Shown here: positions 1 through 64,000 of the stretch, in pieces
Layout: the number at the start of each line of letters is the position of its first letter
Position numbering within the stretch: the stretch's first letter is position 1
Assembly: GCA_002633005.1 (NCBI GenBank)
Contig: NMRA01000054.1
Location: 574,736-638,735, forward strand
Length of the DNA: 64,000 nucleotides
From: Phoronis australis
Taxonomy: Eukaryota; Animalia; Phoronida
Direction: 5' to 3'
Notes under the pieces: generated by a model
Seen by the model: only the letters and a program-made list of their open reading frames with translations
What the model was told of the DNA's origin: nothing
Databases searched by the model: none
Made by a program: the position numbers and the translations under genes

Positions 1-28
1 AAACGAAAACAAATCAAAGAGAACTTAC

Positions 29-111
29 TTGGTTTTCTAATTGTTCAATTTGTTGAGTGAGGTTTTTCACGACTTGTTCCAGTCCATTGGATTGTTCACA
101 TGTTGGACATC
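29..111 (-). CDS. NELL: NELL-family protein, exon 6 (CPTC motif and coiled coil); gene continues off the window
   Basis: ttctag acceptor, GTAAGT donor, 83 nt. CPTCEQSNGLEQVVKNLTQQIEQLENQ is the NELL CPTC motif plus oligomerisation coiled coil. Confidence 0.92.
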
Positions 112-977
112 CTAGAATATAGTTTGGCTTTGTTATTGGATGAATGAATTATAAAAGTAACCATGAAGGGATTCATGGCATGGTTGGAAAAACACTGGAC
201 TTTTTGCCAGTTTAGCCCACTTCATCATAATTCTTCAGCTGACTGCACAAATAATTTCTAAACACAATTCCTTTCCATTTTTTTTGGACCCTGGCTACCT
301 TGCCCCTAACACCTAATCAAAATTAATTTTTTACCCTATTTTTTACCAACCAACAGCTCTACAGTACAAATCAGAGTTAAAATTTGGTATGAAGAAATTT
401 CTAAATGTTTCTTTTTGCTGCCACCTTTCCACCTCTTCGTGTCCCAAATATTTTTAAAATTATTGTATTGCCAGGCCCAAGGAAGGCAGGCTTGATGTAC
501 TGGGACCCCTTAAGCTTATCAACACACTCATGTATTTCACTCATTCCAGGGGTACATTACATAGAAGCAAGACAACAATGATAAGTAATTAAGACAGTGT
601 GATTACGTGCTTCACTTCTCCCACATGTTATCTGACAAAGACTTGCATGACCTAGCACTTTCAGAAGTTTCTTGCATTTTCGGAATGCAGTCCAAGATTC
701 TACATTCAATGCTCTTTCATTTAAGGTATCAGCACTATTAAAATAGCTTTCTGTCAATTCAAAATTCCTTAATGGGACAAATATTCCTAATATTATTGGC
801 TGCAAATTAAATTGGGAAATATTTTTGATGCAGTGAAGGATATGGTGACTAAAGGGTGTATTATTGACACAGACCCATGCATAATAATAATAATTGCAGG
901 CATCTACTGTATGTACAAAAACTGAAAACAAAATTTGAATCTTTTATTAAAAATATGTATTCGTTGAAAACACCTAC

Positions 978-1047
978 TTTTGTCTTCAGGGCACTGCAAT
1001 AAATAGCCATGGTTTCCAAATGCAATTTTGACATCTCGTAACGACCC
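978..1047 (-). CDS. NELL: NELL-family protein, exon 5
   Basis: tttcag acceptor, GTAGG donor, 70 nt. GSLRDVKIAFGNHGYLLQCPEDK is the end of the TSPN domain (G-Y/F-x-x-QCP). Confidence 0.92.
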
Positions 1048-1466
1048 CTGAAAATAAAACATATAAATGCAAAGCAATGTGCCAGACAAAAGCCAAGAGA
1101 TCACTGCAAGAAATTATACCCACCACAAATATTTCTCAGTTTAGGACACAATTTGGCAGTCAATGTAATTTTTAAGAAAATTACAATTTGCTTTTACCAT
1201 GGTGAGTATGGTACAACTGTCATCAAAGAACAATTGATAAAGCTTTGAGGATTTGGAACAATTTTTGTAGAGCCCTTAAAAGTAAAAAAATGACAATTTT
1301 ACTGAGTACTTTCATGCTAAATTGAAGAATTTTTACTACTGATTTGAAAATGATGATACTAAAACACATAGAAGCTAGGTGCAATAGAAATTGCCTGTGA
1401 ACATCAATCATCCTGGCAAATGATCAACAGTTCAACTGTGGAAGCTAAATGACTGGCAATATGTTG

Positions 1467-1694
1467 TTTTGCTCACATACAGTTACTTAGCAACATCATA
1501 TTTTGCTCACAAACAGTTACTTAGCAACACCATATTTTGCTCACATACTGTTACTTAGCAACATCATATTTTGCTCACATACTGTTACTTAGCAACATCA
1601 TATTTTGCACACATACTGTTACTTAGCAACATCATATTTTGCTCACATACTGTTACTTAGCAACATCATATTTTGCTCACATACTGTTACTTAC
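1467..1694. repeat. 34-bp minisatellite, about 6.7 copies, in a NELL intron
   Basis: Unit TTTTGCTCACATACTGTTACTTAGCAACATCATA recurs at 1467, 1501, 1535 and onward. Confidence 0.97.
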
Positions 1695-1976
1695 TGACGC
1701 ACAAAGGAGATTATCCAATTTTATTAAAATTCAAGTTATCAGTCAAAATCTATACATCATTCAGGATTGTGGACATAATAAATTCATAGTCTGAATCAGT
1801 AGCAGGTTCAGTGAATACTGAATTTACACTTGTATCTCATGGGTGGACAGCACTCAAATAAGAGGGGGACTATAGCCCCCCAGCACCCANTCACTATGTC
1901 CAATTTGACCCACTATGATGTCTATTTAGACCCATTATATCCATATTGTTTTGTGACTCAGGTATTTTTCACTTAC

Positions 1977-2241
1977 CTTAAAAATAGAGATACGTCGGCT
2001 TCTCTGCCCCAGCCATAACTCCCATGACTCTTTACATTTGTCAATAGTCCTTATAGTCCGTTTGTACACAAGGTTGCAATCAATGTACAGGGATAGCACA
2101 GTGCCGCTTACAATGACGGCAACTTTGTGCCATGTGTGATCAGCAAGTTTATATGGCATGGTCTCCGTCACGCCACTACCGTTCACTGTGTAGTGAAGGC
2201 GAATCTCACTTCGTGGACCACTACTCTCAAGCTCCAGTGCA
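1977..2241 (-). CDS. NELL: NELL-family protein, exon 4 (TSPN/LamG core)
   Basis: ttacag acceptor, GTAAGT donor, 265 nt. LELESSGPRSEIRLHY...PYKLADHTWHKVAVIVSGTVLSLYIDCN...LWLGQR closely resembles vertebrate NELL1/2. Confidence 0.95.
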
Positions 2242-3504
2242 CTGTAAGGAAAACCAGGACCTAGTAAAATTTGAACAAAACGAAGTATGACAAAATACTA
2301 TATATTCATTTGTAATTGGAAATAATGATTAAAAGTCCTATTTTAAACAGCTACAATTTGTAAGCTGAAAAACAAAAAACGAAGGGCAGTGGTAACCCAA
2401 CTGCAGGTGCAGTAGAGTGATGACTCAGCGAAGTCAAGAATCAAATTCTTAAAAAACGTGTTTAACAAAAGAAAAAAATAATAGTCAACTCTTACTTGTC
2501 AGTTGTATTTATTTACCATTTAACTTCCTTAGGATATTTTGTAGGTCGGGTTGCAGTGCTCAACACAATAGAGGCTCGAAATTAAATTTTGGTTAAAAGG
2601 ATACCAAGCCCAGTTTTGGCCCATTAGCAGATAATAAAAACCAATCTCCCATCTATTCCTCTGGAACAAAATACTCTGTACATTACCTACCATTCTCCTG
2701 GAGTGTAAATATCAAGAAATTTCCACTATCACCATCTAATCTAGAATCACGCTCCATTAAACTTGTCAAGCAAGCCTTTTGTGTTGGTACACAATACTGT
2801 GGTTAAGCTGGTCAGAGCTAGTACAGTTACACAAAGGAATCAACAGTTGAAAATTATATCTAATTTCTCTGAAAGTCAACCATTTTTCTCCATTCGAAGG
2901 TTTTTAGTATTTCATACAAAACACATCTGCTTCACAACATTTGTTGAAAATTGTTTGCAAATTGTATTTTTAAATATTGGTTAGTGTCAGGTGCACTGTT
3001 TAAAACATAATTGCTGCATTATGTCAGCTTATCACAAGAAAGCAGACAAAAGGAGAGCTGGACTGTGTAAACATTGGTTTGCCACAGTCAAACTGATAAC
3101 AACTCAGTTTTACCCTGACTGGCTGATCAGTCAGCTGTCCTGATACTCATTCCACAGTGAGGGTGCCTAATGAACTGAACCATCGACAACTTTCAAAAGT
3201 TTGGAGAAACCTCCTTTCAAAGTCTGCTAAATGGCCAAACATGACCTATAGTTTTAGCGAATTACTCGGCAATTGTAGAAAAAGACCATCCACCAAAAAC
3301 CATACTGTTCAACTTGTGACATAGGGGGTATGAAGTTTTAATTGATTCCTGCTTTTTACTTGGACGATCCCCTTGACGCCAATGATGCATTAGCAGCCTG
3401 ACAGACCTGGATTGGAGGAAATCAGTCATCAAGACAGGGTTTAGTATCCTTTTAAAAGTCCTAAACAGTGCAATTACAAGTCGCACAAAGTGCATTTAGC
3501 TCAC

Positions 3505-3655
3505 CTTTCACCTTGATTTGTAAAAGCTATAAGGCTGCCAACATTGCCCCTTTTCTGTTTCACTGATGCAAGTATAGAAAACACTTGGTGGGCCTGGAAG
3601 TACTGGGTGGCATTATGAATCAGATGCTGAGGCATTTTCAGGGTTCGGTTTGAAT
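3505..3655 (-). CDS. NELL: NELL-family protein, exon 3 (TSPN/LamG)
   Basis: ttccag acceptor, GTGAG donor, 151 nt. SNRTLKMPQHLIHNATQYFQAHQVFSILASVKQKRGNVGSLIAF matches the TSPN F-(S/T)-I-L-A-x-V-K-Q pattern. Confidence 0.9.
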
Positions 3656-3825
3656 CTGGAAAACAGCCGAATTGCTTAGATTATAAACGTGTTTGCAACA
3701 ATGGTTTTTCAGTTGGTGACATTTTCACAATAAAAATTAAGTTAAAGCATTTATATCAAAATTCTATGAAAAAAACATAAACTAGTGTGCTGGGCACAGC
3801 TGTACAGTGGGCAAATAACTCAAAG

Positions 3826-3856
3826 CATAGACTATAGTACATGTCTATAATCTATG
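3826..3856. mobile_element. 31-bp palindromic transposon relic with 7-bp target-site duplication
   Basis: CATAGACTATAG-tacatgt-CTATAATCTATG, flanked on both sides by CTCAAAG (3819-3825 and 3857-3863). Confidence 0.7.
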
Positions 3857-4458
3857 CTCAAAGCAGAGTTACACCTTTTCAAATGTAATTGTTAAAAAGC
3901 TGCCTATTGTTTGTAAGACTGATAAACTATTTTTGGCACGTGAAGAGGAAACATGAAACATGACATTATGACTCATTTCAACTTTGTTGCTGAAAACATT
4001 GTTATTTTTATCTTATATTCCCCCGGCTGTTGTGAAGTTGTTTACCACTATCAAACATCAGGCGACACTATGTGTAAAATGTCGCTCTAATGCGCGTACC
4101 TGAAACTGGTGTCACCAGCCGAGGTACTCCGTGTAAACCCCAAACTAATTAGCGTCCATGCTGGAAGCGACACCTATAGTTTTTCTGTCAACTAGAACAT
4201 ACCAACAGCAGAGACCGTTACGTCTTTGCTTGCAGTGAAAATATCCGTCGCATGTCTGTCTACCATGGGCCCGCCACATGGAGTTAACTCGGTAGGCTCT
4301 ATCAGTCTATGGAAGCCGTGACAACATAACTTTGTCTAGTACAAAGCACTGATGAGAGACAGTCATTGCTGTTTACAAATGATGTTGCATATGCTTTAGT
4401 CATTGCCATACGATGTCCAAATATTCAAGTAGTCGAAAACTAGTCTAATCATACTTAC

Positions 4459-4590
4459 TCTCAAAAACAAATGTTACAGAATTGCCTTCGAGATTAGCTA
4501 TTAAGGACACGCCACCTTCCTCAGTTTTTTGTCTCAGTTCCTCAGTGAGATCAATCACATGGTCTGGCATCTGGATAAAGGAGCTGCAAA
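4459..4590 (-). CDS. NELL: NELL-family protein, exon 2
   Basis: ttttcag acceptor, GTAAGT donor, 132 nt, phase 1 to 1. CSSFIQMPDHVIDLTEELRQKTEEGGVSLIANLEGNSVTFVFE resembles the start of the NELL TSPN domain. Confidence 0.85.
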
Positions 4591-6087
4591 CTGAAAAATA
4601 ACACATGGTTCAATGCGTAACTCATTGTTGTAGATTCGAGTTCATTTCAATATTTCAGTCATGAGCCATCCCCAGGAATACCACAAAACTGCGTGCTTGG
4701 CTGGAACTCAGTACCGGAATACTAGTACCCTGGCGATTCCGATACCTCACTGGCGTTTCCGCCAAAATCGAGGAAAATTACTCATACAAATTTCGACTGG
4801 CAAAACTAGACTCATTTTAGTGGTTGCGTTGTGCAGTCTCACCCGCATCGTGGGGATTCTGGATTAGTACCTATTCCACGTTTACTAGTAGGCCTAACTT
4901 TAACAGTCACCTCTTGTCAGTACACATGATGAATTGTAACACAAACTAGATAAACTTGTTCAAATATATATAATTGCTCTTTCAACGTTGGTATTAAAGT
5001 TAATCATAACAAACATAGCCACAGGGGGAAAACTTTGGACGTCTGCGCCTTGGTCTATTCTCTGTACTAGACTGAAATCGAACTCGGAATTATTTTTAGC
5101 CTTCTCCGTCCTAAACCCAAATAAATGTCTATTTTTCTATGCTCACGTAATGCACACGAGTTTCCAGTCCAGTTGCTATATCCCTAGATTCAACTTAAAT
5201 CTCGAATAAAAACGTGAGCTTTCGAGTAAAAAGTGGATCCTTCGAGTTCGGACTGCAAGTTATTGCTTTAGTGCTGGGGTCATCAGCAAGTGAAAGCTAT
5301 GGTTAGACAGTCATCCACGTAAACCAAAACATAACAATAATATAATTATAGACATCGCTATCTTGAATTCGTAGGCAATAAAAGTACAATGGAAAATGTC
5401 AATTTGAGTTCGATTTTGAATACAAAAATTAAACACTGGGCCCTGATCGCAAACACAAGGACGTATCTCTCGACAGCCCCTTTTCGGACTGGTAATTAAA
5501 TTAAGTGGACCTGTGTGGTTCTCTGGCTCCTACCAATTAGATGATTTGTTTGTTATGACTGTGTTATTAGGATAACAATAACAACAAGTGTGTGTGGTAT
5601 TGTTTCTGGGTCAGATCCTAGTGGCAAAACCGTTGAAGGTTATAAAAATATATTGCAATCATTAAAATGTTCAATAAATGGCACATGGTTACAGTAAAAG
5701 TTTATGTCAATCATTTCCGAAAGTCTAACAAAGTCTAAGCATAAAGTAAAACGCCACTGATTTCGAAAATCTCAGACAATGACAGTTATTTAGCGGATAA
5801 AATTCAGTGGTTTTCAAACTCGGGGACCACGATTGAAAAATATAATTCAGTTTTTTATATTTTTAAAAGTGCACCAAACTGAGAGATGAAAAAGTTGATG
5901 TTTAATGAATAACTTCTTTTTTCAAATTGGTAAGCAGCAAATTCTCAAGAGAAACTATAACAGACTGCACGGCTATGACGATTCGAGAACAATCCGACAG
6001 GAACTAAAAATCGGTGATACGTAAGCACCTATTGCAGCCGCAGAATGAATTCACCTATGAAAGATTATCCTTAAGGTACTTAAATGG

Positions 6088-6244
6088 CGTGAAAACTGAT
6101 TTTCAGAGACCAGCCTCAGTGGGGAATTGAACCTGCCACCTCCGCGGTCGTAGTCAACACTCTACTGGCGGAGCTAAATGCGACCCAATGGGAGAGTAGT
6201 TGAAGCGTATTCAGCTGCTCAAGTCACCGACCTTGATTTCAACA
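6088..6244 (-). mobile_element. tRNA-derived element (solo tRNA-containing LTR or SINE head)
   Basis: Minus strand has A-box-like TAGCTCCGCCAG and B-box GGTTCAATTCC. It begins TGTTGAAA and ends TTTTCACG. Confidence 0.55.
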
Positions 6245-7272
6245 AGTGGCTGGTAGACAACGACGAGAATTAACGATTTGTGATGTAATCACAACTGTTT
6301 TTGTTGTTGCGTAACTCTGAACAAAGCTAAGAACTTCAGGCAGCCAATCCCACGCAACAATTACCATGTAAAACCGATAATGTCTTCGTGTTAAAACAAC
6401 ATTTCGTGAAAATAATGAAACATTTCACATGGATTAAATAGACAGAGCCTTTAAGTTCAAATCACTTTTCCCATGGCGTAACACAAATAGGGAACAAGTG
6501 CAAAGCACTAACATCAACTCTCATTGTCAGATTACGCTGAAAGTACAGAAGATAGCAACTCAGCGAAACCCAACTAATTGACAAAACTCTCCAAAGAAAA
6601 CACATAATCAGGCAACGTCATTTTGAGCTGGGAAAATAATGACACTAACACTCAATTAACATGTTGGAACCGATAAAAAACTCATTAACCGAGACCATTT
6701 ACTATCACGTTGGCCTGCAAAAGACAAAATATCAAAGCCGAAGCAGGCTCTTGAAAGTGTTTCTTTAGCAGTTCTTTTGTTATCCGTCACATATGACGTA
6801 GTTCGAACTGAAAACGAGAGAGCAATCTTAACAATGAGGCACAAATCACGAAACTGTCTAGACTTGTCTAACTAAGGTATTAGTGCGTTCGGGAATTATC
6901 TGGGCTTCCCTAAAATGCATAGGTCTGCACAGATTAATTTCTGCTGGACTTGCGTAGGCATTGTCATCGATTCTAGCGGGTAATCTGTTCTGTAATTATC
7001 TCAATCTCAGCTTGAAAATATTATTTAAATGTGGCCATAACTTGATAGTTCAAAAAGTGTTTTCGTGATTTTCACTCAAAACTGATCTCGTCACCTGATA
7101 TTGTATAATTAGTACATCTCGGAAAGACGTGAGCACAGGTTAGCGAAAACTCTGCCCTCACTGTCACAAAGAGTTTTGTATGTATATTTAATAGACATAA
7201 ATCGACTTTGTGTGTTCTGACAAAAAATATAATAAGAAAACATTCCTGCCAATACTGACTTTATATTTTTTT

Positions 7273-8230
7273 AATAGAGAGCTTTCGCAAAGCGACGTGA
7301 ACGTGAATTATCACGCATATATAATACCGCGTCGTACATGCCATTGTTGGCTGTGACGTAATCCCGATAGTGTTTGAGAATTTTACGCGAATACAGGGAG
7401 ATTCACGTTGCTTTAAACCTGTGGCCCTTTTTGATTCTTATATGGTAGGACATCAAAATGATTTTTATTTTGATAGGTTTCTTAATCTTTCTTCTTTGCT
7501 TCAGTATAAAATGAACACAATTCTTTTAGTCTAGTAATGTTCTTAAAGTTCATTTGCAAGAAAGCATCTTTTCCAAAAGCCTTATGCTGCCAGGGTTGGC
7601 TGGATATCATTGAACTAGATTGGATTTTAACAGACATAATTTTGTGTTGTTGAACTTTTTACATGCTTAATTTACATGCATCTATTTATTTTAAACTGCA
7701 AATAAATTTCGCATTCTAAGAGTTGACCATTTCTCGCAGGAGTTCGTAGAAACGACTTTTTTCACGTAAAAGAAGTTCCATTAGCAGAGTGACTTTTAAG
7801 TTTTTTTTGCAAACTAGCAATTATTCAGTTCACGTTTACTTTCACGTTCACGTAACAGAGGCGGATCCAGGATTTTGAGTTAGGGGGGCGAGGCCAGGTC
7901 ACAGGAATAACCCGAATTTTGGCAGGCGCGGGCGCCCAGCCTAAAATGTAGGTATGCAGGGGTCTCGAAAAAACTGTAAACGGGATATCTTCGGGTCCTA
8001 TGCATTGTTTATTCACCTCCCGAGCCCCTCTGGTTGCGCGCATGTGCTAGTCAGCAATTAACCCAAAATGCCCTATCTGATAGAGTTTTGGGGGGCATGA
8101 CCCCCTTGCCCCCCTCCCCCTTAAATCCGGCACTGCGTAAACATTTAGCTGTTACTGTAACGTGAATCGATACGTGCAATTAAGCAGCGTGATAATTCAA
8201 GTTCACGTCGCTTTGCGAAACCTCTCTATT
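7273..8230. mobile_element. Non-autonomous TIR DNA transposon with a nested insertion
   Basis: About 43-bp terminal inverted repeats: AATAGAGAGCTTTCGCAAAGCGACGTGAACGTGAATTATCACG and CGTGATAATTCAAGTTCACGTCGCTTTGCGAAACCTCTCTATT. Confidence 0.85.
7856..8135. mobile_element. GC-rich MITE nested in 7273-8230
   Basis: Ends CAGAGGCGGATCC...AATCCGGCACTG, with CGTAA duplicated at 7851-7855 and 8136-8140. A related decayed copy lies at about 24780-24930. Confidence 0.8.
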
Positions 8231-11220
8231 AACATTGGAGCCAACCAACAACATAACAGGTTTTAAAATGGAAACATACTCTGAAAAACTTTGTGGCATT
8301 TGTTGCTTGGGGTTGTTCCACCTGTGGTGGTGTTCGGTAACTTTTGTAAAATCTTTGTCATATTCAACTTGTGACTCCAAACGGAGGACGTCCTCGCCAC
8401 ATTCCGAATCCTCATTGCTCCACACCGATGAAAACAAGACACAGATTTCATCTATTAATGATGATTTAAACTGCCATAAGAGTGTATGTCTTTCCTTATA
8501 TATAGCAGAAATGAGACTCAGAAAACAATAGTTGTAGTCCTCTGTTGAGAATGACGACTATAGATTTTTTTTCTGCCTTCAACTGGCAGCGGTGAAAATG
8601 ATTGCTCTTCGGGATGCCGTTTTATCAGAGGTCGCACACCTCGGCGGTCAAAGACACATATTTTTGTGAATGCGATGCTGTATTTTTCACAAGAACGAAA
8701 ACTTGCCACTGGCATTAAGTTGACAAATTTTCACTTGGTTGTGAACAAAATCAAAATCCAAGTCAGCTTGCCTGGTGCTTGTCATTAACACATTTGTACA
8801 TGTTTTTCACTTGATAGTCAATCATGCTTCTTAGATTCTCTCTTCTTTAAGATAGACATGAGGTTAAAAAACTGAGTCAAGCACTCGGGCGGGGCTTATT
8901 CCTCTTTAGTTGATGAGGAATCGAATTTTCTCAGATAAATCGGACAAAGTTCAGTTTTTCATCAGATGACCATCGGAAGATATTATTTATCCCCAAAGCT
9001 TGCTGACGTCATCACATGACATGTCACGCGTCGCAAGAAATATTTAATATTCAAAATTCTTTTACTCTCGCTCCTTGTATAAAAGGGAAATCAAGAGATA
9101 TGCTAATTAAGCCTATCAATCTAGATTTCGCATGTTTGCATCACTTTCGACATCCAGTTGTAATCGAAGGAAAACCTGTAATTGAATTAACGCGGTCAAA
9201 TTTTGGCAAGGATATAGTGGGCACTGTGAATTTCTGACGCGTTTTTTGATTTCTAAATGCCTTGGACATTTATTCTCTGTATCAATGGAAATACATGTCA
9301 TATCAGAGTAAGCACTCCTAACACAACGTTTGGCGCAAGAGACCAAATCACACAGAAACCGCGTGATTCTACGACAGACGCAAATCATGGGGTATCGTAA
9401 GAGTGGAAGGCGTAAGTTGCGACAACAGCCACTCTCGTTAACACGTGTCAAGCGCAGTGTCGGATTAACAGCAAGGCATTGAGATATGCGAGAGATTATC
9501 AGTTTGCAAAAATGTTTGTAGCTGTGTCTTTGTATAATTATTATTTTTTAGAAACAGTACTCTGGAATCCAAACTTGTTTCTAGTAGGTTGACGTCTGCA
9601 ACTAAACACACAACAAAAATCACATCCACAATTTTACAGATATTTCGACATGCAAGCAGACGCTCTCGTCTGACCGGCATAGAGCCAAACAGAAATTTCT
9701 AAGACAGAATGGAATTAAACAATCCCCCTTCGATTGCGTTCACGTTATGACTCTTTATAATACGCACCTTCAAGATAGTGGTTTTCCATATTCGTGTTAT
9801 GTTCTATAACTATCACCTGACAATGTTTTGAGAAATTGTGGCCATTCACGACAATGTTAGAAGTCCTTTGAAATGAACAAGCATAGAAATTAATTTTGTA
9901 CGAAGTTGGTGAGATTATATGACTTGCACAATAATCGATGTCAAAAATGTCGAAGTTTATTATTTATTGAATTTCAGGCTACATCATATGGTCATTAATT
10001 AACTCTAACCTCTCTATTTGGTTTCCAGTTCTAACTAAGGTATGATAGCTGAATTCTAACGTTTGAGGGAAATTTGTCACATGGTCTACATTAAGAATCA
10101 TGTCACAAAAAGACACCACTGAATGGAATCAGCGTATAAGTCGCAATGGGTTCATCTAAACGCTGTCGATGGGGGCTGAGTTCCTCATCTTCAAATTTGC
10201 TGTCGAATCTTCCAAACACAGTTCTTTCATCCACACAGCGCCCCCTTCTTGCTGTTGTTGTCCTGTTCGTTGCAACAACACTAAGTATATTCAAACCACG
10301 AATGACGTAATAGAAGTTACAATTTCAAGCTAAACTTCCTTTTGCCATAGGGTGTGCCAGATTGGTTTGCGCTGTGTAAAATGATTCAGTGTCCCCCTGG
10401 ATTCAGTATCCGGCCTGCATGTATTTGAGTGGATCATCTGGGTAATTCCCTTAACAACGCGGGGCACCCTAAAAATAACCAGGTAGGACACTAAGCTCGG
10501 CAGAAGATAGACTCCTATCATTGTAAGGAATATTACGAGACCGATTTTATAAATAATGCATTAAGAATGGACAAAAACGTACTACATCACCCAGTTGAAG
10601 ACATGTACAGTTGCAATGGATATTAGCCTTTGCATTGATGTGATACTTCGCGCATACACCTATACACGAAAATTTGAAAAAATATTTCGGATGTTGGTGC
10701 ATCGGCTTAAACATGCACATATTGCGTTATAACTAAAGTAATTTCAAAGTATTTACTTAGCTGTGAGTGTAGGTCAACTGTTGAGATGTGGCCCTGGGTT
10801 CCACAAATTAAAAGTATGCGAACGCCATTGACTCATATAATATAATTCAACTTCATACCAACACTTATTTTCAACATCAAAGTTTTATGTGCACGGATAC
10901 GTTCTTAACAAATATCCTCTGGAACTAAGGCTTGGTAGACCCCAACATGTTCTGGTTTCCTTTTCAACGAGTTCATTGGCTATTGGTATCTAATTTATCT
11001 GTTATTCAGTTATGAATAATTACATGACGTAATCGCATCACAAGATTAATGAATACAAATCTAGTAAACCTAAGTCGATATTCAAATTGATACTTTTAAG
11101 TTATGATCTGTGCCTGTCTGATAAAAATTAACAAAACTGCCTTCTCACATCAAGCGGCTGTGCCCGGGCTTCTGGCACGTTCAGCACCTGCAACACAAGG
11201 TAATACAAGCATGTGCTGAC

Positions 11221-11291
11221 CATGGGCCGCGCACCATAGGGGGCGGGGGGGGGTTATACCCCGACTTTTTTCAGTGCTCCGTCGCCCCGTG
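11221..11291. mobile_element. About 70-80 bp CATGGGC-ended mini-MITE family
   Basis: Related copies at about 1838-1890, 34650-34728 and 45050-45112 share the CAGCACTRAAAAAGTGGGGGCTATWGCCCCC core in either orientation. Confidence 0.65.
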
Positions 11292-11649
11292 CTGTAGACT
11301 ACTGGACCTGTTTCACTAAGATGCCGTAACTTTACAACGTTTTTATGCAGTCTAAAGGAAAACTTACGCCAGAACTTGCCACTAATTGCACGTTTCCGGA
11401 TGGGTATTCTAGAGATTGTAGATATACTTTTAACAACGATATAACTTTGACTCCCAACTTAAACTTTGGAAGAAAGGTCCAGCTTCGACACTCTTTTGTT
11501 GAATCACATAACTTATAGCACTGTTATGGTGCAAAACTGTTTGATATCGGGGTATTCCCACATCGTCAGGGGTTAAAAATCATCAGCCATTACCCGGTCA
11601 GCAAAAGTTTTGCCGATTGTCACAACGTGAAACAATATCCGTAACTTAC

Positions 11650-11707
11650 CCATGCATCCAATATACACAATGAAGAGACCGAAGATTGCATCGATTTCAC
11701 GCAACAT
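11650..11707 (-). CDS. NELL: NELL-family protein, coding exon 1 (signal peptide)
   Basis: ATG at 11707, MLREIDAIFGLFIVYIGCM plus 1 nt, then a GTAAGT donor. Phase 1 joins exon 4590-4459 in frame, giving a hydrophobic leader ...LFIVYIGCMVCSS. Confidence 0.8.
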
Positions 11708-14479
11708 TATCCCACATCATTTTGCTGTCTTTTATTCCATCTTTGAGTTAAACTTTTGAGACTTCAACCATGTGGTGCTAAAACGTCCGTCATTCTCAGG
11801 GATTCCTTCTCAAATGACGTCATCATACTTCGAGCAGACGACTAGTCTTGACAAGGAACATTTTTCATCCATCGTCTTTTGCGGACACTTGGTCTCTTGT
11901 TGAAAGCTGGGCTTGCGTTGGGACCTACGTGACTAATGGGTTAGCCGAGTTCAGTTGTGGCCAGGTGGCTGAGCAACCAAGACAGTCCAGAGCCGGGATT
12001 GGGTCATTAACCTACTTTGATTCTGGGAGCTTCTTCAGCGGTAATAATCTTCTTCGTCAAATTCGGCACCCCGTTGTCACCACTTTTTACGGTCTCAGTC
12101 ATACTCTCTCATCGGCCTCTACTTTCAAATTATTGCAAAAGTTCATCGACATAGCCCCCGCTTCCTGCAGACATCCGACTCCCGATAGTAGACGTGGGGT
12201 CGTAGGCCCGCTGCTGAAGCGGAATAAATGACTTCGAATGAAAAAAACTCAGCGCGCTTTCATCAAAAATGCTATCGCGTTTCCCTACGCCGGAAGCTTC
12301 ATTTTCTCAAGACCGGGGATCATTAGAGATAACCCAGCATGGACCAAAATTAAAATATAAAAAGTATATGAAAAAGTTATGACAACTGGTACATTAAATG
12401 AATAGTCAAAGACTGAGTGAGATTAAGTCGACTACCCTCCCGTGGTTCGGAGAACCGCCATTTCTGAGATGTACTCAGTTCTTTGGCAACCGTATTTTTT
12501 GGTATCGTTAAGGATCCAATATGTCATTTTGGTTCCTAAGTAACTGAGTTACTGTGAAAGTGTGCCGATGCACTCACTGACTGTCTACGTGAGCTCTGCG
12601 ATGGGTCAAGCCTGTTGACGTCAACATTGCGTGGTGTGTGCGTACTTACGTCGCCTTCGTTGGAAAGTGCTGTTAAAAATTAAACTTTTGCCACGGTTGC
12701 ATTACGTGAATTACAATGAATTACAACGATTCATTTACTTTGTATGTTTAGTACAGCAACACCCCTTATATAACGGTGCATTTGCGAGTCTCAACTTGTG
12801 AAGCACCCGTTGCTTACTGCACAAATCAAAAATTGAACCGCGAAATCCCAATGCTTTCCTTAGTTTAGACATAGTAGACCCAGTACTAGTGCCATTATAT
12901 TGTTTTATCAGGAAACTATTTTCACCAAGCAATATTTTCAACCTTTGTGGAAGCATTTAAATATTATCAAACTTAGAGCGGTGCGTAGGCCTTCTCAGTT
13001 AACAGGTCCCAAAACTTTTCAAACCACGGATCCATTTTCACCATTGAGGAGATAACGCCAAATATTATAAGGAAGTATAGTTTTTCTTTTTCCTTCGTGA
13101 GACTCACAAGCCAATTGCCCCATTAAATGGTGTGATTAGAGTCATACAGTTTCCCACACGATTGGATAATAATCCATCTGCTGGAACAACAAGGCCCCTG
13201 GAGTTACTGGTAGAAAAATAAGTTAGCAAGCAGGTTAGCTTCATGAAGTTGACATCACCTTCATATTTATTTGCACGAGCCCAACAAAATCAAAGTAAAC
13301 GGAGCGATTTTCCACTATCAGTTTAGTTACGAATTAGGGTACCTTTTCAAAAAAGGTACCCTCATTTTTGACAATATGGCATCTCTTCTACTGTTCACTA
13401 ATTAGGTTAAAAATGAAGTACCTTGTTTCTGGAGCAAGACCCTACTAAAGGGTTATTTTTTCATGAAAGCTCTTTTTGTTCTAAATAGGTGGGCATCGCA
13501 ACTTTCTATTTGCAGCCCCGTCAAAAATATATAATCGATTACCCACCAAAGTGCACTCTCATAAAAAGTCCAACGATGACGAACTATTCTTTTCAGTCGT
13601 GGTAAAGAGTAATATCAATACTGGTTTCACAATATTATGACCGATTTTGAAGAGAAAGTTTTGGCAAAATATTTGAACTTCAGTTTTTAATTCAATGTGC
13701 TTTCAACAACTAACTCCTGTTTGAATATGCCCCTGTATGAATATGTATGTGATAGACGTGCGGTCTCAGGTCCCCACTAAAATTATGTAAGCATGCTGCC
13801 AAGTTCATTGACACCACCAGACAGAATCGCCAATGTCATCGCTGCTGGACATCGCGACAATTGTCTGTGACAACACGTGATTTCAATCTCAATGAAACGA
13901 AGATGAACATTCCCACGAAAGTGGGTGTGGATTTCATTTCACATCATTTTACGTCGATATTATACGACTCGTACGACCTTTTTGAACGCATACCGCTTGG
14001 AGAGAGCAGGTCCGCACCCATATCGAAATTTCGTTCAGTTAACTAATTTAAGCAATTCATTTTATTTATTAATTTATCTCTCTTTTCTTTAATAATTTCT
14101 CTTCTACCTGTATACATTTTTCGATATTTTCCCTTGTATTTTATTTGTTTTGAGTCAGTATTCACGTCGTTTTATGCTATACGATCTCTGTAGGGGATCA
14201 CCTCAGAAATGAATGTCTCACTCTCTCGTGCTATCGCGGTTACGCTCATTTAATATTTTTTCAAGTATTGCCGTTGTATTTTGTTTTTATTTTTTGTTTT
14301 CTAATTTTATGTTTAATTATAATCATTTATATGATTTTATGCACAGAATAGCAATCAGTTAATGCCAGCTGAAACATTTATTCATTGGCTTTTTAGCCTG
14401 GAAAATAATCGTGTTTTGATTTTCAGTTGACTGTAAGACAGGGCGATTCCATCGAACGGTACCCCTATTTAGCGGCCTA

Positions 14480-15262
14480 AACCCAATGGATAGGAAAAGA
14501 CGTACCTGTAATTTCTTTTTGAAAAATATCAGATCTCCAGAAAATCACACTTTGCTTAGTCAATCCAGTGGTAAAAGCTGTCAAAACAGTTATATTTAAT
14601 GAATTACAAATGTGACATTGAGCAGAGAGATCATATTCTTTCGATGCAGAAACACCTTTGTTCAACGACTATTCTATGGTTACATTTTTTCAAGGTATGA
14701 ACACGTTATCTACATCATCCTCGCAGTTTGTAGCAAGTTTAGTGATACAGTTTCGCATTTGGGGAAATGATTGCCAACTTATTTATCTCGTAACATGTTC
14801 GAAATAGCCACCAAATCAGGACAAGATTTTCTACCTCAAACAATTTGGTTTTGCCTAAACACAGAACTTCGTTTTATTCTAAGTCCTTCTTTATTCAGGC
14901 CATTCAACAGTGGAACAACTTGCCAAATAGTCTAAAAGAGGCTGACCGTTATGATGATTACAGACACCAACTCGTTAGTTACCTGTGGTCGTCATAGCAG
15001 TCCCTCTTTTTTGTCGCTCCAATGTATATACCATATAAAAGCTTTTATTTATTTATTTTTAATTCAGTCTTTAAAAACCAATTTATAAATACTGTTTAAT
15101 TTAATGTAACTTAATTTATTTATCTATCTTAATTTATTTAATTTAATTTTTGCTACAGAGGACCATGCTGTATATTAGCCTTTGGTTATAGCACGTTTTA
15201 TATCTATAGTATTTTATCCTCTATAAATGAAGTTTATTATTATTATTATTATTATTATTATT
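14480..15262 (+). mobile_element. 5'-truncated CR1/L2-group LINE 3' end
   Basis: LVLPKHRTSFYSKSFFIQAIQQWNNLPNSLKEA is the typical RT ORF C-terminus (SF...WNxLP), followed by an AT-rich 3' UTR and a (TAT)n tail at about 15233-15262. Confidence 0.8.
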
Positions 15263-16527
15263 TAGAAACCGTTGTTGCTGTAACAGTTTTGGGGTCAGTT
15301 ATGACGCCAAGTTTCCTTCATTGGTCCAGGACGTTTTCAAAGAACTTAAAATTAGTCAATTACAAAACACGAGGCCTTTTAAGTTTATCTGAGACATTGA
15401 CCGAGATCTTACACCGCATGAGGTTGCAGGTCTGGCAAGAAAATTACATGTTCTCGTCGTCTCTTATCATTAATTTTCAATCAGTTCCCTATGACAATTA
15501 AAAATGCTTTAAAGACCTACTTGCCTGGAGATCGGCACAAGCCCTTTGCTAAAGAAACCGGAAGTTGGAAGGAGTTTCAACGCTATGAGTCTTATCATAG
15601 ATTTCTTGTTTAATGTGTTGAGGTCCAGATGTTACCGTGGTCACGAAAGCATATGGTACGCGTTGCCTCCACGAAAAAGTACTCGCGTTCAGTTTCTGCA
15701 GCGACCAGCTTGATCATTTCCAATGCGCTATGCAGTCGGCCGGTGATGATTACATATAGAATATAAACCCACACTATAAAATTAGTGTCATCTTATTCCT
15801 TACTCAGATCACAAGTGACTTCAAAATTTGAAATAACCGACAGTTCGTCACGATTGTTCTGGAGTCCAAGCTGCCCACACCAACTTGTAGAACCTGTTCT
15901 CATGGACTTCAACGAACTGTCAGTTCTTTCAAAGCCACGTATAACAAACTGCGAATACTTTTACAGCTGAAGTTATATTCTTGTGATACAACATATAAAG
16001 AAGACCATAAAAGGGCTGAAAGCAACAGCGAGGCAACGAGACAACTCGGTTACGTGGTGCATATATACAAGGAATAACCATTATTTTAACCAAGGGGGGG
16101 GGCAACATCAGTGATATGGAAGTTATTTGCCAGATGCAGTGCTAGGTGATGCACACATCGAGACTAGTGGTACACGCTCATTAACAGAAACACAAATGAA
16201 AAATTTAATCACTATCGATCAAACAACATGCAAGTTAAACATGGCCGGTGAAAAAAGAAAAACTTGTTAGGTGTGGCACTATTAGTGGGTTTTGGCAAAA
16301 AATAAGCGATGTTGTTATCTTTAAATGAGACGCTCCAGCATATGCACAACATGTGGGTCCATAAGAATAAGGATGCTGATGTCTTTAAATCGGATACATG
16401 CCTGCATGACATGTGGATACATCTAAAATAGGGATGTGATGTTATCTTATGTAATCTTTAAAATCCAATATTCCTGAATATGTACAACTGACTTTTATAA
16501 AAATGACTCAATTTGCAAACACAATCA

Positions 16528-16533
16528 TTTATT
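16528..16533 (-). promoter_or_regulatory. Candidate polyadenylation signal for GAS2 (would imply a 3' UTR of about 3 kb)
   Basis: AATAAA on the minus strand at the end of a long U-rich (sense) stretch downstream of the stop codon. Not verified by transcript data. Confidence 0.3.
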
Positions 16534-19333
16534 TATAACAGTAATAATTCCCACAGCAATAAAGCTCAAACAACAAAAAATCTGGTGTGCCCAAGGACAA
16601 GTACGTAAAGGGTCGTACTCCAAGCTCTACAAATACAACGTTTTTTTTCTCTCAGTATCATGAATGAATTTATTACATATTGTCATGAACCACATTCAGT
16701 TGCCAAGTTTTGACTGGGCATGAACGCATAATGTTCAACATAAATTTCTCACATTTCTGATCACTGAATTTGTTTGTAAAGATACAAACTTTCAGGGCGT
16801 CAGGTTACAGAACGTGTATAAATGGGACTCATGTTCACACGTTGAATTTGTTGACAAACATTACAGATTAGGTTTATTAAAGTCACAAATTACCCAGGAT
16901 TAATTCTTCACTTACTAAGCACACAATATGTCAGACAACAAAAATCTTACTGTGTCAAATTTCTTCACAAAAATAAAGATTAAGAAAGTCTATTACTAGC
17001 ATAATTTGCACTGTGTTTGATGTCATAAAACAACATTGTTCATAGAAATGTCATCACTCACTGAAAATAGACAAGTGACAATTTCGGATAGTATTTTTGT
17101 GCGAAATCAGTGAAGAATTACTGTAACTCCATCTAGTGACCAAATAAAGAACCAGCCTATTCCGTAAAATACATTTTGCGGCTTTGAATTTAATTTTCCC
17201 AATCAGTCTAAAGCTCTTTATCACACCCATTAAAAGTAACTACAGCTTTGAACACACAAAATCATAGAGCAAAATAACAAAATAGATTGTCAGCTTACAA
17301 AAGTGTGCTGGTGGAATGCACAGTTGAAAACAACAGAGATGCTACAGCAAACTCGAGCCACGCAAAAACAAGTAAAGCTACTGAAACACTCATAAATAAA
17401 AAAGCAAACTCTTGAACAATCAAAGAAAATTAGCAACAACATGAACAGTATGGACGGCATTCTGGAATATCAACATAAAGTGTATATTGATTAAAGAAAC
17501 CTAATCGACCGTATAGGAATGCACCTTCATGTGATAAAGAGTTAACATAACAACCATTGGAATCCTAATTGTTAAATAAAAATAAGGCCAATCACTGACC
17601 AACTCCATAGATATCAAGATCAACAAAACATCACTAGTAATCAATATACAAGTAGACACAAGCCAAGCAAGCTTAAAAACACCTCTAACTTGAGGTTGTG
17701 ATGGAAGACAATGGTGAGATTCTCAAAGGTAAACAGATTTCTAAATGACCTTAAAGCAGCTATGTCGTACTAACTTGTGAATAACTGGATTTTTTGAGCA
17801 CAGCAAAAGATTTTTTTGTAAGTGCAGAAATGGCATTTTTGTAAGTCACTCCAAGGCAACACTTGTTTTTTTTGTCAGCGACAGCTACAGAACATAAGTT
17901 CCTGTGTTTATGAAATTTACTGAAATGCCCAGCAACAGAGAATGTAAGACACTGGGCAAAACAGTCACTTGTTTTTCCCATAATTAAGCAGTCAAATTCA
18001 AATTTCAAACCATCTGCATTTTCATTCACTTACAAATATGACACAGCAATTGCGGCAATAGTCACCTACGGGGGTGTCAAATTTTGAGAACCAGTTTGGT
18101 GCCTGTTATTCAGTGGAGAAAACTGGTTGTCAAAATGCAGTACCCATTTAAGTGACTATTACCATAACTTTTAAGTCCTTCATGGCACTTTTAACGACTA
18201 AACAACTTTGAAGTAATAGTTTAACTGATAACAAAAATTACAAGTTCAAAAATAGGCAAGATCTTTACTTTTCAACAAATAGAGGCCGATCATAAATTTC
18301 CAAAATGCCAAAATAAATTACTGATGTATACTTTTTTGACCACACATGATTTCAAGGGACACTGGTATTACAGTTGACCCTCAAAAGGACTGTCCCATTT
18401 GGAAGTAGAGTGACAAGTGTCTTACAACTTGCTTCATTATTTAAATCAAAACATCAGTTCAATGTAACACCCACGACATACCTCAATGGCACAAAATGCT
18501 CAGTTTACAATAAGTGCCAGAGCTTTTTCAAGAAATTTATGATACATCATGCTTTGAGCAATTTAACATTAATTCCGTAGCTTCAAGTCAATTATTAGTA
18601 TAACAGTAAAGTTGACGTCTGGAATGCTCCATACTCTAACTATGAAAACTCCAATTCAGTTTCCTTATAACCAAACAGCACCTGTTCAACTTTTGAGTCT
18701 TCCAAATGTCATGCAGCTGAAGTGCACAAAACCTATCAAAAGTTCAATCTAAGTCAACACTAAAGCTTACTTCATTGGCAAAAAGCCAGGAAATGTCTCA
18801 ATTCACACATTAAACGGGTAGTTGGAAGACGTTTTTATAAGAGCAGTACTACTGCAAAGCTAAACAAATCTTAAACATTGGCATACATCAGATCCAGGCA
18901 ATGACAACAACAATACTGCAACAGTGTTGAGTAATGACCAACTTACACAAATGACATCACTGAATGGCCAGGGGGAAGTTACTGCCAGATCATTCAACTG
19001 ATAATCACAAGTTGTTGCAAGTGTTGTTGAATAAACAGCTACAAAAAGGCTGCCATTGTACGTGACAGGACGCAGCTATTCTAATAGATACATTAACACT
19101 CACAGAGCTCATAATTTCTGGTAACAATGAATCCTGCCAGCTTTTAGCTAACTAGGTCTACTTAAAGTTTTCCCAAAATATATAGGAAAATGTCCTAATG
19201 AGCACCTATTACAAGATAAAGTATGCTGCATGTGAACCATTCTGACCACGAACATTTAGCCAGGCAGTAACAGGGGTTGCTGCTGCTGCTTCATGAAACT
19301 CTTCTCCCAAGGCAATCTTATTGTTACCAACTA

Positions 19334-19547
19334 CAGTAAAATCTCACCAATTTTGTGAAAAAAATGCCAAAATTGCTTTGATACGAATGCCCACAATGTC
19401 TCAGAATCATTGTCTGATGGTAGCTACAGTATAGATATTTAAAAATAATATTGATTCATTTGGTGCAATTTACCTTTTTTGACAAAATGAAAAAATAAAA
19501 TTTCCCTTCTTGGCCATATTGTGTCCTAAATAGGTGAGATTTTAATG
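19334..19547. mobile_element. TA-flanked MITE just downstream of the GAS2 stop codon
   Basis: TA-CAGTAAAATCTCACC...GGTGAGATTTTAATG-TA. Related pieces (CAGTTTAGGACACAA) at about 1135-1210 and 37885-38078. Confidence 0.7.
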
Positions 19548-19554
19548 TAACTGC

Positions 19555-19749
19555 TCAGTGTTTTGCAGACTTGTACCGTCCTTGAACAACCACATAGTTG
19601 AGTCGATCTTCGTTGTTGAGCGAGTCGATACTACCAGCAATAGCTCTCTTATGCTGAAAGATTCGGCATGGGTCGTGGCGTGACAGAAAGTGCTCTAGTG
19701 TGTCCCAGCCACCACCCACTCGAACCATAAGGTGAGTGTCTTTCAACAG
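19555..19749 (-). CDS. GAS2: GAS2-family protein, last coding exon (GAR domain, C-terminal half)
   Basis: tttttcag acceptor; [29 protein letters not shown]...[11 protein letters not shown] is the GAR signature. Joined CDS is 1143 nt, 380 aa. Confidence 0.97.
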
Positions 19750-21443
19750 CTGAAAAAACAGATAGTCTCCAAATAAAAAGATGGTTGAAGTCACAATATT
19801 TAAAATCACTGTGTTTTCACCCTTGCCTTACTATTGTCAGAGCTTCACAATCAAGAGATCAAATGAAGTAGAAATACGTGCTATGTAACTGTTGAATCTC
19901 CAGCTTTCATTAGCTAAAATATTATCCGCATTAACTTCCACAAAAATTTGCATTGCCTGGAATTTTCAAATCGTTCACATGTCACTTGACCAGGTATGAC
20001 AAATGAGATGAAAATGTCTGCAAGGCAACCAGTCAACTGTGGACCAAAATTCACCGTCCCAGAAGTCAAATTGAATTGTATGGGAGCGTTGAACTTTGTT
20101 CCTGTCTTTGGTAGTTCATGACACTATTACGCTGCCACACGAGAGAGTGCACATCTCCTTCTCGATCCTTTTGCGAACACTTTTGAGGTCTATGGCCAGG
20201 ATAATGGTCTGAGCCAGGATGTATATGATTTTGGTATATTTTGCTGTAAACTGCAACATTATAAAAGCAGTACAAGCTATTCCATAATGTCACAATCAGT
20301 CTCTGTTAGTTTGAACAATGAACTGCAGCTGTTAATGATATATTTACATGCTCTTGCTAATATATTGCAGGAACTTAATGGCAATGCTATTTTAACATAA
20401 TCAACACTAAACAAGGTGCAGTTGTATTCATCGACAACTTCAATGTGAAAAAATTCTTTGCACCAATGACGTACCTTGGGGGCTCACACAACCCGCACCA
20501 TGCAATGTTATTCCCCAGCACCATGTCACGATACTTAATAGACAAGGTTCAGTGATGTGCGGTGGATCACTTTCACCGCAAAACTCGTTTTCAAAAGGAT
20601 TTGACAATTTTCAACCTACTTCATATTCCCATCATTGCTAAATGTTGTGTTACTAACTAATTTCGCTAAACAATCACAGAGATAAGGAATTTGCCTGAAA
20701 GTTTCACTTTAAGCTCCACACACAAGCCAGACATAACAATAGGCAATTTTTCATATTAATAGAATGACAAAAACTGACTGCTAAATGCCTCGTCGATTGT
20801 AAAATTACAACTGTAAAATATGGTTCTTTCAGGAACAGCCAACAGGTCTTTTGATTTATTGCAGAAAAATGGGTAACTTAGCCAACTGATTGGTCACCTT
20901 CAATCGCATTTATCTCTGTTTACGTTTTCAACATACATGCCGCAGATTTTGTTCATTTCTTTGCAATCAGTCCATCCATTTCTAATTTTTTTTTGTTGAC
21001 CAGTCATCAATGCCTCAATCACTTGCCAGGATTTTTCATTATTGACCGTTAAAGTTAAGAAAATTGCCATCAGTTCCATTTCCAAAATGCCAAAAACTTA
21101 GCATAACATTTTTAATAACTCAACTGATGCCCACAAAAAATAAAACGACTTTTTTATGAAAAAGCACTCAATGTAGAACCTAAGTCCATTTTGATGTTCC
21201 AGAGGTTGAAAAGGGTTGCTTATCACTCAAAACCCTACTTAAATAGGCATAGAGAAACACTCTTGAAAGTAGAGGGAACTATATAAAACACAAAACTGAT
21301 CTTTAGGCCAAAAACAGAAGCTACGTTCTGTGAAAGACATGCTTACTGGTTTACAACAGTAGTTTTTTGGAAGCTTGCAGCTTGTTTACACAACAATTTA
21401 CAGACAGATGCTAGGTTACCATATAACAGATAAGAGTTCTTAC

Positions 21444-21545
21444 CCGAATGAATACAACCTTTCCCCCAATGTTGTAGGTACCTTCACGAAGGCGCTGAAT
21501 TTCAAAAGGTTGGCAACACTTGCATTTGGAAGACAGCTTTTTCAC
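21444..21545 (-). CDS. GAS2: GAS2-family protein, exon 5 (GAR domain, N-terminal half; absent from the ORF track)
   Basis: ttttcag acceptor, GTAAG donor, 102 nt, phase 0; VKKLSSKCKCCQPFEIQRLREGTYNIGGKVVFIR (C-x-C...EGxY pattern). Confidence 0.95.
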
Positions 21546-23062
21546 CTGAAAAACAACCAGAGGGTGACAGATTCACGTAGAGCGACTTCGGTGTCTGTAC
21601 AATGTGTCGACCGATCAGTCTAAAAGGTATAGTCCCGGAATTTTTACAACTTCATAATGTTTCTTCTTGTTATGAAACTTAAAGTTGGATCAAAACATAT
21701 TTCACTCACTCACTCACTCACAATATCATGACTTCTATAATATATGAACAAGGAACTAGCCTCTAACATCCTTTTCAGACGTAAGATAATGATTAATCTA
21801 GGAATTCACCGACGAAAAATAAATCAAAACAATACATTTCTTGATATGTTAACCATCATCCAGAAGTTGATTACAGAAAATACTCCAATCACATATTAGC
21901 TCATAATGTCTGCCAGAGTCAATTTTCTGGTTGGGATGTCATAGGAGAAGTTATGAGCATCTTTTTATAGAATGTGATCATATTCAGGTGCCATGCTGAC
22001 CTCTAAAGTGATCCGTCCTTTAGGTAGACAACTTCCAAAATACTAATTTCTGTCTATATTTTACCTCAAGAGTATATCTTTAAAAGCACTTCCCTACAGA
22101 AGATGCATCAAGTGTGTAAAGAATTATCAAAATCCAACCGGCTCTTGACACAAGCACCTATTTGTCCATTGTAACCAACAGAAGACATGACTACCATACA
22201 CATATTAAGTCATTTTTGTCAAGAAAGTGGTAGAACAAGACAGAAAAATACAACTACAATTTTGCACAACCACGCAGCGGAACTTACAGCGACACACACG
22301 ATCAGTGTTGGTAGGTTGTGATAGCTGACCAGTAACGAATCATTGTTAGAACCACACACACACATGAACACTGGACAACGGAAACTACTCAATCACATGC
22401 CGAGGACAAAATTAACATTTGATTTGAAACTGAACTGAACACAACAAATTGTTGAAAGTTACCCTCTCACAGTAGACGACTTTCATTATCTGTGATGAAA
22501 AGACAAAGAATATTGATGTCACTACTAATTCGCATCCCGGGTCACATTTTCATAAACGCATCTTAAAATAAAGTGCACAGTTGTACTGTTCTTCTTACCA
22601 TTTCATTTTTGTTTTAAGTAACCTTGAACCTTGATTTTTTCAGTCCTATTTTTATAACCCTTAAGCAAAAGTGAACCATTTTAAATACAATTCCTTACAG
22701 TATTCAGGAGAATAGTGCATAAAGCATAGGAGAATTCAACATTGACAGTGAAGCTGAGACAAAATTTCAGCTTCAAGTTTCAAAACACTAAAACATGCTG
22801 ATCAGGATTTATTGCACGTAAACAGTAAAACCACTGAGTATAGAAAAGCACAATCTGCAGAAAAGTAAACCCAACATAATGGAAATGGGTAACAGCTTCA
22901 TCTCAGACAAGCTGAAAAACCTTACTAGCCAAATAGATGACATGAAAGAATCATCCATGACACTCAACATGATTCATACTTCCTGGCACCCCTCTCCAGC
23001 ACAAACCTATTGTCTTCTTCAACTAGTACCCTCTGACATCCATCACAAATCTGCAGACATAC

Positions 23063-23517
23063 CTCTTTATCAAGCTGTGACTGCCTTGGTTTAGCAGGTG
23101 ACGGTGGACATCTGCTACCAATAGGAGGAGCTGAAATGATACGTCGTCTCGTCGGCGTACCATTGTCGACGGACTGTGACCTAGTTTTTCGAGGACTCTG
23201 CTGCATCACTTCACTCATGCCACTGCTCATTAAAGAGTCACCAGATCCTTTCCGTTCTGTGATAACACAATCTTTTATAACAAGATCTGTTATACCACAG
23301 TCCTCTGTTACAATGGGATCTTTTATTGTGCGGTCCTTGATGATGACATGTTTTTCCCTAAGGTTTGGAATTATATCGTCAGCATCACCACTCTGCATTT
23401 CATTCTCAATCTCTTTCTCAAGTCGAATCAGCGCCGGTGGTTCAATGCCAAACTTGTACGCCACTCTGGCCAACTCGAGCAGACACAGCACCACCGACCT
23501 CTCTTGTTTGTGGAGAA
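23063..23517 (-). CDS. GAS2: GAS2-family protein, exon 4 (end of CH domain and linker)
   Basis: tttcag acceptor, GTATG donor, 455 nt; [38 protein letters not shown]...LDKE. Confidence 0.95.
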
Positions 23518-23938
23518 CTGAAATGACACATGAACGATGAAGATGCTTCAGAACTGATAAAATAATAGAACCACTATGGAAAATATGCATAAATGATAAC
23601 TTGTAAGTGAGGTATAATACCAGTGAATACATCCCAGCCAATTTTTCGAGATGATATGAGCAACAGTAACCCATTTATACAAAACGTTGCATTTCAGCTG
23701 TATTATGCTGCCGTTTCAAAGGACCCATAGCTGTTAAGTCTAAGGGCTCATATCTTACCACAGAAAAAACAACATTTGTCTGATGCAACGTGCCTGCATT
23801 TTGAAAACCTGTTGATGTCCGTTATTCAGTGGACAAAACTGGTTCTCAAAATGTGATCTATAGAGACTTGCAGGACCTTAACCCAAGCGCAATATACGTA
23901 AGCACAAAGCAGAAGAAAGCCATGTGTATAATGTATAC

Positions 23939-24086
23939 CTAAGTCATCTGTTTCAAACATACATTCCACCTTGATGCCATAATCTGCACACCACTGTAGG
24001 AAGTTGGCCGTGTTGTCACGGGCAAACCACGTGCCCGACTGCACATTCTGGCGGAACTTGACCCGATTAGAGGGCACCTTGACGTT
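23939..24086 (-). CDS. GAS2: GAS2-family protein, exon 3 (CH domain)
   Basis: ttaacag acceptor, GT donor, 148 nt; SGTWFARDNTANFLQWC...CMFETDDL. Confidence 0.95.
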
Positions 24087-24177
24087 CTGTTAAGACACGG
24101 ACACCAAAATTGACGGGTACATTATTCTCAGATGACGTCATAATAAAAAGTCAATGCATAGAAAGAAAACTTGTATC

Positions 24178-24620
24178 ATTAATAATAATAATAGTACTAA
24201 TACTACCACTACCACTACCAATAACAATAATAATAATAAACTTATTAGCATCACACAAGTACAGAGCAATAAAAAAGAGCAAAAAATAAAACTACAAGTG
24301 CAAGACATGGATAACATAAAAAGTCAAAGACTTATTTCCATTATGATCCGTAATTTGCAAGGAAATTATGTGAAACACAAATGGAGAGATCAAAGCGGCT
24401 ATAAAACTGCATTCCATTCATCAAATTTTTGATTTAAGACCAGTTACCTCTACAAAATTGGACTCAATGTGTTTCTTACTTGAGAAGTACTTTCCATGTC
24501 TGCATATATCTGACAATTCATTATTCCATGAGACCACGGTCGGAACATAAAATGACACAGCGTAACAAGCCAACCTGTATGGCGTGCTCTGAAGTAATGA
24601 CAAGATGACAGTTCTTTCAA
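24178..24620 (-). mobile_element. Decayed CR1/L2-group LINE 3' end in a GAS2 intron
   Basis: Minus strand YRLACYAVSFYVPTVVSWNNELS (SF...WN motif), then a (TAT)n tail at 24178-24240. Confidence 0.6.
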
Positions 24621-25004
24621 AGCCCTAATATCACCTCCAATTGACTAAGAAAAACTTGAGACTAAATGCAAAGGGGTAAGTGGACTAAATCAAAAATTTC
24701 TTGTAATGAATAGCAAGTTTATGGGCGCTTTAAGAAATGGTACTGGTTTGCACCGCAGTGAGACACTTCGCCGCATACTCAGGGTCCGATCCAGGATTTT
24801 TTAAAACGGAGGTCGGATCAACAATTTTTTTAAAAAGGTGGTCCAAGTCAACAATTTGAAAAGTCTAGATTTGATGTCGCTTAAAATCAAGGGAAAAAGG
24901 TGGGTCCGGACTCCCTTGACCCCGCCTATGACACAGTAATTCTATATCATCCAGTTCTCTTCTCAGGTTTAAATGATTTCTGGGATTGAGAAGAACTGAA
25001 AGTT

Positions 25005-25105
25005 CTGTGCTTGACCGGTGGTCCCAATGGCTCACTGGCTAGAGCATCTGCACGGTTAGCAGAAGATCCTGAGTTCAAGTCCTGGTCGGGGCAGAAATCT
25101 TTTCA
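25005..25105 (+). mobile_element. tRNA-derived element (not a functional tRNA)
   Basis: A box TGGCTCACTGG (25028-25038), anticodon-like stem TCTGC/GCAGA, B box GAGTTCAAGTC (25071-25081); poor acceptor stem. Confidence 0.65.
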
Positions 25106-25992
25106 GACTTATATTCATTAGGTCACGTGATGTGGCCAACAGATGGAGTGCTGACAAGACTTAAAATGTTTGCAACATATTTTCCACACCATATTGAGAT
25201 TGACATATTCATATAAACTGACAGGTTGTTACTGCTTCAAACCAGGTCTGTTAATTAGCTCGTCACACTGGATTTAGTTTAAGTCGCCAAGACTATATGT
25301 CCATCGTGGGAATTCCAGGCAATAAAGGCAACTTAGTTCAATTCAAACAGGAACAGGACAGGAAAGTGCTTAGGAGGATAAGATACGGTTTGCGAAGAAA
25401 GATGACTTATTTAACATCAGAACACGGTATGCAGCAGCTAAGAAACAGTGACAACTAAACAATCAGGAAACCAGTGACCGACACAGGTAATGAAAAATGT
25501 AAATTGTGTCCATCGCCGACGTTGATGAAAGAGTCTATCATGAATGTTGTGACATCTGATGCAAGTCTCAAAGGAAGCAAATTGCCAGACCACTGATAAA
25601 ATATTCATTAGTTTCAAACAAAACTAGCTCCGAATTCTCCACGTGATGCTTGACAATGGTTCCACATCTATATATACATGAGTTAAGGTAGTCCATTACA
25701 ATATGGTAATTCTCCAATAATTTTCCACAAAATAACAGCTAAATAATATTTTCCCTGTTTGCAAAGGCGGATTACCGTGCTGCATCACCAAAAGTTGTTT
25801 TATGATAATACAAACCAAACTAATTATGGATTGTTTTCATAGAAAATCTAGAAAATTTCACTTGTCTACCATAATGTATTCTATATAGTTGATGAAGAGG
25901 GGTCCTTCAAGGCTCCACTCTAAAGTCTACCAGTTCACTGAGGTCTATGACCTTTCAGAGTGACAGTATAGGCAGGTCTGAAATTCACTCAC

Positions 25993-26114
25993 TCCCGCTA
26001 CGTCTCCCCCTTGCTTGCACTCCACAGCTCTTGCGTGTATCAGGTTGGCCAGCCTACATATGTGTACACCATTATCCAGTACATCCATGAAGTTGTCCAC
26101 TCCAATTTCGATAC
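25993..26114 (-). CDS. GAS2: GAS2-family protein, exon 2 (CH domain)
   Basis: cag acceptor, GTGAGT donor, 122 nt; IEIGVDNFMDVLDNGVHICRLANLI. Confidence 0.95.
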
Positions 26115-27894
26115 CTGTCATGGAAATGTGATGAGTCAAACGTGACATATTAGAAAATTGACCCGTTTCATTGCACCTTGTACTTCAACAATACATCTGT
26201 ACAAGTCCCACTATCATTAAGAGGCATGGAAAACTGATCTAATGTCTTATCGTGTGGGGTAGAGCAATTACCCCAGTAGCGATGGCTTCCACAATGATAG
26301 GACACAGCCTAATATAAATTAAATAAATCATGGTGAATTTTTTAACTGTTTGACTGCTGAAATTGAATTCCATACGAAGCATTTGTTAGGATCATTGTTG
26401 TGGAAAGCCAATGCTGCAAAAAATTAGCCAAAATAGATCCACCAGGTTTCAGTTATCTGACGTCCATTGATAAATGGTTTTAGTAACTCTTTGAACCTGG
26501 CCTCTAGGTTTATGTACTTAGTAGACATCAATATTCTTTAAAAGTTCATCTGAGTACTTCAGTCTGCTGTGATGAAAGTCATGATAACATTTACATACAA
26601 ACTGTAGTCCACATGTTTGGACTGTCCTTCAGTTAATGGGAACAGTGGAGCCACCCAAAGGCCATTAACGGAATAATACAAATACAATTATGAATAGACA
26701 TAACACATCTGACTGCCCATTTGTGAAGGCATTTGTTATAAAATCAATAGCTATGACACCAGTTTCTAACCAAACAGTGCAAGTAACTAACTGTATTTTT
26801 TGGTAACAACAATTGGAAAGCATTTGAAAAAGCAGTGGAAATTGTAACATTATCATGAAAACACATTCAAATTTTACCTTTACTACATATCTTGTTTTCA
26901 CAAGTAATTTTTCTTAAACTGGCTATGACGTTCATCCATCGCAAAAACAAACTTCTGATTTAGTCCACTTACCACTACGAAATTAGTCTCAAAAATTTTC
27001 CTCAATCAAATCAGAGGTGATATCAGGGCTTATTACAACGAACTCCAGTTTAGAACGTATTTCAGACGACACCAGTTTTCAGAGGCCTGATATCAATCTT
27101 TCTTTTGTTAGTTGCCAGGCTCAGTCTTTTGTCCGATGTCACGACACAAACGCCAATTATCTATCACATTAATGTAAACACGAACGACTCAAAACTGTTG
27201 TCAAGAAATAAAAACCCATGGCATGGTTATGGCCAATTTTTATCCTATTGCTTCTACGAAAGAAGGATTCTGCATGTCCAACTTTTCATGAGGAATTTGA
27301 TTTCAAAAGCTTAACATGTTAAAAAATTACCAGTTTATTTCCTTAACATTTCAATTTATTTCAACTAGTATTTTATTGTTGCGAAGACATCGCTAACATG
27401 ATAAATGCCCTGTACAGCACAATAGGAGCTTACATTAAAAATCATGATATAAGGGCGGGCACTGACACCAGTTCATGTAGAGAAACATTGTACAACTGCA
27501 AGACACCCCTGAACGGCCCGGTTTCCTAATGTTCGAAAGAACTGACAATTCATTATTGTTCCAGACTAGGCTGTACAAGTTGACATGTCGCAGCGTGTCA
27601 TTTAAAGCGCCGAGCATGCTCTCCAGAAATTATGAACTGCCAGTTCATTGCAAACCAAGAAATCATTTCTCATCTATAGCAGCAAGTGATCTAAATAAAA
27701 AAATTGCATTTTGGACCAAACACAAGTTTACCGCTGATTTAATGAATCAGTTTTGGACTAACTATATTACATTGATACTTCCTAACTTGCATATTTCCAA
27801 CACTTTTGAAACATTTTCAGCAGACAGAGTGGTGGTTGAATCCCATTTGACCATTTGCTGTTACTGTTACCAACAATGAAAAACTTGAAATCAC

Positions 27895-28015
27895 CCAGTA
27901 ACTTGGCCATCCATTCAGCGAGATCCTCCTTGAGGGGTACTAGGCACCTCTCCTGTTGCTCTGCGGCCATCCGCTGCATGTCACTGCCATCCTCACCAGT
28001 CTGTGGCATGCTCAT
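27895..28015 (-). CDS. GAS2: GAS2-family protein, first coding exon (start of CH domain)
   Basis: Acceptor at 28031-28033, first ATG at 28015 (start codon inferred), ...LVPLKEDLAEWMAKLL, GTGA donor, phase 1. KEDLAEW is diagnostic of the GAS2 family. Confidence 0.9.
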
Positions 28016-28620
28016 CCCCTGCTGGACACCCTGCAGGCAATATGAATTCAATCAGAGGCAAGGCAATTATATTAATCAAATTTGTGATTGTCTTGAAATT
28101 CCAAAATGGGAAATTAGTTGAGTGTGTGCATTCAGGCAAATATCTACAAAACTGTATTGATTTCAACTTAAGTAAAAGTATGTATTTTGTAGAATTTTAT
28201 TTTTTAGTTAGTGTCATTAACAGGATCATGTGATCATGTTATTTAAATAAAATTAAGCAGAAAAGAAGATACATTGATAGAAAAACAAATATATCAATAA
28301 CTTCGTTTGACTAAAATGTTCAAGGTAAAGTTTCAAAAATGCTATTAGTATTCTAAATCATCACTTTTGTTTCATGCAATTTTTGAATTTGTTTCTTAAT
28401 AGTCATAAAAAGTCCTATTTTATTGAGAGCCCCTCATGCATAAGTGGGTCATTTTGGTGCAAGAAGCACAGCATCTGAAAATTTCATATGAATGGGATCA
28501 GCCATTTTTGAGATATGATGTCAGCCATGAGTTTGCCTTTTTTTTCTGGGGTACTACAAAACATTAAGCTCAAATTTCTTTCTTCATAGTGTCAAATTTT
28601 GTCAATCATGAAATAAGCTA

Positions 28621-29603
28621 CCGTAAACGTTCGGGTTAATGCCCATGCTCAGTTAACCGCCCACCCCCTACTTTAGGTGGATTTTCGATTTAACCGCCCA
28701 CTGCTCGGTTAAGCGCCCCCCTGCGATTTTTGAAGATTTCCAATTAAGCGCCCACCTCTCGGTTAAGCGTCCATCCCCGACTTTTAAAGAATGAAGATTT
28801 AGCGCCCAGTGCTAAGGAAACGCGGGATTCCCCGACTTGTAGAAAAAGATCGATGATCACAATGAGCGCAACGACGCCGGGCCTCCGAGACGGTGGTTTA
28901 GCAATTTGAATTGCAATTATAAAAGTAACGAGTTATTGTCTTGGGTCATGGACTCACTTCAAAATATAATACTTGAACGTTTTTGTCACTTTATTTTCTT
29001 CCCATGTTTGCAAAGTTTAAGAACGCCGCCGGCGTCAAAACCTCCGCTTTCAGCGACTNNNNNNNNNNNNNNNNNNNNNNNNNNNNNNNNNNNNNNNNNN
29101 NNNNNNNNNNNNNNNNNNNNNNNNNNNNNNNNNNNNNNNNNNNNNNNNNNNNNNNNNNNNNNNNNNNNNNNNNNGCGCACTTTAGCAAGATGAAATAGTT
29201 GCAATCCAAGTAGAGGCTGCGTGGTCACTGGTCGTCTGCGCTCTACACTACAGGGCTAAATAACAAGACCGCAGGACGGCACGGGGCTATTACTCAGCAA
29301 TTCTGTAAATTTAATAGTGAATGACTAATCTGAGGGCATGATAACCTTTGTTAGGATCATACGCTGTTATGACATTTTTCCCGTCATGTGGCGACGTGAC
29401 GATAACGCTCTTTGAAAAGTGCTACGCGTTCCGAGTAGGCCTACGACTACGTGTGTGGTGTGGGTACTTAGATCACGAGGTAAGATTAACCGCCCAGGGC
29501 GCTTGCCTGTCATAATAAGCGCCCATGTTCGGTTAACCGCCCACCCTAGATTTTTTGGGTTTGCCAATTTAACCGCCCAGGGCGTTAACCCGAACATTTA
29601 CGG
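28621..29603. mobile_element. TA-flanked non-autonomous TIR transposon (Tc1/mariner/pogo-like), family A copy 1, spanning a gap
   Basis: TA-CCGTAAACGTTCGGGTTAATGCCC...GGGCGTTAACCCGAACATTTACGG-TA; highly similar to 51551-53354. Confidence 0.92.
29059..29174. other. Assembly gap
   Basis: Run of N. Confidence 1.
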
Positions 29604-32099
29604 TAATTAACCCAACAGAACTTGACAAAACAACGAAGGGCTAGGTCACATCAAGGTGGTTCTCAGTTACTATGATCATGAAAACGGGGGGGGGGAGGGG
29701 ATGAATGGGAACTGAAGACGGGTTGTCATCAGATCAAGAATCTTGAAGACATTCATGCATAAGATGGTCTCAGGTGTTCTGTAACGAGTTTGGTGCAGCC
29801 GGGACATTAGAAATACACATACTATATAACTTTTTAGTGTTAATTGACAGATCACAAAAGCATCTTTTGCTTGATCTAATTTCTAACTGTTGTGTGCAAG
29901 ACAGGACTACAATGTCAGGGAAGAAATGTGATTTCTTTCATTCAAGGATGTTTTGAGACGGTGAACATTTTTTATGTATCGTTGAATATCCCAACTCACA
30001 ATGGTCACAAAAATTAAAAACAAAAAGCTGGGGAATATACTACTGCATTACATCCATTCAGGAACGCAGAATGCTGTCCACCAAATATGGTTATCGCCAT
30101 CGACTGACAAGGATTATTTCATCATGGCCACACTATATCGGAAAACTGCTATCGGTTTCAACTTGTTAACAGTAGACAGCATACTGTAAGTGAACAGAAG
30201 CTATCCAAGTCTTGAAGAGCTGTTAGTATGTAAGCCAGACTATAAGAAGAAAGCTCAAATGGTGCATTTCTGATACCCCATTCACAAACTAGCTAAAACG
30301 CCAGCATTTTGCTGCACCTTCTGTAGTTCCGAAAACATTACAGTAATTATGTGAATGATTACAAGTGTCATTTTTGTTGGCACTTTGCCAGCAGTTTGAG
30401 TAATCACATAACTACAGGCGTTTTCGTTAGCATTTTTGCAACCAGACCACTTACTTCAAAGAACACATATGCGTAAGGGTAAGAGGCCTCGTTTATCCTC
30501 GCTTTAATTTATGGTAGGCAGTGAACCAGATTTGACATCAATTTTCAAAGTGATTCAGGTGGTGAGAAAATGAATTCCTTCGCAGACTGCTCATTTGTCT
30601 GGCTGAAACACTAGTTTTCGCAAGCCCTTTTCGTGAAACTGCTAGCGTTATTGCCAGTCATTTAAACCTACAGCAGCGGAAAATTGAAATACGCTGCATC
30701 ACAACCAGGCTATAGTGGCTTTGAAGGACAAATGTTCACCTGAATTCATATACCTGTGATGCTGATGAAAAAAATTAATAAATACTTCAACGAGTGAGTA
30801 ATTGGCGCTTTTTTCCTCTGTAGTCAATTACCACTGTTATGCAGTGGGATCGCATATGAAAGACTAGCAAAAAAGCATATACTACAGAATGCATGCATGT
30901 TACCAGAAATTATCCTTCATTTTGGTCAACTCAGTCCAATGTCCACCCAGTTTTTCAGATCAGGTCAAGCAGAAGTCATTTTCCAGCTTCCACAACCTTA
31001 ATAAGTTCAAAGTTAGAGGCTTGCTATCGAATAATGATGTCTGAGGGAGAGTAAATAATTGCTGGCAATCGGAATAAATCGTCCTGGAATAATATGTGAT
31101 TCACTCTTAATCAAAGTTATCCCAGCAGTATCTCAACATGACCAAAGATATCCTCACAAACGAACAGGAAAAAACACAAAATCTTTGTTAGATTCAAAAG
31201 CTGCCTTGTCTCAGAACAACACATGGTACATGGCAAAACTTCATCTGCTATAAGCCTACTTGATCAGGCAAGATCAATTTAAAAGTTGATCTCTGAAAGG
31301 GCTTTCAAGACTTTAGGAACAATAAGTGTAGCGTCACTCCAAAGTAGACGAAATAATAGGAGGATTTAATTGAGTCAACATTTTACAATATGATAAAATT
31401 AAGTCACAAACATATAGGCATGCAAACCTCCATATGTCCAGAGCAGTGAACTACATAATCTCTGAGATCTGATTATTTTATCAATTCTAGTAAATTACAT
31501 AACAATAACCATAACCATGACACTATAGGGGAAAAACCAGACAACTAATGGTGAATATCTCTTCTATTACACAACCTGCATATGGGTTGTTTTACATATA
31601 AAGAGCATTTTACCATGGGATTCAACTGAACACATTTAAAAGCAACTTTCAGCTAGACTAAATAAATAAATAATGATTACAACCAAATATAGCCCCAATA
31701 TAGAAATTCAATTTCTAAAATGGTTTTGCGACAATTAAATCTAAAAAGACGTTAAACGTTCACAACAGATTTACTGCCAAAACCCCATAAATTTCCAAGT
31801 TATTTTTTGGTAGAACCGACTTCCTGAAGTTCTTAGCTTTGAAAAGAGGTATGAAATGGCAAAATCCATCACTTTTGTGATTAATTGTAAAACATTGATT
31901 CCTCACTAAGGCTTCCAATCAGAGTAGAAATCGAGGCGGTGACCTCATCAGCTGTTTTGTTGCTAGATGACATAAAAATGGCCAGAGTGGGTAATGTATT
32001 GCTGATCAAATCCGATGTTAAAAAGTCAAGAGCTAATCTCATTCAAGTGTATGTGAGAAAAAACTGCGAAGAGCCAAAGCATGTTGGTAACCATCCCAG

Positions 32100-32485
32100 A
32101 ATACGCATTTCTTCATTAACACAAACTTCGTAGAAAAGGCCACTAATTTTTTTTGTTCTAAAGCTTGATACAGATTGGCTTGTACTATCGCAACAATTTC
32201 CTTTCTTCAGGTGTGCAGCTATAAAGAAAAACACCAAGAGACATATCAAACAAACAATTAAAACACTAGGCAATAAGTGAAATGAACATATACGTAGGTA
32301 AATAAACAGTGAAATACACATGAGACTGGGAAGAGGGGCTTACAAGTAGTGCATGAATGTATCACATGGTGGTTTGCTATATATATGCACACCTGAAGAA
32401 AGAGATTGTTCCGACACTACAAGCGAATCAGTATCAAGCTTTCAAAAAGAAAATTAGTCATATTTTCAATGAAGAATACGCATTT
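32100..32485. mobile_element. Penelope-like terminal-repeat fragment with inverted partial copy
   Basis: 32140-32217 is inverted relative to 32387-32460 and contains a CTGAAGA core. It is homologous to 55540-55745. Confidence 0.55.
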
Positions 32486-32984
32486 GGGAATGAAAACAAG
32501 TGCTGGACTGCTACGAGAAATGTATTGAGAACATTTCCAGACATGTAGAGGTCATTCGGGAAGACAGCCAGGAATAGCTTCACATTTCAGCTTAGTGTTA
32601 GCCTAAATTTTTTTGAACAGTTCACAATGTTTCCAGATTTCATCCAATTACGTAACCAATTAAATTCCTGGTTAACGGCTCTTACATACTGACTTAACTC
32701 TGGTCTGAGCGGAGCGTTGATGTAAACTGTGAAGTTAACTGAACCGTTCAAACCAGCTTCGGTAGGTAACGGACATTGAAGTAAACGGACATCGAAGTAA
32801 ACAGTAGGTGACGCTGTTGTCATCGAAGCAATCGCAAGGTAGCACTTAGTGGCCACTGGTGATAATTTCGATGGGACCGAACTTGACTGTTCATACTGCA
32901 TCGCAGTGTCCACGATCCAGGACTGAAGTAAACCGTTCATACTGACTGTAACTCCCCAAAACATCGATGCCTCGACGTTTGTAT

Positions 32985-33309
32985 GAAAACAGATCAAGTT
33001 TGAGTCTAATACTGGAATTAAAACTTACAAAAATTAGCGACGTTGCATCTGCATCTTACGGACTTCAGCTTGGCTTGTGACGTTATCGTTATTCTGGCCA
33101 ATTGATGGCGTTTTGGCTAAATGGCGCGGCATTGACATCGGTACACCATCCCATACGTGTGACAAATCGAATCGTAAATCGCCTCTTTTATTTAAAGAGG
33201 GACTCTCAATGCGCCACAAGCCAAGCTGAAGTCCGTGAGATGCTGACGCAACGTCACTAATTTTTGTAAGTTTTAATTCCAGTATTAGACTCAAACTTGA
33301 TCTGTTTTC
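32985..33309 (-). mobile_element. Penelope-like element 3' end with about 95-bp inverted arms
   Basis: Arms are 32985-33079 and 33215-33309. The loop encodes RIESPSLNKRGDLRFDLSHVWD on the minus strand, resembling the PSLNR-GG-LR C-terminus of Penelope GIY-YIG endonucleases. Confidence 0.7.
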
Positions 33310-34649
33310 TCAACTGGATGTTTCAAAATTTTCATGCTTTCATTTAGTATGAAAAGACCTTAAATCTCAAAATATTTCTAATTACCTCAGCCAGTCCCAT
33401 TGTACAATGTTGTTTTTTAAATGGTTAAATCTGCTTTGAAAACCAATAACCTGATAATTATGTATTGGGGGTAACTATTGCCAGAGTACTGTGTTTTTGA
33501 ACACAATGCCTGAACCCTCAAAGAACATGATTCCTGGCGTGTGAAAGCACAAAATATTGTGCATCTTTAGGTATGAATACATTGGGTAAAGTAGACAAAC
33601 CTCTTCAATGTTCAAATCTTCCAGTCACTCCATGATGATGATCAGATACCCAACAACAGTTGGGATTCCATATAAGAACAAGAGTGCAATCCAATTATTA
33701 ATAACATTGATTAAAATGCCAATAAACCCCTGGGCTTCACACAAGAAACTAACTTTCGATTTAAACCAAATTGGTCTCAACCAGTTCTTTATCCAGAGGA
33801 GAAGTGATTTTTGGTTGACTTGTGCAAAGAAGTGCTACTTGCCCGAGACAATATTCGGCGAATAAAACAACATGGCTTGGCAAGTCAACTTGAAAGAGCT
33901 GCATCTCAACCAATAACGTCAGATTCCAAGCTCAGTAATCACATGTGTTTTGACAAAGGAACAATTTGAGACCAATTTCATAATAGTAAGTGGTCTGAAT
34001 AACAAGTTGGTTTTTGTAATGCAAGGCAGCTTTATAATTGCTTTAAGCAGACCAACCTCCTCAGCAATCAACCTCTACTCATTCTATGATGTGTTGAAGG
34101 TCAAATCACCTCACAATAACTGACAAAAATGCAAAGCTGAACAGACTGCACTCAATTCCTATCTGGGAACCCACTGAGAAACCAGCACATCAAACCACTG
34201 ACCCACACACAACACAGAGCACCAGCGTCAGTCTGACAGCTTTTGATTAAAAATGAAGACAAAAAATCTATCACTACGTCAATAGAAGTCAGTTGGAAGG
34301 ACAAATGAAGGTTAAAATAATCGACAGGGGACACAGTGACTGATTTAGTGCGTAAGCAGTCGCTATTTCTAGTTTCCCAACTGATTTTAAGTCCATTCAA
34401 TGGATGGCTAGACCAGGAAATTATTTTCGCAATTTCACAAGCTCAACACCATTTCCATTTTCTACTATACATGAATCCACCATCAATAATTTAAAGAGAC
34501 TCTGAAATACAATAAAAAAATAACACGGTTTTGTTTTTTGGTTGGGCTGCATAATGCTAAGAATTAGTGATGAAATTTGATACCAAATTGTTATTTATAA
34601 TATAATTCATTAGCGTAACTGCATAGGTTGGTTGCCTAAGTACGTTGTA

Positions 34650-34728
34650 CATGGGCAGGGCAGCGCAGCACTAAAAAAGTGGGGGCTATTGCCCCCTAGC
34701 TCCCTGTGCAAGTGGTGCACTGCCCATG
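34650..34728. mobile_element. 79-bp mini-MITE with 5-bp TSD
   Basis: CATGGGCAG...CTGCCCATG, flanked by TTGTA on both sides. Confidence 0.8.
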
Positions 34729-34777
34729 TTGTACAGCACTTTCACTCAACAGGCCAAACTCATATCATAACACGACT

Positions 34778-37476
34778 TAAACATCGGATTTTTGTCCCGC
34801 GACTTTCGGACAAGGAAAATTTTTAGAAACGGTAATTTGGGATCGACGCAACTCCCGTGTCACTAAAGCGTTCAACGGATGATTACTACTGTATACGGCT
34901 TGAGTCCGAGAATCAGTATAACGGGTTTGTAATTTTTACCTTGTCTTGACGATGTCACGACCGTTACTCGATTGTCTTGCGTTTAGCTTGTGTTTGGCGC
35001 TTTACTGAGCTATGATTAGAATCACCGAGTTCCGCATGACGAAAATTTCTGATGAAAATACAAATAGCAAATACACCGAAGGCTGCAACTTTTTGTTGTA
35101 GCGTAACATGGGCTCTTGTTTAATTAGGCCATGCTGTTCGACTTCCGACTGTGACATTGAACTTGCACGCCTGACATCAACTTGCGTGTTTACGAAACGT
35201 TTTTTATTTTTAAAACGTCCTGGCCTTTGCGAATGCCCTTGTTAGTGGCTAAAATCTCCCGACGATGTGTCCGGATTTTATTCTTGACCTGATGAGAAAT
35301 AATTTTTTGTTTAGGCCCCCATACACAATAGGCCAAAGCTAAGTCTGTCCGTAGGATATCGCGCGTTCAAAGTAGTGTAGATAGTGAACAGCAGCAGCCG
35401 AATGAGACGGAGCCAAAGTAAAGCTGGTTAAAAATCAAACATAGTGCAAGGCCCGGCACTCAGAAAGGGGCGCGGCGCACACGCAATTGTTACAGAGACA
35501 TTGCATCCCTGTNNNNNNNNNNNNNNNNNNNNNNNNNNNNNNNNNNNNNNNNNNNNNNNNNNNNNNNNNNNNNNNNNNNNNNNNNNNNNNNNNNNNNNNN
35601 NNNNNNNNNNNNNNNNNNNNNNNNNNNNNNNNNNNNNNNNNNNNNNNNNNNNNNNNNNNNNNNNNNNNNNNNNNNNNNNNNNNNNNNNNNNNNNNNNNNN
35701 NNNNNNNNNNNNNNNNNNNNNNNNNNNNNNNNNNNNNNNNNNNNNNNNNNNNNNNNNNNNNNNNNNNNNNNNNNNNNNNNNNNNNNNNNNNNNNNNNNNN
35801 NNNNNNNNNNNNNNNNNNNNNNNNNNNNNNNNNNNNNNNNNNNNNNNNNNNNNNNNNNNNNNNNNNNNNNNNNNNNNNNNNNNNNNNNNNNNNNNNNNNN
35901 NNNNNNNNNNNNNNNNNNNNNNNNNNNNNNNNNNNNNNNNNNNNNNNNNNNNNNNNNNNNNNNNNNNNNNNNNNNNNNNNNNNNNNNNNNNNNNNNNNNN
36001 NNNNNNNNNNNNNNNNNNNNNNNNNNNNNNNNNNNNNNNNNNNNNNNNNNNNNNNNNNNNNNNNNNNNNNNNNNNNNNNNNNNNNNNNNNNNNNNNNNNN
36101 NNNNNNNNNNNNNNNNNNNNNNNNNNNNNNNNNNNNNNNNNNNNNNNNNNNNNNNNNNNNNNNNNNNNNNNNNNNNNNNNNNNNNNNNNNNNNNNNNNNN
36201 NNNNNNNNNNNNNNNNNNNNNNNNNNNNNNNNNNNNNNNNNNNNNNNNNNNNNNNNNNNNNNNNNNNNNNNNNNNNNNNNNNNNNNNNNNNNNNNNNNNN
36301 NNNNNNNNNNNNNNNNNNNNNNNNNNNNNNNNNCTTTCTAGACAACGCCCTTATATATACAATATGTTAGTTAATCGTGTCTTCAGCCGCGCAGCACTGT
36401 GCTAGTCGACGCATTCCCATCGTTTGCAGTAGGCGTAAACATGTAGAACGACAGCGCTTCTTCAACAATTCAGACGACTACCAGGACGACAACTGGGGAT
36501 CACGAGTTGATGAGAAACTACTCGTTTTGTTATCATGATTGTCTTTGTAATCTATTTTGGGTAATTGTTCAATCGAAGTTTTCATGTTGAAACTGAGCTT
36601 TCAGTTAATATGGAAATAAACGCGTCAGAGTTAACTTGCGTTTCGGTTTGTAACCAGCAGACAATGCATGGATACGTTTAACAAACATAAATATATGCTA
36701 TGTTCTTGTCATTGTTCGTCACTTTCTTCATTGAACTCGTTCCCACATCCATTACTGTTACGTTTAATGCAAAATTCGTTAAAATTGAGAAAGCGCATGT
36801 TTTGATGGTCAGGAACCCTCTTTGTGCATCGAATACTCAAGTCCAGCTTTTTATTGGGAAACCATGCGTTGACAGCGCAAAGTCGACATTTTTTTGTTGA
36901 GAAAACGCATTTTTACAAAAGAGAATCGGTTGTCTGTAATGTTTCATGTGCGTCAACAACGCAAACCAGACCCACTCATTGAAAAGCCCATATTTGTCAC
37001 CAGGAAGACTCTTCACAACGCAGCCCGATATTTCAAGTGAGATAGCGCAGTTTTGAAAAGATTCCATCACTTGCCGAGAACGGTTTTTGAGCATCGGCAA
37101 TGCAAGCCGAATATTTCATATTGAGAAAGCACATCTTTGAAAAGAAGAACCAACACTAGTTGGGAACGGTCTTTGTGCGTCGACGGCACACATTTCTTAT
37201 TGGGAAAGCCAGATTTTCAAAAATTAATCGCTCAGACCATTTGAGTCTCCTTTACCTGTAATTATACTGCTATCAAATGACCGAGTCAGCAATGTTGATA
37301 CTACGACCGCTCATCGAAATAATGTACACCCACGAAATTCGGACACTAGCGGAAACCCAAATTTGGAGGTCCGCCAAATTCGGCACCACAGAAATGATGT
37401 TTTGCGAGATTCGTCCAAGAATGATTTTTTTCTATTGGAATTAATTTTCGTGTCCGAAAATCATGCGACTTTACCG
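34778..37476. mobile_element. TIR DNA transposon family B copy 1 (left end missing, spans a gap)
   Basis: 34778-34890 matches 58834-58944 and 36335-37220 matches 59016-59905. Right end is GTCCGAAAATCATGCGACTTTACCG-TA. Confidence 0.8.
35513..36333. other. Assembly gap
   Basis: Run of N. Confidence 1.
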
Positions 37477-38543
37477 TAGGGTTCCCCTATTTTGGGAACC
37501 AGCTTTCTTCATTAAAAAACAGGCATCAAACTGGTTCTCAAAATCTGGGACCCCAGCTGTGAGCGACTATTACTCCAATTACCACAAGTACTCAAGTACC
37601 CATACTTGGCGAAGTCTTAATTCATATTTTTCATATTTATGTCGAAAGTAAGAAGAAAATGACAATTTATTTTAAGTTATTAACTATTATAATCTAGCTT
37701 AGAACTCACATTGGTGTCACCAACATCCATCTCTAGTCCCACGGCCTAGGAGCTAGGACTTCGTCAGCAGTTCATCACATGCAAGCCATTACATATTACC
37801 AATCCAGCAGGCATGCACAACTAATCTGCAATTAAAAACAGTCAGTGTAAACATCTGGCCAAGGGTCAGCCTTAATTCATTTCCATAAAATCTCACCAGT
37901 TTAGGACATAACATGGCCGGCAGGTGATTATATTTATCATTTTTAAAGATCTACACCACAGCAATCATTAGATAATGATTAACAGAAATTGTGGGCAACC
38001 CCTAACACCCTTAGAAGCTTTAAGTGAAAAAAGTTGGGAATTATTTATGTCTGTAAATTGGTGACATTTTAGGGTAATTGTTCACAAAATAGAACTGGTT
38101 TGAATACACAGACACCTAAAAACATCTGCGTATTCCAGATGTAAGACTATTAGTACATGGACACATCAACGTTATAATAACCTCGTGCCAGGTTAACGCT
38201 CATGTTCAGCAAAATGCCCATCGCTGAAATTTCCAAACTGCACTATTAAATGCCCACATTTAGTTTAGCACCCAACAACAGTTTACACGACCAAGATTTC
38301 CTTGAATGTGCCAATGTCTTCATGAACACCAAATCATGGGAAATTTAATAACCAAATGCACGCAACACACTGAAAGGGAACACCACACCACATTTGGGCT
38401 GCAAAATACCCATTTACTGAAGGGAACATGAAATAGATCTTTTACTCAATTGGTGAATTCCCCAATAAAAGTGACCACAAATCACATTGTTGGAATGTAG
38501 GCTTCTAACAGTCAGATTAGTCTGACTTAGGGTTGGACTGTAG

Positions 38544-39560
38544 AGCTGCATTTACACGAGAGACAGCTGTCATGGCGCAGCTAACATGACGGCGACATCC
38601 CATTGCTCCCAACTTGTTCGATTCTATAGCCCAACAAGTTGGGAAGTTTACCTCGGTAGCCAATATCTTACATGACTGATTAACTCCGTTCTGGTATTTA
38701 AGGTTGGAGGGCCTGCACTCTTTTGTTTGATAATTGCTCTAATCTCAAATCAGATCGTATCTAGCCTGACTGGGCTGGGCTGATAAAAATGAAAGTTAAG
38801 TTATAACATATTTGAGCTTAAACCAAAAGCAATAGCATTACTGAATTCCTCGTCAAATGCTGATCATGTTCTGTTTTTGAATCACCAAAATCGCCCAACT
38901 ACAACATAAGTTAAGACAGTCTATTCTGTCCAAATGGATTACCAACGCACTGGGTTTGACTGTTCTGAGTACGCGTTCGGTAATAGCGTGCAACCACCAT
39001 ACCTTTCCTTTGAAGCCTGGGACATAATTGGCCTGCTTGTTATCATATGGGACAAAAGACTGTGCTGAGCAGTTAACAAAGAAGTCAGATGTTATCGCAT
39101 GTTCAGCACCCCTCACGTCTGGAAAAGTTACTGAACGACAAAGCGCTGTAATGAACACGGAACGACTGATCAGGTGCATGTGTGTCTGTCAACATAACTG
39201 ACAAGGAGCAAGTTGGCACCGCAGCAACCATTTTTGACACTGGTTTAATAGGTAGAGCGAGTTGCACTAGATCAGTTGCTCCAGTTTCAGCTACACGTCT
39301 AAACACAACTGGGGCAGGGCGGAAAGGGGTCATCTTTGAATGCGCTTGCGCAATAACTAAACATGGGTGATCCACTGACATTCCATGTACTTTGGACGTT
39401 TGCTATTGTTTGTGTAAGCATGTGCAGACAGTCTTCGTGTAAGTGACTCATGTTGATCCAGTTTGCAATCTAATGTTGTGTAAATGTGACTAATAAAAGT
39501 GGAGCAAGTCGCGTTGTGACAACTGACACGGTGACAAATGTCTCTCGTGTAAAAGCGGTT
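38544..39560. mobile_element. PIF/Harbinger-like non-autonomous element
   Basis: TIRs AGCTGCATTTACACGAGAGACA and TGTCTCTCGTGTAAAAGCGGTT, with TAG/TAA flanks. 38560-38778 recurs inverted at about 44097-44310. Confidence 0.7.
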
Positions 39561-41250
39561 TAAGAAGGTAGATCAGAAGACTCACAAACCTTAACATGTG
39601 AACATTTTCAGACCATGGATTAGACATCAGAGATCTTACTTACGTGAATGCTGTATAAATATCAAAAGCTGTTTTGAATTGGAGATTTTGTCCTGTTTAG
39701 CAGGCTAAAAACAGAAATCGAACTAAGCTTTTTACTGAAAATAAAATCGATCTCCTAACATTCCTTACAAGAAAAGAATTCTATTTCATAACCAAAAACA
39801 ACATTGAAATCATCAGAAAATCAAGAAAACACGTCAAAGTTTTGCGAATTTGAAAATGGCACATGTACGCATTGCTTGTGACTCGAGTTGAACATCAAAA
39901 CCATCAGTGAATCAAGAAAACTCTTCAGAGTTTACTGGTGTTGGCCAGCCCTAAAATTGCGAATTACCAAGATCATCATGCAAAAGAATACTATGAGAAT
40001 ATTATCAGTCAGAATAATTGGATCTTAGTTTATAAGCCAGCTAATAAGGGCGAACTGCAGCTTTAACATACTATGACTATATTTGTTGCCAAAACAAAAA
40101 AGTTATATCCTGCCACAGAAGTGACACCTGGTGTTGTTTCTAGAAATTTCTGAGATGATGGCTTTGACCATAGACACACAGTCTAGATGTCAAAGATTTA
40201 GGCTTATGCAAGATGACAAAAGAAAAACATTATTTCGTCACAACACTGTTAACAACACCAAACAGCACTGAGCAATGAAATCAATAAATATGACAGGTCA
40301 TTGCCCCTGCATTCACACTAGTTAATGTTTAATTAAACAATAATGCAGCTCAGAGACCATTGAACTTCACAGCATATAAAGTTTACTTTTAATGAACATT
40401 GATTTCGTAGTACACTTTCGTAGTTTATATCAAAATTTTGCTATATGTATCATGTGTACATATTGACAGTTAGTATGACTTAATTAAAGAGCCACTTCAG
40501 CATTTAACTGTCAATGTTAAATTCTTAATCGAAGCAGCATTGGGGATTAAAAACATTACCACGCTTATGCAATCTTGAATTGTTGCCGAATGAGCAAATA
40601 ACTCAATATCAGACAATGCATACAAGCATCAATTTCTCAATTTTAGGGTTGGCCAATCCCAATAAACTAATTGAAGAGTTTTCTGGAGTTGCTGATGTTT
40701 TCAATGTTCTGGTCGATAACGGAAACAAAACCCTAACACGGTAAGAAATTATTTTCATTTCATGAGAGTAAAAAGCCAAACATGATTTTCGTGTTCTTAA
40801 CAAACTAAACAGGGTGAAATGTAGCTTTAATATTCTGTGGGATCCCAGAAAAAAATTCCAAATTTGGATAACTTTGGAGCATCATAGCTCAGAAATGGAT
40901 TACCGGATTCATATCTCAGATCCTACACTGTATTCACTGTTCTCCAAAATGCTGGAGATGTTTTGAAAATGTTCTACTTTTGCTTGAGGGTTTATCAAAA
41001 ATGGGACTTTTACAACATTCACAAAAATATAAAAATGGCATAAATAGCACAAACGAAATTTGCTCATTTTATGGATGCTGTTTCGCTATGAATACAAAGT
41101 TACCTTTCTTTTTGCTAAACTTTACTAAAAAGATATAGTGACCCAATTCATAGCAGATTTGTTAAAAGTCAAAAATCTATTGGTGTTTTACTTTTAGAAA
41201 ATACAAATCTTCTACTGAGTTAAAATGTTTAGCTTTGTTGATATACAAAA

Positions 41251-42445
41251 AACAAGAGCAACGCAGAGCGTTGAAATGCGCCCACAATTGCACCGCATAC
41301 GGTATCCTTCTAGGGTTGTTTATTGGTACCATAAAGTGGCCAGTAGAGGGCATATATGTAGTATGTTGTACTTTGCAAAATGGAAAGGCATGGTCATTGT
41401 CTCCTCAATAGGCTAGGGGCAAAATGTGAGTGATCTTCATAATACAAGCACATCCTATACANNNNNNNNNNNNNNNNNNNNNNNNNNNNNNNNNNNNNNN
41501 NNNNNNNNNNNNNNNNNNNNNNNNNNNNNNNNNNNNNNNNNNNNNNNNNNNNNNNNNNNNNNNNNNNNNNNNNNNNNNNNNNNNNNNNNNNNNNNNNNNN
41601 NNNNNNNNNNNNNNNNNNNNNNNNNNNNNNNNNNNNNNNNNNNNNNNNNNNNNNNNNNNNNNNNNNNNNNNNNNNNNGAAAACGGGAGGATAGCGTCATC
41701 GCACTAATAGGTGCCTACATACCAAATTTCATGAAAATCCGTTAAGGACTTGTGAAGATACAGAGGTAAACGTAAAAAACTAAAATTGCCACTAGGGGGA
41801 AACACTGGTAGGCGGATAAGTCCAAAAGTCGTCATCGTCTGTTTTTAACATAATATAAATACACTTGTTAAATTTCGTAAAGATCCTGCGAACGGTTTAG
41901 GAGATACAGCCATAGGCGCAAAAAACCAAAACTGCCACTAGGAGGTGCCACAGTAGTCCAAATCGTCAGAAAATCATCGTCAACCGTCTTCTACATAGTA
42001 AGCATATACATGCCAATTTTCACAATCATCCTTTAAGCGGTTTGGTTGATAGAGGGGTGGACGCACAAAAACAGACTCGAAAACACTAAAAATGGCCACT
42101 AGGTGGCGCAAACTATGTCGAATCCATCTGAAAATGGGAAGATAGCGTCATCGCACTAATAGGTGCCTACATACCAAATTTCATGAAAATCCGTTCAGGA
42201 CTTTTGAAGATACAAAGGTAAGCGTAAAAAATTAAAATTGCCACTAGGGGGCACACCGGTAGTCGGATCCGTCCGAAAGTTCGCACATGCCGTCCCATTC
42301 ATAAATTGAACATATGTGCCAAATTTCATGAACATATGTCAAAGGGTTTTGGAGATAGAGCAGCGGACGCCGGACAGACGCCGCCCGGACGGAAGGACGG
42401 AGATGACGGCATAATGCGTCCACATATAAATATGTGGGCGCATAA
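41251..42445 (-). mobile_element. Helentron-associated interspersed element (HINE/DINE-1-type) with internal tandem repeats
   Basis: Minus strand order: 5' subTIR TTATGCGCCCAC with adjacent inverted copy GTGGACGCAT, (GTCC/GTCT)-type microsatellite, about 150-bp core repeats, 3' subTIR GTGGGCGCAT, hairpin CAACGC-TCT-GCGTTG, then CTCTTGTT into a T-run. Confidence 0.85.
41462..41677. other. Assembly gap
   Basis: Run of N. Confidence 1.
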
Positions 42446-42559
42446 TTAGGTCCTACACAGCCTATACATTCCTAGTTTGTAAAATCTAAAAAAATATTCA
42501 AATAATTTGTATACTTTAGTGCATGTTTATGAAAACAAAAATTTACAAAGGGAGTAATG

Positions 42560-43190
42560 GTTTACTGCGCAGAACCTGGAACAAGACAATGCTCATGTCA
42601 CAAGAATCTTTCAAATGAGTGATAAATATAGCTGGGCTCATTAAGCTGTGGAGTTTAGATAGTACTGGTGTCAGTCTGCCAGTAAGAACCACCAACCTTG
42701 CTCCACAGCCAAGGGCAGGCGTCGCCATAGGTGGAATGGAGAATGAGTTTGAAGAGAACATGGGTTCTGGACTTACAACAGCCTTGGGCTTGAGACAAAA
42801 ATCAGAAAACTGTATTTTGATGCTAACTGCTAGGCAGGCATTCTTCATTTCATACAGCTAGCTTGTCAGGCACTGCCACCTCTCAACATAGAAGAGAGGT
42901 GATCTCCCCACATTCCTGTGTATGTTTCTACTTGACCTCGAGCACATACTGACTGAAATGATGTTTAGTCTTCAATTTCGCTGACGGATTGAAGGACAAC
43001 TTGAAAAATATGTTGGTTGAGGTCCATCATTTGTTCGAGCAGGGAAGAGTTAAAGACATCAATAGCCTCCTAAGAGTCCTAAAGTGTCCCTCTACATTCA
43101 AAAGATACATACAGCAATACGACTTTGGTGTTTTATAGCCAGTATGAGGCGTGATTTGCCGAAAAGCTTCCACCGCATGGCGTTGGCATG
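42560..43190 (+). mobile_element. Possible highly decayed Penelope-like 3' end
   Basis: Frameshifted VLDLQQPW..ETKIRKLY..PPLNIEER, followed by a hammerhead-like GTATGAGGC-gtgattt-GCCGAAA at about 43142-43165. Confidence 0.35.
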
Positions 43191-44473
43191 AATACCCGAT
43201 GTTTTAAAATGTCATTTTCCTCTACTATTACACCGTAGGTAAAGTAGGGAGTACTGCATATGCCATTATACAGGAAATCAGATATAGGTGCTCCGGAGGT
43301 CTGGTGAGGTCACAACATTACCGCGGTAATTTAAGTTGGGTAGACAGGTCCTTCTTCAAAATGGTCGTTGGGAACCAATTTGGGTGAACAACAGCCATTA
43401 CCGTTATTCGGTTCCCAGCAGCCATTTGAAAGAGGGTCCTGTCTATTCGAATTTTACCTCTCACAACTAGTGAATAAGCTCTGTAGATGGTGCTACGCAT
43501 TGTTACTAAGACGCCATATTGTTTATTTACAAATTTTAATTTTACTTTCTCTGCGACCAAGTGCCCGTAAGATTTCCACATCTCTAGCCACATGAGTATC
43601 GTTATTTGTATTGTCCTTTCATTGTTTTATTCTCTTTACTTAATGAAATTTTGCCGGTATTTATACTTCCTTATTGTTTTAGACAATGATCATTCGTCTT
43701 GCTTGTTCAACTAAATAAAATACATTGAAATACTTGCGGGTTATCGTCTATGATCGTCGTCGGTTTACTGAAGCAAAAGCAACAAGTAACGAACTACGAT
43801 GCCATCGGTACCATGTCCATGCCCAGGGTGCACATGTCATGACAGCGTTTTCCCGTTCAGTGACTTTGTCTGTTACGACAACAGGCACGCCAATTATCTA
43901 GCAGGCTTATTACGGACCGTGTGAACACCGTCAAACCCAGAGTGAACTGGTACATTCGGAAAGAATAAATTATCGTAATGTTGGTTGCAGCTGGGCAATT
44001 TTGGTAATTCAAAAACTAAACATGGTCACCATTTGACGAGGATTTCAGAAATCATTTGTTCAAATATGTTATAACTTAACTTTTATTTTTAACAGAGCAG
44101 CCCAGTCAGGCTTGATATGATCTTATTGAAGATTAGAGCAATTATCGAACAAAAGAGAGCTGGCCCTCCAACCGTGAATGCCAGAATGGAGTTAATCAGT
44201 CGTGTAAGATATTGGCTACAGGGGTAAACTTCCCAACTTGTTGTTGGGCTATAGAAGCGAACAAGTTGGGAGCAAGGGGAACAGGCCGTAATGTAACTGC
44301 ATGGGGACAATGACGTGGGATTAGGGATTGAACTACTCAAAATACATGGGTATGTTCAAACAGATCAGAATAAGCTCCTATGGTGTATGGAGGCCCTATA
44401 GCTATGACAGGAATATCTACCGTCTGGCGTCTGTGCTAGTTGGGCTGGCCCAATTCAGATGGCGCAAGCCTAG

Positions 44474-45306
44474 TGTTGTAGAAGTGCTTCCGGTGAATCT
44501 TACGAGCCTCTAGCTACTTGCTAACGGGCAATTGCCTATTACCTGAATGGTTAGCATGCTCGCCGTTTTTATGGGGGTTGGTAGAACTTTCCATTCCCAG
44601 GTCGGGTTAATCTCGGCTATTACTACAACTCATGGTGTAGTCGGCAAACGGATGTGATCTACCCAGTTGCCAACTAGTACTCGCGGAACTCGGATGGTGC
44701 GCACGGATGGTGATGGTAAAAGTTCCATTAGTCAAGGATTTGCATGAGAGACAACCTTGTGTTCACCTAGCTGTGTTGTGGTGGTGTAGTAATAGCCGAG
44801 ATTACCCGACCCGGGGATCGAACCAGCGACCCCCATAAAACCGGCAAGCGTGCTAACCATTCAGCTAACAAAGGCTCATATAATTCACCGGAAGCACATC
44901 TACAACATTCCCCCCTTTCCTACGGAACGGGCACGTGACAGGAAGGTGAACACCAGGAAGCACATCTACAACAGTGGTAAAATGTATCAGGCAAAAGGGA
45001 AATTGATGACCTATGTGAGACAAATCTGGCCGAGGTAATTCACCTTCTTGGTGGCGCACCGTAGGGGGTAGGGAGAGCTTTAGCCCTCCACTTTTTTCAG
45101 TGCTGCCATGGCCTATGGCCGGTGCACCACAGAGGAGCTTGGGGGGGGGGGGGATATTGTAGGTTGTANATTTGCCTATTAGCTGAATGGTTAGCATGAT
45201 CAACGGTTTTATGGTACGGCTCATGCCATGGGGGTCGCTGGTTCGATTCCCGGGTCAGGACAGGTGGTCTCCGCTAATCGGCTAATTACTTATTATTACT
45301 ACACCA
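44474..45306 (+). mobile_element. Miniature LTR retroelement (TRIM) with tRNA-like LTRs, outer copy
   Basis: 5' LTR TGTTGTAG...CTACAAC (44474-44629), PBS TGGTGTAGTCGGCA (44633-44646), second LTR about 45156-45306 after a G-run. Confidence 0.7.
44782..44973 (-). mobile_element. Nested antisense copy of the same TRIM with PPT and 4-bp TSD
   Basis: Full LTR 44907-44782 (A box TAGCTGAATGG, B box GGTTCGATCCC), PPT GGAAAGGGGGGAA at 44920-44908, 5' LTR stub 44973-44951, GTGG duplicated at 44778-44781 and 44974-44977. Confidence 0.8.
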
Positions 45307-48300
45307 GTGTTACGACACTTCTTGGGAATGATTTACAACTAATCCTTGGCTGAAATCATTAGAGATAGAAAATTCACATCACAACAAGTCTGCAAAATAT
45401 TCACAAACCTGGGCACAATTGACAGCCGATTTTTGTGATCCATTACCACTGATTACGAGTTTCCGTCGAGATGTGTGGCAAGCTCGCTGTGTATCTCATA
45501 GGCTACAAGAAAAATGAAGTTTGGTTAAATGTTAAAATTGCACTGTGTTAGGGTACCAGTGTCCACTCTCATGCATGTGATAGTAATTGTACATTCATAC
45601 TAGGCTACGTTTTGATATCTATGTGGCTTCATTAACATACTGCACACTCTATTGTCCTTTACATGACAGTTATGACGCCAGCTTCACGAGAACGAGGTTT
45701 CTTGAAAGTCGTCTGATAATCAGAGCAGCTGCAGGTAAATCAGAAATTAACTGGTTTTACTATGTTTGTTTCTGAAAATTTGGTGTTTGAATGATGCACT
45801 AATGTTTGTCAGTTTTCTTATTTGATTATTTGGTTTGTCTGTGTCGATACCTCGAGCTCGCTGTCGCGCTTCCATTAAGTTTGTCAAATGGACACAGTCG
45901 GCAGTCTTCTTCAAGTTTTTGAAGTTTTGCCAAACTTCCGACTCTGTTATTCCAGGTTATAGTCAGACACCAGTCATAAAACGGTCGTTCACCAATTGCC
46001 TACAATGTTATAAAGACATATCAAAGTTCCATTTTAGTTGTTGTTGGCCACAGTTCATCGTGGGCCTGTCTATGGGGTACTATGAGGCCCATTTAGACCC
46101 GTTTAGCCAGGAACTTGGAAGCAGAGCGCATGGTTTCTGGAACAAACCCCCACGAAATGTTGATCTTTTCATTCGAAGTTTCCTTTAAATATTTGTCTTT
46201 TTTCGCCTCCACATTCGAAATGGGTTGGTTTCTTAATTTTCCTGCTGTAACTCCTATGAAAATTATCTCCCCCGAGGGCCTGATGTACCCTTGATGCGAC
46301 TAATCTAATGTGATAAATTATAAATATATACAGCTTTGCTCTGCCACCTATACCTATATGGGTAAAAGACTCGCCAATTAAAGTCTGACAGAAAATTAGT
46401 GCCATTAAAAAGTACACTTGACTGTACTAAACAGTGTTCTACCGTTATTCTGCTGGCTCCTGACTAGTGGAGCTATCTTGTGTCAAAAGCTTGCTGTCAT
46501 CTCCCGAAGCATGTCCCAATAAATGTAGCAAGTGTCATATACGCATGTCATTGAACGTACTGTTTTTCAAGTCAATGACAGAATTTTCTCTGTGACAAAA
46601 TCTAAAAAATTTTGCACGAAATGACGGTTATTAGATTGTTTTTCACTTAACAGCTGTAACGGTCAAGGTGAGTGTGGCTTGACTCCCTGGTTTTTGCATG
46701 CACCCCCGCTGGTTGAATGATGAGTTTCACGTTGAGGATACGAACAGAACTACCTGGGTGGTGTGAAATTTTGAGATCTATGTGAGGTTAACACACATCT
46801 GTTCCTAACTCGTGTATTTTTATGTTAAAATTTTTTATTAAGGCAGCTGGATGGCTACAGGGGATACTACGGTGGAGCCCTTGTCATACTAGTACTCTCA
46901 GTATCAATGTAAATTACTGTATGATAATAATAAGTGGGATATTCCACTAAGCGGGTCTCGAGCTGGCTGTGGTCGTAACCGCTCTTATACGTTATGGTAA
47001 TCATGCATAGTGAGAAGTGATAGAGTATTAGACAGGTAAACAGGAAACGAATTTTTACCCCTGGCGCCGAGATCCGGTAAGGCTAATGAATTTAAGTTGA
47101 AACAAGTTAGTTTTTAGACAGAAAAGCCAAGGTACACATGCTAATAATTTGGTAGAATCAGTTTTGCGAATTATTTAATGACAATATGCTGGATATTTTA
47201 CATTGATTTAATTGGAAATGATTCATTTTTTGACATTTCACACAATAACCAGGATATGCTATTATCCACTGTTGCATTAAGTAGGCTGAACTGCACTTAT
47301 TAACTGGCAATAGCAAATCCTGGTAAAAATATGCCTTGTTAGTACTTCTTGTACGCCAACAGAAGATTTTCTGCATATGGTGCTTCACCCTGACTAATCT
47401 ACCAAAATCATGTTGTTTAAGAACCTTTCTTGCGTAGTAGGACACCTTTTGAGGCAATAGATGTTCTAACTCTTAACAAATGCTGTTCAATCAAGATTTT
47501 TTGTGAACATCCTTGCATTTATCAACAACATTTAGGACTGATCCCATTACGTTCTATGTGCTCATGGTCAAACAAATATGTACTAAAAGTGATGGGGACT
47601 GAGATCACTTGTCTGCCAGCCACGGTGAGAGGCTACAGCACAAATGGGGACCTGTCTATGATGGCACTAGGATGGATCATTGTCTGTGCTGGAACCAGCA
47701 AGCGGCGATGGGCTTTAGGTACTAGTGAGGGGTAATCTGAAGCCATTGCTCTTGCCTGTGAGCTCGAACCTCTAGGCTGTTTCCCATAACTGTACCTTTA
47801 CCTGATTGGTGTAACTCGATTCTCTTGGAATTGCTTTGATCTGGCGTTGTCTTCGATTATGGTTGGAATAATGTTGTAAATCCAGCAAATGACTGGCTGC
47901 AGTGTTCGCAAAGGTAATTGTATTGCTGTTGCGTGAGAGCTCACAAACGTTTAGGTTAATGACAATTAAATGTGTGGGTACCTGGCTGGTTTAGGTTCAA
48001 TTCATGGTCATTGGTTGAATTAACTAAACATCACAAATATGGATGCTGTCAAAACGAGCTCTTTGAAGCAAATTAGTTGGTGATTGTTTTATGTATTATC
48101 TAACAGCATGGGCTGCCTCCTTGAGATGGCTGGCAGATCTAGGCATCCTTCCCAATGTCAGTAAGGTGAATGATAGCAAAAGTGTCTGTTGGTGGCACTT
48201 TACTGGAAGTTTGAGTTTCCCTAGAGAACTGCTTGCGACTTTTCTCTAGCTTTTCAGCAGAAATTATAGCAACCAGACTTACTTCAAAGGCAAAAGACAC

Positions 48301-51300
48301 ACGCACATGCCTACCAGAAGGGGTGTGGAAAGCACCATTGTTTATCGTTGAATATTCTTTTGTGAAGAGTCCAACTTTAAAAGTAATACAGTTAATTAGA
48401 AAATATATTACTTTTTTACCATTTATTCTTCAAACATAACATTACAAATAGTAAACAATAATGCTGCGGCAATGACATTAAAATAATTTATTGGTGAAAA
48501 TGACTCATTCTTTGACAGCTAACAAGTCTCGCTAATGAAAGCAATTTGTTCCCTGAGGGATAAATACCTGTACTTTAGTGGAATTTTCACCTCCTGTGAA
48601 AAGAAGTTAATTAAGGTCACATGAAAAAGGAAACTGAACAAAAATGGAACTCTTTTGTGGCGATGGTCTATGCATAGCCACTTTCTGGAATGCCACAAGG
48701 CCCTCTCTGATTCAGCTTGGCATGCAACTTTACTAATCACAACTTTTCATTTGTTTGCCATTTGTCAGTCTAATGCCACTGAGGTATTACTGTTTCATAT
48801 TAAGTTGCAATGCAAAATTTGAAAAAAACTATGTGAGCATTCATAAATTATTCTTCCCTTCTGCATCTCAACTCAGAAATGCCTTAGCAGCTTTACCATA
48901 GGCCAATCGTATAGTACATTTTTCTTCTTCCACGACAGGAGACTTTTCATTCAAAATGAATTGTTTTTTTTGCACAATTTATAACACATTTTTTAAACTT
49001 TCCTAATATTTTAGAAATTACCATTTCCTCTGAATAGTGCATTGGGAAGCTTCACTTTTTACCTTATGTTATGAAGTGGTTGGAGGGAGTGGAGGATGTG
49101 TGGCAAGCCATGATGCATGCATGTGTGCAGATTAGGATTGTTCATCATTCCGATTTTGGAATTAAAATGTTTGCCAGGTCCGACAAACACCCCAGAAAGT
49201 TTGAACTTTCCGCTAAGGCTCATGGTGATGACAGGTGAATCACAGGTCAGGGCAATTGCTTTTCAAATTTTGTCTTATTGCAGAAAAAGTTAATGTCGAG
49301 CCCTTTCCTCCAGAGCAACTTTTAATAGAAGTACCCCCAGGATTTCCTCATTGTTGTGATGTTCTGATTGACATACAGATGTTAACAGATGAAATTTCAT
49401 TTTGTCAAATTTCTCAATAAAAATGACTCTTCAGGAAAATTTACTTTGCTTTTAGCAGGTTTTGTGTGGTGTGGCTATTATCAAACAACATTTTGTAAAA
49501 TTTCCAGCAGGAAACAAAGTGGTAAGCCTCTGAAAATAAAAATATTAATAGCAATTTTAGCACAATTATTTTTGTCCTAAATTCAAGAATTTTTGTCGTA
49601 GTTGTTTCTGACATCATATCTAATGATGTTCGGGACTATTGATTCGAAATGTTGAATGTTAGAAATGAATGTTCAAAATTATTGGCAATTGTTTGGTATT
49701 TGGCAGCCAATTGAGTTTTAAAAAAGGATGTTAAATCCTTGTCAATTGTACACTAGTGCAGTAATGGATCTATCACTTCTAGCAACTGAACTAAAAGTCT
49801 TTCACTGTCTTTTAACATTGGCATCTATGCATGGGAACTGAGCATATAAGCTGTTCATATCATAGAATAGTAGGCAGGTATCAGATGTAACATATGGTAT
49901 TGCATTGAGTATGCTGGTCAGTCATGATCTGACATTCATGCCTGAAGTGGGTTAATAAGACTTTAAAGTGTCATTGATAAGATCATGCAAGTCTTCACAA
50001 GACATTCCCACATTTTACTTCTGGATCTGAATGACATCAATAGTTTTCTGTAACATGTGTTATTGAATGTGTCCTTGTCCATCTTTCAGATCTGGTTAGT
50101 AATATTGATTCATCAGATACATTGTGAATGCACACTTGACGCTTTAGCAAGGCTAACCTGAGTGGACTTGTGTAATGCATAAAATAATTGCTTAATTAAT
50201 TTTGTTGCTTTTTTCATTTTCATTTTAGTGGCATATTTCTCAGCAAGAGTTTTTTAGAAGCTGTTTATTGACTTAGACATCTGTATTTACTTTGAAATGA
50301 CTTAAAAATACCATGTTATTGTATGCCTGTGTGCAGATGCAGTCTGCTTCTGGACTACCTTGTTCGAGGAATGGTAAAACATTTTTTTTACTGCAAGTTG
50401 CTTCCAAGAAGTTAAGTAAGGTTGACTTGTCAAAAGGTTGACTGGCTAAGTGGCATTCACTATGATCGGTTAGCAAAGGAGACAAAAATAGGTATTTTCT
50501 TCTGTATTAATGTCCCATTTGATCTCACTTGTTCATAGTAGGGAACATAAAGGCCAGGTGCAGGTTGGCAGGGTTTTTCCCTTGGCCAACCTGGAAAACA
50601 GATGCTCGTGACCTTAAAAACTCTCCCTTAGACAATACTTATACCCTCCCTGGTGTCATGGTGCAAGCCCATTCCCCTGTGAGCTGCCAACCCCTCACCC
50701 AAGAGTCCAAGACCTTACCTCCCATACCACAAAGCCAAAATACCATAACATCCCAAAATACCACAGTAAATTTTTGTCTGTTTAGCACACAATATGACAA
50801 AGAAGCAAAATGATATTTTTTCAATTTCTGAACATAAAATTAAGAAAATTGTGGTGTATTGTTACAATTGATTAGTTTCGATGTCATGAAACAACATTTT
50901 GTAATATTCCCATTATTTGAAGAAAGGTAAGCAGCTTTAGAAAAATAGAAAATGACCCTTTTGGTAATTATTTTCCTGAAAAGTAAGTGAAGAACTGTTC
51001 TAAGAGGCAAAATATCCACTAGAGTTGGTGACACGTCCTAACCAATCTCCAAGTCCTATATATAGAACCCCCAAAACAAGCAGAGTTTAGAAAGGCACCT
51101 TGTGGATTAGGGCAGAACAGTATTGGTCAATTAAAACTTGCAGCAAATTTTGCGGAACTCCGTCCTTGATTGGCTTACTGCTTGTCTGGATTCCAAGGAA
51201 TATATTACAAAAAAAATTGTTTGCTGTTACTCAGTGCAGTGAGATATTGTTTTCAATAAGCTTGAAAGCTTTTTGGTGAAATAAGGAAACGCACAAAGCA

Positions 51301-51550
51301 AATTGAGTGACTCGTGGCGAAATTGTCTGAACAAGGGAGTATTAGTGTCGACGAAACCAGCGTCTCCCTTAGATGACAATACTCACGCCACCACTTATAA
51401 GACCGAGAACGACCTTGGAGACCAGATTTGCTGCCTTTGGTTAGATTTCGTCCAAAAAAACAGCAGGAACCTGTTTCATGAAATGTGACGTAAGACTTAA
51501 GTTAAAAATTTGGTTTGGTGCTGCATACAACTTTTTCAGAAAGTAAATTA

Positions 51551-53354
51551 CCGTAAACGTTTGGGTTAACGCCCATGCTCAGTTAACCGCCCACCCCCTA
51601 CTTTAGTGGATTTTCGATTTAATCACCCACTGCTCGGTTAAGCGCCCCCCTGCGATTTTTGAAGATTTCCAGTTAAGCGCCCACCTCTCGGTTAAGCGCC
51701 CATCCCCAACTTTTAAAGAATGAAGATTTAGCGCCCAGTGCTAAGGAAACGCGCGATTCCCCGACTTTTAGAAAAAGATCGATGATCACAATGAGCGCAA
51801 CGATGCCGGGCCTCCGAGACGGTGGTTTAGCAATGTGAATTGTAATTATACAAGTAACGAGTTATTGTCTTGGGTCATGGACTCACTTCAAAATATAATA
51901 CTTGAACGTTTTTGTCACTTTATTTTCTTCCCATGTTTGCAAAGTTTAAGAACGCCGCGGCGTCAAAACCTCTGCTTTCAGCGACTTTGTCTGCCGCGCT
52001 GAGTTTTCGTCTGCAGTGCACTTGATAAAACATATATTCGAAAAAATCAGGTAAGAGAAATGAGACAATGGTTAAAAGTATATAGTCACGCCCCTTTCTG
52101 TTACTTAGGACTGTCGCTATTCTCTTTTGATGTGTGACTTTGTAGTGGTGCACGTGCGCAAGTTCCCATACTTTGGAGTGCATGTTACCTTGACACCAAC
52201 ATGTGATTGACAAGTGACTCGCACGTAGGCCCTACACGCGTGCTGAATCCCACCGCTACCTTTGGCCATAAAAAACGAGATGCTTATTGAAAGAGGCCGT
52301 TATATTACTTGACAGCATTTCCAAGTCACGATTGTCAGCCGACTGAGACATTGCTTGCTAACAACGGGACTGAACAGTGCCGCAGTGCGATATTGCAAGT
52401 GATATAAATAGGATAATCTGGACATCTTGCATGAAAAATAAATGTTTTTCCACCACGAAGTTTGGTAAGGTGATTGTTTATGAATTGAAACATCACTGTT
52501 TTGCAGCGTTTTATCACATATTTATGCCGTGGCTCGAAATTTTATTCGTGATTGACGAGTGGCACACAGCCGCTTAACCCCGATTCTTGTCTAGGGCCTA
52601 CTTCTTTGCCGAGCATGTTTGGCGCAACGGCAAGTGAGTAATGCCGGGCAGTCGAGATAAAACAGCAAGCCACAGACCCATACGCTGAAAATATCATTGA
52701 GTCACGGAGTGTTGACTATAAACATCCCAAACACAAAAAAAACATCTGAATTAATGTTTTCAAACTTTTATTACAACCAATTTTAAAACTGCTCTCTGAC
52801 TATGAACTTGGCAGCTAGTATGAGACTGTAACCATAAATTTGATGTCTGCTGTGACCTCTGCAACACGTGAAGCTTGCACGCGCGCACTTTAGCAAGATG
52901 AAATAGTCGCAATCCAAGTAGAGGCTGCGTGGTCACTGGTCGTCTGCAATCTACAGGGCTAAATAACAAGACCGCAGGACGGCACGGGGCTATTACTCAT
53001 CAATTCTGTAAATTTAATAGTGAATAACTAATCTGAGGGCATGATAACCTTTGTTAGGATCATCCGCTGTTATGACATTTTTCCCGTCATGTGGCGACGT
53101 GATGATAACGCTCTTTGAAAAGTGCTACGCGTTCCGAGTAGGCCTACGTGTGTGGTGTGGGTACTTAGATCACGAGGTAAGATTAACCGCCCAGGGCGCT
53201 TGCCTGTCGTAATAATCGCCCATGTTCGATTAACCGCCCACCCTGGATTTTTTGAAGTTTCACGTTTAAGCGCCCATGTCTGGTTAACCGCCCACTCCCG
53301 ATTTTTTGAGTTTGCCAATTTAACCGCCCAGGGCGTTAGCCCGAACGTTTACGG
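51551..53354. mobile_element. Family A copy 2, full length, 1804 bp, no transposase ORF
   Basis: Same TIRs and TA flanks; multiple subterminal TTAA(C/G)CGCCCA motifs at both ends. Confidence 0.93.
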
Positions 53355-53518
53355 TATATCTCACTTGAACAGAAATTCAAAGTCTGTCAGAGAAAACATG
53401 CAAATTTGTTACTGAGATAATTTCTTACTATTGCTAGACTATGATCCCTCGTAATCATTTGGATAAATTTTTTTCAACAATTGTGAAGTTGGAGCGTAAT
53501 GTCAAATTTCTGTCTTAA

Positions 53519-54067
53519 AGAGGCCTGGAACACGAAAGCTTGTCAAAAATATCTTTTAAACAATTCGTGATGAAAATACTATCTTGCAGCGTCTAGCACA
53601 TAGTAATTTATACTTTCCCCTGTGAGGAAATTTCCAGGAAAAAATCACAAAATTTGTGATTTTTGAAATACGCGAGAAGGAAAAAATCTGTGGTTACCAC
53701 AGAGTTTCTGATCCTTCTCCCACTTATAATAAATGTACGCGTGCACTCAAAGTCAGTTGCTTGAAGCCATTTGAGGTCAAAGGTCACATTTGCCACATGA
53801 GGGTAATTTATTACTTCTATGTCTTGCCGTAACAAATAAGGAGACATGCTTTGCTTTGTGGGACAAAAATCAATGAACTGACAGTAAGTTGACAAATCAT
53901 TTTTTGACATTTGAAACTAAAAGAAAATGCTTTGATATCAACAAAAATTTAAAGTCTTTACGAGCAAACCCTAAAAGTACTTGGTGAGCAGGTTGAAAAT
54001 CGTTTTCAGTGGCAGAAAACTATTTTCAATATTGTAATTTAGTCTGTTTATTGCGGTCCAGGCCTCT
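53519..54067. mobile_element. Kolobok-like MITE
   Basis: TTAA-AGAGGCCTGGA...TCCAGGCCTCT-TTTA; purine termini at a TTAA-type target. Confidence 0.55.
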
Positions 54068-54649
54068 TTTAGTTACTTTCAGGAATCTGGTCGTTGGCCT
54101 CGGGCTTTTAAGAAGATACTTGTGCAAATTTCATGTCAATTGGTCGAAAAATACAACCTGTAGTGTGAATTCAAACAAAATTCACAACAGAGCAACAGAC
54201 TTGGAGAAATACCCTTTCGCCAAGCAATCAAATGATATTCCAAATGAAATCTTTTGCAGTGCTCTATATCATATTGACAGTCTTTACAATATCTAATTAG
54301 TGATTCTAGTTTTAGGGCAAATCAATAAAACACACACACTTATATTATAAAGCGACAATACACCCCATGCCTTGCACATTAAAGAACTCAAACATCCTTG
54401 ATTCTAAAGCTTTCCTCTCTTTGAATAACAGTAGTAGGGTACATCCACCAAGTTACAATTCTTGACCCTGACTCCTGTCATTCTTTTGTTTCATGTCCCC
54501 ATTTCATTTTGTGTCTGTCATTCCAGTGTTTTATCATTCTGCAGTGCTCACCTTTTAGGTATGCGGTTTCCTGCTGACCATGTTTTGAGTTAAGAAACGA
54601 ACTTTTGTACTTCAGTCATATGTTTTAACTAAGACCTGAAGTATGAACA

Positions 54650-56850
54650 CAGTTGTGTGTAAGAGGATTGTGAGATTTTTTAAATACAGACCAGGCTTGG
54701 TGGAATATTAAACCAATTCCCATAAAATTCACATTTAGTTATGGGTGTCAAATTTGGTATTAAAGAACTCACAATTTTGCAATATGCAGATCACTCGGTG
54801 CTCTGTGAGGACAGCTCAATTGTGTTTTTGAAAAGATCTCTTGATCTTCCAGATCAATTTTATAAATTCTCAAGCCTGGAACCAAATGCTATGTGAAAAG
54901 ACGCACTGTCTGTGAATTGGCACAAAAAGTTTAGTTGTTCATGTCTCTGCTCAAATATTGAACTTATTTGGCTGATGTCATGCTTCACCTGTTTGAGAGT
55001 TAATTTTAGTGCTTTATCCATCTGCAATTATCAAACTAAACTATAATGAAAAAAGTAACAAGATTGAAAGTTCTCACTCCAAGCACCTTGATCAAATTAT
55101 CAAATCATACTTTAAAAGCAGACATTCTGTCAAGTCCCGTGATAAATTCATTGACATACTACGCACCTCAACAGTCCTGCCCAACTGCCAGCCGATGTAT
55201 TGAAAAGCAACTCCAATCTGGAAAGATTATGACTATTGGCCAAATGTAATGTTTATCAATTCACATGTCATATATCTTGTCCTAATTATTGTGAACAGTG
55301 TTGCATTGGACATGCACTTGCAGAGCGGGTCCATTTAAGATATTTTTACACCAACATGGTCAAAAAATAACTAGGCAAGAAATAGTAAACAATACCATTA
55401 TTCGCTGTGTTGAAAATGACACATTTCGGTTAAAGATTTTGGAGTCATGAAAACCTTTGGTGAATGAGTAGCTCACAGGTGTGTACTGCGCGCTGACTCT
55501 GTTCCTTTAGGCTTGATACATCGGGATTCACGCTGTAGCTTGTATGCCCTTCTACTTGGTGTCAGCGTTTATTCCACTGTTATTTTGCTTCCTATATGTT
55601 CATTTCACTCCGCATTACCTGAAGATATGACGTGTGGTCTTGAAATAGAGCTAATATTTTAACTTGCTTGTTTGTTAAGTCTCTTGGTGTTTTGCGTCAT
55701 AGCTGCACGCCTGAAGATGGAAGATTGTTTAGAGACTACAATCGAGAGCCAGCCAACTGTCTTATGAAAAGTTCAGTGATACCTTCAACCAGGATTGAAA
55801 GAGAAATAATGACCTGTCTAGAAGATCTGATCATTAACTCCTCTTGGCACAATTACTGTAACTTAAACTCTCTTATTACCTAAGCTGGTTCATTTGCTCC
55901 TTGTTTGCTGTTGCCATCTAGACAGTCAATCACTTTAATGTTTTAAACTAATATGTCTCAGGTTGGTTTGGTTTAGCAAAAATGATAGGATAAAGAGAAC
56001 TGAAACGTTACAAAATTAGAAGTGGTTATAAAACGATTCACATGACATATTTTATCAGTTCTCTAAGCTACCTAGGTTCCACCAATGTATTTCAACCAAT
56101 GATGTTTTTTGGAACGAATTGTTATTATATTGCAATACCACCAGTTGTGTTGTAATAACTTTCTACGTTTTGGGTGTTCTTTTTACGATATGTGTTCACA
56201 GAAAACTACAGTGTTATTTTGCCTAGCTTCAGGACACTGAGAAAGATGAAGTTTTTCAATATCAGCCAATCTGGTGTCTATATAGTTGTTAATATGGTAA
56301 CAGTCTTTCATGAGTGCTGGTACGAAAAAGTTACTATTGATATTTATTATTTGCTTGACTGACGGAATTTTTCTGTCTTATGCATCAATTTATCAGGTTT
56401 GATTTCTCTCCACCAGGATTCCAGAAATATGAAGTTTTCTGTATGTCTTCCATATTTCCAGTCAATGTTAGCAAATATTAAGAAGTAAACGTGAATGTTA
56501 CCAGTTGAAGGCATTTACAAAAAACCAACACATCAGCTGAGATGGGAATCACTAATTAATGTCCTTGGTTCATCTGAATAATAGAGGGATGTTTATGCTT
56601 GCTTAAATGACTTTCTTTTCAAAATTGGTATCTGAGAGTCAGATCTCAGCACTTTTTGTAAAAAAGGAGACAAAGAATGCAACTCGTCATCTTTACTGGG
56701 ATTGTAGCGTGATGAAAACTTTCTGGTCTGCAATAATTCAATGGTTATTTTCGAAAACCCAAAATTTACTTATCGTCTCATCAATGGATGTTTTCTTTTA
56801 TAAACTACAGCCCAGAAACACACCTGTTTTGAGTAAGCAATAATTGAAAC
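54650..56850 (+). mobile_element. Heavily decayed L1/Tx1-clade LINE ORF2 with insertions
   Basis: GVKFGIKELTILQYADHSVL (YADD-derived) at about 54745-54805, then FYKFSSLEPN...KTHCL*IG. C-terminal zinc knuckle TFCKKE...HLYWDCSVMKTFWSAIIQWL at about 56650-56750. Confidence 0.75.
55540..55745 (+). mobile_element. Penelope-like terminal repeat with two hammerhead-like cores, inserted in the LINE
   Basis: CTGAAGA-TATGAC-GTGTG-GTCTT-GAAA at 55619-55645 and a second CTGAAGA at 55711. Homologous to the reverse complement of 32170-32345. Confidence 0.55.
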
Positions 56851-58690
56851 CTATTCAGTCGGCCTAGGGTAAGTGGTAGGTACATGAATCGAAATTTTTT
56901 TTTGCCACTGAATGTGTGTTTATAAATTGTATAAATGTAAAGCCATGAATTTAGTCATTTTTTGCTAAAACTTTTTAGCTTGAACAATTTAGCTTTAAAC
57001 ACATACTGCTCTATACAATCTTGATAGTGCAGAAAATGTTTATTTGTGTGATACATCATTCGCTCTAATTCTTTTGCAGCGGAAAAAGCACTATGATCAC
57101 ATGTGATGTGTTAAAAAGTTTTAATTTCAATGCTTTGCTTTTAGTCTGATTTAAAACGTTTTAACCTTGAAGTTAAATCCTTTCAAATCCATTTTAAAAA
57201 AATCATCCAACTAAAACGTTTTAAGATGCTCTTATGCATGCAGTTCTAAATAGTTAAGAAGCTTGATTAAGTCAACATTAGCCGCGAAGCACTTAGACAA
57301 GGGTCATGCGTTGGATATTCATCATGCTCAATAAATGTTAACGGACAGTGCAAGTGCTCAGCTCAAGACAAGAAGCTTTGAAGCATTATATTGTAGATGT
57401 GATAATGCGGACTGGTGATCAATTCTCACATCTTGAAATCATGTGGTCTTTTATGGAGGTATAAAAATGCAGTTTGATGGCCTTAATTTTGAATTGTAGG
57501 GCTACTAACATGCTTCTGTACCGGCTGGGTAAGAGTAGTGAAGAACATTGTGTTGCTCCTCGCTGAGCGTTTTAATTAATTGTCTTTTTTGTCTGCATTA
57601 CAACTCACTATTCTCATCAGAATTATAAATGGCAATCTATTTTAATGTAAAGTAGTGATTAGGATTAGTGTACTATTATGGGGTGAGTGCCCCATGTACA
57701 GCATTGCGGGTAAATACTGCATGATCAGAGGGGGCGCTGTAGTATTTGTAGAAGTGGTTCGCTGGGATGGAGCTACGATTTAAGTGATGTGTGGTTACTC
57801 TACCAGGGGTGCAGTTTTGTTGTGCTGTTGTTAGATCTGTCACTGAATAGTGTCCTTTCACACTGTTGGTGCGCGCGGCTGAATCTAGAGGCCCTGGTTT
57901 TCTGTTTTCAGAGAAATATGTTTTATCAAATAATAAGTCGTTATATTTTGTTTCGTATGCAAAGAATTGTGTTCTAGTATATACTTGTGGTCAACGATAC
58001 CCTCTTGTTTATATTAATGTTGCAACATGTTTTCTGAACAAGACATTATGTAGGGTCCTGTGATTACGAGAATTCTGAAGCATTTCCAACAATCTCAAGA
58101 TGCTGCTGTTTGGTTGATGTTATTAATTTAAGGGAGGTGTCTCTTTGGAACTGCATGCAACTGACCACAGTGAACCACATGGGGTACTCTTTCATGGAGG
58201 GTTGGTAGGCACATGGTGCCATCTCTGATATCGTATTGGGTGTGTGTTTTATCTCTCGAGTGGTATTGATTGGATTCAGTATTTTTTGCTTGACGCCTGG
58301 AAAGGGTAAACAGTTACAAATAGGATGGTTCACCCAGTATTATGTGCGAAATCTCAACAATAATGTACATTTCACATTTTTGGTGATGTGATGTGATGCT
58401 TGGGAATTTGCTCAGTGATCTGGTGTTCAACCTTCAGGTAAAACTCGAGGACACAGAATGGAAAGTCTTTACTGGCCAATGAGCTGTTATTCTCAGCGTT
58501 GTGCCAGCTAATGCTCAGTCTTCCTAATTACCAATTACTGATTTGCGGTATTTGCAAATTTTCTTCGTCCTTGACTGTCAGATGTTCATGGATATTTTTA
58601 TGATAGGAAATGTTCTGACGTACGGAAGTAGCTGTTGGCTTTAGAGCACAGCTTTAACATCATATGTACCAAAGACTAGGTTTTTCATAT

Positions 58691-59910
58691 TGTGGTAGTC
58701 GCGCGATTTTCGGACGGCCCGCCATTTTGGGACAAGAATAAATATTTCTGAAATGAGTTTTTTATGGTCCATGAAATTCGTACGAGGTCCAAAAGCTGTT
58801 TTTCAATGATCCTCGAATTTCAGACAATGTCATAAACATCGGATTTCTGTCCCCCGACTTTCGGACAAGGGGAATTTTAGAACCGCTAATTTTGGATCGA
58901 CGCAACTCTCATGTCACTAAAGCGTTCAATGGATGATTACTACTCTGTAAGGCTTTAGCTGTAAAAAATGGTTGGGTGAATTTGATGTTGGTAGCATTTG
59001 AAATTGCATTCGCATTCTAGACTACGCCCTTCTATATGCAATATGTTAGTTAATCGTGTCTTCAGCTGTGCAGCGCTGTACGAGTCGACACATTCCCATC
59101 GTTTGCAGTAGGCCTAAACATGTAGAACATGTAGTGGTCCCGAGTCCGATGTGCTTCTTCAACAATTCAGATGACTACCAGATCGACAAATGGGGATCAC
59201 GTGTGGATGACAAACTACTCATTTTACTATCATGATTGTCTTTGTAACCTAGTTTGGATAATTGTTCATTCGACGTGTTCATGTTGAAACTAAGCTTTCA
59301 GTTAATATGGAAATAAAGGTGTCAGAGTTAACTTGCGTTTCGGTTTGTAAGTAGCAGATGCATGGATGCGTTTAACAAATATGAATATATACTCTGTTCT
59401 CGTCATTGGTCATCACTTTCTTCATTGCACATCCATTACTGTTATGTTTAACGCAAATTCGTTAAAATTGAGAAAGCGCATGTTTTGATGATCGGGAACC
59501 CTCATTGTGAGTCGAATACGCAAGTTCAGCTTTTTATTGGGAAACCACATTGAAAAAAGTGCTTATCGGGCCACTCTTTGTGGGTTGACAACGCAAACTT
59601 TTTCTGAAAAAATGCATTTTTACAAAAGAGAATCGGTTGTCTGGAACGTTTCATGTGTGTCAACAATGCAAACCAGACCCACTCATAGGAAAGCCCATAT
59701 TTGTCACGAGGAACACTCTTTTTTTCACAACACAGCCCGATATTTCAAGTGTGATAGTGCATTTTTGAAAAAAATTCGCCACTTGCCGTGAAAGGTTTTT
59801 GAGCATCAGCAATGCAAGCCAAATATTTCATATTGAAAAAGCGTACTTGTCGAGAACGTTCTTTGTGCGTCGACAACACACATTTCTTATTGGGAAAGCC
59901 AGTTTTTTAA
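58691..59910. mobile_element. Family B copy 2 (left TIR present, internal deletion, right end missing)
   Basis: Left end GGTAGTCGCGCGATTTTCGGAC approximates the reverse complement of the copy 1 right end. About 1 kb of direct homology to copy 1. Confidence 0.8.
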
Positions 59911-60745
59911 AAAAAGTGTTTTGAAGGTGTTCTCATTTGAGGCGTGGCGAATTGGTGGTGACCTGAGATTTTTACGAAATCTGAAATCTCATTGGTGACC
60001 AGCAGGTTGCCATATCAAGCCCTGTCTATCTGTAGAAGCATAAGCTACCAAAAATCAATTTCATCTTTTTAGTTAGTGTTTTGGCTTTGGATGATGTGTT
60101 TGTAAAGCATTGGCTGATTATTCATTTTATGTGCTTAATTAGTGGAAGTGACAGAAGCTGGAGCAACAACCATTAGTTCTCAATATACAGGGTGTTACAA
60201 CATGGTGCAACACCTTTAAAGAGATTGGTTCACAGCTATTTAGTTGTAGTTATACGCATGTGTTGACTGTTAATAAAGTTTGCTTGTAAACCACATTTCT
60301 TTTTATTTCATACCCTATATTCTATTATTTGTTTAAAACATGCTCCTACTTCCCAAACAAAATTTTGAGAACAGAAAATTTTGAACTTTTCGGCTATCTT
60401 CGGAATCACGTCACATCAGGAACACATCAAGAATTGCTGACCGGATCACTGCCAGAGTCTGTCCATAGGTTTGTTTGGCTTGGACTATCTGGCACAAATG
60501 GAATCTTTGTGTTTGTTAGAAAGCAACTTTTGCCCATTACTTTTCTGAAATGTGACACATATGTACCTGGTCTTGTGTGTTGCCATAAACATTTTACAGT
60601 ACTTAATTAGTAGGGAGGTGACCTGATCATTGCAGTCAGCCTTACTAAGTCCTCAGTGTCCACTGCTGTGTGCCAAGAGAAGTACGTTTTTCAAATGTAG
60701 ACGGATGTTTAGATTTAAACTGGAATAAATATTTAAAGAAGAAGA

Positions 60746-61015
60746 ATGCCTGATCATTGTGTAGTTGGAGGCTGTGGCAATACACCAAGGACTGGGGTAT
60801 CTTTGCACAAGTTTCCCACTAATCTAAGACTGCGTCGCAAGTGAGAATACTTTGCGAAGTCCACGAGTGGAGCGTTGCCGTATTTGATAGTGTGTAGCGA
60901 ACATATTTCTATGGACTGCTTCTAGAATGACAGCCTGTGATCCGAGTATGGTTGTAAACCAGGATGAGTGAACTTTTAGAGAGCATTCGAAACGGTACAT
61001 GCCGTCGCTTTCCAG
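60746..61015 (+). pseudogene. THAP zinc-finger domain relic (probably transposon-derived)
   Basis: MPDHCVVGGCGNTPRTGVSLHKFPTNLRLRRK*EYFAKST...IVCSEHISMDCF*. This is the C-x4-C...FP...W...CSxH THAP pattern with the conserved Trp changed to TGA (60842-60844) and a second stop at 60923. Confidence 0.85.
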
Positions 61016-63556
61016 AAACTAGTGGGTCTTGAGCTAGTATGAACAACCTAACATTCAAAACAGCGGATAGCATCGACGGACACTGTCGGACAGGATTAGT
61101 GCTAGAAGTAACCAGTAGATTGCTTTTCTTTTGAATTACAGTTTTTGCAACATACCGGTAAGTGTTTGTAGGTGGATGTGCTGAATAGCTTGGTGCTCGT
61201 TACCTGTCTTTGCAATGCATTGAATTTTAGCCTAGTCTATCGCTAGCTGGACTAAATGAACAGTAAGAGTAGGGCTGTCCAACCAATTTTTTTTTCGATT
61301 TGCAAAAATACTTCTATATAATCGGAAAGATAATGCATCCCACTCAATAAAAATTGAAAAATCGGGTTAAGCAGTGCACATTTATTGCAATTTTGATGGA
61401 GAAATTTGGGTCATTTGTTTGGATCTGGTTGCTCATCTTGGACAACAGCAGCATAAGTTACGAGTTTAAAACCATGCATAATTTATTTTCACCAATAATT
61501 TACGATGAAATTTAGTGAGAAAGATGTATACCTACTATTCTGAGCGATTCAATAGTTTTCATTGGATTTCAGCCAAGCAGATGTTACTTATTGAGTGATA
61601 AAAATGCTCACAATTCCCATTGAACTTAGTCTCATTTCCGGCGTCACCGACAACATGGCGACTTATGCTGAACTGAAGGGCATGTTCAATCGGCTAGTTT
61701 GTACTTGATGAAATTTTAACTTTGATACATTTTGATGAAAGCTGCTACAAAAAAGCAACTTTGCACAATGTTTACGTTTTTGTGCAAAAAGTATAAGGAA
61801 TATTCTAATTATTGCATTGTGATTATCCTATTCAGTTGACCATACACTCAGCTTAAAAATACTTGAAAACGTTTTGAATTTGTTTTTTCTTTGAAAGTCA
61901 ATTGCGCTTCAAAGTTTGATTATCTGTCACAACATAATTCATATTTTTCTAAATTTTACGTATGAATCGTTCTTTCAATACATGCATTGTAACTTTTTGC
62001 TTTCTTAATTCAAGTTATCAAGGTCCAAAATGTAAATGCTCTTAATTAGAGTAATAGGCCATGTTAGATTGTGAAGCTTCCAGCCTCCAATCCTTTTTCC
62101 ATGCAACTTCTTATTTTTTCAAATCATGCTTGTCGAATTCTAATGTAAGGAAATACCCGGTCGCCATGGTAATAATTAGGCATAGCCACTTTCACATCAT
62201 GTAAATTTGTCTTGTTGTTGGATAACGTTTGTAATGCTTAAACGTTCTAAAATACCGTGCATTCTAAGTTACTTATTTTGGTAAAAGATTTAACTCACAT
62301 ATAAACTTTAATGTACTGAGATTATTTCAGTTGTGACTTATGTACAGTAGCAGTAACCTTCAACTACCTTGAAAGTCTTTCACTGTAGAAACCAAATATA
62401 ATTCCGACTGAAAGCACTTGATTTTAATTTGATTTCTAGGACTCAGTGACCAAAGCATGATAGAATTAACTTGCCGTAATGAACGACTGAAATAATACGT
62501 TCACTGGCATCTTCAGGTAATATTCATTTGATGCCTTGGGTTTATTATTATTTCAATAGATGAACACATGAATTTAAAAAACCAAGTTCAGAGGACTTCC
62601 ACTTCAAGTGTTCTTGTAATTCTGTCATTGAGATTGCCACCTCTATTCAAATTTCAATTGTATACATGGTTAAATTAAAAGGTATTTCCCTTTCTACTCA
62701 TTGCTGAAAGTGAAAAAAATGAAAACTGCAATATTTTGTATTAGGCTTGATTGTCTGTGATACACTGGTCTTTACATCTCCTTGGCGAAAAACAATTTAA
62801 TTATGCCAACAAATGGAGTTGAAAGGAATTACCAAATGAAGCAAGCAAAATTTTGGAGGGTTGGCTGCTTGTAGCCATTGCAATACACAGTTGTCTTCCT
62901 GGTCTGACATCACAGACGGTTATGTAACCCCATATGCCTGTTCTCAGAATTGTCTGGCTGAAGTCGAAGAAGGTCACTCATAACTGCTGGGCTTTTCTCA
63001 TTAATAACGCTGTGTGGACAAGAACTGCACTGTGCAAAAGATTCACACAGTGCCATTATTTGTTTTGAAAAGCAGTTGTTTTGGTGTGAAACTATGTCTT
63101 TAAGCTGCATTTTGCATTGTTTAGCTGGCAAAATGAAATCTATTTAAGCCTTTTTCTCTCATAAGATATATTTGTTAATATTTCTTACCATGATGGTATT
63201 CTATTTCCATTACAAACAAGAGCAATGAAACTATTGATAGTCACTTGAGAAAATGCTTCACATTTTATTGCACAATTCAAAACCACCAGCTACTTGAGAA
63301 ATTTCTTCACAGGTTTGTTGGAGTTCAGACCAATCCAAACATCGGTTGTTTTTTGGTGGCATTCTCCTTTAACACATGAGGAACCTCTTGTTTTGGCAAA
63401 TTATAAATGAAATACACTCCATAGTTTTGATACACCCTGTTGTGTACTATACTTGGCAATTGGTTTCTTAGCATATGTGCTAATCTGTTTCAGTCAACTT
63501 CATCACTAACTGTATTTGTTTCAATTAACTGCTTGCTAGAGTTAACGAGCTGTTAT

Positions 63557-64000
63557 TACTTGGCGGAATTCTTTGAATTCTGCCAAGTATGTTGGTCTGA
63601 CAGCAAGTTGGCGAAATATATTTCGCCAAGTATGTTGCTCTTCCACTAAGTTTTTTTTTTTCAGACCAACATACTTGGCGGAATTCCCAGAATTCCGCCA
63701 AGTATGTTGGTCTGACGGCAAGTTTTTTTTACTTGGCGGAATTCTTCCGCCAAGTATGTTGGTCTGACAGCAAGTTTTTACTTGGCGGAATTCTTCCGCC
63801 AAGTATGTTTTTACTTGGCGGAATTCTTCGAATTCCGTCAAGTATGTTGCTCTGACAGCAAGTTTTTTACTTGGCGAAATAAATTTCGCCAAGTATGTGG
63901 CTCTTCCACTAAGTTTTTACTTGGCGGAATTCTTCCGCCAAGTATGTTGCTTTGACAGCAAGTTTTTACTTGGCGGAATTCTTCCGCCAAGTATGTTGCT
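63557..64000. repeat. Tandem array of palindromic units (about 50 bp), running off the window
   Basis: About 9 units of TACTTGGCGGAA-loop-TTCCGCCAAGTA separated by TGTTGGTCTGACAGCAAGTTTTT or TGTTGCTCTTCCACTAAGTTTTT linkers. Confidence 0.95.

What the first reader, a model, noticed from the sequence alone, without database searches (positions are those of the whole stretch)
44474..45306. Nested miniature LTR retroelements whose LTRs carry a tRNA-like Pol III cassette
Seen: three copies of an approximately 126-bp unit bounded by TGTTGTAG...CTACA(A/C)CA, with tRNA-type A and B boxes (TAGCTGAATGG and GGTTCGATCCC; degenerate in copy 1). Copy 1 is followed directly by TGGTGTAGTCGGCA. The antisense copy (44907-44782) is preceded by a polypurine tract, and the whole inner element has a GTGG 4-bp duplication. 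Established: TGGCGTAGTCGGCAGG is the complement of the eukaryotic tRNA-Ser 3' end (13/14 match here), and LTR plus PBS plus PPT with no ORF defines a TRIM. Small-RNA-gene-bearing LTRs are known in plant Cassandra elements and, as I recall, in the Helenus group. Inference: this is a protein-free, Pol III-driven LTR parasite mobilised by a Gypsy-type partner, with one copy inserted into another. It would normally be mis-annotated as a SINE and may be a new family for this lineage.
Basis: partly seen in the sequence, partly recalled or inferred. Interest (0 to 1): 0.78.

Follow-up and report, generated by a model that had tools for sequence, protein, structure and literature searches.

The report
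Helenus-type mini-retrotransposon nest
This is a small pile-up of decayed copies of an abundant, gene-less jumping element whose terminal repeats carry tRNA-gene promoter boxes; it is likely copied by RNA polymerase III and likely moved by a Gypsy retrotransposon, and it is a new family of the "Helenus" class described in 2024, not a new kind of element.

Summary
Real, but a known kind. Three LTR copies are present, of 154, 123 and 149 bp rather than 126. Reads from other loci fix both LTR ends, show a tRNA-Ser primer site right after the LTR, and show an LTR–internal–polypurine tract layout. Summed depth suggests roughly thousands of LTRs, mostly solo. The inner antisense insertion has a perfect 4-bp GTGG duplication but keeps only 18 bp of its 5' LTR. 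Copies 1 and 3 enclose two different internal regions, so the "outer element" is a composite, although its corrected flanks match 3 of 4 (CTAG/CCAG). The family meets every tested sequence criterion of animal Helenus (Kojima 2024); its LTR and primer-site motifs were not found in that paper's data. Pol III transcription and a Gypsy partner are untested; RNA-seq shows only passenger transcription. One unreported detail: a double-hairpin/palindrome just 5' of box A matches, by eye, 49 of 76 published non-wasp animal Helenus LTRs. The scan has noted Helenus-type TRIMs before in at least 8 other genomes.

The parts
44470..44473 (+). Left flank CTAG; candidate target-site duplication of the composite outer element (partner CCAG)
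   Evidence: chance of at least 3/4 is 0.06
44474..44627 (+). LTR copy 1 (154 bp, long form, TG...CA); box A and box B damaged
   Evidence: other copies carry the intact box A base at 44542
44511..44543 (+). Double-hairpin motif 5' of box A, with the perfect palindrome GGCAATTGCC at 44527-44536
   Evidence: fold; self-duplex -21.6 kcal/mol; carried by many other genomic copies (loose ends at 44868: 36-51 contigs, 54-91 reads); similar by eye to published Helenus LTRs
44633..44646 (+). Primer-binding site complementary to the tRNA-Ser 3' end (13/14, the mismatch a G.U wobble)
   Evidence: most reads of other copies have the perfect base at 44636
44628..44780 (+). Internal region, long type; lacks its own purine tract and 3' LTR
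   Evidence: contigs of other loci join it to an LTR end and to the purine-tract segment (joints 44707/44785 and 44768/44932)
44781..44784 (+). GTGG target-site duplication, left, of the inner insertion
44785..44907 (-). LTR copy 2 (123 bp; 3' LTR of the inner element). Box A 44867-44857, T4 run 44840-44837, box B 44824-44814. Lacks the palindrome motif
   Evidence: T8-to-T54 distance 45, against 46 in the Rfam tRNA hit of this window
44908..44921 (-). Polypurine tract of the inner element
44922..44955 (-). 3' remnant of the inner element's internal region
   Evidence: (I7)
44956..44973 (-). 18-bp stub of the inner element's 5' LTR, 18/18 identical to the start of copy 2
   Evidence: D2; junction covered by read-derived contigs 44884-45104 and 44910-45104
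44974..44977 (+). GTGG target-site duplication, right, of the inner insertion
44978..45050 (+). Second internal region, short type, beginning with a probable decayed primer site (about 44983-44993)
   Evidence: 44995-45022 matches the loose end at 44958 in other copies at 25 of 28 letters with one 2-nt gap, by eye; aligns to the primer-site end of the first internal region, 34 of 2000 shuffles as good
45051..45130 (.). Unrelated 80-bp MITE-like insertion with 11-bp terminal inverted repeats (10/11)
   Evidence: high summed depth
45141..45154 (+). Polypurine tract (G13A) before copy 3
45155..45303 (+). LTR copy 3 (149 bp, old; starts TA instead of TG; U3 deletion and three private insertions). 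Box A 45180-45190, box B 45240-45250
   Evidence: low summed depth on its private parts
45304..45307 (+). Right flank CCAG; candidate degenerate target-site duplication
   Evidence: flank junction covered by read-derived contigs

Best explanation
The locus holds decayed copies of an abundant, protein-free LTR retrotransposon (a TRIM) whose LTRs carry tRNA-type box A and box B, a tRNA-Ser primer site and a polypurine tract; it is likely transcribed by RNA polymerase III and likely reverse-transcribed and integrated by a Gypsy-type helper, as proposed for animal Helenus. Shown: fixed TG...CA ends, primer site, purine tract, boxes at tRNA spacing, one perfect 4-bp duplication, high copy number. 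Inferred: Pol III starts about 7 nt before box A in the 5' LTR, reads through the only T4 run (+35) once and stops at it in the 3' LTR, giving an R region of about 35-38 nt. The helper's particle would package the RNA, prime minus strand on host tRNA-Ser and plus strand on the purine tract, and its integrase would leave 4-bp duplications. LTR-LTR recombination would leave mostly solo LTRs. Local history (inferred): an old composite (LTR, long internal, short internal, LTR, probably a tandem of two subfamilies that lost its middle LTR) later received an antisense, internally deleted copy and a MITE.
For: Both LTR ends are fixed while flanks vary, with no tail. Reads leaving a copy-2-type LTR continue into a 2-nt spacer plus primer site in X5 and X6, though at low agreement (0.46, 0.38); most other copies have the perfect Ser primer base (reference oligos in PMC3299991). 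One other locus joins LTR end to internal segment to purine tract (joint 44957 to 44787, 84 letters on the short side, one contig in each of 4 runs of one sample). GTGG duplication, chance 0.005. Box motifs fit the Helenus description TRGCY...YGG and GGTTC; animal Helenus makes 4-bp duplications and shares primer sites with Gypsy. Neither ARAGORN nor Rfam calls a tRNA here. No ORF of 110 aa or more lies on the sense strand; a 129-aa stop-to-stop frame crosses element junctions and is taken as chance. The motif 5' of box A resembles that of about 49 of 76 published non-wasp animal Helenus LTRs, by eye.
Against: No complete two-LTR copy was seen end to end; no genome is held. Only one clean duplication was scored. 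RNA-seq shows no Pol III signature: 447-517 reads per 11-13 million, both directions about equal overall, no pile of starts or ends, 58-62 reads per run reading in from unrelated upstream flanks, and none on this locus's unique stretches. The T4 run between the boxes could stop Pol III early; T4 terminates efficiently in human cells, though read-through is common. No Gypsy partner was identified. Copy 1 and copy 3 differ by 16% plus large indels.
Confidence: 0.8

Rival explanations
1. Same TRIM, but transcribed by Pol II (from U3 or as a passenger); the tRNA-like part is a relic of an old SINE insertion into the LTR.
For: Observed RNA is passenger-like. T4 lies between the boxes. The 19-21-nt box A/D-arm stretch is also the head of an unrelated tRNA-SINE-like repeat of another organism (31 of 35 loci share its body). 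Kojima says Pol III activity of Helenus is unvalidated.
Against: Box A and box B are intact at tRNA spacing in the bulk of copies while the anticodon arm and T stem do not pair (and direct reading), the pattern expected of a kept promoter. Standard RNA-seq is a poor test for short Pol III RNAs.
Confidence: 0.25
2. A tRNA-derived SINE that happens to lie beside primer-like and purine-rich sequence.
For: LTR depth exceeds internal depth some 15-30-fold, so most copies look like dispersed 120-150-bp tRNA-like repeats.
Against: The 5' end lies 40-66 nt upstream of box A, the 3' end is a fixed CTACA without tail, the ends are TG...CA, and primer site and purine tract adjoin the unit at other loci.
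Confidence: 0.03
3. Architecture only: copies 1 and 3 are remnants of two separate insertions and CTAG/CCAG is chance.
For: Two internal regions of different type lie between them; 84% identity and five large indels.
Against: A 3/4 flank match has chance 0.06. Copies 1 and 3 share the long-form sequence 5' of box A and two bases absent from copy 2. Tandem LTR-internal-LTR arrays are common in TRIMs.
Confidence: 0.35
4. A retrozyme-like element that processes its RNA with a ribozyme in the LTR.
For: Conserved hairpins in the LTR; the scan's unreviewed notes report twister-bearing Helenus-like elements in other animals.
Against: Rfam at E up to 10 over 44000-45800 gave 5 chance-level hits and no ribozyme. 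The first hairpin's loop varies freely among published families, unlike ribozyme cores (recalled knowledge).
Confidence: 0.04

Closest known systems
Animal Helenus TRIMs ('TRIMp3'; Kojima 2024, PMC10886601), especially the bivalve, nemertean, coelacanth and fish families. Read: main text parts 1-5 of 6, supplement parts 1, 5, 6, 7, 10, 11 of 11, plus term searches of the whole supplement
   Same: LTR of 123-154 bp with TG...CA ends (bivalve range 104-193); tRNA-like boxes; primer site; purine tract; 4-bp duplication; many solo LTRs; no functional tRNA; double-hairpin motif 5' of box A (by eye).
   Different: Family motifs were not found in the paper's data (0 hits for 4 LTR motifs and for the primer-site motifs; line breaks can hide a hit). 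The Ser primer site differs from the two Ser types in Fig. S2. The only T4 run lies between the boxes, whereas many published LTRs have a T run after box B (by eye). Host phylum unknown.
Cassandra (plants) and Ajax (nemerteans); from PMC10886601 and passages of PMC7215508. The 2008 Cassandra paper was not held
   Same: TRIM with a Pol III-type promoter in each LTR. Cassandra is reported to start in the 5' LTR and stop in the 3' LTR with a short R region, and forms tandem arrays.
   Different: 5S-derived rather than tRNA-derived promoter; Ajax makes 5-bp duplications; Cassandra's Pol III transcription is validated, this family's is not.
biv-TRIM of bivalves (PMC6934838; passages read)
   Same: Animal TRIM with solo repeats, tandem arrays and nested insertions.
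   Different: No canonical primer site was identified in biv-TRIM; no tRNA-like LTR cassette in the passages read.
tRNA-derived SINEs (SINE2)
   Same: tRNA-like head with boxes A and B; a short high-copy dispersed repeat.
   Different: Fixed TG...CA ends, sequence upstream of the tRNA start, no tail, primer site and purine tract.

Membership tests
Helenus (animal) | tRNA-like sequence with box A (TRGCY...YGG) and box B (GGTTC) inside the LTR | tested here: met
   TAGCTGAATGG and GGTTCGA in copies 2 and 3, T8-T54 distance 45 in copy 2; definition
Helenus (animal) | LTRs with TG...CA ends | tested here: met
   Ends fixed by loose ends at 44907 and 44785; copy 3 has a private TA start
Helenus (animal) | Two LTRs flanking a short internal region, total under about 1 kb | tested here: inconclusive
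   No intact copy seen end to end. Junctions LTR-primer site, internal-purine tract-LTR and LTR-internal exist at other loci; the inner element has a stub plus a full LTR. Implied size about 340-480 bp (inference)
Helenus (animal) | Primer site complementary to a tRNA 3' end just after the 5' LTR | tested here: met
   13/14 at 44633-44646 against tRNA-Ser template oligos; perfect base in most reads of other copies
Helenus (animal) | Polypurine tract abutting the 3' LTR | tested here: met
   44921-44908 (-) and 45141-45154 (+)
Helenus (animal) | 4-bp target-site duplication | tested here: met
   1 perfect (GTGG) and 1 imperfect (3/4) of 2 sites examined; no other loci could be scored
Helenus (animal) | No protein coding; no functional tRNA | tested here: met
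Helenus (animal) | Primer site shared with an autonomous Gypsy of the same genome | not testable with these tools
   No genome held; one primer-site match in the window; literature search for a Ser-primed Gypsy with 4-bp duplication gave 0 papers
TRIMp3 (functional sense) | Transcription by RNA polymerase III from the LTR | tested here: inconclusive
   RNA-seq shows no start pile and no consistent strand bias; library type unspecified, poor test
SINE2 | 5' end at the tRNA start; 3' tail with variable-length duplications | tested here: not met
   5' end 40-66 nt upstream of box A; fixed CTACA end
Cassandra / Ajax | 5S rRNA-derived segment in the LTR | tested here: not met
   No 5S match at E up to 10
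Retrozyme | Hammerhead or other ribozyme in the LTR | tested here: not met
   No ribozyme family at E up to 10; an undescribed fold is not excluded

The most novel reading that the evidence does not exclude
The double-hairpin/palindrome that straddles the predicted Pol III start is a conserved, undescribed cis-element of one ancient (or horizontally spread) clade of animal Helenus running from fish and coelacanth to bivalves, nemerteans and this host. Its central letters change while self-complementarity is kept. It pairs the RNA's 5' end with U3 at the 3' end, or two RNAs with each other, so that a Pol III transcript can be dimerised, packaged and strand-transferred by a Gypsy helper.
Probability: 0.3. 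Interest if true: 0.6.

Novelty: new member of a known kind. Interest (0 to 1): 0.33.

Why it matters
As a new Helenus family it adds a primer type and possibly a host lineage, and it warns that thousands of 120-150-bp tRNA-like repeats in this genome are solo LTRs rather than SINEs or tRNA pseudogenes. The shared palindrome, if functional, bears on the open question stated in PMC10886601 of how a TRIM stays dependent on its helper without LTR similarity, and it argues for a common origin of many animal Helenus families rather than repeated births.

Tried and rejected
Whole genome: none held, so no genome-wide count of paired LTRs, duplications or Gypsy partners. Collection scans for relatives: the box A 19-mer gave 35 metagenome loci, none of this family (only 17-25-nt matches; 31 of 35 share a different SINE-like body), and 0 in viral and genome contigs. 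The palindrome motif gave 0 in genome contigs and 2 viral loci; the one read lies inside a long ORF and both are taken as chance. Host phylum: three protein searches, two Atlas searches and one cluster look-up gave no usable taxon; a laminin-G exon and gene fragments split by long repeat-rich DNA point to an animal. Run search: no RNA holder listed; three RNA runs added by species label were laid. The 87-92% 'runs on unlike' share is not used as evidence, because 151-nt reads overrun a 123-bp unit anyway. The X7 strand skew is attributed to one host transcript, because four variants co-occur in about 120-140 reads. Summed depth is used only as an order of magnitude. An inversion of copy 1's own 3' end was rejected as the origin of copy 2 (88.6% identity, different indels, perfect duplication). 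A first idea that the two internal regions are a simple tandem repeat is weak (68 of 2000 shuffles as good). The sigma-70 scan is irrelevant to this host. Earlier-finding searches by sequence and by palindrome words found nothing; same-genome look-ups returned only unrelated LINE notes. Published Helenus sequences were compared by eye and by term search only, so the 49 of 76 count has no alignment behind it. Supplement parts 2-4, 8 and 9 were term-searched but not read.

Full report
Observation. Three related units lie at 44474-44627 (+), 44907-44785 (-) and 45155-45303 (+). They are 154, 123 and 149 bp long and 84-89% identical outside large indels. No further copy lies in the window. A strict box A plus box B pattern matches only copies 2 and 3; 100 Markov simulations gave a mean of 0.03 hits. 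In copy 2 the T8-to-T54 distance is 45, against 46 in the one Rfam tRNA hit of the window. The D stem pairs, but by direct reading the anticodon arm and T stem do not, and neither ARAGORN nor Rfam calls a tRNA at the locus.

True ends. No genome is held, so I laid read-derived contigs of 4 DNA runs of one sample on the region. Loose ends pile up at 44785 (54, 65, 66, 63 contigs) and 44907 (31, 30, 37, 25), with low agreement (0.37-0.42), as expected of many different flanks. The unit therefore runs TGTTGTAG...CTACA, with no tail. Summed depth over copy 2 is 12,000-18,000 in run X1 against about 9 on single-copy flank; in X3 it is 88,000-123,000 against 48. The tool warns that this is no copy number; I read it as roughly thousands. 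Depth on the internal segment next to the purine tract is 15-30 times lower, so most copies are probably solo LTRs.

What the corrected end changes. The inner insertion spans 44785-44973 and is flanked by GTGG at 44781-44784 and 44974-44977 (chance 0.005). It consists of an 18-bp 5' LTR stub identical to the start of copy 2, 34 bp of internal sequence, a 14-nt purine tract and copy 2. Most of its 5' LTR and its primer site are deleted. The stub-flank junction is covered by contigs with 0-1 differences, so it is not an assembly error. The outer flanks become CTAG and CCAG (3 of 4; chance 0.06). Copy 3 has its own purine tract.

Primer site. TGGTGTAGTCGGCA at 44633-44646 matches 13 of 14 letters of the template oligos for the human tRNA-Ser 3' end printed in PMC3299991 (one passage read); the mismatch would be a G.U pair. 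In other copies the perfect base dominates: 16 of 16, 17 of 19 and 27 of 41 reads in three RNA runs, and 300 of 392 depth in DNA. Reads leaving a copy-2-type LTR continue, in the majority letters of X5 and X6, with two bases and then the primer site, although agreement is low (0.46, 0.38). One contig per run joins an LTR end to the internal segment and purine tract, and others join the long internal region to an LTR end and to the purine-tract segment. These four runs are one sample, so they are not independent. No intact two-LTR copy was seen end to end.

The outer element is a composite. Other copies continue beyond 44958 with letters that match 44995-45022 at 25 of 28 positions, by eye. So 44978-45050 is a second, short-type internal region; it begins with a probable decayed primer site (alignment to the first internal region's 5' end, 34 of 2000 shuffles as good). 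An 80-bp MITE-like repeat interrupts it. The order is LTR, primer site, long internal, [antisense insertion], decayed primer site, short internal, MITE, purine tract, LTR. The simplest reading is a tandem of two subfamilies that lost its middle LTR; tandem arrays are reported for LTR-11_DR, Cassandra and biv-TRIM (passages). Two separate insertions remain possible (0.35).

A motif 5' of box A. Copy 1 carries TAGC-n5-GCTA, then the palindrome GGCAATTGCC, just before box A. Many other genomic copies carry it (36-51 contigs; 54-91 reads); copy 2 lacks it, apparently through a deletion between short direct repeats (inference). A perfect 10-bp palindrome is not rare in itself: the window has 80. 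What counts is position and context. By eye, about 49 of the 76 non-wasp animal Helenus LTRs in the supplement of PMC10886601 have the same layout: 2 of 2 coelacanth, 13 of 14 teleost, 31 of 51 bivalve, 3 of 3 nemertean, and none of 3 Lingula, 2 sturgeon-group and 1 ctenophore families. The centre of the palindrome varies (TTAA, AATT, GTAC, TGCA, CATG, GATC) while staying self-complementary. The junction word ctttagc occurs 39 times in the supplement, first in the animal section, and the 29 places shown are all coelacanth, fish or bivalve. The main text has no occurrence of 'palindrom', 'hairpin' or 'inverted repeat', and searches for Helenus, TRIMp3 and related terms found no other paper on these elements in animals (listings). 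This family's junction reads CCTATTAGC, and convergence is not excluded.

Mechanism. Shown: LTR ends, primer site, purine tract, boxes, one 4-bp duplication, high copy number, no coding capacity. From established LTR biology and PMC10886601: tRNA-primed reverse transcription and integrase insertion by a helper; animal Helenus primer sites resemble only Gypsy, and their duplications are 4 bp. Inferred: Pol III starts about 7 nt before box A. The only T4 run in the LTR lies at +35, between the boxes. It would have to be read through in the 5' LTR and used in the 3' LTR, giving a short R region like the 18 nt reported for Cassandra (second-hand). T4 terminates human Pol III efficiently but read-through is common (bioRxiv 10.1101/2025.10.17.683076, passages). 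The predicted start falls inside the palindrome, so the whole motif would be present only near the RNA's 3' end, where it could pair with the 5' end or with a second RNA (self-duplex -21.6 kcal/mol). Palindromes drive Ty1 RNA dimerisation (PMC6844567, abstract); that is an analogy only.

Expression. Three RNA runs with the same species label (18-19% of each read) gave 447, 453 and 517 reads. Overall direction was about even, no place had many starts or ends, 58-62 reads per run entered the LTR from unrelated upstream flanks, and the unique stretches of this locus had none. This is passenger transcription; it neither shows nor excludes Pol III activity.

Comparison and verdict. Every sequence feature that defines animal Helenus and could be scored is met. 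The two-LTR layout is shown only by junctions; Pol III and the helper are untested. Family-specific motifs were not found in the published data, and the Ser primer site differs from the two Ser types in Fig. S2, so this is probably an unlisted family; Repbase and Dfam were not searchable. The host is an animal of undetermined phylum. The scan has 13 earlier Helenus-type notes in at least 8 genomes (unchecked AI notes). Verdict: new member of a known kind, interest 0.33, with the conserved palindrome as the lead worth following.

Noticed in passing
window 25021-25093 (+): tRNA-like sequence (Rfam RF00005, 35.3 bits) not called by ARAGORN, followed by a T5 run; single in the window; no TG...CA pair with a 4-6-bp duplication within about 230 bp. 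tRNA pseudogene or SINE head.
   Followed up: partly
window 45051-45130: 80-bp MITE-like repeat with 11-bp terminal inverted repeats and high summed depth; a related piece lies at 11229-11278. No clear duplication.
   Followed up: partly
window 43927-44294 and 38584-38963: Another repeat family just left of copy 1 (81% identical, inverted); 44100-44293 has the highest summed depth in the laid region.
   Followed up: no
window 36336-37223 / 59015-59913; 28611-29590 / 51541-53289; 63551-64000: Further dispersed repeats (80-96% identical), some with internal tandem units.
   Followed up: no
window 1977-2261 (-) and 23060-23560 (-): Probable exons: a laminin-G domain (Pfam PF13385; NELL-like by recall) and a calponin-homology-like stretch (weak Atlas lead; GAS2-like by recall).
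   Followed up: partly
L001-L035: 31 of 35 metagenome loci hold one tRNA-derived SINE-like repeat of another organism whose head shares the 19-21-nt box A/D-arm with this LTR.
   Followed up: partly
window 45155-45303: Copy 3's insertions look like local templated duplications (for example a 17-bp insert ending in a repeated ATGG), suggesting repair-derived indels after insertion.
   Followed up: no
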